Below, one piece after another: positions 1 through 64,000 of a DNA stretch of 64,000 nt. Made by a program: the position numbers and the translations under genes. The notes beneath the pieces are model-generated. The model had not been told where the DNA came from, did no database searches, and worked only from the letters and a program-made list of their open reading frames with translations. The stretch is from contig NC_043007.1 of the NCBI RefSeq assembly GCF_006345805.1, positions 60,698,001 through 60,762,000 of the forward strand, read 5' to 3'. The number at the start of each line of letters is the position of its first letter. Positions within the stretch are counted from its first letter, which is position 1. Origin of the DNA: Octopus sinensis (taxonomy: Eukaryota).

Positions 1-1957
1 CCCTTTTGTTAATAAGATTGTAAAATCATCTCTTAACAGCACCACCTCATTATAAGAGGTGATTCTTAATGATTATTTTTATAAACTTATAAAGGATAAA
101 AATAAATGTAAAAAAAAAAGTAGTATCACATGGAGAAGAGCATGCTTTCTCTGTAAGACAATTAGATAAAATACACCAAAAATCATTCCATCAATACTGA
201 TCATAAAAGAAAATAAATAAAAATGCAGAAAAAACAATCCCACTTTGGTATCAAAATAACAAGGTTTAGTTACTGAATTAAATGAGAAAAGTAAGCAAAT
301 CTTTCATAAAATTACATTGAGAAATATTATCAAACAGAAAATTATTTATTTTTAGGAATTCTATATCTAATTCAGCAATCAAAATAATGTTCAGATCACT
401 TGCTTAATTGCAGCACATGTCTTTTGAATTTATAATTCCTTATATCTATTAACTGCATTTGTGAGGAAATTAAATATTTTTCTTCATGAGGCAAAAACAA
501 AATTGGAAATTTAATTTTAATCCTTGAAGTTACATATAAAAATCCTTGTGTATTGATGAAACAAATTTACCAAAATGAAAACTATTATATTAAACAGAGC
601 ATCACCTTATGAAACATTTAAGTGAAAAATATTTTCCAATCCTCAAGAACTCAGCTAATAATTTTTGTCTTATGTAAGAAAAATTTTAAATGTTACAGGC
701 AATAGAAGAATAGAGCAATGAAAAGGGTCACAATTGTCAAAAAATGCCTAGATAAAAATGTCAACACTTAATACTGTATGGTATAGCATTGAAGACATAA
801 GCTACAAAAGTGTGATTGTGATATTCCTTGTGATACAAGAAGTTATAGATTTGTTAGTTATGTTAATTTACATCTGCATACTTGGGAAAAAATTCATGAG
901 GCTAAAAGATTTTAAGAAAAGTTGTTTAAGCAAGTTTCTCATCAACATACAGAACATAAATCCTTCCATACCTTTTAATCAATAAAAGCCAATTTCCAAA
1001 TTGCTAGGTTACAAAAAAAAATAATTGGTCAATTGCACAGCAATTACAATTTAAAATTAATACCTTTTGATATGGCCAGTTTTACAAAGTAAAAATGTGT
1101 TGTTAATTGTGCAGATGCAGACTGAGTGAGACTCTGCTTGACAGGCACCAAGGAGGATCCAAGAATATACCAACCGATGACAACTACAGCAACATATTGC
1201 AATGGCACATTCCCCACATCTGACCTGACAGACAATTATTACAAACTGATTCTTGTGAGAATTGAATTCAGAACAGTGAGGCTCTGGTGTAAATACCATA
1301 TTCAGTTCTCTACTGTCTGCACCTTAAAGCAAATAATTCATACTTATTTACAATGTCCATTTTCTCAAAGACTTTTCTTTAATTCAAATAATGTGTCGCA
1401 ATTGTATTTTGTTGTTTGGCATGGCTGTGTGGTGAGAAGTTTACTTCCCAACCATGATTCCAGGTTCAGTCCCAATTCATGGCACCTTGGGTGTCTTCTG
1501 CTATAGCCTTGGGCCTTGTGAATGGATTTGATAAGCAGAAACTTAAAGTAACCCATTGTGTTTGCCCCACCTCCTCTCTCTGCTTGAAAACTGGTGTTGG
1601 CACATTTACATCCCAGTAACTTAGTGATTTGGCAAAACAGACCAATAGAATAAGTACCAGGCTTTAAAAAAATAATACTGGGGTTGATTCATTTGACTAA
1701 AAAATTCTTCAAGATGGTGCCCCAGCATGACCGCAGTCTAATGACTGAAACAAGTAAAAGATAAAATATACCTGCAGATATTTATAATTTATAACAGTTA
1801 CATAGTGTCTAAGTGGATAATAGTTACAAAAGAAAAAAAAAACGGTCTCTTGACTGAACTGGAAGTTGGCTCCTTGTATACTACAGATCTCTGTATCTTT
1901 GATAAAAGTATTAAATCTCAATGTCTCAATCAATTACGCTGTAAATTGGTAGCATAT

Positions 1958-2356
1958 CACAGGAGTGGCTGTGTGGTAAGTAGCTTGCTAACCAACCACA
2001 TGGTTCCGGGTTCAGTCCCACTGCGTGGCATCTTGGGCAAGTGTCTTCTGCTATAGCCCCGGGCCGACCAATGCCTTGTGAGTGGATTTGGTAGACGGAA
2101 ACTGAAAGAAGCCTGTCGTGTATATATATATATATGTGTGTGTATATGTGTTTGTGTGTCTGTGTTTGTCCCCCTAGCATTGCTTGACAACCGATGCTGG
2201 TGTGTTTACGTCCCCGTCACTTAGCGGTTCGGCAAAAGAGACCGATAGAATAAGTACTGGGCTTACAAAGAATAAGTCCTGGGGTCGATTTGCTCGACTA
2301 AAGGCGGTGCACCAGCATGGTCGCAGTCAAATGACTGAAACAAGTAAAAGAGAAAA
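1958..2356 (+). mobile_element. tRNA-derived SINE family A (full copy)
   Basis: Head with A/B-box-like ggctgtgtggtaag...ggttcagtccc, internal (TA/TG)n, tail ...gactgaaacaagtaaaag. Other copies at about 1418-1765(+), 12640-12880, 19505-19860(-), 25170-25320(-), 27340-27480(-), 30225-30592(-), 31394-31740(-), and 53897-54060 plus 55716-55899(-). Confidence 0.88.
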
Positions 2357-2849
2357 GAGTATACAATGTACCGCATAGAGCTATGGGAACACAGTAAAAT
2401 GGATGTGTTCTTCACTAGCTTGCTGTGTTGAGTTTGAATTCTGATATGAAAACTTTTGTGAGGCATGGGTTCTATGAGCTCTACATACCACGAAACCCTT
2501 TTCACCTGAATACCACACAAAATGCTTTGCAATTTTCCTTTCAGGAATTCTTTACTCATCCACATTTTTCTTGCAGATGTTCAAACTGAAAATCAGCTGC
2601 ATCAGTCTCATTTGTCTGGGAGGGCCTATAAAGATAAAGATAACAGGCCCTGCCCCTCCTTCCTAGTCTAACTCAAAAAAATATATAAAAAGGAAAATTC
2701 CAACTATCTCTTAGGGTTATTGAATTCACAATTACCATGTCAATAGTATTTGTTCAAGTATCGTCTTAGTTAAAGAAAGATTACTCACTCGATGCTAAAG
2801 AAACCTGCAGAGTATAGACATGACATGCTATTTTACACTTTCAAGACCC

Positions 2850-3152
2850 TTTTTGGTTATGAATGACCATGGGATTGCACCTAGATGTTCCCCTCCAAGG
2901 TGCAAGTCTGGGCAAGGTTGTTTATGGAAGACCAGCTGTAGTCCATGCATACCAGCCTCCCCTCCTCATACCGCCAATGTTATCCAATGGAAAGTCAAAA
3001 GCCAGTACAACTTGGTACCAGTGACATCACAAGCCATTTCTACAGTTGAGTAAAGTGTCTTGCTCAAGAACACAACACACAGCTCAGTCCAGGAATCAAA
3101 CTCATTACCTCATGATCGTGAGCTTGATGCTCTAACCACTGAGCCATGTGCC
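2850..3152 (-). mobile_element. Third SINE-like family (related copy ~20132-20432)
   Basis: On the minus strand, ggcacatggctcagtggttagagcatc...tttgattcctggac...ttcttgagcaagacacttt, a tRNA-like head. Confidence 0.7.
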
Positions 3153-3624
3153 GTCACATATAACCACTTCTGGACTGACATATTTTAATATGAGTAAATG
3201 CTTTTGGAAGTATTTGATTAATAAAAATGTATTTCATGGATTAGTTAAAGTATTGTTAGAAAGAGTTAATTTTAATGTGGAAATTGAGGTGTCTCATTGA
3301 AAAAAATCACAGGCTTAAGTTTGAGTCCACCAAATTTACTTCCTTGAAAAAGTCGCCATTTTTAATAGTTCCTATATTCTTGTGTATGTAGTTGTAAATT
3401 ACTGTGTTTACCTCCACCAGCTAAGCAAACTAGTTAACACAGATATTTTAAGGGCTTTGATATCAGTTTTTCATGGGCTAAAAACAAAACAGAAAATAAT
3501 AAATGCTTAATTTTTATTTTTACTGTTAGCTATATAATAAGACATAAATAATAAAAAAATGTTTTTTTAATTTAGTGCCTGATTTATATAAAGTAATGTA
3601 CAATGATTCTAGTGTTTCTGAATG

Positions 3625-3663
<39 letters not shown>

Positions 3664-5583
3664 CTTTTATTAAAAGCTGCAGAATCTTCACAAAACTGTT
3701 ACTCAGCACTTCACATTCCCATTCATCAGACAGTTTTGCCATGAATACTGAATTTTAAAATCATGATAGGACAGATGATATAACATGATATAATATAATT
3801 TAACTCAACAAATAAGCATTTAAATTTGAGAATGTGGCTGATTTTCAAAACATAATGGTGCAATTTTCATTATAAGTTGAGTGGTTGGGGGATGCAAAAA
3901 TTAACAGTAAAATATAAATATAAATATTATGATAAGATTGAAAATAACTTTGTGTAAAATGGAGACATATATAATGGGTCAAATATGTATTATGCATGAA
4001 TGTCATAGACTTCCTATTTTGCATTTAACCGTGTTTCACTTTTAGTGGTTCTCACAACTGTTACTGCTTGATTTACTTAGAACTACTAAGACATCAAAAG
4101 CACACAGTTGGGTTAGTATTGCAAAAAATTACTTGTTTACTAACACAGATAGTGCTTAAAAGTTGCTGTTTTTCTCAATGACTAGCATCACAGCTTAATC
4201 AAGGTTGACCAAAGACTATGTCATCAATCAGTGCTAGAAAAATAAGCAAGATGCACAAAATTCATTCAAAATTGGAATTCAAGTCATAAATCTAATAGAG
4301 TCAGGATAAATTTAGTATAAGAAAGATGTTGGATAAAGAAATAGATTTGCATTAGCATATGAAATTGTCTGTTAATGACTCTCAAACTAGATTCCATCCT
4401 CATCAATTTTTTTGACCAACCCCCACCCCTGCCACACCACCATTATCTAATGAGAAAACAAAATAGATTGCATCTATATAATTCTCTTTCTTTAGTAAGG
4501 TGTTGAAAAAAGCTCAAAACAATCTTAATTCTGATCAGCAATTTGTCTGTCCCCACCCTCCACTTCAATCATTGCACCCCATGCACCAAAGAGAACCACT
4601 GATGTTATTTTTCAGGGAGATAATCACAGGGTTTTTTTTTTTTGTGATATGATTTTTAAAAAACATAAAAGAATGCTTGAGAAAAGCCTTTAACATCATT
4701 GTAACTGTTTATCTCCAGGTTAGACCTGTTCAAGCAAACCTATGATTCCAGCTGTATCCATCTTGTTTTTAGGGATATCTAGGACTAAATTATCTATATC
4801 CTCCCTATTTTTTAAGTAAAAGGGTGTAATTTGAGGTTGCTATTTGGTTGCTATTTCTAGGAGGTTGAGTTCCTCTCTCTTTGACATGTTTGAATGTTCT
4901 GATGGGCAGCAAGGAAATTAGGTGAAGCTGAATGGATTGTGAAACCAAAAGTACTAGGTCGAAATTCAGTGAGAAAATGATCTGCTTTTGAAATCCTCCC
5001 AATGTCAGTCCTTTAAGCAACAAGATTGGTATTCAAGATTGAGTTCCATTAGGAACTTGTAGCTAATGTAATTCTCATACCAGAATTTTTATAAAATAAG
5101 TAAGTGCCAAACCTCTTAGTGTAGTCTCAACTTAATGGGTTTAAAAGTCAAAAAAGCAAAGAGTATTAAGTAACTTTAATAATCTAGCAAGACTGTAAAA
5201 TTAATGAGCCAGCAAATACTTCCTCAACAAACATCCTACCATTTTTAAAATTAGCGACAATTCTCTGAAGTTCTCAAGTGCAACAGGACAAAATGGTCAT
5301 AACTATAATCCTGACCAAACATTGATTTTCAGCACATACCAAGACTAGGATTTATGTGTGATTAACTACTTCCAAGCTATGGGCTTATTCAAGAACAACT
5401 ACTGAAGACTTATTTAATAATAATAAGAAAATAGTAAAGTTAGAAAATATAGCTGAGAAAGAGATTGTTTTTCCATAGTTTCTCCTGAATGCTGCCTAAA
5501 ATAGAACCTGACAAAGAGACAATTAACATATTCAAATGGTGTACACACAACAAAATCTTACTGTACAGGGTTGATGGAATATG

Positions 5584-5690
5584 CTATGAAATGACAGAGT
5601 TAGGGTCTTTTTCACTGACATTTGTCTGTAGTGGTAATGTATTCTTTGTCTTTTGATCTGCCATCTTTATGTGCGTGTAAAGAATAATAC
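5584..5690 (-). CDS. SLC35E3: SLC35E3 last coding exon (G-IILYTHIKMADQK...SVIS*)
   Basis: Acceptor tttctttcag|GT, phase 1, TAG at 5586-5584. Total CDS 954 nt = 317 aa plus stop. Confidence 0.88.
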
Positions 5691-6626
5691 CTGAAAGAAA
5701 GAAAGAAATTACATTAAAAGAACTATGCATTAGTAATAAAACCGATAGTTAGCAATCTTTCCAAGTTTTCAATTAAAAACACTTAAAATTTCTTATTATT
5801 GGCACAGGTTGCAGACCACAATAACACATTAGTGAAGGGTCAATTTATTGTACTTTTAAGAAGACACTTTCCTTTTTTTTTTCAATCTTTAAAGCTAAAA
5901 AACTGACTCGACTCTTACTGGTTAAGATCATCCTGCTCTAAAAACATCTACCTAATAAGTCATACCAAAGTATCAGAATTTGCAGAAATATTTAACTATT
6001 TCATAGATAGCAATTATATTGAGAGAGCCATTTTAATCCACATAACTCACAAACACTATCATATTCACTTTTAGCTAAATTTTGTGGTGTTAAAATTTTC
6101 ATCAAACATCTATGACCTGATCACTGACACAATTCCACTCATCTGTTGAGCTTTTTAAATCTCAGAATTCCACTCCACCCCACCTTTATGGGGTCTGGTT
6201 TTGAAAATCTGGAGATGTTAACAACAAACATTTTAAACATTAACATTAAAATGGTGATTTCTCAGAGCTGATTACTTATATACACTACATATATACATGT
6301 ATGTTGATGTATTTGGTATTTAATCATCAAGCCAGTGGGATAAAAGGCAAAGTCAGCCTTAGTAGGATTTGAACTCAAACAAAAACCACAAGTTTAGCAC
6401 ATTTCCATTTCTACTACCCACCATCCTAATGATAAAAATAATTTTTCACATTAGGACAAGACAACAATCAATCTTACTGTTACTGTAAGATTGTTACTGT
6501 ACTGGCTTCAGTTATTTTTTTATTATCTCCATACGTACATGCATGTATGTATGAATACAGCAACAAATAAAATCCATAAAAAATTTGTTTTCAACAAAAA
6601 ATTGTGACAAAGTATTCTAAACTTAC

Positions 6627-6739
6627 CAGAAAGAGTGATTAAAATTCCCAAGAGTTGAAGAAAATGTAATGATTCATTAAAGAACAGATAAGCACCAAAA
6701 AGAATCAGACAGAATTTCAGGTGGCCCACCATATTATAG
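6627..6739 (-). CDS. SLC35E3: SLC35E3 exon 5 (YNMVGHLKFCLILFGAYLFFNESLHFLQLLGILITLS)
   Basis: Acceptor cttcag|C, donor G|gtaagt, 113 nt, phase 2/1. Motif TYNMxGHxKFC. Confidence 0.93.
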
Positions 6740-8207
6740 CTGAAGGTCAGTTAAGAAAAGAAAAAGAAAAATTTGCAAAAATAGAACAATATACAAAGTT
6801 TAAAATTTTACTGGTTTTTAGAAATGTGGAAGGGAAAAACTACTGCCATCATTAATGAAATTGCTTTAAATAGTATTAAAAGAATGTCATACAATTTTTC
6901 ATTTTCAATATGTTAGAAGAATGGGGGTCATGATTTTTGTAAGCCAAGTGAGACAGATGGGATTAATGTAGCTGACTACTATAACCCAAGCATCTCAGGG
7001 AAAAATGTGAATGGGAGTTTGTAAAAGACATCCGAGGACCAGATGGAAATGTTAAACCAAATGGTATGTTGGTAGATAACACATCTGAAATTGTTTGCAA
7101 GGTGAATCCTTTGAGATTGTGAAGTTAGTTATAGAAGGATAACAAGTTGATCCCATCTAAATCACATTGTAGTTTGTCCTATATTCATCTGTACTTGACT
7201 CTTACCCTATTCTCACTTTTTGGTAACTATGAAGTAATAATAATAATAATTAATGATGATGATGGTAATGATAATGATAATTTCTTCCACTGGCACATGG
7301 CAATGAATTTTGAAGGAAGTTTTAGTCAATAAATCAACATTGGATGGCTGAGAGGTAAAATCGATCCCAACATGATTTGAACTCACAATGTAAATAGCAG
7401 AAACTAAATATTGAAAGATATTACATCTGATGTTTTACCAATCAATACTGACATCACCTACTCTTATTGCTATTTATCCAGAAGAACAATAAACAAAATA
7501 AATTTCAGAGGTATTTGAAATTAGAATGGTGGTGTAAAGCACTCGTGCAGGGTCACATAAAAGCACCAGGGTGGTGCCCATGCAATGCTATGTAAAAGTG
7601 CCTGTGTGGTGCTATGTAAAAGCACTTGTGTGGCACCACATAAAAGTGCCAGTGCAGTGCCATGTAAAAGTACCCAGCACACACTGTAAAATGGTTGGCA
7701 TTAGGAAGGGCATCCAGCCATAGAAACCATGCCAAATTAGACTGGAGGCATTACCAACACCAGTTGGTTCTTGCTTGATGTTATTGAACCACCAAGAAAA
7801 ATGAAAGGCAAAGTCCATCTCCTACTGGATATGAACTCAGAATATAAAAGGACAGACACACTTTATTTGGTATTCACTCAGTTATTGAAAGTGATGCAGT
7901 TGATTAAATCAATCACATTATATGTTTAATTTTTTCTCCCCTCAAACATCGAAGGATGAAATGCTAAGTTGGCATTTGCAGAATTTGAATTAATTTCCTA
8001 TAAATCACAGAAGCACTTTATTACATGTAAAAACCATAACATTCACAACAAAGACTGGCAGTTTTCTCTGTTGCTGTGTGTGCCATATGAAGAACTGCAA
8101 CAAGTAGCAAAGAGCTGCACAGAAACAAACTCAGCTAAAAAAAAACCAGCACAAAAAAAAAAGAAAAATAATTTGTATGAAAATGTCAAGATCAAGTAAA
8201 CAAGTCA

Positions 8208-8450
<243 letters not shown>

Positions 8451-9359
8451 CTACTGAGATTATGGTAATCTATAAAGAAGCATATATTTAATCACCAAAG
8501 GGTGCACACATGATAACAATTGTATAACATTTTAAAGAAATATAAGTTCTAACAATTATTTGTTTCCTATATATCACAATATTACAAAAACAATTAATGG
8601 TGTCTTAGCCAGTATGGTAAAATCCATTTACATAAGCAATGAATCCCTGTCATTGCAATCTTTAATCTTTGTCTGATTATAACTGCATCTCAGTTTCTAC
8701 TTAAAACTGCTATTTTACTGCTATTTATTCTTTTGTAGAATAAGGAAACAGCTTCAGGTTTTGCTTAAAAGGTACAATGCTTTGCTAATGGAAAGCTCTA
8801 GTTATAAAAGATAGTAGACACAGCACTCAATCCTTATCATTTCACCTCTTTTTTCCATGCTTGCATGGACTGGATCAGTCTTCTCTAGCAAGGTACCTTA
8901 CACCTTTGTGAAATTCAACATCTAAAGTTAGCTTTCAACATTTGTTCCTCTCTCAAGTTCTTTCTACTTGGTTTACTCAGCAATTCTGCAGCCATCCCTC
9001 ATGTGCATGTGTCTATATCAGTGCAGTTATCTCTCTTGCACACAACAGCCAATTCTTCTAGTAGAACATAACTTGTTTTTTCCCAGCCTTTGTATAAAAC
9101 ATCATACAATCTGCTATTCACTTCTAGAGAGGATTCTTTTGTTGCCAACAGAAAATAACAGCTCCCTCAACTTTTTTCACTATGCCATTATCCTAGTTCC
9201 TACACTGTCCCAACACTCAGCTCCTAACTATTAGGTCATTAAGGTAGCAGATGTTGTCAACCACTTCTAGCAAGTCTTCTAAGCATCTGAAAGAAAATCT
9301 ACCTCAATGACTTCTGTCTGAACCTGAAAATATGGAAAAAGTGTTTGTGTATGTGCATA

Positions 9360-12150
9360 AGACCCAAAATAACGTGGTGGTGGAACAATATTGTTGACTG
9401 GGCTATTAGACAAAAGAAACAGGCTTGGAAGGCTTGGAAGAACGAGGGTAGCAGGGAAGTGTATCAGACTGCCAGAAGGGAAGCTAGGAGACAGGTCTAT
9501 CTAGCCAGAGGGGAAGCAGATAAGAGAAAATTTGCCAATGTCCTGCGCCGTGAGGATGAAAGACTTGAGGCATTTCGTGTTGCAAGACAGTGTGTGAGAG
9601 AGAATCGTGATGTGGTAGGAGAGAAATGTGTTTGCAAGGATGACGGTTCACTTGCGCTAAATGAGGATGCAAAGAGAGAGGCTTGGAGACGCCACTATGA
9701 AAGGTTGCTGAATGAGGAAAATGAATGGGATAAAGAGAGTCTGCCGAATGTTGACCCAACAGAGGGACCAGCTATCCGAGTTGATAGTTCCGTGGTAGCT
9801 AAGGCAATTAGAAGCATGAAGACAGGGAAAGCCCCAGGCCCATCAGGAATTACTGCAGAGATGCTCAAAATATCTGGTAGTGTCGGCTATAGCATAGTCA
9901 CCCGTATAGTTAACCAGGTGATACACGAAGGAGTCATACCCAATGACTGGTGTAGCAGCATAATAGTCAACTGCTACAAAGGTAAAGGTGATGCCCTAGA
10001 TACAAATAACTACAGGGGCATCAAGCTGTTGGATCAGGTAATGAAGGTTACGGAGAGGGTTATAGCCCAATTAATTAGAGAGAGAGTAAGCTTAGATGAT
10101 ATTCAGTTTGGGTTCGTGCCAGGGAAAAGTACCACTGATGCTATATTCCTGGTAAGACAGCTGCAGGAGAAATACCTAGCCAAAGGTAAGCCCTTGTACC
10201 TGGCTTTTGTTGACTTGGAGAAAGCCTTTGACAGGGTCCCCCGATCCCTTATCTGGTGGTCAATGAGGAAACTAGGGATAGATGAATGGTTAGTGAGAGC
10301 TGTGCGTGCCATGTACAGAGACGCTGCTAGTAAGGTGAGGGTAGGCAACGAGTACAGTGAAGAATTCCGGGTAGAGGTTGGGGTCCACCAAGGTTCAGTC
10401 CTCAGCCCCCTCCTATTTATCATAGTCCTCCAGGCAATAATGGAAGAATTCAAGACAGGATGCCCCTGGGAGCTCCTCTATGCTGATGACCTTGCTCTAA
10501 TTGCTGAGTCACTATCAGAACTGGAGGAGAAGTTTCAGGTGTGGAAACAAGGATTAGAATCGAAGGGCCTTAGAATCAACCTAGCCAAAACCAAAGTCCT
10601 AATTAGTAGGAAGGTGGACCAACCACAAACGACTTCAGGTAGATGGCCCTGCTCGATCTGTAAAAAAGGTGTAGGTAGAAACTCTATAAGGTGCACCAAG
10701 TGTAAGCTATGGACACATAAGAGGTGCAGCAATGTCAAAGGTAGGCTAACTGGGAAGATAGTTTTCGTATGTGGCAGATGCTCAGGAGAAATAAACTCTG
10801 GAAACGTGCAGAGACCAACTTCTACCACGTTCCAGGGAGACAAACTAGAAGTAGTTGATAGCTTCCGCTACCTAGGAGACCAAGTCAGTAGTGGGTGTGG
10901 GTGTGCTGAAAGTGTAACGGCTAGAGTAAGAATAGCCTGGGCAAAGTTTAGAGAGCTCTTACCCCTGCTGGTGACAAAAGGCCTCTCGCTCAGAGTAAAA
11001 GGCAGACTGTATGATGCATGTGTACGTACAGCCATGCTACATGGTAGTGAAACATGGGCCGTGACTGCTGAGGATATGCGTAAGCTCGCAAGAAATGAAG
11101 CCAGTATGCTCCGATGGATGTGTAATGTCAGTATTCATAATCGTCAGAGTGTAAGTACCTTGAGAGAAAAGTTGAACCTAAGAAGCGTCAGTTGTGGTGT
11201 GCAAGAGAGACGGCTGCGCTGGTATGGTCATATGACGAGAATGGCTGAAGATAGTTGTGTGCAAAAGTGCTACACCCTAGCAGTTGAGGGAACCTGTGGA
11301 AGAGGTAGACCCAGGAAAACCTGGGACGAAGTGGTGAAGCACGACCTTCGAACTTTAGGTCTCACCAAGGAAATGACTAGAGACCGAGACCTATGGAAGT
11401 ATGCTGTGCGTGAGAAGACCCGGCAAGACTAGTCAGGCCATAACCCGTGGCCCCTACCTGGGACGTAGTAAGTCCACCTGTGCATACCTTCCTTCTTGTG
11501 ACACTTGTGAAGACCTGTTGAGGCAAGTGAAAATCAAATCAAATCAAATCAAAAAATTAAACAAAATCAAAATAGATGAACATCAATGGAATTTGTATCT
11601 TTGTGGTACCATCCAAACGTAGCCGTAGCCAGTGCCGCACCGACTGGCCTCCATGCTGTGGGCACGTAACAATCACCATCCGATCGTGGCCGATCGCCAG
11701 CCTCATCTGGCTCCTGTGTCGGTGGCACATAAAAAACACCATCCGAGCATGGTCGTCTGCTAGCCTTGTCTGGCACCTGGGTCGGTGGCACATAAAAACA
11801 CCATCCGAGCGTGGCCGTTCGCCAGCCTCGTCTGGCACCTGTGTCAGTGGCACATAAAAACACCATCCGACCGTGGCCGTTCGCCATCCTCGTCTGGCAC
11901 CTGTGTCGGTGGCACATAAAAAACACCATCTGAGCGTGGCCGTTCGCCAGCCTCGTCTGGCACCTGTGTCGGTGGCACATAAAATCACCCACTACACTCT
12001 CGGAGTGGTTGGTGTTAGGAAGGGCATCCAGCAGTAGAAACACTGCCAGATCTGACTGGCCTGGTGCAGCCTTCGGGCTCCCCAGACCCCAGTCGAACCG
12101 TCCAACCCATGCTAGCATGGAAAGCGGACGTTAAATGATGATGATGATGA
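9360..12150 (+). mobile_element. RTE-clade LINE, young 5'-truncated copy (RT ORF 9345-11432, no endonuclease) in SLC35E3 intron 3
   Basis: RT motifs DLEKAFDRVPR, GVHQGSVLSPLLF, LYADD; C-terminal RLRWYGH...GRGRPRKTW. 3'UTR ends ...aggaagggcatccagc...ggacgttaaa(tga)n. Confidence 0.95.
11670..11990 (+). repeat. ~62-bp tandem repeat in the RTE 3'UTR (5 units; 3 units in the copy at ~55362-55550)
   Basis: Unit caccatccgagcgtggccgttcgccagcctcgtctggcacctgtgtcggtggcacataaaaa(a). Confidence 0.92.
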
Positions 12151-12371
12151 TATATAAATCCCAAATCATCAATGATATGGTTCTGTCTCGCTTGCTGTCC
12201 CATTGCTAAGAGTTGATCTGACTCTTAATTCTAGCAATACTGGTGCTGACTAGCACCCTCAGTCACCTTAGTGATGTCTCTACTTGTGCATATATATATA
12301 TACATATATATACATATATCATCATTTTAAATCCATTTTCCTTCATATTTGCATGAGCGGGGCTATGCTCA

Positions 12372-12641
<270 letters not shown>

Positions 12642-13265
12642 CTATGGGGAAATATTACCTTGCTTGGAAATGGGTGAGGATTAGCAACAGGAAAGGCATC
12701 TGACAGTAGAAAATCTACCTCAACAAAGTCCATCTCCCAACCACATGGTTCCGGGTTCAGTCCCACTGTGTGGCACCATGGGCAAGTGTCTTCTACAATA
12801 ACCCTGGGCTGACCAAAACCCTGTGAGTGAATTTATTAGACAGAAACTGAAAGAAGTTCAGTGTGTGTGTGTGTGTATTCACACAAACACACATATATCA
12901 TCATCATCATCATCATTTAACATCTATTGTGTGTGTGTGATTGTGTCTCCTTGTTTTGACATCACATGATAGTTATAAAATGGTGGTTAATGCCATACAA
13001 GTAGTGTCATTCATTTCCAATCTTCTGGTTATGGGGAAATATTTCATTGCTTGGATACAAGTGAAGGTTGGCAACAAGACATTAAGAGGATCATGATGAT
13101 GATGATATATAAACAGGCACAGGAATGGCTGTGTGATTAAGAAGCTTACCTCCCAACCACTAGCTTCAGACATTTCATAAAGAATAACGTTGGCCACTAA
13201 AAACAAGGAAAGAGCACTAAAATTAAACCAGATCTTATCTATCAGGAAAATCAAAAATATAAGAT

Positions 13266-15361
13266 AATATTACATATATATGATTGGTTTTCCCCCAGAT
13301 TGGTGAACGCAATATTTAGTAAGCTAACTCTTATGCAAATGATGAGCGTCCGCTTTCCATGCTAGCATGAGTTGGACGATTTGACTGAGGACTGGCGAAC
13401 CAGATGGCTGCACCAGGCTCCAATCTGATCTGGCAGAGTTTCTACAGCTGGATGCCCTTCCTAACACCAACCACTCTGAGAGTGTAGTGGGTGCTTTTAT
13501 GTGCCACCAGCACGAGGGCCAGTCAGGTGGTACTGCCAACGGCCATGCTACAAATGGTATTTTTTACATGTCACCTGCACAGAAGCCAGTCCAGCGGCAC
13601 TGGCAATGACCTCACTCGAATGTTTTTTCACGTGCCACCGGCACAAGTGCCAGTAAGGCGACGCTGGAAATGATGATGCTCGATGGTCCTTCTATATTTA
13701 ATCTAATTTTGTATGCTTTTAGATAAGTTTACTTCTTAAGCACATAGTTTCAGGTTTGATCCCACAGTATGCCAACTTGGCTAAATATTGCTATTCTAGC
13801 TCAGGGTTGATCAATGCCCTGTGAGGAAATTTAGGTGACAGAAACTGCAGGAAGCCTGTTATACATACACACATATATAACTAGGGGTGTGATTGGTGAG
13901 AGCTGTACAAACCATGTACAGGGATGCTGTCAGTAAGGTGAGGTTTGGTAACAAGTACAGTGAAGAATTCCAAGTAGAAGGATGGGTTCACCAAGGATCA
14001 GTCCTCGACCTCCTCTTATTCATCATAGTATTCCAGGCAATAACAGAAGAATTCAAGACAGGATGCCCCTGGGAGCTCCTCTATACTGATGACCTTGCTC
14101 TAATAGCTGAGTCACTACCAGAACTAAAGAAGTTTCAGATGTGGAAGCAACATCTAGAATCGAAGGGCTTTAGAGTCAATGTTGCAAAAACCAAAGTCTT
14201 AATAAGTAGGAAAGCAGACAAATCACAAACCCCATCAGGTAGATGGCTCTGCTCAATCTGTAGAAAAGGTGTAGGTAGAAACTATATAATATGCACCTAG
14301 TGTAAGCTATGGACACATAAGAGGCGCAGCAATATCAAAGTAAGTTTAACTGGGAAGATAGTTTTTGTGTGTGGCAGATGTACAGGTGCAATAAACATCA
14401 AAGATGTATAGAAAACAGATTCTATCACATGCCAGGGGAAAAACTAGAAGTAGTTCATAGCTTCCATTACCTAGGTGACCAAGTCGGTAGCGGGGGTGGA
14501 TGCTCTGAGAATGTAGCTGTTAGAATAAGAATAGCCTGGTCAAAGTTCAGATAGCTCCTACCTCTGCTGGTAACAAAGGCCTCTCACTCAGAGTGAAAGG
14601 TAGACTGTATGATGCATGTGTGCAAACAGCCATGCTAAGCAGTAGTGAAACATGGACTGTAACTGCTGAGGATATGCATAGGCTTGAAAAAAATGAAGCT
14701 GGATGTGTAATGCCAGTGTGCATACACTACAGCGTGTACACGCCCTGAGAGAAAAGTTAGACATAAGAAGCATCAGATTTGGTGCGCAAGAGAGACGACT
14801 GTGCTGGTATTGTGCACAAGAGAGACGACTGTGCTGGTATTGTCATATATTGTGTATGGATGAGGACAGCTGTGAAGAAGTGTTGTGACACCGGAGGGAA
14901 CCTGTGGAAGAGGTAGACCCAGTAAGACATGAGATGAGGTGATAAAGCACCTTTGGAGATATGCTGTGCGTGAAAAGACTTGGCAAACCAAGTGAGATTG
15001 TAGCCGTGGCCAGTGTCGCATAACCGGCCTGTTTAAAAGTACCCTTCAATGGTCGGGCAATATGCTGTGCTTGAGAAGACCTGTTGAGTCAAGTGCCACC
15101 TGACTGGCACCCATGCCGGTGGCATGTAAAAGCACTATTTGAGCGTGGCTGATGCCAGTGCCAGTGGCACATAAAAAGCATCCACTATTCCTAACGCCAA
15201 CCTCTTGGAGTGGTGGGCGCTGAGAAGAGCATCCAGCTGTAGAAACCTTGCCAGATCAGATTGGAGACTGGTGCAGCCTCCTGACTTGCCAGTTCTCAGT
15301 CAAACCGACCAACCCATGCCAGCATGGAAAGCGGACGTTAAACGATATGTATGTATGTATG

Positions 15362-15438
<77 letters not shown>

Positions 15439-16253
15439 CTCGTTGACCTTATGACTGGTCTCTACGCTTTCATAGACCTATTGGGAAAATAATCACGAAG
15501 AGCAACCAGCCGTAAAATTCTGCCTCAAATAAACCCCATGTCCATTCAAACCCATGTTAGCATTAAAATAAAATATGACCAGTAGGGCTAAGGGAGAAGT
15601 AGTTGATAGAGTTACCTCCCTTGTTGGGTCTCTCCCCCGCCCCACCTTTTTTCCTTTTTAAACACTCGTAGAGGAAACATTTCTCTTCTAAAATGCATCT
15701 TTTATTTGTTCCAGTCATTAGATTGTGGCCATGCTGGGGCACCGCCTTGGTGAATTTTTAGTTAAATGAATCGACTCCAGTATCTCGGTAAATAGAAGTT
15801 TTTCAACTCTGAATATTACATATATATGATTGGTTTTCCCCCAGATTGGTGAACGCAATATTTAGTAAGCTAACTCTTATGCAAATGATGAGCGTCCGCT
15901 TTCCATGCTAGCATGAGTTGGACGATTTGACTGAGGACTGGCGAACCAGATGGCTGCACCAGGCTCCAATCTGATCTGGCAGAGTTTCTACAGCTGGATG
16001 CCCTTCCTAACACCAACCACTCTGAGAGTGTAGTGGGTGCTTTTACGTGCCACCAGCACGAGGGCCAGTCAGGTAGTACTGGCAACGGCCAGGCTCAAAT
16101 GGTATTTTTTACATGTCACCTGCACAGGAGCCAGTCCAGCGGCACTGGCAATGACCTCACTCGAATGTTTTTTCACGTGCCAGTAAGGCGACGCTGGTAA
16201 CGATGATGCTCGATGGTCCTTCCATATTTAATCTAATTTTGTATGCTTTTAGA
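13266..16253 (+). repeat. Direct duplication 13266-13723 / 15812-16253
   Basis: Both copies run from aatattacatatatatgattggttttccccc to gtatgcttttaga. They differ by a 15-nt indel, a 1-nt indel and scattered substitutions. Confidence 0.92.
13888..15345 (+). mobile_element. Degenerate RTE LINE fragment (RT C-terminal half + 3'UTR)
   Basis: VHQGSVL..LLFII..., LYTDD, the PHD-like segment, several stops and frameshifts, and the same 3' end as the 9360 copy. Confidence 0.9.
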
Positions 16254-16451
16254 ACGGTCAACAGAAAATATAAAAGAAACGTATAATATCTTGTTTCACA
16301 TATAATTGCCACCATGTGAAATTGGTATAGTGATTCACCAACTTTATTTTCATTTCACATTTTTTCTATGTACACATTACTGTAACTTTACATTTGTACT
16401 TTGAACTTAGGAAGCATGGTTCATGTTTTAATACTGTTAAAGAGAAAACTA

Positions 16452-16652
<201 letters not shown>

Positions 16653-16679
16653 TCAGTTGAATCAGAAAATTTTAGTTAA

Positions 16680-17330
16680 CACACTAACATATATAATAAT
16701 AAGACCAGATTTAATGATTATAGATAAGGAAAAGCAAAGATGCTTACTTATTAACCCATCATACCTATTTGATTCCAGGATCGTAAAGAAAGAGGAAGAA
16801 AAACAAACAAAAAAATTCCTTAAAATTTGAAATAGGAAGAATTTGGAGCATGCAAGCATGCAAACAGTAAAGGTTGCACCTGTAATAATTGGTGCATTGG
16901 GAACAGTAAGCAAAGATATAGACAAATGGCTGAAGGAGATTGAAATAGAATGCTCAGTGGCGCTCCTACAGAAAGCTTGTTTCTTAGAGACAGCAAGGAT
17001 TATCAGGAGGGTTCTTAGACTGTTGAAAACTTGTGGATACCTAAGGTTACAGGTAGTATCCCACATAAATTCTACCAAGAATAAGACCAAAGTGAGCCAA
17101 ACCAAAATAATAATGATGATGATAATAACAATATAAAGGAAATCGGAATAGAGTGCCCAGTAGAACTGTTACAAAAAGTTTGCCTCCTTGGCATGGCCAG
17201 AATGATCAGGAAAGTATTAAATAGTTGAAAAGAACAGAGAGCATGGTACCACAGGCTACAGATAGCAAGCCCACTACACATGCAAGACTCCAGGAGCTAC
17301 AACAAAACCTAAGATAAAACAAATGAAGAT
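16680..17330 (+). mobile_element. Older RLE-LINE 3' fragments (related copy at ~61100-61530)
   Basis: NNRPDLMIIDKEK.RCLLI...VIIGALGTV...LLQKACFLETARIIRRVL. The 61110-61530 segment is colinear. Confidence 0.75.
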
Positions 17331-18909
17331 GATGATGATAAAAATAATAATGGTCTCAAATTTTGGTACAAGGCCAGCAATTTTGGGGAAAGGTTAAGTT
17401 GATTACATTGACCCCAGTGCTCAACTGGTACTTGGGATCAATATAATAATAATGGGTTTATTATATAGAGCTCAGGTGCACTATAACTCATCAGAGAAGG
17501 GTAAAAGAGAGGACAGAGGGTAGCAATAAGTAAAGAAAGACTGCAATAAAAGCTAAAATTGCATGCAATAGTACACAGAATTATACACAAAAGACAAAAG
17601 TGTACAGTAAAAGAATCACAAACAGAAAAAAGGTGCATAGACACATCAGGAATAATTTTGATGAATTTCAAGAACCATAATATTTTTGAAGGATGCAGTG
17701 TCCTGACAGAAAACAACTAACATAGGTAGTTTATTCCATGCTTTAACAATACAAGGCATTAAAAAATATTTCTGAAAGTTATGTGCTAAGCTGGGATTTT
17801 TTAAAATATTTTATAAATGTGTCGATAAGAGGTAGAGATATTGAATTAAAAATGATGACCAAAGTTGCTGTTGGAAAGATGGCAGATAATCTCAAAGGCT
17901 TCTAATGATTCAGCAGCTGCTGCTAAATGTCAAAGCCTTTGTGTGTTGATATCCAGACACACCCAGAGAAGCAACACATTTAGGATATGGTAAGCAAAGA
18001 TGGAAGATATTCATCTAGCTGTATGCCTCTAGACAGCTTTCACTAGATGGATATCCTAGGAAGTGAGGGATTTCAGACTGGAGATGCAAACTGTAAGTGT
18101 AGATGAACAATAGTCATATATAATAGATAGCTGATGTAAAGCAATACTATAAGCTGTAGTAATCCCGCAAGGATCTGTTAGCATGTTATGGGGTAATGAA
18201 TTTGATTGAAAATTGATTACAGATTTAATTACTTAAAGATCAGTGAAGGATGTAATAATTCAAAGTTATGCAAAAAACATGAAGAATTTTTTTCCAGCAT
18301 GCATCTGAACCTGACAGTCCACTTGATAGTCCATCACTTCTAACTTTATACCTCTCTGCTTGTATATTAAGAGAGTTAAGGTAATTATTCCTACCTCCTT
18401 TTAACAACAAATTAACTTGAATGGTATCCAATCTGAAGATTATGTGTTCATATATTTAGAAATATGCAGCAATTCTATCAAGATACCATGGCCATTACTT
18501 GCAATAATGAGAAACCTAATAGTTTTTAACATATATGTGCAACCAAGTCACCAACAATCTTAGCTCCACAGAATTTACTAAAACAGATCAGATTAGTGCC
18601 ATATGTCTACAAAGCTCAACTTAATGAATTAATGGGAGACATTAATGAAAGACATTTTGTGTGTAACTGTGGCACATGCACATGTCAAAGAATTTCAGAA
18701 AACAGGTCTTATTATATATATATATATATTCCAAGAAAGTTAGAGGTTGTGAATCCAACCAACTAAGGGATAATATCTATCATATCTATCCAATATACTG
18801 CTGGTAGAATACCCAATTATTAATACACAAGTGTTTTTATTGCATTGAAATTACATTACAGAGTGTACTAAATGGGTGGGGGTAAAGAGATATTTTACCA
18901 TTAATTTAT

Positions 18910-19070
18910 AGAGCAATAAGGGGGGATCAATAGGTGGTTCATCAACTTTTATGTTGTACATGTATGCATATTCTTGTAATTGTCATTTTAGTAAATAAAT
19001 AAATAAATTGACATAATACAATGCCTAAAAGTTGATGAACCACCTATTGATCCCCTCCATTTTCTTATTG

Positions 19071-19074
<4 letters not shown>
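18910..19074. mobile_element. Tc1/mariner-type MITE
   Basis: Inverted arms agagcaataag..ggggatcaataggtggttcatcaactttta / taaaagttgatgaaccacctattgatcccc..cttattgctct, with TA context on the left. Confidence 0.75.
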
Positions 19075-19109
<35 letters not shown>

Positions 19110-20079
19110 CATATATATATAGTGCACATATTTGAAAGTACTACAACTCCATGAAAACTGTGTTGAGGCATCTTTAATCACTGGTTCACACAGAGGTGAC
19201 AGTATGCTCATTCCTAGAATCTCACTGAATCCTAGTGATACCAACACTCATCACATTATAAAGGATTCAATTTGACAAAATCAAAATATTCCTGAAGCAA
19301 CCAGCGCTTACACAAGTATCTCAATAATGTCAATGTTCATACATTTAACAGAAATGACAATCAAGACATGGAACAAAGAGTGACTTGAACAAAAAATGTC
19401 ATTTATTTTGAGGTTCTTCATATATTTGTTGCTTTATATATAAATATATATATCCATATGCCCCAAAACAACAAATGTTTGAAGACCTTGTGTGTGTACA
19501 TATATTCTCTTACTTGTTTCAATCATTTAACTCCGGTCATGCTAAAGCATCACCTTGAAGGGTTTTAGTCAAACAAATCGACACCAGAACTTATTTCTTA
19601 AGTCTAGTACTTATTCTACTGGTCTCTTTTGCAGAACAGCTAAGTTATGGTGATGTAAACACACCAACACTGGTTGTCAAGCAGTGATGCAGGGGACAAA
19701 CACATACACACACACATATATATACATATACGACAGGCTTCTTTCAGTTTCCGTCCACCAAATCCACTCACAAGGCTTTGGTTGACCCGAGGCTATAATA
19801 GAAGACACTCGTCCGAGTTACCACGCAGTGGAACTAAACCTGGAACCATGTGGTTTATTTTGTATAATGATCGTTTCGACCCATCTGCGTAAAAAAGAAA
19901 GACCAATACCAAATCCATCTTCTGTTTACTTAATTATTATTATCTCAACTAACACTTCGGAATTCCTGAAGTAGATCCAACTGAAATATACCTCAATTGA
20001 GGATGACACCAGGTAGCCCAAACCATACCAGTGCTTTACTCAACACACCAACACACTACTCGACATATACCCATTAGTC

Positions 20080-20133
<54 letters not shown>

Positions 20134-20448
20134 TGGACTCTCCTGTCGTTAGACAATGTATGAGGGTTCGGCAATTTCTTGCTGAACAACCACACAGATG
20201 ATTTGTTTATAGTGATCAAATTTTTGTGTTCAAATAAGCTCACTCCATCCATCATATCGACGTTACCTGTACAGGTGCACCATGTGCCACATGTCAAATG
20301 ATGAAATGATCTCAAAGCAACGAGAAATGAAGTTCTTTGCTCAAGAACACAACGCAACGCCAGGTCTGGGAATCGAAACTACGATCTCGCAATCGTGAGT
20401 GCAACATCCCAACCACTAAGCCATGCGCATCCATATATTTACATAGCT

Positions 20449-20595
20449 CAAAGGTTCCTAACCTTTTCACTACCAAGGACCTCTTTTATTTAAATGAATT
20501 TTCCCACGGACCCCAGGAAATTGAAAGGTTTGTCAGCTTAACTTGTTCACGGACCCCCAGTACTAGCTTTACGGACCACAGGTTGGGAACCACTG
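20449..20595. mobile_element. hAT/Charlie-type MITE
   Basis: TIRs caaaggttcctaacct / aggttgggaaccactg; 8-bp TSD acatagct / atatagct. Confidence 0.78.
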
Positions 20596-20999
20596 ATATA
20601 GCTAGACGCATCACACGAATCCAAAGAAACTTTTTAAAACAAAATAGAGGGGGTGGAGGGCATTTTCGGCAAATATAGATTCGTATACATAAGGCAACCA
20701 CTTCCGTGTGAGTGCTGTCCTGGAATAATGTAATCGTCTGGAATGCAAACCAGCTGCATTTGTCCTTGGGACAGTTAGGTGGGTTGACCCTATATACGGC
20801 GCGAGCACTGCCAAAAAGGGCATAGAAGACCAAAGTAATAATTGCGATGGGACGGGAGAAATTCAATAGGTAACCAATATAGAGAAAGGATGTAACAAAG
20901 AAGTGACACTATGGATAAAAAATGAGAAAATTATCTTCAAATTAGGAGAAACGGCGAAAAAGAAAAATAACATTAATGTAAAAGGGAGAGCAGTTTGTC

Positions 21000-22740
<1,741 letters not shown>

Positions 22741-24429
22741 TGCTGTGCTTGAGAATACATATCAAGCTAAGAAAAATTGTGGTTGTCAATGTTTACAGGC
22801 AAGTTCCCTATATCCTTCTACAGCTGAGCGATTCTAATCTTGCAGACTCATGGGTACTGATGCTATGTAAAAAGTATCCATGTTGGTGCAATGTAGAAGC
22901 ACCCATGCCAATGCTGCATAAAGGCATCCAGTATACTCTGTTAAGTGGATGGCATTAGGAAGGATATCCAGCCATAGAAACCATACTAAAACAGCCTGGG
23001 CATCTCTTCAGCTGACCAGCTCCTGTGAAACTGTTCATCCCATGCCAGCATGGAAAATGGACATTAAATGATGATGATGACGAATTATATCTATTTCGAT
23101 AATGACACTACAAAGGTTACTTGCCAAAGGCTGTTATGCCAAATGCCAGTAGCTAGTGTGTGAGAATGTGTGTTTGGCAAGAGGAGAAAATGTAAATCTT
23201 CATGTTGGGCAAGGCGGTCTTTTAACATGAGCTCAAGGTAGCATAACTACCTGTTGACCAATAATACCTCTGGTTTGTACTTCATGTGCATGTCAATTTA
23301 TTACAATCATTCAGCGTGAAAGTGCATGGAATTTTCCATTGCTCTTAATGTTCCCACAAATGTACCAGGACACCAACTGGCTAAAATGTAAGTTAACATC
23401 ACCTGATATGTTGTAGTCTTTGCCTGTTACAGGGCTGACATTGTTTCAAATGCTAAGCACTGCAACACATCTGTTTATGGGCGATAAAATAAAGTGCCAG
23501 TCAAGTACTGGATTCAATAAACAGTAATCCCTTTAATATCTCAGATGTTATGTTCCAAAAACACCCGCAATTGGTGAAAATCTACAAAGTAGAAACAGTA
23601 CTGTATTTTTTTAGAATTATTTTTATAATTTGTACATGCTTATTTTATTATAAATGCAAAACAACACCATGGAGGAATTGACGTAAGCTTAAATAATAAA
23701 CTGCAATAGGTGAACCATGATATGGTGAGGGATTACTGTAATGACTGTTCCTTCCCCACTTCAGAAGTTGTGACTTAGTGCTCTGTAAGAAAGCAGTCAA
23801 TTTCATTCAATTTAATGTTACATTTTCAATGAGATAAGTGAATTTGGTTCTCTCTAACAAGTAACTCAATTCTAGGTACAGTTTTAAGAGGGGCACTCCT
23901 GTATAAAATTCTCATTTGAGAATCATGCACAAAATCTATGTTGAGTTATAATCTTTGTTAACAAACTTGCTGAAAATTTAGTTCTCCATTAAATTCCAGT
24001 GTTTTCAAAAACCTTACATATCCCTGCATGCATGCATGTATGTTTGTACGTATGTATCTATATATGTATGTATGTTAAGTTATATTAAGTTATATCTCCA
24101 TCTGGAGAAATTAAGTTATATTTCCAAACTTTTCCATTTTTTACTACAACAATCTACTTACCATCACCTTCAGTTCAAATGATTTCACCTTCACTCTTAC
24201 CTAATATTTGCATATCATAAGTGTTGTTCACATGCAACTTAAGACACCTCATGAAAAACCTGCAATGCTTCCATGAACAAAAACTATGCAAACATTCTCC
24301 AATGGAGCAGCCAATCCATCTTGTTACTTTCAACAGCATAAAGTACACAACAAAGAAACTGGCTTGAATCTTACCACATCTACTCAGTGACATTATGGAC
24401 AATCAAAGTTATTACAACTACAAGGTTTC

Positions 24430-24860
24430 ACACTCACTAGTGATCAACTCTGGTGGTTCCACATCCACAACGCAGCAAAAATTACATCCTAAAGACTGGC
24501 CTTCCTCTTTAGGGTCAGAAAATACATTAACTTCCAACAGTTTTTAACTTTCTTATAAATTCAAATGAGACCCACAATAGAAAACTGCTCTCATATCTAG
24601 GATTATACTGCTATACTTTTGGACATCCTACACCACATTGTTAAAAAGGCTGCCAGACAGATTTCTAAAGAGTTGCTTGGCAACGCATGCCAACCTCTAG
24701 CCCAAATGTGATATTGCATCACTCTGCTTTTTCTACTGACACTTCACTGACCTCAGCATTGCAGAGTTGGATGGTATTGTGTCACTTACACCAGGTGCAC
24801 ACATTGTTCATAATCTAACTCCTCACAGCTCCAATCCTGTACACTAACCAGTATACAGAA
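24430..24860 (+). mobile_element. Old CR1/Jockey-group LINE RT C-terminal fragment
   Basis: Frameshifted FLFRVRKY...FLT.YK.QMRPTIENCSHI*, resembling LLTLYKxQIRPxxEYCSHIW. Confidence 0.55.
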
Positions 24861-25603
24861 TCCTTCTTTATAGCTAGTGTCTTGTCTATTAAAAGTGAAA
24901 AACTATCTTCAGATAGGTAGAAAGAAACCATTAAACTCATTGATGATCAAGAAAAGAAAAAGAGAAATCTTGTGTTGAAATCGAAAGTTCTGGAGCTTCT
25001 TCTGTGGAATATATGGAGTCAATCAAAACTGTATCTAAACCAACATTACAGGAATCCAGTTTAGCTTCTGTCCCTTTGAAAACTGCTGCTGATGATGATG
25101 ATAGTGGTGATGACAAGGAGGAGGAGGATGTGAGCATTAGTTCATTAAAATCCAGAAACACACACACATACACACACAAGCTTCTTTCAGTTTCCATCTC
25201 CCAAATCCACTCATTTTGGACATTCTGGGGTTATAGAAGACACTCAAGGTGCTACACAGCAGGACTGAACCTGAAATCATGTGGTTGAGAAGCAACTTCT
25301 TAACCACACAGCCATGCCTTGATAGTGACAAATTTATACAATATAAATACTGTATAAATGAATGGTGGTTGGGCAATTCAGTAGAGCATCAGATAAAATA
25401 TTTTGTACCATTGGATTAAATTTTGAATTAAGAAATCACGGCCAGGTCAACTCTGCTTTTCACTCTTCCAGGGTTAAGTATGCAGTGGATTTGATGGGGT
25501 GGGGTGGGTGGGAGAGTGAGTTAATGTACAGCTCATACATTTCATCACTATAAACAAATCATAGTCAATTTGATGCAATTGACCATGCAAATATATATAT
25601 ATA

Positions 25604-26860
25604 TAGGGTCATCCCATAAATAATGCGGTTTTTTTTCAGTTGCATGAACTAAAAGTCAGAGGGGGATAGGATAAACTACCTGCATCAACTTACTATAAAA
25701 GCAGGTAGTAATTTTACCTTGTCTTTATTCTTAGTGAAAGTTTTGAAGAGTGCAGTTCGATTTTAACAGTTATTTTTTCAAAGCTGGCAAAGGAGCATAT
25801 TCACCACATTTTGCTTTATGAGTTCAATAAAGGCAACAATGTGATGGAAAGTGTGAGGAATATTAATGCAGTATACGGGGATCAAACAATAAGCATAAGC
25901 CAGTGTCAAGGATGGTTCCTGAAATTCTGAGCTGGAAATTACAGCCTAGAAGATGAGCCTTGTTCTGGAAGATCTGTAGAGCTCAATGAGGACATCCTGC
26001 AATACCCTGGTGGACCAAATCCCATCGTAACTGTTGAGGAACTAGCAGAGAAGCTTGGATTTGGTCATTCAACCTGTGTACCATTGGAAAAGTCAGCGAA
26101 TTGGGTCAATGGGTTCCTTACAAACGTTCTGAGTCTAATTACGTGTACAGAGTGAATGTATGCTTTCTTTGCTGTCATGTCTCATGTATGGACCTTTTTT
26201 GGACTGAACAGTGACTAGTGATGAAATATGGGTTCTCTATGAAAATGTCAAGTGCCGAAGACAGTAGGTAGGGAAAGGAGAAACACCAGCACCCCAAGCT
26301 AAAGAAGGTCTTCACCCATGTAAGGTGTTGATATCTGTTTGGTGGGATATGAAAGGTTTATTCCACTTTGAACTTTTAAACCCAAACCAAATGATAACAA
26401 AGGAAATCTACTGTGAGCAGCCTGAATGGCTCTAGTCAGTACTAGAAGGAAAACGACCATCTTTGGTTTGAAGACAAACGGTGTTCTTCCATCAGGATAA
26501 TGCTTGGCCACATACAGCTAGGATGACATTCGAAAGGCTGGATCATTCTGAATGGGAAATAATGCCCCACCCACCATATTTGCCACACACTACCCCATCT
26601 GATTATCATTTATTCCACAGTCTTCAAAATCATTTGTACAGAAAAAGCAGGAATTCTGTATATGAGGTCAGAACAGTACTAGAGGAGTATTTTTCATAAC
26701 GGGCAAGTGAATTTTGGAAGAGGGAGCTTGCAAGTTAACCAGATAGATGAAAGAGCATTATAGAAAGAGAAGGAGAGTATATTTTAGATGACAAGAGAAC
26801 CTTATCTTAATTTTGAAAAATAAAAGAAGTATAAAAAAACTGCATTATTTATAGGATGAT

Positions 26861-26864
<4 letters not shown>
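25604..26864 (+). mobile_element. Mariner transposon, defective, inserted in (TA)n
   Basis: TIRs gggtcatcccataaataatgcggtttttt / aaaaaactgcattatttataggatgatcc. Transposase remnants HILLYEFNKG, HQDNAWPH, HPPY..TPSDYHLFHSLQN. Confidence 0.92.
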
Positions 26865-26896
<32 letters not shown>

Positions 26897-26987
26897 TACA
26901 TACAGACAGACACACACACACAAATACATACAAACATATGTGTGTTTTTATATATATATATATGTATGTATGTATATCATCAACATA

Positions 26988-27026
<39 letters not shown>

Positions 27027-29659
27027 ATCATCAACATTTAACATCAGTTTCTATGCTGACATGGTTGAACAGTTTGACAGGAACTGGCAAGGCCAGGGAC
27101 TGCACCAGGTTCCATAGTCTGTTTTGGTTTGCTTTCTATGGCTGGATGCTGTTCTAAAATACCAACCACTCCATATAGTGTACAGGGTACTTCTTACATA
27201 GCACTAACACCAGTGCTTTTTACATAGCACCAGCACCCATACCTATACCAATGCTTTTTATGAGGCTCCTTGGTTTTAGGATCTCAATTCTGTTGTGATG
27301 AGCATATCCCCCTCTCTCTCTCTTTCGGAGAGGCACTGAGCAGCTAAACGCACACATACACACACGGCAGTAACTTCCACCTACCGAATTCAATCACAAA
27401 GCTGCGGTCGGCTCGGGGCTATAGTGGAAGACACCTACCCAAAGTGCCACGCAGTGGGACTGAACCCGAAACCATATAGCTAGGCTTCCATTTAAAAAAA
27501 TTTTTTTTTATTGAATGTTGGAAAACGGCACTTGTGGTTTTCATGCCATGTAACATACTTGTCCATCTCAAGAAACAAGAAGGGCTGTTATTGGTAGTGA
27601 TATCTTAGAAATCATCTATTGTTGTATGGAGTTCACCCATGTATCAAATGACATGTTTCTCAGCTGTACTTATTCCAGTAGTCTTGATTTATGGAAAGTT
27701 TGGTAAATGCCTTCAATAGCCTCATTTATATTAATTCTTCTTTTATACTTTGGTCACTTTGGCCAATGTTATCAAACTCACAATATCAAGTTGTTACAAA
27801 CATGGTGCAAAAACTTTGCAATGGGCTCAGACAATTCTTGACACTTGTGTTCAGCAATGACCAGTTTCTTTGTAAGCCACATATTCTTCATTATAATCAT
27901 ATGTATTTTGCTGAGCACATGTCCCCCAGCTCTTTCAGATGAACCATTAGCAATGTCTTCAGTATAGTTGTGATATCAGCTTTCAGTATAAAATATGTGT
28001 CTGTTCTCCCTTTTGGACCATCATGCAATTTCTTTGTTCTTGAGGAGGCAAAAACCATTCTAACCATGTGTCAACTAAGTCAGGATCAGTCAGCATCAGT
28101 TCACATTCTATTGAATATGCCATCTGTTAATTAGTCACAAAGAAAGTTTATATCTATACCAAGAAATACTTCAACAGGAAACAGTTATTAACAAAGAATG
28201 ACACATAACTGAAGGATCAATGTGGAGTACTCCATCTTATCAAATTCTACGCCTTCCTGTCTTTATGAGTATATACCACTGATTATAACTTGCACCATTT
28301 AAAAGCATGTATAAACCATCCTATTGCTTCAAAAGATCTTTTCTCTTGATTGGCTACATGAAACTTTAAGTAGCAGTTTGTAAAGATTTTTGGCTTCAAT
28401 AGAATAATACTATATTTTTCTCTACCTTTGATATTTGAATGCTATTTTCTTCAACTTGTTTTGCACCTATATACCAGCATGTGTGTGTGTGTTTAAGAAA
28501 GAATTTGTTCATGACAGCAGTTTCATATTCCACTATAACATCTCTCATAACTTCACTGTTGAATCAGACCAGAGAGCTGACCATTGAAGAAATGTCAGTC
28601 AGCGAGTATTAATAGAAAACACTATAAATTACATAGTATTTCCTATGAAATGAACTAGATTCTTCTTTACTATATTGATGAAACTATACACCAGATATAA
28701 CATTCCCATATAAAATTTTCAGATGACAGTGAAGGAAGGGTGACAGAGCAGTTTTTAGTTTCTCACTAAGATGTTTTCTAAACAAACAACTGTCACTATT
28801 AATTTCACAAGTGCTCTACATGAGCATATATATATATATATATGCAGACAAGAGGTGAGAGCTGTGCATGCTTAGTATTGAAAACACATAGTAGTACTCA
28901 AAAGGTTTTGAACTTATATTGCAAAGTCTTCATCCAGGACAAGGCATACAGTGGTTATAAGAAAAATCCAAATTGACCTGATATGGAGGTAGTAATGGAG
29001 ATAAACACAGGCTTGATATAAATATATTTATATGGAGCTCAAAAAATATAGAATAAAATATGTAATCTCATAATGGCTGTAATTTTGACATCTGTTTCAG
29101 GAAGCCAAAAGTCACCTAATAATGATAATAATCATGATTTGCAAATGAAATATGCAAAAAATCATAGGTATGTAACCAGTCATATGAAGATATTACAATA
29201 TGTCTGGCTTCCTTTACCAAGAGAAGATTGGCAAATGCAATTCATATAGTAGTAGTGTTAGCAAAAAAAAAAAAAGAAAAGTTACAGGTAGAGGAAGCAG
29301 AACAAAATCAAGGATAAGAGGAAGAACTTCTAGAATATAAGAAGAAAGGAAGAAGGATAAAATAGAAGAGACAGTGAGAAGAGAGTAGGGCAAAGAATAA
29401 AATTAAAATCAGCCAACTGAAACAAAATGTTACAGGTGGTAAAGTTAATGCTAAGCAAATCATAACTCAATTAGGAATGTCATCAGACCAGACAAAGAGG
29501 CAGGAAGAAATAAGCATTGAGGTAAAGCAGTATGGGTCATGGTAGCAGAGGAGAAAAGTATGTTGAGAGAAAAAGAATAAGATATAAGGAGAGGGAAAAT
29601 GAGTACTTACAAATATGGGTAAAAAATGTTTGAGACACTTGCTCTTGTGTTTATGCATC

Positions 29660-30185
29660 CCATTGTAGGAACCAGCAATAGTCACCCATCATGTGTGGAT
29701 TGAACTGGCCTTGATACCTCATTTCCATCAATGTCGTGGTGGAACCTCTCACCATGCTCATCACTAATGGCACCAAGATTCGTTGCAAAAATCGAGATGA
29801 GAATGCAAGAAGTGCATTTTAAGAGACATTCAATATCCCATTCTTTCATACATCGTTAACATGTTGTTTATTAAATCAGCATAGTTTTCAGCTCAATGAT
29901 TTCCAAGAAAGTTCTGTACAACTAACACAAATGAATCCCATGCCGTCAACTCAACTAGATTCAGTTTATCTCTGAATTTGCTATCAGACATCAATTCTCT
30001 GATCTCGGGTCCAATGAAAATGCCTGCTTTCAGTTTTGCATCACTTTGCTCTGTACCAAGTTTACTTGTAGGGTACTGGAAGCACAACCATCGTGTGTCA
30101 TTGCTTTTACGAAGTTTTCCATGAGGCAAAGTTTGATGTGAAGGAGTGGAAGGAAGATCTTTTGCAGGTCTACCAGTGGTATATG
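29660..30185 (-). mobile_element. DNA transposase C-terminal relic, Chapaev3/CMC-like
   Basis: KLKAGIFIGPEIR...AWDSF..VVQNFLGN...MSLKMHFLHSHLDF...SDEHGERFHHDI...GDYCW. The family assignment is from memory of this motif. Confidence 0.65.
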
Positions 30186-30619
30186 CTGCACATCCATCAC
30201 TACCTCTATACAATATATATCTCTTTATTTTTAATTCTTTTACTTGTTTCAGAGATTTGACTGTGGCCATGCTGGAGCACTGCCTTTAGTCGAACAAATT
30301 GACCCTAGGACTTATTCTTTATAAGCGTGATACTTATTCTATTGGTCTCTTTTGCTGAACTGCTAAATTACAGGTAAGTAAACACACCAGCATTGGTTTT
30401 CAAGCAATGGTGAGAGGACAAACATAGATACACAGACATATATATGACAGGCTTCTTTCAGTTTCCATCTACCAAATCCACTAACAAGGCTTTGGTTGAT
30501 CTGAAGCTATATTAAAAGACACTTGCCCAAGATGCCACGCAGTGGGATTGAACCCGGAACCATGTGGTTGGGAAGCAAGCTTCTTACCACATAGTTACAC
30601 CTCTCTCTCTCTATATATA

Positions 30620-31000
30620 TATATTATTCACAATACCCTGACCTGGGCACAGTCTGTGGACCATGCCTCTCCTCTTTCTCTTCACACCCACACCGCCCTT
30701 ATCCGTCTCCTGTTTCCCCTCACCTACCCCTCCAATGCATCATTCTCCGACTCTTCCACCTTGTACATCTTCACTAAGCTATCCCTTCCCTCCTTCAAAC
30801 GAGCCCACAACCTGCGTGACCTCCTGGTCCAGTTTCTCCCCTACCCCTGCCTGGCTCCTTACTCTGCTCTCACTCGTGCTGTGGCACCTGCCCTTACCTC
30901 TCCAACACCACCCATCACGTCACCAACTCCTTTACTATTATTTACTGCATCTTTTATTCTCTCTGCCCTTCCCTGTACATTGGTCAATTTAGCTGGTACG
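30620..31000 (+). mobile_element. Penelope-like element GIY-YIG endonuclease fragment
   Basis: LFPLTYP...FSDSS...SFKRAHNLRDLLV, then (frameshifted) CGTCPY and IYCIFYSLCPSLYIGQ. Confidence 0.7.
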
Positions 31001-32149
31001 TTAAATAGTTGTAAAGAAATTTTCACAAAATGTGTTACTAGAAAATTGGATCTCCCCATTTGCTGGTTAAACTATTAGACCGTAAAGATTTTGATTATAG
31101 CTTCTATTTATCCAATGGTCAAGGGGAGATTTAACGTTTTTGTAGGTCAGCCACTAGATTTCGATATCTTAGCGTTTCCTCACATCGGGGAAGGGAAAAG
31201 TTAAGTTTGCCTTTGTATAGAGTCTAAAGAGCTGTGCACAAGGCTGTAACTTTTGTGGATACGAAACCATTGGTCACTCTATGACCAAAATTTAACTTTT
31301 GCTTTAATACTTACTGCGCTATTCTTTAGAGTGTGCTTTTTTTCATATAAGCTATACTGACAATCTATCTATCTATCTATATATATATATACTCTTTTAC
31401 TTGTTTCAGTCATTTGACTGCAGCTATGCTAGAGCACCGCCTTTTATTCAAGCAAATCGACCCCAGGATTTATTCTTTGTAAGCCTAGTACTTATTCTAT
31501 CGGTCTCTTTTGCCAAACCGCTAAATTACGGGGATGTAAACACACCAGCATCGATTGTCAAGTGATGTTGGGGGAACAAACACAGACACACACATATATA
31601 TACGATGGGCTTCTTTCAGATTCCGTCTACCGAATCTACTCACAAGGCTTTGGTCAGCTCGAGGCTACAGTAGAAGACACTTGACCAATGTGCCATGCAG
31701 TGGGACTGAATCCAGAACCATGTGGTTCATAAGCAAGCTGGTCCTACGTCTACGTATGTATATAGATATATACATATAAATGTATGTATATATATGTATA
31801 TATATATATGTACACACACACACACGTGTATGTGTCTATGTATGTATATGTATCTGTGTATTTATTTGCATGTGTTCCTTGAAAGTTGCGAGCTATGAAC
31901 AGTGTTGTTGGCACTGCTGTCAATGAATTATCAACTCACTTCACACAAAGACATCTAAATTATGGGATCCTTTTCTTGAAACCTAGCATGGTTTAGTGAC
32001 AGGAAGGGTACCCAGCTGTAAAACAATGTCTCAATAATATATACATCGATACATGCTAGTAGAAAAAACACACGTGAAAATGAATAAAAAAAACATATAT
32101 GCAGGTAAGTCAATAATTGCACACACTCTTGTTTCTCTAAGTTATTAAA

Positions 32150-33120
32150 ACAAAAGCACGGCATTGAACAGTTACATAATTTTTTGTCATAGTCTACTTG
32201 CTTTTTGATGCACTTCTTCCAGCAGCCAACAAGCTTGCTTAAGCTCTCTTGACACCCATCTCACACAGATTTTGCAGAAGTGAAGCTTACCACAGATAAT
32301 TTTGTATGCAGAACCATGACTAATTTGCAGAGAACATACCATCTCATCAATGCAGCCATTTATGCACTGCTTTCTGAGCTTTTTCATAAAGGAAGTTTGA
32401 GCAGTCAAAAGAGGTGATAGTCAGAAAAGGTGAGATCTGGACAATATGCAGAGTATTCGAGTAACTTGAAACCTAATTTTTCAATGGTTTCAATGGTGTG
32501 GCATGATTAGTCATGAAACAATAACACTTATCTTAACAATAGACCTTGGTGTTTGGTGCAAATTACTTGTTTCAGTTTGTTGGCCAAACCCTTCACTGGT
32601 GGCTGTAAACCCCCTTTTCCAGGTAATATTCCAGTATAGGCCCTTGTGTATCCCCAAAAACTTATTACCACTTTTTCTATTGTCTCAAATTTCTTTTTCA
32701 CTGGCAATTGCAGGTGTTTTTACTCCATACTCTGCCTTTTGGAGTTTGGCTTGAAATGATGAACCCAGGTCTCATTTCCTGTGACTATTTTCTCCTAAAA
32801 CAGTTTTGCCTTCACCATTGTAGTGGTCAACTAAGCATTGATAGATCTCCACACAATTTTACTTATGCATTTCAGAAAGCTCTCTTGGTACTCATCTTGC
32901 ACAGACTTTGCAGAGGTGAAATCTGTCATGGATGATTTTGTATGCAGAACCATGACTAATTTGCAGAGAACATGCTATCTCATCAATGGTCACTCACTGG
33001 TTTGCCAGAACCATCTCTTGAAAGTGTTGAATTTTCTTGTCAGTGGTAGGGGCTGGTGGGCATCCTGCTCCCTCTTCATGTTTCACAATTGTCCAGCCAT
33101 TTTTAGACTGTGCAGAACAA
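32150..33120 (-). mobile_element. Rearranged mariner relic
   Basis: Minus strand TIDEIACSLQISHGSAYKII, a YCPDL.FSDYHLF motif, and a second ISHGSAYKII...RWVSRELK segment. Confidence 0.78.
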
Positions 33121-34224
33121 AAAAGAACAGCAGAGTTTCCTGGTGGAAAATTTCATGGTTTGTTGATTCTTCCATAGAAAAGACATACCCAGTATCTTCC
33201 TCCCATGAGATATTTAGCATGTAAAGCAGTAATAGATTGTGCTAACACAGAAGAGGATAGCTTAATGTGCATAATAGTACTTCAGATAGATTTTCATTAA
33301 TTAAACAATATAGATGATGCACAACACAGCATGAATTAGAAAAGAAATAAAACTTTAAATATTAGAATGCTTAGCTGCGAGGGTATAAGACTGTAAACAC
33401 ATTCATTCTATTCTTTTGATGTGAAAAAAGAAGTTTGTGTGATAGACCATTTTCATGGTTTTACTTCATTACTCCTTATAGAAGACACACCTGGTTTCCT
33501 TCTCCAATGTTGTTTCCCTTAAAAGCATTGATCAGTTGTTTTTGTTACACATCATATATGTGTATTCCTTGATGTGAATATCTGTGCATATTAAGAAAAT
33601 ATATACAACTTTGACAACATAGTCATAAGTTGCCAATAACAGACCATGCATAAACTTTTGATTTGTTAATAAGCATGGGGATTTACTCAAGTGACATCAA
33701 AAAGACAGTTCTTCCAGCCATCACTGGACGTTTTATATCTAATACAAAATAACTCAACAGTTTAAGAGAAAAAGTTGGACATAGAGCTGGAACAAGTTTG
33801 TTTCACTTTTCAATTGGTGGCATTTAAACAAGGTGATTTAAATCTCATGTGATAGAAGCATATGACATATATGTATTTTCTGAAGGGTGACGTTTCAACA
33901 AGTCTCTATATTATTACTGTGGGAATAGTTTATAACTGGAAAACGGCTGAATGGATTTGCACCAAATTTGGCAGAAATACTCATTGGTTGAGAGGCTTGA
34001 ACTCATAAAATTTTGGTGGACGGGTGAATCAAAATGCCTTTTTTATACTTTGTTACATATTGTATAAATACGGAGGGGAAATAACTCTTGATGTCATTTT
34101 GTTGAAATATGAATTCGTCTAAGAATATAGTTATTAAATTAAATTTTATTTTAACCTTGTGTGCAGGATATGCATCGTCTCTATGATTCCTTCCCCCACC
34201 CATTTCTACTGTTTTTACATTAAA

Positions 34225-35210
34225 AATGAAAATGGAAGAATATGAGATACATTTTCATCGTTTGATGCTCTTTTTTTCCAGAAAGGAGGAAAATGCTGTA
34301 CAAACAGCAAAAAAGATACAATTTATGGAGATAGTACCATAGCTGAGAGGACTGTAAGTCATCATGAGGTTAAGGAGTGAAAATTTTGAACTGGAAGACC
34401 ATGAACATCCTTGCATTAATGGCAACCAAACTGAAATGCTAATCAAAAATAATCCAGGTCACACGACAAGATGTTGCAGAGATACTTCACATATTTCTTA
34501 TGAGTGTCATAACGTATTTACAACTATTTGGGTACCCAAATTGCTGATATTTGGGTGCCTCATAATCTAATGGACTGCATTTCCATCTTGAATTCTCTGC
34601 TCAAACTCAACAAAAATTAGCCATTTTTGAATAGAACAATCGCATATGATGAAAAATGGATTATTTACAACAATGTACAGTAAACAAAGTTCATCAGAAA
34701 ACAAAATGAACCGCCTTTAATCACTCCAAAAGCTGGTAGTATCTGAAGTTGATGCTCAGTATCAGGAAGGATTGGAAGGGTATTGTGTATTACATGCTCG
34801 TGCAAATTCAGCGGTTGAATTCAGACAATTGTTGTTGCCAATCAGACCAATTAAAGGAGGCAATTGATGAAAAACATCCAGAATTGGTCAATCAGAAGGG
34901 TGTCATCTTCATTCAGGACAACACTAGATTTCATGTTTCCTTGCAGATCCAACAGAAATTGGTACAGCTTGGTTGGGATGCCCTACCACATCCACTGTAT
35001 TCACCCGATCTTGCAACTTCAGATTACCATTTATTTCAAACCTTACAAAATTCTCTTAATGGGAGAGACTTCGATTCTTTGGAAGTTCGTAAAAACCACT
35101 TAGAACAGTTCATGATCCAGAAAGATGCCAAGTTCTGAGAGAATGGGATCATGAGACTGCCTTAAATATGGCAAAAGGTAATGGAACAAAACGTGACATA
35201 TGTGGTTGAA
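34225..35210 (+). mobile_element. Mariner transposase relic (different subfamily)
   Basis: IHFHRLMLFF, YDEKWI.YNNV, QDNTRFH, HPLYSPDLATSDYHLFQTLQNSL. TIRs not confidently identified. Confidence 0.85.
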
Positions 35211-35678
35211 TAAATGTACAAATATCTAAATACTTTTTTTGAATTTTACTTAAAAAACTCTAGACTCTTGTTCCAAGTAAGATTAGATAAAAAAAAACTC
35301 TGATCACCAAATTGTATTTTTATAGCAGTATAAAATCAGGTCTCATCCTCATAAAAATGAGGACAAGAATAAAAATTTAAAACAGCCAAGTATTTGAAAT
35401 GCATTACAAATGTAAAGGAAATTTAACTAGGAACTAAAATTGGATTGTAATACTTACACTAGAGCAACACCATTATTCAAGTGAAATACTGCCACATCAA
35501 AAACAGAAGTGCAGTAAGATAATCAGGTATTATTCATGAGAAAACATATGAAAGAAAAACTTCAACAAAATCGACATTGTTTAACACTTTTAATGATTCA
35601 TGGTTGATGAAAATAGAGATAACAAAATATTCATGCTACTGCATTTTCAGTTGATAAACTGAAGGAATAAACTTATTT

Positions 35679-35776
35679 TCAAATTGCTGAACATGATTTA
35701 GGGTTGTGAACCTCACATTTACATTTGTCCTCATCTGGAACATCTTTCATCACACTTTCAACGTGCTTCCCACAAC
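35679..35776 (-). CDS. Cys/His-rich microprotein, exon 2 (G-CGKHVESVMKDVPDEDKCKCEVHNPKSCSAI*)
   Basis: Acceptor tattttacatttcag|GT TGT GGG, phase 1 matching exon 1, TGA at 35681-35679. The join completes the motif CxxCxKxTWxGCGxH...VP...CxC. Confidence 0.8.
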
Positions 35777-37419
35777 CTGAAATGTAAAATATATAGAACT
35801 TCAACCACCAATTTCTTTTGTTAAGTACAAGAGATTGATTTTAGGACAAGAGGCATGTAGCTGAATTAAATAAACTATGTTAATAACAATATCAATAACA
35901 CTTATTTTATCAACACTTGGGCTAAGAAATGAAAAGGGATGAAAGATAGGGTACCTCTACTTCTTTCTCATCTTCTCGGCTACCCCATACACATATGCAC
36001 CTTACTTTGTCCTATAGTTGATCCTGAAATCCCCCCCCTCACTCTATCTACCTATCTTCCTATTTCTTTTTTCTTCTTCTTTACTTTCACCAATTAATAG
36101 CTACCTCTGCTACCATTCTGTTATAGAACATTGATATATTCGCGTCTTTTGCTTGGGATGTCTACTATATCAGGACTTTAACCCACATGGATATATGCAG
36201 GATTGCACCAAAAGACTTACACTCATAGATCTACGTAGGATTGCACCTAAGGACTCATTCTCTGGTGTCTGTAACTTCAGAAAGTTGAACTATGAACTTT
36301 TATGCTTCTTTGTTCTTCTCGCTTTCCATCTCCTTATTCTTTTACACCCTTCCTCTATGTTGTCATCATATTGATATATACCATTTTCATTTTCCATATT
36401 TTTTACCCGCTATTTCTTTGTGATGATGGAATATCCCCCAAACAGCTATAAGACTTTGAATTTCTTGTTATAATAATAGTGTATATCACTCGAGATGTTT
36501 GCCTTGCCTTAATGTTTGTTGACCTGTTTAACAATTATATATCCACTGCATCGGAAATCTGCAATGTCTCCATAACTGCCATCTTGGCTATAAACTTGGA
36601 GCCCTAGTAATCCGTTACAGCACTTACCTAGCATACCTAATCACTGGGATCACCTGTGAACTAAACCGCCATACATTGTACACATATGTGTGTTTCTCCT
36701 CTGTCCCCCAAACAAATCTTTGCTTGTTTACAGTGCACCCACCCCAACACCAATACCGGATATCTCTATCTTCCCACCACCACAACCAATACTGGATATC
36801 TCTATCTTCCCACCATCTACACTGGATATCCCTTCTCCCACCACCATTACCTGTGTCTATTCTCCCACTCTCCTCCTCACTGGGCTGTTCTCCATATATT
36901 ACCTTCACTTCTCTCTCTCCTAGGACAAATGCAACCAGCCCAGCTGCTCATCCACCCACCCACTTCACTGACTATCTTACGTTTCATTCTGTCTAGAAAT
37001 TTGTCACCACCCCTTCCAGTTATCTCTTCTCCCAATTCCCCCCTCCTCACTGGTGCTGTTCCTTCTATTACCTGCACCTTCACTATCTCTCTACTGGGAC
37101 AAACGCAACCAAGTTATCTGCCCACCTACTTAACCAGCTATCGTTCATTCCATTTTCATTCTGTATAGAAACATGACAACAACTACCCAGGAATTTTCCT
37201 TGGCCTTACGAAGTGAAGGAGAAAGCTATTTGGCTGTCCTTGTGTGCTTGTTCCTGTGTGTGAGTGTGCTTGTGTATATATAGGAATGAGCTTTTCCTCT
37301 CTCTCTGTCTGAACCCTTCCTTGCTGGTGGTACCCTCCATTATACCTGCAATCCCCCTCTACCGGAACAAACACAACCAGTTTCAGCTGACCCCTTCCTA
37401 ACCTAACATTGGAATATCC

Positions 37420-40370
37420 ATATTTTTGCTACACCGCTTGAATCTACATCATTCGATGACCATAATGCTTATGCTTACAACGCTAACACCGGCTCCTACC
37501 TCCAGTAGGGGCAACAATCTTAACATGCTTGAATGTTGTCAGGTCGGAAGAGAGAACAGAAGAAGCATGCCTAAAAAACGAACACCGCAACAACCCTCTT
37601 CTTTTCAGACACTGAATAACATCCCTCCTCCCCAAACCTAACCCTACATTCCCTTCCCAGTTTTCAGACTTGGCACTGTCAATGTTGGCACACTGAAAGG
37701 TAGGTCTAGTGAGATTGCAGAAATACTTGAAAGGAGACGGGTTGATGTATGCTGCATACAAGAGGTAAGATGGAGAGGAGCTTCAGCTAGGGTCCTCACA
37801 GGCAAGGTACATAGGTATAAAGTCTTCTGGCAAGGCAACATGGATGGTGTAAGGGATGTAGGCATACTCCTCACAGAGAAATGGGTGGATAAGGTCATAG
37901 AGGTTGTTAGGGTATGCGATAGAGTGCTTAAGCTCAGGCTAGTCCTGCAGAACAGCACAGCTACAATTATCTCTGCCTACGCCCCACATGCAGGACCACA
38001 AAATGATCAGAAGGACCACTTTTATGATACCCTTCTACAGGCTACCTCAAAGACGAGTGGCAATGACCTCATCTTTGTGGTTGGAGACTTTAATGGGCAT
38101 GTTGGGCAGGAATCTGGTGTCTTCACTGGGGTACACGGTGGCCATGGTATTGGCACCTGAAACGATGAGGGAACCAGGCTACTGGAGTTTTGTGATGCGT
38201 GAAACCTTTTAATCTGCAACACTAACTTCAGGAAGCCAGACAGCCATCTTATAACCTATCAATCAGGGGACTCTGCTAGCCAAATTGATTTCATACTCAC
38301 CAGACAACAGGACGCAGGGTTACTCTTAAATACAAAGACCCTTCCGGGTGAAGAATGTACTCCCCAGCAAAGGCTGGTCGTTAGTGACTTTGGGCTCGAG
38401 ACCAGAAGGATACCAAGAAGCAGACCAATCCAAAAAAGAAGGATTTGGAACATAAAGAACCCTTCACATGGTCAAAGATTTAGGGATATCCTCATCAAAA
38501 AATTTGAGGAGAGGGAGGAGGAGCTACAAACATTGGACATAGAAGGTAGCTGGAAATTCCTACAGGACAGCTTGCTGAGTGCTACAGACTAAGTCTGCGG
38601 ATGGTGCAAAGTCCCTTCCAGACCTAGAGTTACATGGTGGTGGAATAGTATGGTAGACAGGACCATTAGAGCAAAGAAACAGGCCTGGAAAGCCCGGAAG
38701 AATGGGAGTTGTAGGAAACTGTATCAGGTAGCCAAAAAGGAGGCTGGGCAGAAGGTATACACAGCCAAGAGCGAGGTGGAAAAGAAGAAGCTTGCCAATG
38801 TCCAGCAACGTGAGGGCCAAAGAACTGAGGTATTTCGGATTGCAAGACTGTGTGAGAGAAAATTGTGATGTCACAGGAGAGAAATGTGCATGAATGATGG
38901 TGCACTTGATTTTAATGATTCTGAAAAGAAAGAGGCTTGGAGAAGCTATTTTGAAAGACTACTAAATGTGGAGAATGAATGGGAGGAGGAGAGGCTGCCA
39001 AGTGTTGACCCAGTAGAGGGACCAGCTATCCAAATAGACAGCTCCCAAGTAGATAAAGCAATTAAGGGGTATGAAGCCAGGAAAAGCCCCCGGCCCATCA
39101 GAAATCACTGCTGAGATGCTTAAAACATCTGGTGGTGTGGGCTATGGCCTAGTCACCCGCATTGTAAACCAGGTACTCATGATGGAGTCATACCCAACGA
39201 CTGGCGTAGCAGCACCATAGTCAACTGCTACAAGGGTAAAGGTGATGTGCTAGATAGAATTAACTACAGGGGTATCAAACTGCTGGATCGGGTGATGAAA
39301 GTCACAGAGAGGGTCATAGCCCATCTCATTAGGGAGAGTGTCTGCTTAGATGAAATGCATGTTGGTTTTGTGCCGGGTAGAAGCACCACTGATGCCATAT
39401 TCCTGGTTCAACAACTGCAGAAGAAATACCTAGCTAAAGATAAACCCCTATACTAAGCTTTTGTGAACTTGAAGAAAGCCTTTCACAGGGTCCCCCGATC
39501 TCTTATCTGGTGGGTGATGCGGAAACTGGAGATTGACGAATGGTTAACAAGGGCTGTAGAGGCCCTTTACAGAGAGGCCGTTAGTAAGGTTAGGATTGGC
39601 AATGAGTATAGTGAAGAATTCCGGGTAGAAATAGGGGTCCACCAAGGTTCAGCCCTCAGTCCTCTTTTATTCATCATAGTCCTCCAGACAATAACAGAGG
39701 AATTCAAGACAGGTTGCCCCTGGTAGCTCCTCAATGCTGATGACCTGGCCCTCATAGCAGAATCACTACCGGAACTAGAAAAGAAATTTTGGGTGTGGAA
39801 GCTAGGTTTAGAATCAAAAGGCCTTAGAGTCAATGTAGCAAAGACCAAAGTTCTAGTAAGTAGGAAGGTGAACTCATCACACACCCCTTAGGTAGGTGGC
39901 CCAGCTCAATATGTAGAAAAGGTGTAGGTAGAAACTCCATAAGATGTACCCAGTGTAAGCTATGGACACATAAGAAGTGCAGCAACATCAAAGAAAAATT
40001 AAGCGAGAAGATAGCATTCTTGTACGGCAGACGCACAGGGGTAATAGACACCACAGATACTCAGAAAACAGATTCCATCACACTCCAGGGGAAGAAACTA
40101 GAAGTAGTTGATAGCTTCCGCTACCTAGGTGACCAAGTTATTAGTTGGGGTGGATGCTCAGCGAGTGTTACCACTAGAATAAGAAATAGCCTGGACGAAG
40201 TTTAGAAAGCTTCTTCCTCTACTGGCAACAAAGGGTCTCTCGTTCTGAGTGAAAGGTAGATTGTACAACGCATGTGTGCGAACTGCCATGCTTCACAGTA
40301 GTGAAACATGGGCCATGACTGCGGAGGACACGCGTAGGCTTGAAAGAAATGGAGCTAGCATGATCCGCTG
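37420..40370 (+). mobile_element. Degenerate near-full-length RTE LINE (APE endonuclease + RT), 3' end missing
   Basis: FRLGTVNVGTLKGRS...DVCCIQEVRW, ISAYAP, GDFNGHVG, IDFIL endonuclease motifs, then RT with stops. Homology ends abruptly at about 40370. Confidence 0.92.
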
Positions 40371-40371
40371 G

Positions 40372-42478
40372 ATCAAACACTCGGTCACCAAGGGTGTCCA
40401 CTCTCATTGCTTTTGTATGTTTTGGCTCTTGAGCTGTTACTGCAAAAGGTTGAGTGACATCCCAAGAGTGCCAGGATGTTGAAAGTCGGTTTCAGCTTAT
40501 GCAGATGACGAAAATGGAACACTTACAGGAGGTAGGCAAGGCCATTGAGGTTTATGAGACGGTGGCAGGAGCAAAGATTAACCTGGAAAAATTGGTCGGC
40601 TTGCAACTTGGTACCTGGAGGGGCAAGTCGATGCCTTCAGACAGCGTCGTAGGACTTTGACAGAGGGCCCGGTTAAGTTGCTAGGGTTCTGGTTTGGTCA
40701 AGACCTCCATGTAGAGAAGAACTGGGCTGAAGTTACGAGCAGAGTGGCTCACATAGTCAGAACCTGGTCTTGACAGTGGCTGTCCCTGAAAGGGCGGGCA
40801 GAGGTGGCCAATGTGTTCCTCGCATCGGTTGTAATGACCAATGTGATGAACACATTGGCCTACCGTCTAACCATTATTATTTGCTGGATTCATGGTTGAT
40901 CAAGTTGGAAAGACAGCTCTTTCATTTTTGTGTGGAAGGGCTCAAAGCCAGTTGTAAAACGCTCTATTTGCTGTCAAAGACTGTTAAAGGGAAGACTAGG
41001 GATGCCTTGGCTGTTGATGCGCAAACACACACTGAGGTTGAGACATCTATGGATTCTTCTGGATGGTGAACGGGTGTGGTCTCTGCTGGTGAAACAAACG
41101 TATCCCTCATTTGCTAGTTTTGGTGGATGGGAAGCCTGGTGCTTTCGTAGATCTAGGTTGAGTGAATGGCATACGGAGTGTCACATAGCCCTCCTGCTAT
41201 TCCATTGCTCAGATAATGCCAGTGGTGACAGTACTACAGTAGAGACTCAGAGTCTCAGGCATATTCAACTTGACAGCCTGTTTTTTCGTACGTTTGGGTT
41301 GTGGACACTGGATAACTTCCAAAAGTCCTTGACCTGGCAATGTTACAGAGGTTTGGGATAAGCTTCCAAGACACAGTCAATGTGATACGCCAACTTGCGC
41401 AAGATGTGAGCGGGATAGAGAAACCGTCCTGCACGCTTTTGTTCAGTGTCCAGAGGTATCGGAGATGTGGACTTATGCGGAACATCTGTTGTCTGGTACA
41501 GGAAGAATACAGCTATCGACTGAGTCAATTATAAAAATTGACCCGCCTAATTTTCTGTCAAATGAAGGTAAGAATTGCTTTCTCACTGTAGTACCAATAG
41601 CGAAAGAGATGGTATGGAAGACAAAAATGAAAGGAAGGTGTTCCTTCGATTTAACTTGACAAAACCAAAACAAACATTTGACTGTTTCCATGACAACTCG
41701 ACAATTCACTTCAAATAATTTCGTGACAGTTGCTGAAATAGAAGGAGAAGAAAGCTGATGGGTTGTGTGTGCATGCTTGTTCTTGTCTGTGTGTGCGTGT
41801 GTGCTTGTTCTTGTCTGTGTGTGTGTGTGCTTGGTCTTGTCTGTGTGAGCGTGCGTGCTTGTTCTTGTCTGTGTGTGCGTGCGTGCTTGTTCTTGTCTGT
41901 GTGAGCGTGCGTGCTTGTTCTTGTCTGTGTGTGCGTGTTCTTGTCTGTGTGTAGACAAGAATAAGCATGCACACACACACAGACAAGAAAAAGCACGCAC
42001 ACACAACCCATTAGCTTTCTTCTCCTCCTCCCATTTTAGCAGCTGTCACGGAGGTCTGTGGAGTTGTCACAGAAACAGTAGAATGTTTGTTTTGGTTTTG
42101 TCAAGGAATGCCGAAAGGAGTAATGACAGGCAGCTTCATCTCTGGCCTTGCCTTACAAAGATAGAGAAGAGGTGTCTGTTGGAGAAAGTGTTTAACGAAA
42201 GCTGGAAATATGTAGCATGAGTGTTGCGAGTGGTTGTAACTGTGTGAATATACCATAAAGTGTCTTAAAGGTATCAGTGGTGAATTGGGGCTCGTGGGGT
42301 CAGAGCTGAACCCAAACACCACTCCATCTGTGTTGTCTGTTGTGTTGTCATCATTTTTTGTATGTATTATATATAAATTTTTAACTGCATTTTCTTGTAA
42401 AATTCATTTTGTTGTATCTGACCCCTCAGATTGTACTATCCCCATCTATGTTGGCCCCTAGTGGATAATAAAGAATCA
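40372..42478 (+). mobile_element. Tx1/L1-clade LINE relic (ORF2 RT 3' part + 3'UTR)
   Basis: QGCPLSLLLYVLALE, SAYADD, GAKINLEK, SLKGRAEVAN, GRLGMPWL...LRLRHLW and a C-terminal zf-RVT-like region. 3'UTR ends near aataaa. Confidence 0.85.
41637..42112. mobile_element. Non-autonomous foldback/MITE with long imperfect TIRs, internal minisatellite and 8-bp TSD
   Basis: TSD gaaaggaa (41629-41636) / gaaaggag (42113-42120). Arms ttgacaaaaccaaaacaaacatt... and ...aatgtttgttttggttttgtcaa. The second Tx1 copy shows the empty site gaaaggaa. Confidence 0.8.
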
Positions 42479-42479
42479 A

Positions 42480-45140
42480 GTATGATGGCAGCCATTTTTC
42501 TAGTTTAGTCATTTCTGACCACAGTGTAATGGAGGAGAATTGTGTTTTTGAGACTTGCTGTTGTTATTACAATTATCATTACTGTTGAAGTGACTTATGT
42601 GTATTTGTTATTTGCTGTTTTTCTCCCTATTGTGGGTGAGAAAAGGCTTAGCTTTTCCTATCATGGAAAGCTATGCAAGGACTGCTGCACTGTTGGAAGC
42701 AAGGCAGATGGAGGTTGATATGGAGGAGGTTTTGAGAGGTGAACAACTTATGTAGAGGGTAGGAGACACTATCAAGCTGGTCCCTCCACAGAAAACAGTG
42801 AAGGATGGGAGCGATGGGACGGTAGTGTACCGCACACAAGCAGTCGCCACCAGCAGGATGGAGAGGTTGTTGGAGGACGATGTTGAGGAGTGTCTGGGAG
42901 ACGTAATGAGGAAAGCTACTTTTATTGGCAGAGGAGGAGGATACGGCACGGTGGAGGTGAGATTTGTCACCAAAGAGGAGGCAGCCTCACATTTCACCTC
43001 AATTCTGTGGTCAAGCAGGGTAGCACTGTTGCCCATGTACGGGAGAGAGTGCAGAGTTCGAGTCAGAGTGGCGAGAGTGCTGCCTGAAATCAAGACAGAG
43101 TGGTTGGTAGTGGCTGTTCTGGCTGCCACTGAGGAGAGTTCAGAACTGGGACCAATGGGAGAGACAAATACATTAAACTGGTGGGGATTCAGTGTAGAGA
43201 TATGGATTTTTGCCATGTTTGGGGACATAGGATGAGTCCCCTACCAGATTGAGATAGCAGAGGAAGGTGTGTTGAAGGTTGTTGTAGAGGGACGACAACC
43301 CAATTGTTGTATATGTGGAGTGAGGGGTCATGTGAAGACACAGTGCTCCAGGTTTGAGCATGCTCGAAGGTAGGAGAAGGGGAGCAGGAAAAGGAGATGG
43401 GAGAGCTGAAACAGGGAAGGACAGGAGCAATATTGAGTGTGGCAGTGATGCAAGGGAGAAGAAAGGAATTGAGGTAAGAGGTCGAGGAGGGGAGTGATGG
43501 GTTTGTTGGCCCCAAAAGAGGAAGGAAGGCTAGAACAGGGACCAGCAACAGAAGCCAAGAGGAGGCCACAAAGGGTTGAGGAACAACCTAAACTTGAAAG
43601 TACGCAAGCAGCAGGAAGAGGAACAACAAAGAAAGAGGAATGTAATTGAAAGGGATTCTGATGGTCTGCAAAAGGAGTGTGGAGGTGGAGAAAAGAATGG
43701 CAGAGTGGAAGGGACTGGTGAGAGTGAAGCTGCTGAGAGAGGAGTTTGACAGAGATGATAGAGGAGTTCTTGTGCGGGACAGTGGGGTTTGATGGATTTG
43801 TGGATGCATTCGGTGGATTGGTAAGTGTGATGGACAGGATATGGTTGCATGACACTCCACCGTCTGTAGTGAAATATGAACAGTATAAGGAAAAAAAAAG
43901 AGGAAAGACTGTCAAAAAATCATGTATAAATGCAAACATTCGACTCAAAGGGAATCATATAAGATTTATTGTTGGGCAAGTTGGAGAGACAGATCTTCCA
44001 CTTCTTGTGGAAAGGCTCGACTCCACTTGTGAGACATTCTATCTGCTGTCAAACACCATTGAAGTGTGGACTAGGGATACCTTGGCTGTTGATGCGCAAA
44101 CATGTGCTGAGGTTGAGGCATCTTTGGCTCCTCCTGGATGGTGAATGGGTGTGGTCTTCACTGACGAAACGGATGTTTCCCAGGTTCACTAGTTTTGGTG
44201 GACAAGAAAACTGGTTCCATCGAAGATCGAAATAGGGTACATTGTACACGGAGTGTCGTAAGGCTCTCCTGCTTTTCTGTCACTCGGGCAATGCCAGTGG
44301 TTTTGGTACAACCACATAATTTTATAGCAGGTTGGTAGAGTCTTGATGTGATGATGCCCTAGGGGAGACCCTGGGTCTCGATAATAATCAACTGGACAGT
44401 CTGTTCCAATGGATGTTTGGGCTGAAGACATTGGATAACTTCCAAAAGTCTCTGGCCTGGCAATGTTACTGAGGGGCCTTACCCATTTGGGATAAGCTTA
44501 CTAGACACGGTCATCCCAGCCCATCGGCCTGTCCAAGATGTGAGCAGGATAGGGAAACCATCCTGCACACTATTGTTCAATGTCCGGAAGTGTCAGAAGT
44601 GTGGGCTTATACAGAACACCTGTTGTCTGACACAAGAAGAGTACAGCTGTCGTCTGAGTCAATTATAAAATTTAACCCACCTGATTTTCTAACAAAAAAA
44701 GGTAAGAATTGTTTTCCCATGGTAGTAGCAATCACAAGAGAGGTGATATGGAAGTTGAGAATGAAAGGAATGGCAACAGGCAATTTCATCTCTGGTCTGG
44801 GGCTAGTGAGTTTTTTCACTTCTCACCTGAAAAGGAAATGCCTGTCAGAGAAAATGTTCAAAGATAGATGGAAGCATGTAGCATGAGTGCTGAGTGTGAA
44901 AGATACCTCATGAACATGCCATAGACCTTATCACAAGTATCAGTGGTGGGACAGGGCTCGTGGGGTTGGAGCATAATCCCATTTCATGACCTCATTTGTT
45001 TTGTCTTTTGTTCGTCTATCATTTGTTTTACATATTTTTATGTAAAGGAAACTTTTTGCTGGTGGAGCAATACAATTTTTGCTCTTATGACAGGACTGAA
45101 GCTACGTTGTTTTCCCATTATTAATCAATTGTATAATAAC
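42480..45140 (+). mobile_element. Second Tx1/L1-clade relic with ORF1 (CCHC knuckle) and internally deleted ORF2
   Basis: ORF1 from ATG 42663 with C-x2-C-x4-H-x4-C (CCICGVRGHVKTQC, 43305-43346). Jumps at about 43960 into the ORF2 C-terminus, paralogous to 40900-42220. Confidence 0.82.
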
Positions 45141-45223
45141 ATTAAATTATAACACTATATAGTGCAGTTAGGCTAGTTGTGTGATCACCCATTTTGGCAA
45201 AAAAATTTGCATACATATTACAT

Positions 45224-45446
45224 GGTCTTAAATTAATTTTGCCGGTAAATTTGAAACATTTATATTAATTTAGCATTAGAATTCTTCAAGTCGTATAAAA
45301 ATAGTTATTGTCTGCATCATTCAAAAGAGAAATACATTCTGCATAAGGTGTAAAAGATAAAAATAATTTGTATGGTGTTAGTAACAAAATATTTTGTAAG
45401 AAATAGAACTTTTATCATCGGTCTTAAATTTATTTTCGCCAGTGTA
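45224..45446. mobile_element. Solo right arm of an IR/DR-type Tc1 element
   Basis: Terminus ggtcttaaatttattttcgccagtg|TA and an inner direct repeat ggtcttaaattaattttgccggta about 200 bp upstream. Confidence 0.55.
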
Positions 45447-45792
45447 TATTTACACACACACACACCAGCATACCTGTGTCATGAAATATGCAGAGTTTTA
45501 TTAATGATAGAATATGAGATAAACCATTAATAATTGTCAGCAATCTAGTAAGTATATGTACATACAAAGAATTGAATCACTTGAACAATCAGATACGATT
45601 ATAATGTGTGAATATACACACACACGCACATCTGTACATATACATATATATGTACATATAAATACACACGTATATATATATACACCTATATACATATATA
45701 TACACACACACAGATGCCACCACAAAGTATATTAACATACATTTATATACACATATAAATGCACAGACATATCTCTCTCTCTCTTGCATACA

Positions 45793-45827
<35 letters not shown>

Positions 45828-46059
45828 TTATACTCATATTCATATATACCTATGGATATGCATAGATATACATGTGTGTATGCATGTGTGAGTATATGAA
45901 TTATGCATGCATGTATGTTTGTTTACATTTTTTAGAAATCAGTAAAACATGTTATCCTTTACACTTGGAAAAGGAAATAGGGCCTTGTATCAGAAATGGT
46001 AAAAATTGGAAAATGGACTAAAGAAAAAAGAGAAAAATGAAAGTACATATCTATATCTA

Positions 46060-46094
<35 letters not shown>

Positions 46095-47960
46095 ATGCAT
46101 GCATGCATTTTCTTGTTCTGTAAAAATTTCTTTCAAAATATTTCTGAAAACTTTAAACATGCTGCATGTTCTGCTTATCATGTATTAGGTATGCCAATCA
46201 CGATGTGAGGTCTATTAGTGATAATGAAAACTTGCCTGATTCTAAATTTAAGGCAATTTCTTTTTAAAAAACAAATACTACTCCTTTTCATTATTCACAT
46301 TGTCAATATCACAATATGTAACAAAATGCAAACTTATACTTTATTTACAGGAAAGAGTTCAATTATCCAAAAGAAACATTGCATTAAGAATCATAACAAC
46401 AGTAATATCAATGATGAGGTTTTAAATAATAATCCTACTTAAGAGCAGCTAAAAAAATTGATTTCTAAGGAAAAGGATGTGAGATTATGTGCTATGCTTT
46501 TCTCAAGACAAACTGTTGACAAACAAAGTCAAATCAGTTAACAACTGTAAAAAATCAAACAATTTAGTTGGTAAAATATATTGATAGTGCTTTCTCCATT
46601 AAAACCTGTGTGTGAGCCTCAATGTGGTTGTTCAACCTGATAAAATAGCAACCAAATCTCCTCCACATTATACCCTGCTCTCTTAAATGAAGGACCCATT
46701 ATATAATGTAGTCATCTTAGATGCACTATGCTTGATATATGCACGGAGAGTCATGGCTGATGCCTTTCATCAGAACTCTGCTTGATCAAAGCAAATAACA
46801 AAACAATAAAAATGGTGTCAAGTATTTGTTAATACTAAATATTTTGATACACCAAAAGATTTCACACAACTATTAAAAACACTTATTTCTCGGAAAAAAA
46901 ACAACAACCATCACCTACCCTATTTGAAACTAACAAAACATATTTAGAAAAATGAATGTTATTTGGGTTGAGTATTTGCAAAATTTAAACACTATAGTAC
47001 AGCTGAAAGGGTGTAACCTATTAATATTACAAAAATAAATTCAATAAAGTTAATATAAAAACAATTTTCTTTTTTTAACTCTGAAAATGGAATATTACTT
47101 TATCTCTGACTGAAGAACAACCACGATTGTTTAGCTTTTGGTTGGCCAGTATTGAACAGATATATGATTCTAACTATAACTATCCTACCTTTTCACAGAC
47201 AATGCATATTGGTGGATGGTAGAATTCTGATGATGACAGGGATACAGTTGTTTGACGAGCTAAGTGGATGAACATTCCACAGACATGGATATCTTTAAAG
47301 TAATTCTCAGGCAAAATCAGTGTGACATAGGCTTCTACAGTTTCCAGCTACTTATATTTACTCACAGATTATAAGTTGACCTGCAGTTAGAAAATGACAT
47401 TTGCCCAAAATACCATATAGTGGAATCAAACCTGAAAACTTGTGGTTCTAAAGCAAACCATTCAGATATACTACTTCTACAGACAGTGTATATAGAGCTC
47501 TACATCATCCAATGCATCCTTTCTTTAAGACAGAGGTTATGATTTGAGAAAGGTTTCAATGTTTTTTCTAGCAAGATGAGCAACCACAAAGAGGCTCCTT
47601 CAACTATTGTAGCTACATTACACATCAATGGATCACAAAACAAGAATTTGTTCTTTTACTTACAGCATATTTTGTGTTATTTCTGAAGCAATGGGAAATA
47701 ATATTTATTTGTTTAATGTATTAGAAAATTATTATAGATCAACCTTGTTACCCTTCGAATGATATATTTAACCGATCTACAACAACTTTCTTTAACAAGA
47801 AACTAATAAATTAATTATTTCTTATGTTTTCTGGAGGTAGAATGTTACTTTCATTTGTTCAAGTATCCATGTCTTAATCCATTTCCTGTACAAGACTCAA
47901 CAAGTGATTAATTAAAATAAATTTGTAATTTGCACAAGTATGAGGTTTTAAATGTCATCA

Positions 47961-49454
47961 TTATGGTATCCAGGTGATAACTTCTGTGATCTTTGACTGT
48001 CTATGATTTTGAGCGGCTATGGATTCGCATAAGTCTTCAACAGCATAAAAACTGTCAAAATTTTCACAATTGTTCTCTTCTAAGAATCTTCTCACCGTTG
48101 ACAGAGCAAGTCCAACATCTGTTGTAGAGACAGGTAGCATCACATCTTTATCATCTTCATCATTGCTGTTGTTACTATCTGTTGATTTTGCATCATCATT
48201 CATGAATGAGGCAACCAGTTCTTCATATGTTGGGATACTGTAACACTCCAGATCATCATCTTGGGCTACATACTCTTCAAACTGCTCTTTTGTCAACATA
48301 GTAGGAGGGACTACCACATCTTCTTCAGCAGGTGGAGTGTCAACACATGTAAAACCAGCTTTCTGGAAACAACTGATTATTGTAGAAGTCTTCAAATTGT
48401 TCCATGATTTTGCAATTAAATGAAAAGCATCCAATAATGTGATTTTCTTGGCATTTGCTTTAATCTCTGGATGACCATTAATGTCAAGAATAAGATTTCT
48501 GACCAAGGCACTTCTATATAGTGATTTCAAAGCTTTTATAATGCCTTGGTTGCATGGTTGTTTTACTTTTATTATTTTTGATGGAAAAAACATCAGTTTG
48601 ACTTGTTTGAGATTTGTAATTGCTGGGTGGGCAGTACAACTATCAACAAGTAATACAATTTTTCTTTTCTTTCGAGTCAGCTCTCTGTCAAATTCTCTCA
48701 GCCATGTAGTAAATATCTCTACAGTCATCAAAGCGTTTTTACTGTGTTTGTAGGTCACCGGAAGTGTTTTCCCATTGAGGCTTCTGGGGTCTTTATTTTT
48801 GCCAATCACTAATAATTTTCTTTTGTCATTTCCTGACATATTGGATGCCCCCATAATTGTAACTCTATCTTTGTAATTTTTGGTTCTGCTCTTTGTCTCT
48901 GTCTTGGAGGTAAGCGTAACATCTGGAAGGGCTCTGTAGAACAATCCAGTTTCACCTGCAATGTAGATGTCATCGGGATTATAAGTCTGTAGAATCTCAG
49001 GTAATACTGTACGTGTCCAGTTATCAACTGCATCTTTCTTCTCACAATTAAGCTTTTTGAATCTGATGTTATGTCTTACTTTCCATCGAGATAACCATCC
49101 ACTTGTAGGATTGAACTCTGCTCTGTTTAGATGCTCTGCTAAATCTTTGGCCTTTTCCGACAGAATAGGTCCTGATAAAGGAATGCCTCTGGACTTGGCA
49201 TTGTTGAACCATTGAGATAATGCCCCCTCTACATCAGCATCTTTTCCAGATCTTTGCCTTTTTCTCTTTGGATTGGCATTAGATCGATAGTTTGCTATAA
49301 TTTCTTCTTTCTTTGCGGTCAGTCTGGATATCTGGGATTGTGAACATCCCAGTTTCTTTGCCACTTCTGTTTGGGACATCTTCTGCCCCAGTAGAATAAC
49401 TGCTTCATACTGGTCAGCGATTGACAGATCGTTTCTTTTCCTCTTGGTTGTCAT
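47961..49454 (-). CDS. pogo/Tigger-derived TIGD-like protein (psq HTH + CENP-B HTH + DDE_1-like domain), probably domesticated
   Basis: Uninterrupted 497-codon ORF from ATG. HTH region (VAKKLGCSQSQISR), CENP-B-type ALSQWF...GIPLSGPILSEKA...GWLSRWKVRHNI. Triad positions read IAGETG (D->G), LVDSC (D), QPCNQG (D->N), with 30-residue spacing between the last two. Confidence 0.85.
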   Translation of the reverse strand: MTTKRKRNDLSIADQYEAVILLGQKMSQTEVAKKLGCSQSQISRLTAKKEEIIANYRSNANPKRKRQRSGKDADVEGALSQWFNNAKSRGIPLSGPILSEKAKDLAEHLNRAEFNPTSGWLSRWKVRHNIRFKKLNCEKKDAVDNWTRTVLPEILQTYNPDDIYIAGETGLFYRALPDVTLTSKTETKSRTKNYKDRVTIMGASNMSGNDKRKLLVIGKNKDPRSLNGKTLPVTYKHSKNALMTVEIFTTWLREFDRELTRKKRKIVLLVDSCTAHPAITNLKQVKLMFFPSKIIKVKQPCNQGIIKALKSLYRSALVRNLILDINGHPEIKANAKKITLLDAFHLIAKSWNNLKTSTIISCFQKAGFTCVDTPPAEEDVVVPPTMLTKEQFEEYVAQDDDLECYSIPTYEELVASFMNDDAKSTDSNNSNDEDDKDVMLPVSTTDVGLALSTVRRFLEENNCENFDSFYAVEDLCESIAAQNHRQSKITEVITWIP

Positions 49455-49739
49455 TTTTTTTTGTTTTTGTCTTCTCTAAACCACTCAATTGAATAAATAT
49501 AATTTGAATATCGATTTATAAGAGCCAGAAGGTGACAGCTTACTCCAAGCTTGGTATGATCAAGTCCATTACTTATGTACATCTAATTTATCTTCCACCC
49601 GGTAGAAGCTATTTCATTATCAATACATATCATCTGTTGGCATGAAGATCATTTGAATTATCAACTGAGGTTTTGCCATATCCCATTCATATTTTCCAGT
49701 TACCCAGACTTAACAAGATCCATAGGCCCATCCATAAGC

Positions 49740-51700
49740 CCCAACATCGACTTTCATATACTTTGAAATAACGATAACTTGGGTTACGCGAATTAAGAAA
49801 ATTCAGTTGCCTCAATCGCCGGTTCACGAAATAGATAATGAAAATAACAAAAAACGTCCATTCACCGCTTTGATTCAAAACTACTGCTTTACAAATTTTA
49901 TCTACAACAAAGATTTTTTGAAGAAATTGACTACGCAGCGGGACCAGAAACAAAATATAAAAGGAATCGAACTTCAACAGTCTTTAAATGTTTTGATATT
50001 GCAAGATTAACTTCGATTTACTTCCTGGTTTGACTATTGTCAGTTTAATTCATCATAAAACAAGCTTCCACAGTCATTTTATGCATAGAAAATCAAATAA
50101 ATGGTTATTTTTATGCTACATTTTGTTTTGTGTTACTTAAAATTCGAATAAATCTTATACAATTAATCGGAATTAATTCCGATGAAATGGCCCTACGTTT
50201 CTTTTAACGACTCGAATTTCAAACACAAAAATGTACTTGCACTTTTGATTAATCGTGCTTCGATGAGGTTCAGAATAATACAAAAATAATAATGCCTAAG
50301 CTAGATAAACTAATTTTTTTTCTTAATGTCTGCATTACAAAAAAAAAATAAAAAAGCTATAACATCCTATATGGAGAAATTACATTCTGACAGAAAGTTT
50401 TGTATTTGGAAATAAATTATAGAAACTTTCTCTCACCAATCCACGTTGTCTTTCCACAGGTATCACAAGTCGCTTTCTTACACATTATGAAAATTTTCGT
50501 GTTTTGTTTCTTCCAAGGTCCCGAATATTATATTTATAAGTGTCAAAAGTCTCAACTTTCCCCCAGCAACTCAAAAGCCTCCGAAATCTACAGGAACAGA
50601 TTTGAAACCGCAGTGGACATATTTTTCTACGTTAAAAGAAATAGTTTCACCTATTGGCCTCCTTATAAAGGAATGTTTCGTAATTATGTTAAGAAAATTA
50701 ATTGCTTTTCATTAATTTCTATACAAATTATAAATACTGTTTCATTTACTTTTGTAAATTTTCGAAGTAATTAAACACCATAAGAAAAAAATTGTAATAC
50801 ATTAAAAATAGTTTCAGTTATTGTTCTCCTTGCAACTGAATGCTTCATAATTATATTATGGAAATTTTCTTTTCATAAATTTATGGATAAATTATAAATA
50901 TTATTTCGTTTATTTCTGTAAATTAAACACCTTGGGCAAAAAATAAACAAAATTAATTTATTATGTTTGCAAGCAGTATAACGAACTGTGTATAAGGATT
51001 ATGGCGTAGTAATACGTAATCTCAGCCAGAAGGATAGGGTGGAGATCCTTCCGTCTTAATCAATATGACTATAATATATAAGAATGCTTATTAAATAGCT
51101 TCAACTAAAATAATAACAGTGAATAACAATTTCTCATAATAGCACAACTTCAGAGTGTATTATGAATAAAGCTTATAGATTTTGTAAATACAGCATTTCC
51201 TTTCTAGGCAACTACCGATTCCTATTCTTTTTTTTTTTTTCGCGGCAGAACGAACTTCTTTCAGTTTATAAATTTTATTATAGTTATAGATGTGGTCAAA
51301 TTGAAACGTAATATACATGTTATCTCTTTTCTCGTTAAATATTTATACGGCATTCGTAAATGCACCATAACTTCTGTTCGTTTGGATTGTAGATTGGCAG
51401 AATCGTTAGAGCATAGGTGAAAATGTGTTGCGATATTTCTTTCGACTTTTTACTCTTGGAATTCGTTTCTCGCTGAGGTCATCTTTGACTTTAATCTGTA
51501 GCAAGATGCGAACTTGCGTTGCCATACATCCTTTCGGGGTCGATAAAATGAAAGAACAGTCAAGAATTAACCCCCTCCCTTCATAACTGCGAGTCTTGTG
51601 TCTAAATTCGAAACCCTTATGTATAAGTGCAATGAGAAGGAACAGGAAAACGGGAAAGGTAGGTATGTTGGGGGAACCCCCTCCAACAATTGAAGAAAAA
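49740..51700. promoter_or_regulatory. CpG-retaining promoter-like region for the microprotein/TIGD unit
   Basis: Local CG enrichment judged by eye, the TATAAAT motif, and a perfect palindrome atcggaattaattccgat at about 50166-50183. Confidence 0.45.
50437..50485 (-). CDS. Cys/His-rich microprotein, exon 1 (MCKKATCDTCGKTTWI-G)
   Basis: ATG at 50485-50483, 49 nt, donor ATT G|gtgaga (phase 1). TATAAAT on the minus strand at 50538-50532, inside a CpG-retaining region. Confidence 0.8.
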
Positions 51701-52485
51701 AATAAGTAGAGCATTTTTTCCTCATATTAACTTCAATTCAGGTGTCTGAGTTCAAATTTATAATTTCACTACTTTGAGTTCAAATCCTAACATGTTGATT
51801 TTGACACTTTCATCTTACAGGGTCAATAATGCATCGATTTAGTTGGCTATATAAGATTGGTCTTGAGTTTAATCAAAAGAAATCAATATTAAAAGCTATG
51901 TTTATTCCCCTCATAATGAGAAAGCAAATAGAATAATAATATGAGTAACAATATTATAATCAATCCTGAATCAATAGTCACACTAACTCATATGCAGTTT
52001 CTATAATTTGCTTTGTTTGATTAAGCAAAGTTGTTTGCATAATAGCTGTGCCCAGTCAATAAAAGTGGTTAATTAGGATAACTCTACTACCTACCTATGA
52101 TAGTGTCACAGTTATGTCATAAATATCCAAGTAGTATTATAGCAATCTTTCAAACTAATACAATCAGATAATATAAATAAAGTTCTAGAGTTGATGGTGT
52201 CATTTTGTTTCAAATCTAGGAAGGTGAATCAGCAGAATTGTCAAGGTGTGAGACCTTGCAATATTTCTGGCTTTTTGCATTCTGATTTCAAATTTCACCA
52301 AGATTGAATATGCTTTTCATCCTTCCAATAAAATCAATAAAATAAAATATATACTGCATACCTAAATAAATATTCTAGTTGTAAACACTTTGTCTTTTCA
52401 AGGTAAGGATCATAATATTCATTGTAACATTTTCTAAGATAATATGATGTGAAATTTAGCTACTATTTCTAATGATTGCATAGAG

Positions 52486-52728
52486 CAGTGGTTCTCACCC
52501 AGGGTCCATATGGCCCTTGGGGGTCCACATAAGATTTTGTTGTTAAAATTTAGGTGAAATAAATTGTTTATATGTCTACAGTACACAAAACATTTAAAAT
52601 TTTTTATTTAATTCCTATATGATTATAAAAATACAGTATTTTTATACACATTGAATGGCTATGGAGATCAAGTAGAGTAAAATAGGAATCAAAGGGGTCA
52701 AGAGGTAAAAAATGATTGAGAACCACTT
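52486..52728. mobile_element. hAT/Charlie-type MITE
   Basis: TIRs cagtggttctca / tgagaaccactt; 8-bp TSD gcatagag / gcataaag. Confidence 0.8.
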
Positions 52729-54049
52729 GCATAAAGATTCTATCATGGTTTGTTCTATGGTGAGTCATATGGGAGTCATAGCTGGATGAGTTAAGAGGGG
52801 GGCTGGCCTAGAGGTTGAGGGAGATTAATGTTTTTTTAAAGTCCATGACTAGGATAGTTATGTAAAGCTAGCCAAGGCATTTGTCTCTGTAGCAGAGCTG
52901 CATATTACATAATATTATGTGAGTCAACTTGCACAGCAGAAAAATATATTGATGAGGCATCTAGCTTGCTTTGATACACTATCCTCGCTTTGATGCAGTA
53001 GCCTCATTCTGAGACACTAGCCTTGTTCTGAGCTACCCTGTAGAAATGGCCTCAGTTCCTGCCAGGCTTTGGTCAAAGACACGTCTTCTCTGTAGCTCCA
53101 CACACACTCTCTCATGTGTGATTCACATGCTTTTTCACCTCGATACAAGATATATAGTTTGTAAACGAAGATATTTTATCACACACACATTCTCAAAATG
53201 ACTGTTCTCATTACACACATGCATACATACTGTAATACACATATTATATGTTACTTTTTTCAGTGCAAAAGCAAAAGTAAAAACTTTCTTTGTATGTAAG
53301 TACACATGTTTTTGTATCATACTACAGGCTTCCACCACAAAAGGTGAACACAGAATAAACAATATATTTATACACAAAAATGTCTTATTAACTGTTTTTC
53401 CATTTAATAACATGCACTTGAATAGCCAATGACAGCCACTATAAAATGGTGACCTCGATATAAAAAATATATATATACATATATATGTATGGGTTGTTGG
53501 ATGCTTTGTTCAAAGAAAAATGTGAGTTAGTAAGGAAACACCCACCAAAGTCATTTACAAACTCACTGCACTTACACCAACACATTTTAATATATATATA
53601 TAATCTGTTGCTAGGATGTCGACAGTCAAAAAAAATAATTCACTTTTAAACTTGTAGCTGAGTCGGGCTAAAAAAAAACTAAAATTTGGTGGCAGGGAAA
53701 TAACCAAATGTTCCTTTTCTCTCTTTTACACATGTCAACTGATCTGCATGCAGCTCATCGCCATTTTGTCTTTCTTCACACATTTTGACACCATTTCTCA
53801 AGCTACACATGCACGCTAATTTTGAATACCCCACGTGGATACAACACGGCTGCCTGAACTATCTGTTATATCTAACAACATAGTCACATGCCATTTTACA
53901 AACTTTTCCCCACGAGCAATCGACCCCACGACTTATTCTTTGTAAGCCTAATACTTATTCTATCGGTCTCTTTTGCCAAACTGCTAAGTTTATGGGGACG
54001 CAAACGCACCAGCATCGGTTGTCAAGCGATGTTGGGAGGACAAACACAG

Positions 54050-54327
<278 letters not shown>

Positions 54328-54332
<5 letters not shown>

Positions 54333-55715
54333 GGTGTAGGTAGAAACTCTATAAGGTGCACCAAGTGTAAGCTATGGACACATAAGAGGTGCAGCAATGT
54401 CAAAGGAAGGCTAACTAGGAAAATAGTTTTTGTCTGTGGCAGATGCTCAGGAGCAATAAACACTGGAAATGTGCAGAGACCAACTTCTACCACGTTCCAG
54501 GGAGACAAACTAAAAGTAGTTGATAGCTTCCGCTACCTAGGTGACCAAGTCAGTAGCGGGGGTGGGTGTGCTGAAAGTGTAATGGCTAGAGTAAGAATAG
54601 CCTGGGCAAAGTTTAGAGAGCTCTTACCCCTGCTGGTGACAAAAGGCCTCTCGCTCAGAGTAAAAGGCAGACTGTATGATGCATGTGTACGTACAGCCAT
54701 GCTACATGGTAGTGAAACATGGGCCGTGACTGCTGAGGATATGCGTAAACTCGCAAGAAATGAAGCCAGTATGCTCCGATGGATGTGTAATGTCAGTGTT
54801 CATAATCGATAGAGTGTAAGTACCTTGAGAGAAAAGTTGAACCTAAGAAGCATCAGTTGTGGTGTGCAAGAGAGACGGCTGCACTGGTATGGTCATGTGA
54901 CAAGAATGGCTGAAGATAGTTGTGTGCAAAAGTGCTACACCCTAGCAGTTGAGGGAACCTGTGGAAGAGGTAGACCCAGGAAAACCTGGGACGAGGTGGT
55001 GAAGCACGACCTTCGAACTTTAGGTCTCACCAAGGAAATGACTAGAGACCGAGACCTATGGAAGTATGCTGTGCGTGAGAAGACCCGGCAAGACTAGTGA
55101 GGCCATAACCCGTGGCCCCTACCTGGGACGTAGTCAGTCCACCTGTGCATACCTTCCTTCTTGTGACACTTGTGAAGACCTGTTGAGGCAAGTGAAAATC
55201 AAAAAAAAATCAAATCAAATCAAACCAAATCAAAATAGATGAACATCAATGGAATTTGTATCTTTGTGGTAACAGTGCCGGTGGCACATAAGAAAACCAT
55301 CCGAACGTGGCTGTAGCCAGTACTGCATCGACTGGCCTCCATGCTGTGGGCACGTAACAAACACCATCCGATCGTGGCCGTTCGCCAGCCTCGTCTGGCA
55401 CCTGTGTCGGTGGCACATAAAAAACACCATCCGAGCGTGGCCGTCTGCCAGCTTCGTCTGGCACCTGTGTCGGTGGCACATAAAAAACACCATCCGAGCG
55501 TGGCCGTTCGCCAGCCTCGTCTGGCACCTGTGTCGGTGGCACATAAAATCACCCACTACACTCTCGGAGTGGTTGGCGTTAGGAAGGGCATCTAGCTGTA
55601 GAAACACTGCCAGATCTGACTGGCCTGGTGCAGCCTTCGGGCTCCCCAGACCCCAGTTGAACCGTCCAACCCATGCTAGCATGGAAAGCAGATGTTAAAC
55701 GATGATGATGATGAT
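54328..55715 (+). mobile_element. Young 5'-truncated RTE copy, near-identical to 10725-12150
   Basis: Colinear with the first copy from aaaaaggtgtaggtagaaactc to the (gat)n tail. One in-frame TAG at about 54810. Confidence 0.95.
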
Positions 55716-56694
55716 ATATATATGCATACATATATACAACGGGCTTCTTTCAGTTTCCATCTACCAAATCCACTCACAAGGCTTTGGTCGGCCCGAGGCT
55801 ATAGTAGAAGACACTTGCCCAAGGTGCCACACAGTGCGACTGAACCTGGAACCATGTGGTTGGTAAGCAAGCTACTTGCCACACAGCCACTCCTGCGCCT
55901 GTGTTGGGTTGTTCATGTTGAATATGTGGTTCTATGTTGGCTGACTGGCACAAGTTAACTGCTAGCTATCTGCTTGTTTCTTGAGAGTTCGCCTTGTAAT
56001 GGTTATCTGCAGTCCCTTGACAGATTGCCGATTGATGGCTATCTGCCTCCTGTCATATGTCTGACTGTATTTATAATGGTCATGATAGCTAGAAGGACAG
56101 ACATACCACAGGAGTAATTTCTACCTATGTAGGTCGCCTCCTGTCCATTTGATCCCTAAATGACTCATTTCAGGTCATAGGTCAAAGAGAAATCTATCCA
56201 TCACTTTTGGACAGGACAAAGAAATTTCTTTTGTGCCTGTTTAGCTAGTGGTGGATCAGACAAGCGAGAATCTTTAGATTCAGTTTCGAATCTCAGCCCG
56301 GAAAAAGAAGTGTTAGTTTTTACATATACATATATACTTATTTAGAAAGGGACACATCGCATTCAATTAAATAATAAATAATATATTATATATATATATA
56401 TACATACATGGATATAATATGGGTACAGGGCATCACCAAGGGTGCAAATAACATTTATTGCAGTGTTGAATAAAGTGAGGAACCCGAAGAGTGGTTATAT
56501 CAACCAAAGCTGGGATTAAATCATTTCCTCACAGGAAAATGAAGAAGTGACAGAACATTGTGTGGTTGTTTAAAACAAAAAGTTCATTACCTGTGAGTGG
56601 CAATCATCATCAATTAGTTTGTATCGATTGTATCGCCAGGGTTCATATAATATAACTGTCATACAGTGTATCTGTTTGAAAAATACAAAGACAA

Positions 56695-56749
<55 letters not shown>

Positions 56750-58891
56750 GGTAGCACCAATAATTATAAAATACATAAGACACTATATGAATAAATGGCA
56801 GACAGTGGTACAGCTCCAAACAAAAGAGGGACTCGTGAAAACTAAAGCCATCCCCATTAGAAGAGGAATATTCCAGGGAGACACACTCTCTCCACTCCTT
56901 TTCTGCTTGGCACTGACACCTGTATCTGATATGCTAAATAGAGCCGATTGCAGATACAAATGTTACGGCAAAACAATCAGCCACCTTTTATATATGGATG
57001 ACCTAAAACTATATGCTACAAATGATAAACAGCTGGAAACACTACTACAGACAGTATATGGATTTACTGAAGATGGATTTACTGAAGAAATAGATATGAA
57101 ATTTGGATTAGAAAAATGCGCCAAAGCAACCCTGAAAAGAGGAAAACTAGTTAAGAGCAACAACATCACACTAGATAAAGCCAATGAAATAAGAAAATTA
57201 GACCAAAGCCAAACATACAAATATTTAGGAATCCATGGACTAGATATGATACAACACACACAAATGAAAGAGAAAATAAAGAAAGAATACTAAAGACAAG
57301 TTATATCAAAACTAAAAACAGCTCAATGCTAAAAATAAGATAATAGGTATTAACACTTTAGCCATCCTAGTTATAAGTTACAGCTACAATAACCTTAACT
57401 AGACACTAAATGAACTAACCAAAATAGACTGGAAAACCAGAAAAATAATGACAGGATAGGATGCACCACCCAAAATCTGACATATAAAGGCTATATATAC
57501 AACGTATAGAAGGTGGTAGAGGCCTTATACAGCTGGAAAACTATTATAAAATAACCACCATAGGACTGCAAAAATACCTACTTCAGAAGCAAGGAAAACT
57601 GATACAAATAGCCACAAAACACAAGCAAAACAAAAAATTGTTCTCAGTATTTAAGGAAGCTGACAAATACAAACAAGAAATCATACTACCTAACAAATAT
57701 AAAGAAGAAAAAGAAACAACAAAAGCTATAAAACAACTGAAAACCAAACTAAAACTAGAACAGCAACGGACCATGATAAAACGATGGTAAGAAAAGCTCC
57801 TTCATGGCAAATACTGGACTAAACTAAATGCAAAAGAAATAGACAGAGAAAAATCCCAGCAGTGGTTGAGAAGCTCAGGACTCAAAGCAGAGACGGAGGG
57901 ATTTTTAATTGCAGCACAAGACCAAAGCCTCCCCACCAGAAATTACCAAAAACATATAATGAAAAGAAACATAACAAGTAACTTCAGAATATGTGGAGAT
58001 GGACAAGAAACAATAAATCATATTATCTCTGGCTGCCAAGTCCTGGCTAAGAAGGAATATACTCACAGACATGATAGAGTTGGGACCTACATACATATTT
58101 CTTACTACCCACAAGGGGCTAAACACAGAGGGGACAAACAAGGACAGACAAATGGATTAAGTTGATTACATCGACCTCAGTGTGTAACTGGTATTTAATT
58201 TATTGACCCCGAAAGGATGAAAAGCAAAGTTGACCTCAGCAGAATTTGAACTCAGAACTTAACGGCAGACGAAATACAGCTACGCATCTCGCCCGGCGTG
58301 GTAACGTTTCTACCAACTTGCCGCCTTCTATGTTGGGACTTACATACACTGGAAGCTCTGCCAACACTATGGAATAACAAAAGAAAAAAGATGATATAGG
58401 CACACTCCAGAAAAAGGTCACAGAAAACGAGAAAGCAACCATACTTTGGGATATGCCAATTCACACAGATAGAGAAATTAAGGTCAATAGGCCAGATATA
58501 ATTGTCAGAGATCATGAAGAAAAAAAATGCTTTCTAATTGATGTGCCAGTACCAGCAGATGACAACGTTTCTCTCAAAGAAATGGAGAAACTTTCAAAAT
58601 ACAAAGACCTGGAAATAGAGGTAACTCGAATGTGGAATCTAAAAACAAACAATTCCTATCATAGTAGGCGCATTAGGTATGATAAAAAAAATATTCAGAC
58701 AAATACATAACAAAAACACCAGGACTTACAAATATATATAACATACAGAAAATTGCACTACTGGGCACTGCACACATCCTATGCAAAACACTTTCAATAC
58801 AGTAACCATCACAACAAACCACAGCACATACCCAAGGCACACAGAGCTGTGCTCGGTAGTGAAGTGAAAGCACAATATGAAAATAAAACTA

Positions 58892-58920
<29 letters not shown>
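56750..58920 (+). mobile_element. R4/Dong-clade RLE-type LINE, 5'-truncated, bounded by (TAA)n
   Basis: RGIFQGDTLSPLLF, HLLYMDDLKLY, KFGLEKC, YKYLG, ETEGFLIAAQDQ, RICG..ETINHIISGC..RHDRV and RLE motif RPDIIV..KKCFLIDV..P.D...EKLSKY.DL. Ends ctgaa(taa)n. Confidence 0.9.
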
Positions 58921-58923
<3 letters not shown>

Positions 58924-59288
58924 AGATAATCATTTCTCTGTAGGTGCAAGGCCTGAAATTTGGTGGGGAGGGGATTGTCGATTACATCGACCCTAGTACA
59001 CAAGTGGTACTTATTTTATTGACCTTGAAAGGATGAAAGGTAAAGTCTACCTCGGCAGAATTTGAACTCAGAATGTAGAGACAGGCAAAATACTGCTAAG
59101 CATTTTGTCCGGTGCACTGACGATTCTGCCACCTTGCCTTAATAATAATAAGCCTTTCTATTGGAAGCACGAGGCTTCAAATTTGGGGGAAAGGATTAAA
59201 TTGATCACATTGACCCCAGTGCACAACTGGTACATATTTAATCAACCCCGAAAGGATGAAAGGCAAAGTCGATCTTGGTGGAATCGCT

Positions 59289-59329
<41 letters not shown>

Positions 59330-59486
59330 CCTTTGTACTATAGGCACAATACCTGAAATTTAATGGAATAGGATAGTAAATCACATCTACCCCAGTGCTC
59401 AACTGGTACTCAGCAGTATTTAAAGACAGATTAAATACCGCTAAGCATTTTGCCTGGTGTGCTAACGATTCTGCCAGCTCACTGCT

Positions 59487-59539
<53 letters not shown>

Positions 59540-59541
<2 letters not shown>

Positions 59542-60230
59542 GAGATGGACAAGAAACAATAAATCATATTATCTCTGGCTAAGAAGGAATATATTCACAG
59601 ACATGACAGAGTTGGAACCTACATACACTGGAAGCTATGCCAACATTATGGAATAACAACAGAAAAAAGATGGTATAGGCACACACCAGAAAAGGTCACA
59701 GAAAACGAGAAAGCAACCATACTCTGGGATATGCCGATACACACAGATAGAGAAATTAAGGCCAACAGACCAGATATAGTTGTCAGAGATCATGAAGAAA
59801 AAAAAATGCTTTCTAATTGATGTATCAACACCGGCAGATGACAATGTGTCTCTAAAAGAAATGGAGAAACTTTCAAAATACAAAGACCTGGAAATAGAGA
59901 TAACCAGAATGTGGAATCTAAAAACAGAAACAATTCCTATCATAGTAGGTGCATTAGGCATGATAAAAAAATATTCAGACAAATACATAACAAAAACACC
60001 AGGACTTACAAACACATATAACATACAGAAAATTGCACTACTAGGCACTGCACACATCCTACACAGAACACTTTCCATACAATAACCATCAGAGCATCAC
60101 AACAAATCACAGCACATACCCAAGGCACACAGAGCTGCGCTCGGTAGTGAAGTGAAAGCACACTATAAAAATAAAACTACTGAATAATAATAATAATAAT
60201 AAATAATAATAATAATAATAATAATAATAA
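59540..60230 (+). mobile_element. Second R4/Dong-clade 3' fragment between (TAA)n tracts
   Basis: Same RLE domain (RPDIVV...IDVSTPADDN...KYKDLEIEITRMW...IVGALG) and the same 3' end. Confidence 0.9.
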
Positions 60231-60792
60231 TCTCCTAATATAATAATGAACACAGTGTTTTTATATATTTGTATGTATATATATTTATATATATATATAC
60301 AAAATAAGAAAATGGAGGAATAGATTCCTTTCAATCATCAACTTCCAGATAATATCAATTCATATAATTTATTAACTAATTAATTAATTATATTGGATAA
60401 ATGATATCCCATAGTGGGTTACACTCATAACCCCAATCTCACTTTGTACTTTTATATATATATATATATATATATTTATCCAAAATCACGTAGGAGAGAG
60501 TAAGTGAAAGAGTAGTGTAAGTGAAGGGAGAGGAGAGAAAATAGTAACTCAGTGAAGAAGTAGTGAGAATAATAGCTCTAACTTAGAGAGAGTGAGAGAA
60601 AGTAACAGCAATGAGAGAAAGGAAGTGGCAAAGAGCATGTCGTGTATCTTCTGTTTTTCTCTGTCACAACATATGAATGTGAAAGGAAGGGGTGAAAATA
60701 AATCAGCATTTCAACTCTGTGTGAGTATATATGTGTGTGTACAAGGGAAGTATGTGAATGTTTGTATCTGTGATTATTATGTACCTTATTAA

Positions 60793-61008
60793 GGTGGCGA
60801 GCAGGCAGAATCGTTAGTACATTTTGGTGAAATGCTTACTGGTATTTCATCTGTCTATACGTTCTGAGTTCAAATGTCGCTGAGATCAACTTTGCCTTTC
60901 ATCTTTCAGGGTCAATAAATTAAGTGCCAGTTGTGTACTGGGGTTGATTTAATTGCCTGGCCCCCTCCCCCAAGTTTCAGGCCTTGTGCCTATAGTAGAA
61001 AAGATTAC
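60793..61008 (+). mobile_element. tRNA-derived SINE family B
   Basis: aaggtggcgagcaggcagaatcgttag...ctgagttcaaat...ttgtgcctatagtagaaaagatta. Copies at about 7300-7430, 17350-17440, 51390-51620, 58096-58331(-), 58925-59135(-), 59145-59285(-), 59325-59490(-), 61545-61740(-), 61785-62003(-). Confidence 0.85.
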
Positions 61009-62026
61009 TATGTACTTTATGTTGTACCTTATTTATATATAAAATACTACAATTAGCCATCATTTTTGATGGCATGGGGCCAGCTAGTAATAATAATAAT
61101 TTTGAAAATAATAGACCAGACATAACAATTATAGATAAGGAAAAGTGAAGTTGCTTACTTATCGACCCATCATGCCTGTTTGATTCCAGGATTGTAAAGA
61201 AAGAGGAAGTAAAACAAAAAAATACAATCTCTTAAAATCTGAAATAGGAAGAATTTGGAGCATGTGAACAGTAAACGTTGTCCCTATAATAATAGGTGTG
61301 TTGAGAACAGTAAGCAAAGATATAAACAAATGGCAGAAAGAGACTGAAATAGAATGCCTGGTAGAGCTCCTAGAGAAAGTTTATCTCTTAGAGACAGCAA
61401 GGATTATCAGGAGTATCCTAAGCACTTAAAAGGCTGCTGATTAATTGTGGATACCTAAGGTAGTAACTTATTATCCACATAATTCTTACCAGGAATAAGA
61501 CCAAACCTGAGGCAAACCAAAATAATAATAATGATAATAATAATAATCCTTTCTACTATAGGTACAAGGCCTGAAATTGTGGGGGAGGGGCCTAGTCAAT
61601 TACATTGACCCCAGTGTTTCACTGGTCCTTAATTTATCGACCCCAAAAGGATAAAAAGCAAAGTTAACCTCAGTGGAATTTGAACTCAGAATGTAAAGAC
61701 AAATGAAACACCACTAACGATTCTGCCAGCTTGCCACCTTTTTTTTTTTTTAAAGGGGAAGTTGACAGTATAATAATTCTACTAATCCTTTTATACTAAA
61801 GGCACAACGCCTGAAATTTGGTGGGAGGGGACTAGTTGATTACATTGACCCTTGTGTCTCACTTAGTACTTAATTTATTAACCCTAAAAGGATGACAGGC
61901 AAACCCAACATTAGCAGGATTTGAACTCAGAACGTAAGGATGGACAAAATGTCACTAAACATTTTGCCTGGCGTGCTAACGATTCTGCCAGCTTGCCATC
62001 TTAATGATGATGATGATAATGATGAT

Positions 62027-62081
<55 letters not shown>

Positions 62082-64000
62082 GTTTCAAGTTTTGGCACAA
62101 GGCCAGGAATTTTGGGGGTGAGCAGAAGTTGTAGGGGAGCATTATAGCCATGTGTTGAAAGAAATTCTTTGGAGTCGGAATAATTAACTTCTGGAAACAT
62201 GAGTATTTCGTTCAACATTCTTAAACAACCCTTATCCAAGGACCTTTTGAGAGGGATGGGCTACTCGACCTGAAGAAAATTCTAGCTGGGCCCCATCTGC
62301 AAGATCATATGTTGTTCATTTTGATATGAGATCACCTTGTCATGCACATATGGTTGTGATGCAAGTGCTTGGCGTACCCTTGTCAGATAAGGAGTCATGA
62401 TAGGTATACTGGGCCGTCGTATATTTTACCCCAGTGTCACTTTGATGGCATGTACTGCTCTCTCACTCAATGATGATGATGATTATGATGATGATGAGAA
62501 GAAGAAGAAGAAGAAGAAGAAGAAGAAGAAGAACAACAACAACAACAACAACAACAACAATAATAAATTGATTAAATAATAATTGATTTAAACATTAACA
62601 AAATCAATTTTTTAAAACTTATGATTTCAAAAGTTTTATTGACTATTTTACTTTAGAGAATGAATAGTTTTTAAAATAGTTAGTTTATCACTTACACCAC
62701 CACCTTCAACACATTATCACCACCACTAGGGGTGGTGGTGATGGTGGTGGTGAGGATAATGATGATGATGAGGAGGACAATGATGATGATGATAGTCAAG
62801 ATCAAAAGGTATTAGGTATTTAACCCTTTAGCATTCAGATTACCCTTTTAAATGTAATACATATTCACATTGTTTTGAATTAATTAATACCTTTGACAAT
62901 GTGATTGTTTGCTTTTAATATGACATTGTAGGGTAGGTGTGATATGGCTAGTTTTAACAAAACAGGTAGCATATTTTGGCATATATGGCTAGTTTAAATG
63001 CTAAAGGGTCAAACAGGAAAATGAGACACTGAGAATACTCTTACTGGTTTTTGTCTAGGTGATTCCAACTCTATAACTTCAACATTTACAATATAGATTA
63101 CTCCAATTTCATACTGTAAAAAGGAAAAAAAGGAAAAAACGTCAGTGTAAAATAAATGTTTTAAAATTTAGAGGACAGTTATAGAATACTCTTGTTCTTC
63201 CATTTTCTGACCCATCTTGGGCCTTCTGATATGATTATTCATCTTCTACAGTTTTTCTCCTTGGTCACCTATGCAAATGTACATTCCTTAATTTACTGAA
63301 TACTCTCTAAATCTGTCATGGGTAAACTGCAGCCCATGGCGCTTTCTGGATTACATGCCAATGAAAAATTACCTGGAATATTTTCAGTAATGCAGCCTGC
63401 CTGATGATGGGTCATGTCTCATGCAGCTTGCCCATGCCTATTCTATACCTTTTTTTACTCCCTTATCCCCACCTCTCTAATAAACATTTATTACCTTCCT
63501 CTCCTCATTGTTCCATTTCCAAATTTACTGTGTAAAAGGTACCACCCACCGCCTGTTCATATTGCAAAATAGTTGACTAAAAAAGTACAGAAAGGGTAGA
63601 TTAATAGGTGCCTCTAGACCTGTCTAACAGGACTATTCAAGCTTTCTAGTGTCGATGCAGAGTACACTCTGTAAATTGGTTGACATTAGGAAAGGGATCC
63701 AACCATAGAAACCAGGCCTAATGGCAAGTATGAGCACCTAGTCTTTGAAAGCTTTGGCTCCAAATGCCAATAGGGAAAGGAGACATAAGATGATAATGAT
63801 GACGATGATGATGACAACAGCAGCAACAAGGATGACAATGATGATGATGATGATCATGATCATCATCATGACATCATGGTATCTAAATGTGTACTACATT
63901 TAGTGTACTAAATGTGTACTACATCATGACATCATGGTATCTAAATGTGTACTACACCACAAATGCAGGCATTATCAACAGCACCTGCTACGTGAAAAAT

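What the first reader, a model, noticed from the sequence alone, without database searches (positions are those of the whole stretch)
35679..50485. Hidden two-exon gene for a 48-aa Cys/His-rich microprotein spanning a 14.7-kb intron
Joining 50485-50437 to 35776-35679 through canonical, phase-matched GT/AG sites gives MCKKATCDTCGKTTWIGCGKHVESVMKDVPDEDKCKCEVHNPKSCSAI (7 Cys, 2 His). Both exons are too short for the ORF track. The splice reconstitutes the motif MC...CxxCxKxTWxGCGxH...VP...CxC, which I recall from small uncharacterised proteins of fungi, plants and actinobacteria. Two halves 14.7 kb apart completing this motif in phase is unlikely by chance. It is probably a zinc/metal-binding microprotein of unknown function that is poorly described in animals.
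Basis: partly seen in the sequence, partly recalled or inferred. Interest (0 to 1): 0.85.

Follow-up and report, generated by a model that had tools for sequence, protein, structure and literature searches.

The report
Unannotated octopus Cys-rich microprotein gene
The two short pieces 14.7 kb apart are a real, intact two-exon gene in the octopus genome for a 48-residue cysteine/histidine-rich protein; it belongs to a very large family (bacteria, fungi, and worms, molluscs and rotifers among animals) that nobody has yet described, and probably binds metal.

Summary
On the minus strand, 50485-50437 joined to 35776-35679 through GT/AG sites gives the 48-aa peptide as written. A family HMM built without this peptide hits only these two fragments among 3758 six-frame fragments of the window (E=2e-6 and 1e-12, complementary profile halves). 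The window is Octopus sinensis chromosome CM016869.1.

The family has 4214 clusters at 90% identity, no Pfam model, no PDB relative and no paper found. Members occur in Actinomycetota, Myxococcota, Acidobacteriota and many fungi. Among animals I saw it only in Spiralia: leech, tapeworm, blood fluke, bdelloid rotifers and oyster. Leech, tapeworm and one of the two rotifer genes examined share the octopus structure exactly: a 49-nt first coding exon and a phase-1 intron in Gly17. So the gene is inherited, not a recent transfer. LINE and Tigger insertions enlarged the intron.

Function is inferred. Seven conserved Cys/His ligands suggest metal binding. Bacterial homologues sit in thioredoxin / CstR-like / CoA-disulfide-reductase-rhodanese operons and carry a MinD-like membrane tail. 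The octopus protein ends in a CaaX-like CSAI. No expression data could be obtained.

The parts
50531..50538 (-). TATA-like box TATAAATA, 53 nt upstream of the ATG (candidate core promoter)
   Evidence: Read directly. The function is inferred and was not tested.
50437..50485 (-). Coding exon 1, 49 nt: MCKKATCDTCGKTTWI plus the first base of Gly17. A is at -3 of the ATG.
   Evidence: Family HMM hit E=2.3e-6, profile positions 1-17. The same 49-nt first coding exon occurs in leech, tapeworm and A. vaga.
50431..50436 (-). Splice donor GTGAGA
35777..50436 (-). Intron, 14,660 nt, phase 1 within the Gly17 codon
   Evidence: The position and phase are identical in Helobdella (466 nt), Taenia (99 nt) and A. 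vaga (56 nt).
35777..35790 (-). Pyrimidine-rich tract and acceptor (attttacatttcAG)
35679..35776 (-). Coding exon 2, 98 nt: the rest of Gly17, then CGKHVESVMKDVPDEDKCKCEVHNPKSCSAI and the stop TGA (35681-35679). The last four residues, CSAI, are CaaX-like.
   Evidence: Family HMM hit E=9.9e-13, profile positions 16-44.
35589..35594 (-). Candidate poly(A) signal ATTAAA, 85 nt after the stop
   Evidence: Read. Not tested.
47961..49454 (-). Intronic Tigger/pogo transposase ORF, intact, 497 aa. It is not part of the gene but contributes to intron size.
   Evidence: Pfam DDE_1, HTH_Tnp_Tc5 and CENP-B_N. It is the gene model on record at this place.
37642..41656 (+). Intronic degenerate LINE with endonuclease, reverse transcriptase and PHD-like segments in different frames
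   Evidence: Pfam Exo_endo_phos, RVT_1 and PHD. It is 79% identical to the intact LINE ORF at 9345-11432.
43963..44883 (+). Second intronic LINE 3' fragment
   Evidence: Pfam zf-RVT. It is similar to 40887-41226.

Best explanation
This is a genuine, intact protein-coding gene of Octopus sinensis. No protein in the 5.8-billion-sequence collection searched corresponds to it. Two coding exons on the minus strand are spliced across a 14.66-kb intron enlarged by transposable elements. The product is a 48-residue cytosolic microprotein.

It is the cephalopod orthologue of 'hypothetical proteins' of leech, flatworms, rotifers and oyster. It belongs to a very large, uncharacterised family shared with fungi and with Actinomycetota, Myxococcota and Acidobacteriota.

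Inferred mechanism, not shown:
- The invariant C7-x2-C10 turn of a beta-hairpin and the G-C18-G-x-H21 at the start of a helix form one zinc-type site of treble-clef style.
- C2, C35 and C37 form a second, three-thiolate site.
- The domain works in thiol, persulfide or metal homeostasis, as the bacterial operons suggest.
- It is held at a membrane by a MinD-like amphipathic tail in bacteria and by a CaaX-type lipid anchor (CSAI) in octopus and some other eukaryotes.
For: Gene and family:
- Exact reconstruction.
- Only two significant family-HMM hits in the window; they are complementary and collinear.
- 773 clusters at 50% identity and 4214 at 90% identity.
- All invariant or near-invariant residues are present in octopus: M1 C2 C7 C10 K12 G17 C18 G19 H21 C35 C37.

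Host: an intronic ORF maps exactly to GCA_006345805.1 CM016869.1, which is O. sinensis.

Orthology:
- Animal members are Helobdella, Taenia, Schistosoma, Adineta and Magallana.
- The 49-nt first coding exon and the phase-1 intron in Gly17 are identical in octopus, Helobdella, Taenia and A. vaga.
- Five fungi have introns elsewhere.

Intron growth: LINE and Tigger insertions.

Metal site:
- In many actinobacterial members C37 is replaced by G-H ('RCxGHE'), a ligand-type swap.
- AlphaFold2 gives a hairpin at 3-6/13-16 and a helix from about residue 22, mean pLDDT 78.9. A bacterial member gives the same pattern.

Context: 47 of 80 bacterial loci have a thiol- or sulfur-stress neighbour within 3 kb. 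Counts are thioredoxin 19, ECF sigma with a zf-HC2 domain 17, CoA-disulfide-reductase+rhodanese 13, CstR-like 12 and rhodanese 13. They form two repeated operon layouts.

Membrane tail:
- 110 of 409 fetched members end in ...GFFxRLFGR-type tails, like the E. coli MinD membrane-targeting sequence KGFLKRLFGG (PMC5471200).
- 25 of 409 end with Cys at position -4, as octopus does.
Against: - No transcript, junction read, ribosome-profiling or peptide evidence could be obtained.
- No other cephalopod sequence was available, so purifying selection within the lineage is untested.
- The nearest poly(A) signal is the variant ATTAAA, not AATAAA.
- Foldseek found no significant structural relative (best E=4.2).
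- CSAI has a poor a2 residue (Ala) for a classical CaaX box, and the other animal homologues do not end in CaaX.
- The bacterial tail was not modelled as a helix.
- Operon association in bacteria need not carry over to animals.
Confidence: 0.8

Rival explanations
1. It is a decaying relic. The two exons are remnants of the spiralian gene, but after the intron grew to 14.7 kb the gene is no longer transcribed or correctly spliced in octopus.
For: No expression evidence was obtainable. No protein corresponds to it in the collection searched. The intron is 30 to 260 times longer than in the other animals examined. It contains an intact same-strand transposase ORF that could trap splicing or polyadenylation.
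Against: The ORF is complete. All 11 invariant or near-invariant residues are kept. Donor, acceptor and phase are intact. A TATA-like box and a good ATG context are present. Identity to the blood-fluke protein is 73% over the 37-residue core, which is hard to keep without selection.
Confidence: 0.1
2. It is a recent horizontal transfer of a fungal gene into the cephalopod lineage.
For: The best single-sequence hits are basidiomycete proteins at 72-75% identity. An Amylostereum intron lies only 1 nt from the octopus site. The octopus C-terminal 'CEVHNP' resembles the Rhodotorula-type 'CEPHNP'.
Against: The exact exon length and intron phase are shared with leech, tapeworm and rotifer, and with none of the five fungi examined. 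Identity to Schistosoma is equally high at 73%. The tree of the 37-residue core is unresolved. The intron is filled with octopus LINE copies that also occur elsewhere in the window.
Confidence: 0.04
3. Same gene, different function. It is a metallothionein-like buffer or chaperone for Cu, Zn or Ni, or an Fe-S protein, rather than a redox or persulfide-linked protein.
For: The domain has seven Cys/His ligands. The leech homologue carries a His/Gly/Cys-rich tail. In Pseudoclavibacter the gene lies between a CsoR-family regulator and a cation-efflux (CDF) gene.
Against: - The protein is only 15% Cys, with a conserved Trp and predicted regular secondary structure, unlike metallothioneins.
- The CsoR-family neighbours lack the His of the copper-sensing signature and so look like CstR-type persulfide sensors (interpreted from my own knowledge).
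- The dominant neighbours are thioredoxin and rhodanese-fused reductases.
Confidence: 0.25
4. It is a chance juxtaposition or an assembly artefact.
For: None beyond the shortness of the exons.
Against: The HMM E-values are 2.3e-6 and 9.9e-13 for two collinear, complementary halves, and nothing else in the window scores below 0.3. The phase-matched canonical splice sites coincide with the conserved spiralian intron.
Confidence: 0.01

Closest known systems
Hypothetical proteins of other Spiralia: Helobdella robusta XP_009031894.1 (HELRODRAFT_194728), Taenia solium TsM_000515800, a Schistosoma japonicum 'hypothetical protein', Adineta vaga UJR10629.1, Magallana gigas K1QLD1
   Same: They share the MC-x4-C-x2-C-x-K-x2-W-x-G-C-G-x-H ... 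VP ... C-x-C core, at 54-73% identity over 37 residues. Helobdella, Taenia and A. vaga P0151 have the identical 49-nt first coding exon and phase-1 intron.
   Different: - The octopus intron is 14.66 kb, against 56-466 nt.
- The octopus tail is EVHNPKSCSAI (CaaX-like) rather than 'CPR...'.
- The leech protein has a His/Gly/Cys-rich tail.
- The A. ricciae copy is intronless.
- The oyster model probably runs on past the domain.
Fungal and bacterial members of the same unnamed family (e.g. Stereum, Rhodotorula, Fusarium, Linnemannia; Leifsonia WP_085370118.1, Pseudoclavibacter caeni, Actinomyces slackii)
   Same: They have the same seven conserved ligands and the same size class of 38-80 aa. None has a Pfam domain.
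   Different: - Fungal introns lie at other positions.
- Agaricomycete proteins have an N-terminal extension, so the first Cys is not at position 2.
- Bacterial members usually carry a C-terminal GFFxRLFGR-type tail and sit in thiol/persulfide operons.
Treble-clef / zinc-knuckle zinc fingers
   Same: A CxxC lies at the turn of a beta-hairpin, and a second ligand pair (C18, H21) lies at the start of a helix in the AlphaFold2 model.
   Different: There is no significant Foldseek or sequence match to any solved zinc finger. Three further conserved Cys (C2, C35, C37) have no counterpart in a simple treble clef.
E. coli MinD membrane-targeting sequence (KGFLKRLFGG)
   Same: Bacterial family members end in a very similar short hydrophobic-basic motif, e.g. 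GGFFSKLFG and GFLARLFGK (PMC5471200).
   Different: Only the tail resembles MinD; the domain does not. The octopus protein lacks this tail and has CSAI instead. Membrane binding was not tested.
Metallothioneins
   Same: They are small, Cys-rich, metal-linked proteins.
   Different: This protein has a much lower Cys fraction, a fixed ligand spacing with a conserved Trp and Gly-Cys-Gly-x-His, and a predicted folded hairpin plus helix. It gives no Pfam metallothionein hit.

Membership tests
Unnamed MC-CxxC-GCGxH-CxC microprotein family (no Pfam model) | Significant match to a family profile built without the query | tested here: met
   76 bits, E=3e-22. phmmer finds 773 representative clusters at E<=1e-3.
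Unnamed MC-CxxC-GCGxH-CxC microprotein family (no Pfam model) | Invariant C2, C7, C10, G17, C18, G19, H21 and near-invariant M1, K12, C35, C37 | tested here: met
   All 11 are present in the octopus peptide.
Unnamed MC-CxxC-GCGxH-CxC microprotein family (no Pfam model) | Domain starts at the initiator Met and the whole protein is under about 80 aa | tested here: met
   The protein is 48 aa and starts MC. Most hits align from residue 1.
Spiralian orthologue group of that family | A 49-nt first coding exon and a phase-1 intron inside the Gly17 codon (G|GT TGY GG) | tested here: met
   Octopus, A. vaga, Helobdella and Taenia.
Spiralian orthologue group of that family | Transcribed and spliced as predicted in octopus | not testable with these tools
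Zinc-binding treble-clef-like finger | Structural similarity to solved zinc fingers | tested here: inconclusive
   The secondary-structure pattern fits, but the best Foldseek hit against PDB is a CW domain at E=4.2, TM 0.36.
Zinc-binding treble-clef-like finger | Binds Zn(II) stoichiometrically | not testable with these tools
   This needs recombinant protein and metal analysis.
CaaX-prenylated proteins | Cys at the fourth position from the C-terminus | tested here: met
   The protein ends ...KSCSAI*. 25 of 409 family members also have Cys at -4 beyond the domain.
CaaX-prenylated proteins | Aliphatic a1 and a2 residues, and actual prenylation | tested here: inconclusive
   a1 is Ser and a2 is Ala, only weakly aliphatic. 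Other members have CQII, CKII, CIIS or CTIM. Prenylation itself is not testable here.
Metallothionein | Very high Cys content in C-C / C-x-C clusters, no aromatic residues, Pfam metallothionein match | tested here: not met
   7 Cys in 48 residues (15%), a conserved Trp, and no Pfam hit at E<=10.
Cerato-platanin (PDB 3sul) | Significant sequence similarity | tested here: not met
   E=0.49 for the single sequence and 0.13 for the profile over 25 residues, and the Cys ligands are not conserved. Treated as chance.

The most novel reading that the evidence does not exclude
The family is an undescribed, ancient component of thiol, sulfane-sulfur or metal homeostasis. It would be a two-site Cys6His metal/thiol microdomain anchored to membranes, by a MinD-like amphipathic tail in bacteria and by CaaX lipidation in some eukaryotes including octopus. 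Bacterial persulfide and disulfide-stress regulators (CstR-like, ECF sigma with a zf-HC2 domain) would control it. Among animals it would be retained only in Spiralia, where genome annotation has largely missed it because it is tiny and split.
Probability: 0.25. Interest if true: 0.8.

Novelty: new member of a known kind. Interest (0 to 1): 0.6.

Why it matters
- It shows that a conserved protein-coding gene can go unseen in a chromosome-level cephalopod genome. Its two coding exons are 49 and 98 nt and lie 14.7 kb apart, and the only gene model on record inside the locus is a transposase.
- It draws attention to a family of more than 4000 sequence clusters with no Pfam model, no solved structure and no paper that I could find. 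Even so, the family has seven near-invariant metal/thiol ligands and a clear bacterial operon context of thioredoxin, CstR-like repressor and CoA-disulfide-reductase-rhodanese.
- The animal distribution seen here is Spiralia only, with an exactly conserved intron. That is a clean case for studying lineage-specific retention of an ancient microprotein.
- If the membrane-anchor and persulfide links hold, the family gives a new, testable player in sulfide and thiol biology from bacteria to marine invertebrates.

Tried and rejected
- Pfam, NCBIfam and PDB sequence searches with the peptide or the family profile found nothing beyond a chance-level cerato-platanin match.
- Foldseek of the AlphaFold2 model against PDB found nothing significant.
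- Literature searches for motif strings, for accession or locus names of homologues, and for 'small cysteine-rich protein' in cst operons found nothing on this family.
- I first read the Amylostereum intron as the same phase as octopus. An exhaustive exon search showed it is phase 0, 1 nt away.
- My first clustering of bacterial neighbours was polluted by spurious high-GC ORFs. After a codon-position GC filter it still merged different proteins through their shared rhodanese domain: the '23 loci' cluster.
- A neighbour-joining tree of the 37-residue core is unresolved and cannot place the octopus sequence.
- No terminal inverted repeats were found for the intronic Tigger element.
- The bacterial promoter scan is irrelevant for a eukaryote.
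- The first related-loci scan failed for lack of a conserved stretch and was repeated with a narrower alignment.
- AlphaFold2 of a bacterial member did not model the C-terminal tail.
Full report
**1. The observation**

On the minus strand the window reads ...cataATGTGTAAGAAAGCGACTTGTGATACCTGTGGAAAGACAACGTGGATTG|GTGAGAgaaag at 50485-50437. At 35776-35679 it reads ...tatatattttacatttcag|GTTGTGGGAAGCAC...TCAGCAATTTGA. Joining the 49-nt and 98-nt pieces gives a 147-nt ORF.

The intron is 35777-50436: 14,660 nt, GT...AG, phase 1 inside the Gly17 codon. A TATAAATA lies at 50538-50531, 53 nt upstream of the ATG, and the ATG has A at -3. An ATTAAA lies 85 nt after the stop. These last signals are only read off the sequence.

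**2. Is it more than chance?**

I built an HMM from 42 family members, leaving out the octopus row, and searched all 3758 stop-to-stop fragments of the six frames of the window. Exactly two fragments are significant:
- the one holding exon 2 (E=9.9e-13, profile positions 16-44);
- the one holding exon 1 (E=2.3e-6, profile positions 1-17).

They lie on the same strand in the right order. The next best hit has E=0.31, and the spliced peptide scores 76 bits, E=3e-22. tBLASTn shows each exon once in the window. Chance is excluded.

**3. Whose genome**

The 497-aa ORF inside the intron (47961-49454, minus strand) is found, residue for residue, on NCBI GCA_006345805.1, chromosome CM016869.1, at 60,743,961-60,749,454. 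A genome paper names this assembly as Octopus sinensis (10.1101/2023.05.16.540928). By arithmetic, the window therefore corresponds to about CM016869.1:60,698,001-60,762,000.

The window is rich in transposable elements:
- a Tigger/pogo transposase (DDE_1, HTH_Tnp_Tc5, CENP-B_N);
- several LINE copies (RVT_1, PHD, Exo_endo_phos, zf-RVT);
- a mariner fragment.

**4. The family**

Pfam, NCBIfam and PDB sequence searches return nothing meaningful. An exhaustive phmmer search of 1.84 billion representative proteins finds 773 clusters at E<=1e-3, many aligning from residue 1. A profile search of the 5.8-billion-sequence collection finds 4214 proteins, and none of the 120 listed carries a Pfam domain.

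In an alignment of 43 members, C2, C7, C10, G17, C18, G19 and H21 are invariant. M1, K12, C35 and C37 are nearly so. The octopus peptide has all of them.

Named members come from:
- Actinomycetota (Leifsonia, Pseudoclavibacter, Actinomyces, Arthrobacter and others), Myxococcota/'Deltaproteobacteria' and Acidobacteriota;
- fungi of many phyla, namely Agaricomycetes, Pucciniomycotina, Fusarium, Mortierellomycota, Zoopagomycota, Mucor and Gigaspora;
- animals, namely Helobdella robusta, Taenia solium, Schistosoma japonicum, Adineta vaga, A. ricciae and Magallana gigas.

All the animals are Spiralia. All these proteins are annotated as hypothetical or uncharacterised. I saw no plant among the named hits. 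No octopus protein appeared in the word-indexed search, so the gene has no corresponding protein in that collection. Literature searches for motif strings and for homologue identifiers found nothing.

**5. Gene structure as a test of the splice and of origin**

I recovered the exon structures of homologues by exhaustive search of the annotated gene ranges.
- Helobdella: exons of 49 and 182 nt, a 466-nt intron...TGGAAAG|GTTACT...GGGCAG|GTTGTGGCA.
- Taenia: exons of 49 and 80 nt, a 99-nt intron.
- Adineta vaga P0151: exons of 49 and 122 nt, a 56-nt intron.

All three have the intron after nucleotide 49, in phase 1, inside the Gly17 codon. This is identical to octopus.

Fungal genes differ. Linnemannia has introns after codons 13 and 20 (both phase 0) and within codon 25 (phase 1). 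Gigaspora, Rhodotorula and Fusarium have introns elsewhere. Amylostereum has a phase-0 intron 1 nt from the animal site. The Adineta ricciae copy is intronless.

Sequence alone cannot place the octopus protein. Over the 37-residue core it is 73% identical both to Schistosoma and to Agaricomycetes, and the neighbour-joining tree is unresolved.

The shared intron is what argues for vertical inheritance within Spiralia and against a recent fungal transfer into cephalopods. The octopus intron is large because it holds:
- a degenerate LINE at about 37.6-41.7 kb, 79% identical to the intact LINE at 9.3-11.4 kb;
- a second LINE tail at 44.0-44.9 kb;
- the Tigger element;
- tandem repeats.

**6. What the protein may do (inferred)**

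*(a) Ligands.* Seven Cys/His positions are conserved across kingdoms. In many actinobacterial members C37 is replaced by Gly-His ('RCxGHE'), a swap typical of metal ligands.

AlphaFold2 (mean pLDDT 78.9) gives a beta-hairpin at 3-6/13-16, with C7-x2-C10 at its turn, and a helix from residue 22 just after C18-G-x-H21. A bacterial member gives the same pattern. This is the layout of a treble-clef zinc site. C2, C35 and C37 would form a second, three-thiolate site. Foldseek finds no significant relative, and I had no coordinates to check distances.

*(b) Bacterial context.* In 80 loci from different species, 47 have at least one thiol- or sulfur-stress gene within 3 kb:
- thioredoxin in 19 (13 directly upstream on the same strand);
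- an ECF sigma factor with a zf-HC2 domain in 17 (14 upstream on the same strand);
- a Pyr_redox_2+rhodanese reductase in 13 (7 downstream on the same strand, 3 more overlapping the approximate gene end);
- a CsoR-family regulator in 12;
- stand-alone rhodanese in 13, MBL+rhodanese in 5, OsmC in 5.

Two layouts recur: ECF-sigma > thioredoxin > gene, and CsoR-family > gene > reductase-rhodanese. Pseudoclavibacter has thioredoxin, reductase-rhodanese, CsoR-family, gene and then a CDF efflux gene. A metagenomic lineage has rhodanese, thioredoxin, YgaP-like and a TPMT-like methyltransferase next to the gene.

The CsoR-family neighbours have two Cys but no His four residues before the second Cys. 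By my knowledge of the family this is the CstR (persulfide-sensing) pattern, not the copper-sensing one.

*(c) Tails.* 110 of 409 fetched members end in ...[GS][WFL][FL]x[RK][LI][FL]G[RK], for example GGFFSKLFG. This is close to the E. coli MinD membrane-targeting sequence KGFLKRLFGG (PMC5471200).

A further 25 members end with Cys at -4: CQII, CKII, CEII, CTIM, CIIS and others. Most are from one group of short ENA contigs that I take to be eukaryotic. Mortierellomycota models contain CIIS or CIVQ followed by extensions that look like annotation overruns. The octopus protein ends KSCSAI, which also has Cys at -4.

I therefore propose a small metal/thiol domain tethered to a membrane and acting in thiol, persulfide or metal homeostasis. 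I put this functional reading at roughly 0.3-0.4. A metallothionein-like or Fe-S role is the main alternative.

**7. What is not shown**

There is no evidence of transcription, splicing or translation in octopus, because no reachable tool holds such data. There is no second cephalopod sequence. Metal binding, prenylation and membrane binding are untested. The Spiralia-only distribution rests on named hits; many unnamed Logan and ENA hits could not be assigned, and tiny split genes are easily missed by annotation elsewhere.

**8. Verdict**

The gene is a new, apparently unannotated member of a catalogued but undescribed family. In animals it is the orthologue of hypothetical proteins of other Spiralia. 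The family itself is the more interesting object: it is huge and uncharacterised, with a conserved ligand set, a coherent bacterial operon context and apparent membrane-anchoring tails.

Confidence that this is a real inherited gene locus is about 0.8-0.9. The residual risk, about 0.1, is that it is no longer expressed. Interest is 0.6.

Noticed in passing
window 47961-49454 (-): An intact 497-aa Tigger/pogo transposase ORF (DDE_1, HTH_Tnp_Tc5, CENP-B_N) lies inside the intron, on the same strand as the microprotein gene. It is the gene model on record at this place. No terminal inverted repeats were found nearby.
   Followed up: partly
window 9345-11432 (+); copies at 13.9-14.8 kb, 38.6-40.4 kb and 54.3-55.7 kb: There is a LINE family with an intact 695-aa ORF (RVT_1 plus a PHD-like finger), and at least three further copies in the window at 79-95% identity. 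The copy at 54.3-55.6 kb is 94% identical to the intact one.
   Followed up: partly
window 34749-35138 (+): A mariner-type transposase fragment (Transposase_1 / DDE_3, weak hits) lies about 540 nt beyond the stop codon of the microprotein gene. It contains the first canonical AATAAA on the gene's strand.
   Followed up: no
window 21411-21923 (-): A 170-aa ORF has weak matches to the triose-phosphate-transporter / EamA families (E=1.4e-4). It may be an exon of a nucleotide-sugar-transporter-like gene downstream on the same strand.
   Followed up: no
window 41764-41937 and 36738-36851: Tandem repeats of 28 bp (6.3 copies, 90% matches) and 36 bp lie inside the intron. They generate long spurious His/Thr- or Cys-rich ORFs on both strands.
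   Followed up: no
family-wide (proteins P0016, P0160, P0168, P0221 and about 100 more): Bacterial members end in a GFFxRLFGR-type tail that closely resembles the MinD membrane-targeting sequence KGFLKRLFGG.
   Followed up: partly
proteins P0076, P0280-P0293, P0318, P0323, P0331, P0336, P0343, P0113; L104 (Linnemannia): A subgroup that looks eukaryotic ends in CaaX-like boxes (CQII, CKII, CEII, CTIM, CIIS). Mortierellomycota gene models contain CIIS or CIVQ followed by extra residues, which suggests the annotated last exon overruns the true C-terminus.
   Followed up: partly
L001 1501-1782 (Amylostereum chailletii): Both introns of this agaricomycete gene are phase 0 and lie exactly 1 nt from phase-1 introns seen elsewhere: the animal Gly17 intron and the Val25 intron of Gigaspora and Linnemannia. 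This could be intron sliding or independent gain at proto-splice sites.
   Followed up: no
L102 3001-3697 (Helobdella robusta, P0107): The leech orthologue carries a 38-residue His/Gly/Cys-rich C-terminal tail (GEHGCGGHGQEHGCHGEKGHATGGHCGGSKGHCGQKK) that looks like an added metal-binding segment.
   Followed up: no
P0074 (Magallana gigas K1QLD1, 134 aa): In the oyster model the family domain is followed by about 90 unrelated residues. It looks like a mis-joined or read-through gene model, but its genomic DNA could not be fetched.
   Followed up: no
L003 / L004 2001-2342 (Adineta ricciae): The bdelloid copies P0051 and P0294 are intronless and carry long acidic Thr/Glu/Lys-rich tails. Many similar unnamed Logan/ENA sequences exist, so the family seems expanded in rotifer-like organisms.
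   Followed up: no

What the first reader, a model, noticed from the sequence alone, without database searches (positions are those of the whole stretch)
47961..49454. Catalytically dead but fully open pogo/Tigger transposase: candidate cephalopod domesticated gene
Every other DNA transposon here is riddled with stops, but this ORF is intact for 497 codons. It has lost two triad residues (NADETG->IAGETG at 48956-48954; QPLDQG->QPCNQG at 48551-48549), other conserved DDE residues (AWMT->ALMT), and apparently a few residues by in-frame deletion after the CENP-B HTH. The DNA-binding domains are retained and there is an acidic tail. This is the pattern of CENP-B/TIGD/JRK-type domestication and suggests a DNA-binding regulator.
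Basis: partly seen in the sequence, partly recalled or inferred. Interest (0 to 1): 0.7.

Follow-up and report, generated by a model that had tools for sequence, protein, structure and literature searches.

The report
Domesticated pogo transposase gene in Octopus
This is a single-copy octopus gene derived from a pogo/Tigger-type "jumping gene" enzyme: it has lost its DNA-cutting residues, has been kept intact by selection in at least four octopus species, and is a real but fairly ordinary example of a host recruiting a transposase, probably as a DNA-binding protein.

Summary
Window 47961-49454 (-) is an intact 497-codon ORF with CENP-B_N, HTH_Tnp_Tc5 and DDE_1 domains. Two of the three catalytic aspartates are replaced (D167G, D302N; D271 kept). 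Several other active-site motif residues are also changed, and four residues are deleted.

The window is Octopus sinensis. The same gene sits at the same locus in O. vulgaris, O. bimaculoides (XP_014772267.1) and an unidentified octopod, and all share the active-site changes. Against the most distant copy:
- dN/dS is 0.18 (p = 2e-15), and each domain is separately constrained.
- The flanks carry 28 indels; the CDS carries one, in frame (25 expected, p = 3e-10).
- The octopus locus has no terminal inverted repeats.

The closest relatives (48-54% identity) are mollusc transposons with intact triads. Two of them show TA-flanked CAGTC… inverted repeats.

In a tree the octopus gene falls among these mollusc elements, not with human TIGD4, so this is an independent domestication.

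I found no orthologue outside octopods, so "cephalopod" is not shown. The O. bimaculoides copy is already listed as a transposon-derived "CENPB" factor (Mukherjee & Moroz 2023), though without this analysis. Function as a DNA-binding regulator is inferred.

Verdict: new member of a known kind, with modest interest.

The parts
47961..49454 (-). Single-exon CDS of the domesticated transposase gene, 497 aa plus stop
   Evidence: ORF listing. It is the identical product of the gene called in O. sinensis GCA_006345805.1 CM016869.1.
49296..49445 (-). CENP-B_N-type helix-turn-helix (aa 4-53), first half of the bipartite DNA-binding domain
   Evidence: Pfam PF04218. The AF2 model superposes on the CENP-B(1-129)-DNA complex 1hlv with target-normalised TM 0.77 and rmsd 2.9 Å. 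dN/dS for aa 1-135 is 0.06.
49053..49238 (-). HTH_Tnp_Tc5 helix-turn-helix (aa 73-134), second half of the DNA-binding domain
   Evidence: Pfam PF03221, E = 4e-15. phmmer hit to CENP-B 1hlv_A, E = 4e-11.
49242..49268 (-). Basic stretch KRKRQRSGK (aa 63-71) between the two HTH motifs, a likely nuclear localisation signal
   Evidence: Read directly from the sequence. K65 and R68 are invariant and R66 is nearly invariant in alignment A1. The NLS role is inferred.
49029..49034 (-). Junction D141/A142, where four residues present in all 15 non-octopus homologues of A1 are missing
   Evidence: Alignment A1, columns 215-218. The gap is shared by all four octopus sequences.
48360..48977 (-). RNase H-like (DDE/DDD) transposase core, aa 160-365, retained but with the active site dismantled
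   Evidence: Pfam DDE_1, E = 3e-41. Most 10-residue blocks of the AF2 core have mean pLDDT 75-96, with loops near aa 181-191 and 331-335 below 50; Foldseek matches the Mos1 and SETMAR transposase domains. dN/dS is 0.235, p = 1.4e-6.
48954..48956 (-). Codon G167, replacing the first catalytic Asp (NADETG to IAGETG)
   Evidence: This position is D in 142 of 164 relatives and G in all four octopus sequences.
48729..48731 (-). Codon L242, replacing the conserved Trp of the AWMT motif
   Evidence: This position is W in 152 of 164 relatives and L in all four octopus sequences.
48642..48644 (-). Codon D271, the second catalytic Asp, retained (LLVDSC)
   Evidence: This position is D in 149 of 164 relatives.
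48549..48551 (-). Codon N302, replacing the third catalytic Asp (QPCDQG to QPCNQG); 30 residues lie between D271 and N302
   Evidence: This position is D in 129 of 164 relatives and N in 12. The adjacent LPPNTTS motif has become FPSKIIK (48570-48587).
48120..48335 (-). Acidic, largely disordered C-terminal segment (aa 374-445)
   Evidence: 20 D/E against 3 K/R, pI 4.05. pLDDT is below 50 for aa 412-438. The segment is also present in the related transposases.
47964..47999 (-). C-terminal motif QSKITEVITWIP (aa 486-497), shared with the mollusc transposases
   Evidence: Q486 is invariant, and the …KITEFIxWIP ending occurs in most of the mollusc-type relatives of A1.
49455..50725 (-). Probable 5' leader and promoter-proximal region. 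The start of the O. bimaculoides mRNA model maps to 50725-50324.
   Evidence: The first 399 nt of the XM sequence, taken from PMC10027918 Table1, align colinearly at 94.8%. Whether the rest of the leader is spliced was not seen.

Best explanation
This is a host gene made from a pogo-superfamily transposase. In the scheme of Gao et al. 2020 it appears closest to the DD30D, pogoR/Tigger-like type. A mollusc-type element became immobilised at this locus before the sampled Octopus species diverged.

The element's ends are gone. Two of the three catalytic carboxylates and several neighbouring active-site motif residues were replaced, giving G167-D271-N302, so the protein should be unable to cut or join DNA.

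Selection has since preserved the whole 497-aa protein. It is strongest on the N-terminal bipartite CENP-B-like helix-turn-helix domain, but it also acts on the inactive RNase H-like core and on the acidic C-terminus.

The most likely mode of action is a nuclear, sequence-specific DNA-binding protein, acting as a transcription or chromatin regulator. The two HTH motifs would read DNA. The dead core and C-terminal region would serve as an oligomerisation or partner-binding scaffold, as in the CENP-B, TIGD and JRK proteins.

Shown here: the gene structure, the residue losses, orthology at a fixed locus, purifying selection, and descent from transposons that have TIRs. Inferred: loss of catalysis, nuclear localisation, DNA binding and a regulatory role.
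For: **Structure and domains.**
- Intact ORF with all three domains.
- The structure model (pLDDT 79) resembles full-length Mos1 transposase and the CENP-B DNA-binding domain.

**Active-site loss.**
- Positions D167, D302, W242, N165, N272, N293 and T295 are all replaced.
- Of 76 positions that are at least 80% conserved in 164 relatives, 12 are changed: 11 in the core and only 1 in the DNA-binding domain.
- 11 of the 12 are fixed in all four octopus sequences, so most of the changes predate their split.

**Fixed locus.**
- O. vulgaris L003 is colinear at 99.3% over 16 kb; the Logan contig L002 is colinear over 3.2 kb at 87.9%.
- The O. bimaculoides mRNA 5' end maps to the upstream flank.

**Selection (window vs L002).**
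- dS = 0.18, dN = 0.032, omega = 0.175, p = 2e-15.
- By domain: DNA-binding domain 0.06, core 0.235, C-terminus 0.16, each significant.
- Differences by codon position are 23/16/49, and dN over flank divergence is 0.29.
- The flanks carry 28 indel events in 1654 bp; the CDS carries one 3-nt indel, p = 3e-10.

**Origin.**
- The nearest relatives (48-54% identity) keep NADETG and QPCDQG.
- In Gigantopelta (L004) and an ENA contig (L005) they are bounded by 24-28-bp CAGTC… TIRs with TA duplications.
- The octopus locus has no such ends.
- In the NJ tree the octopus clade has 100% support and sits among the mollusc elements. In 300 bootstrap replicates it never joined human TIGD4 without them.

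**Precedent.** Vertebrate domesticated pogo genes have Ka/Ks of 0.055-0.207 and partly lost triads, for example TIGD6 DD30N and TIGD7 DD34N (PMC7386202).
Against: - There are no functional data. Loss of catalysis is inferred from conservation and from general knowledge of DDE enzymes.
- Asn at the third position also occurs in 12 of 164 relatives.
- Genome-wide copy number could not be measured. I could check only the window, two 21-kb loci and the protein databases.
- Expression rests on the existence of an NCBI mRNA model with a long 5' leader and on a Logan contig of unknown library type.
- Only one informative species pair was available for dN/dS. NG86 dS (0.18) exceeds flank divergence (0.11), so omega may be somewhat underestimated.
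- No candidate binding site is known. The ancestral TIR motif is not enriched in the window.
Confidence: 0.85

Rival explanations
1. It is a dead but young transposon copy whose ORF is still open by chance and will decay. The gene model is an annotation artefact.
For: NCBI names it only "tigger transposable element-derived protein 4-like". The window is rich in repeats and retroelements.
Against: The locus is shared by species separated by dS of about 0.18, and the frame is preserved. The flanks have 28 indels and the CDS has one in-frame indel (p = 3e-10). Omega is 0.18. Substitutions are enriched at third codon positions. There are no TIRs.
Confidence: 0.02
2. It is still part of a mobile element. 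Purifying selection would then reflect selection for transposition, either through a non-canonical active site or through mobilisation in trans.
For: Transposases of active families also show omega below 1 between species. D271 is retained, and Asn at the third position occurs in some relatives.
Against: The flanks are colinear between species, so inheritance is vertical at one site. There are no TIRs or TA-flanked ends. There is a single copy in the window and a single 90% cluster in the protein databases. The first catalytic Asp is Gly, and the NxDET, AWMT and LPPNTTS motifs are all altered.
Confidence: 0.02
3. It is domesticated, but its role is genome defence or chromatin organisation rather than gene regulation. 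It might bind remnants (MITEs or TIRs) of its own transposon family to silence them, or mark heterochromatin or centromeres, as proposed for CENP-B and the fission-yeast Abp1/Cbh proteins.
For: The architecture and DNA-binding-domain fold are the same as CENP-B. The strongest constraint is on the DNA-binding domain. Pogo transposases have repeatedly been domesticated into CENP-B-like proteins (PMC4231638, seen).
Against: There is no CENP-B dimerisation domain. No copies of the ancestral TIR motif occur in the window beyond chance. No closely related transposase is annotated in Octopus, so the cognate family may be extinct there. Nothing here distinguishes this role from a transcription-factor role.
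Confidence: 0.25

Closest known systems
Vertebrate TIGD6 / TIGD7 (pogo-derived domesticated genes with DD30N / DD34N triads)
   Same: They have the same CENP-B_N + HTH_Tnp_Tc5 + DDE_1 architecture from a complete transposase, carried in a single coding exon. The third Asp is replaced by Asn. Ka/Ks is about 0.17-0.21 (PMC7386202 Table 1), against 0.18 here.
   Different: This is an independent event in a different phylum. The octopus protein is 29-30% identical to them over aa 1-345 and additionally lacks the first Asp. It is known only from octopods.
Human TIGD4 (the name NCBI transfers to this gene)
   Same: The domain order and similar length are shared. Both have lost recognisable catalytic residues. 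Identity is 36% over aa 1-345.
   Different: They are not orthologous. Human TIGD4 groups with insect TIGD4-like sequences (71% bootstrap), while the octopus clade sits among the mollusc elements. In 300 bootstrap replicates the two were never joined without the mollusc elements.
Mollusc pogoR/Tigger-like transposons (for example Gigantopelta aegis JAEHGF010002990.1, locus L004 3132-6397)
   Same: They are 48-54% identical over the full length, with the same N- and C-termini, including the …KITEFIxWIP ending. They are the likely source family.
   Different: The elements keep NADETG, LLVDNC and QPCDQG, and they have 24-28-bp CAGTC… TIRs with TA duplications. The octopus gene has none of these and is fixed at one locus.
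CENP-B (mammalian centromere protein B)
   Same: It is pogo-derived with a bipartite HTH DNA-binding domain. The model superposes on 1hlv with target-normalised TM 0.77 at 28% identity. It also has an acidic region and an inactive DDE core.
   Different: The octopus protein has no CENP-B dimerisation domain. Its origin is independent, and centromere or CENP-B-box binding is untested.
The "CENPB" class of transposon-derived transcription factors catalogued in Octopus bimaculoides (Mukherjee & Moroz 2023, PMC10027918)
   Same: The O. bimaculoides orthologue XP_014772267.1 / LOC106870636 is one of the listed entries.
   Different: That catalogue is domain-based, with family-wide Ka/Ks. The word "catalytic" does not occur in its main text, and no passage I retrieved analyses locus-level orthology or the source element. 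I did not read the whole paper.

Membership tests
pogo superfamily transposase-derived protein | [quoted passage not shown] | tested here: met
   Pfam PF04218 (24.3 bits against a cutoff of 21.2) and PF03221 (55.9 bits). Match to the CENP-B DNA-binding domain by sequence and by fold.
pogo superfamily transposase-derived protein | DDE_1 RNase H-like catalytic core | tested here: met
   PF03184, 141 bits, full profile length 1-177. Foldseek matches the Mos1 and SETMAR transposase domains.
Autonomous (active) pogo/Tigger transposon | Intact D-D-x(29-56)-D catalytic triad | tested here: not met
   The triad is G167 - D271 - 30 residues - N302.
Autonomous (active) pogo/Tigger transposon | Terminal inverted repeats with a TA target-site duplication flanking the ORF | tested here: not met
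   No credible inverted repeat lies within 2.5 kb on either side. The TIR consensus of the relatives is absent. The same searches did find the TIRs in L004 and L005.
Autonomous (active) pogo/Tigger transposon | Multiple similar copies in the genome | tested here: inconclusive
   There is one copy in the 64-kb window, and one 90% cluster with one contig per species in the databases. Whole Octopus assemblies could not be searched.
Stationary domesticated transposase gene (criteria as in Gao et al. 2020) | Orthologues at a fixed, syntenic locus in several species | tested here: met
   Flanks are colinear in O. vulgaris and in the Logan octopod. The O. bimaculoides mRNA leader maps to the upstream flank. 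The gene tree matches ((sinensis, vulgaris), bimaculoides), Logan.
Stationary domesticated transposase gene (criteria as in Gao et al. 2020) | Ka/Ks significantly below 1 and the ORF preserved | tested here: met
   Omega is 0.175, p = 2e-15, and each domain is significant. Indels are excluded from the CDS, p = 3e-10.
Stationary domesticated transposase gene (criteria as in Gao et al. 2020) | Expression as a host gene | not testable with these tools
   The evidence is only indirect: an NCBI mRNA model with a leader of about 1.27 kb. No read data were available.
Vertebrate TIGD4 orthologue | Groups with TIGD4 to the exclusion of transposons and other TIGD genes | tested here: not met
   NJ tree on 351 columns. 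Octopus falls among the mollusc elements, and human TIGD4 groups with insect sequences. No bootstrap replicate out of 300 supports octopus plus TIGD4 without the mollusc elements. The method is NJ only, and the human sequences are truncated at about 364 aa.
CENP-B | C-terminal CENP-B dimerisation domain and binding to the centromeric CENP-B box | tested here: not met
   No CENP-B_dimeris hit in Pfam. DNA target binding is not testable here.

The most novel reading that the evidence does not exclude
The gene could be an octopod-specific sequence-specific regulator, born from a mollusc pogo element after octopods split from squids. It might have acquired its own set of genomic targets, for example relics of its ancestral transposon ends that were spread as regulatory sites. 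It would then contribute to lineage-specific gene regulation in the octopus nervous system or in development. This would be a transposase and transposon-derived binding-site network of the kind proposed for other domesticated transposases.
Probability: 0.12. Interest if true: 0.6.

Novelty: new member of a known kind. Interest (0 to 1): 0.33.

Why it matters
Domestication of pogo transposases into CENP-B/TIGD/JRK-type proteins is well documented in vertebrates, fission yeast and Lepidoptera. In molluscs it has been reported only in catalogue form.

This locus is a clean, well-supported invertebrate case. The likely source transposon family is still identifiable in other molluscs, and the steps can be read directly from the sequences: loss of the element ends, dismantling of the active site, then conservation of the remaining fold.

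That makes it a convenient system for asking what an inactive transposase core is kept for. It also gives octopus biologists a candidate lineage-restricted DNA-binding factor. It does not change any current view of how domestication works.

Tried and rejected
- **O. bimaculoides DNA.** Exact-protein look-up of P0001 found no contig, so dN/dS for that species was not possible. I recovered only the first 399 nt of its mRNA, from a paper supplement.
- **Source species of SRR11869394.** Two literature searches gave nothing relevant. The species, and whether the run is RNA or DNA, remain unknown.
- **Papers naming LOC106870636 / XP_014772267.** None found in main texts.
- **First bootstrap script.** It timed out. 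The first support values were artefacts of rooting, so I recomputed them as bipartitions.
- **Bacterial-type promoter/terminator scan.** It does not apply to a eukaryotic locus, so I ignored it.
- **Upstream gene as a synteny anchor.** The O. sinensis and O. vulgaris annotations place its 3' end differently. The ORFs there are uninformative, so I dropped it.
- **Small uORF in the leader as an exon of another gene.** It is followed by a GTGAGA motif, but I found no continuing frame. I left it as a passing note.
- **Public nucleotide collections.** The viral, metagenome and prokaryotic collections cannot answer a cephalopod question, so I did not scan them.
Full report
**1. What is in the sequence**

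Window 47961-49454 on the minus strand is one uninterrupted ORF of 497 codons, ATG to TAA. Stop codons make up 5.6% of codons across the six frames of the window, so an open stretch of this length has a chance probability of about 3e-13.

Pfam places three domains on it:
- CENP-B_N helix-turn-helix, aa 4-53
- HTH_Tnp_Tc5, aa 73-134, E = 4e-15
- A full-length DDE_1 transposase core, aa 195-363, E = 3e-41

The only solved structure related by sequence is the CENP-B DNA-binding domain bound to its box, 1hlv, E = 4e-11.

An AlphaFold2 model built on 42 homologues has mean pLDDT 79. It shows two three-helix bundles, an alpha/beta RNase H-like core and a partly disordered acidic tail. Foldseek matches it to full-length Mos1 mariner transposase complexes, to the SETMAR transposase domain, and to CENP-B(1-129) with target-normalised TM 0.77 and rmsd 2.9 Å.

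**2. The catalytic residues**

In alignment A1, and in a larger alignment with 164 non-octopus relatives of at least 430 aa, the three pogo triad positions map to residues 167, 271 and 302.

| Position | State in 164 relatives | Octopus |
|---|---|---|
| 167 (first Asp, NADETG) | D in 142 | G (IAGETG) |
| 271 (second Asp) | D in 149 | D (kept) |
| 302 (third Asp, QPCDQG) | D in 129, N in 12 | N |

Thirty residues separate D271 and N302, so the signature is G-D30N.

Other hallmark residues are also replaced:
- N165I, W242L (AWMT to ALMT) and N272S.
- The LPPNTTS strand has become FPSKIIK.
- Four residues present in all 15 non-octopus homologues of A1 are missing after D141.

Of 76 positions that are at least 80% conserved across the 164 relatives, 12 differ in the octopus protein. 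Eleven of these are in the core and one is in the DNA-binding domain. The damage is therefore concentrated on the active site.

The acidic tail (aa 366-497, pI 4.05) is real. It is also present in the related transposases, so it is inherited.

**3. Where the window comes from, and the orthologues**

The exact protein is encoded once on record, on Octopus sinensis chromosome CM016869.1 (GCA_006345805.1) near 60.74 Mb.

Its 90% cluster has four members:

| Member | Difference from the window protein |
|---|---|
| O. sinensis | the window protein itself |
| O. vulgaris CAI9730179.1 | 1 residue |
| O. bimaculoides XP_014772267.1 | 14 residues |
| 496-aa protein from a Logan assembly of SRR11869394 | 94.1% nucleotide identity across the CDS (88 differences), 36.5 of them estimated non-synonymous, plus one codon deleted |

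All four share G167, N302, L242 and the 4-residue deletion.

The evidence that these are the same locus is as follows:
- The O. vulgaris locus (L003) is colinear with the window locus at 99.3% over 16 kb.
- The 3.2-kb Logan contig (L002) is colinear end to end at 87.9%. This includes about 0.9 kb upstream and 0.8 kb downstream of the ORF.
- The first 399 nt of the O. bimaculoides mRNA model, taken from the supplement of PMC10027918, map colinearly at 94.8% to window 50725-50324. That lies 0.87-1.27 kb upstream of the ATG.

So this is one locus inherited vertically, not a set of independent insertions.

I could not identify the species behind SRR11869394. In the gene tree it branches outside (sinensis, vulgaris, bimaculoides).

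**4. Selection**

All figures below compare the window with L002.

| Region | dN/dS | One-sided Fisher p |
|---|---|---|
| Whole CDS | 0.175 | 2e-15 |
| DNA-binding domain | 0.06 | 4e-7 |
| Core | 0.235 | 1.4e-6 |
| C-terminus | 0.16 | 1e-4 |

- Overall dS is 0.182 and dN is 0.032.
- Differences by codon position are 23/16/49.
- Using flank divergence (JC 0.110) as the neutral yardstick instead of dS gives dN/neutral = 0.29, p = 3e-14.
- The flanks carry 28 indel events in 1654 aligned bp. That predicts about 25 in the CDS, but there is one, of 3 nt and in frame (p = 3e-10).
- That one deletion removes Q299 of the former QPxDQG motif. This suggests the catalytic motif itself is no longer protected.
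- Between O. sinensis and O. vulgaris, the CDS has 1 difference where 5.3 are expected from the flanks (p = 0.03).

One caveat applies. NG86 dS is higher than the flank divergence. Either the flanks (probable UTRs) are mildly constrained, or dS is somewhat inflated. Both estimates of omega remain far below 1.

**5. Origin**

Two database searches gave the same picture.
- The word-indexed search found nothing between the octopus cluster and 54% identity.
- The exhaustive HMMER search of 1.84 billion representatives found 15,434 relatives, again with nothing between the octopus cluster and 53% identity.

The nearest sequences (48-54% identity) include annotated proteins of the gastropod Gigantopelta aegis and the bivalves Argopecten, Pecten and Mytilus, together with unnamed ENA and Logan proteins. 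Most keep NADETG, LLVDNC and QPCDQG, and most share the C-terminal …KITEFIxWIP ending.

Two of them that I fetched are bona fide transposons:
- The Gigantopelta copy (L004 3132-6397) is bounded by TA|CAGTCAAATCCACTTAATTGGATGT and its inverted copy followed by TA.
- The ENA copy (L005) is bounded by TA|CAGTCGATTCCACTTAATCTGATA in the same arrangement.

The same search procedure finds nothing comparable around the octopus ORF. The TIR consensus has no match near the gene; the window has a single hit with 3 mismatches at 23794, which is at chance level. Only coding sequence is alignable between the elements and the octopus locus.

I built a neighbour-joining tree on 351 columns. It included the first ~364 residues of human TIGD1-4, TIGD6, TIGD7, JRK and JRKL, taken from the same supplement. 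The results were:
- The four octopus sequences form a clade with 100% support, in the arrangement ((sinensis, vulgaris), bimaculoides), Logan.
- That clade sits among the mollusc-type elements (56%) and next to the Gigantopelta element (53%).
- Human TIGD4 groups with insect TIGD4-like sequences (71%).
- Human TIGD3 groups with shark TIGD3-like sequences (94%).
- In none of 300 bootstrap replicates did octopus join human TIGD4 without the mollusc elements.

The NCBI name "TIGD4-like" is therefore a similarity label, not orthology. This is an independent domestication.

**6. How it most likely works**

Shown:
- The protein keeps a complete pogo transposase architecture.
- It has lost its ends and two of three catalytic carboxylates.
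- It is under purifying selection along its whole length, most strongly in the DNA-binding domain.

Established knowledge: DDE/DDD transposases need all three carboxylates to coordinate the catalytic metal ions, so a G-D-N site should be inactive.

Inferred:
- The protein enters the nucleus. It has basic stretches TKRKRN (aa 3-8) and KRKRQRSGK (aa 63-71).
- It binds specific DNA through the paired HTH motifs, as CENP-B does.
- It uses the inactive core and the acidic C-terminal region for oligomerisation or partner recruitment.
- Its biological role is as a transcription or chromatin regulator.

A role in binding relics of its own transposon family, or in heterochromatin or centromeres, is a live alternative that nothing here separates from the regulator role.

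**7. Comparison with what is known**

This is the same kind of event that produced the vertebrate TIGD, JRK and CENP-B genes. Gao et al. 2020 (PMC7386202) report Ka/Ks of 0.055-0.207 for those genes. They also report partly lost triads, such as TIGD6 DD30N, TIGD7 DD34N, TIGD2 DD34S and CENPBD1 DD32G. The octopus gene fits squarely in that range.

Mukherjee & Moroz 2023 (PMC10027918) already list the O. bimaculoides orthologue (LOC106870636) among seven octopus "CENPB" transposon-derived transcription factors, and they state that pogo was domesticated in the Octopus lineage. Their analysis is domain- and family-based. The word "catalytic" does not occur in their main text. No passage I retrieved addresses locus-level orthology or the source element, though I did not read the whole paper.

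I found no paper naming this gene in its main text.

**8. Verdict**

- The evidence reaches octopods, not cephalopods as a whole.
- The gene is not an orthologue of any vertebrate TIGD.
- Function is inferred.

It is a new, well-documented member of a known kind. Genome-wide copy number, expression and DNA binding remain to be tested.

Noticed in passing
window 9345-11432 (+): An intact 695-aa ORF with a reverse-transcriptase domain (RVT_1, E = 7.5e-33) and a weak PHD-finger hit. It is a retroelement ORF that is still open, so the Tigger-derived gene is not the only long open TE-type ORF in the window.
   Followed up: partly
window 56619-57293 (+): A 224-aa ORF with a partial RVT_1 match (E = 7.5e-13), probably a fragment of another retroelement. 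It lies on the opposite strand, upstream of the gene.
   Followed up: no
window 50415-50483 (-): A 22-codon upstream ORF (MCKKATCDTCGKTTWIGERKFL*) lies inside the 5' leader of the O. bimaculoides mRNA model. Its 69 nt are identical between O. sinensis and O. bimaculoides, while the surrounding 399 nt are 94.8% identical. A GTGAGA donor-like motif overlaps it. Its significance is unknown.
   Followed up: partly
L002 (Logan SRR11869394 contig), codon corresponding to window 48558-48560: In the most distant octopod copy, Q299 of the former QPxDQG catalytic motif is deleted in frame. The active-site motif therefore continues to erode while the rest of the protein is conserved.
   Followed up: yes
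window 47110-47960 and 49455-50348 compared with L002: Substitution divergence in the flanks (JC about 0.11) is lower than synonymous divergence in the CDS (NG86 dS = 0.18). Either the flanks are UTRs under some constraint, or dS is inflated by the method or by base composition.
   Followed up: partly
window 45785-45849 and 46043-46107: A (CA)n and a (TG)n microsatellite about 190 bp apart form an imperfect inverted pair. This pair dominates the inverted-repeat output for the region.
   Followed up: no
window 21411-21923 (-): A 170-aa ORF has a weak, sub-threshold match to the triose-phosphate/nucleotide-sugar transporter family (TPT, E = 1.4e-4). It may be an exon of a host SLC35-type gene.
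   Followed up: no
L004 3132-6397 (Gigantopelta aegis JAEHGF010002990.1) and L005 3350-6252 (ENA ERZ26168041 contig): These are apparently complete pogoR/Tigger-like transposons of about 3.3 and 2.9 kb. Each has an intact ~505-aa transposase ORF, 24-28-bp CAGTC… TIRs and TA duplications, so they may be recently active in molluscs. The L005 copy carries NAVETG, meaning its first Asp is lost.
   Followed up: partly
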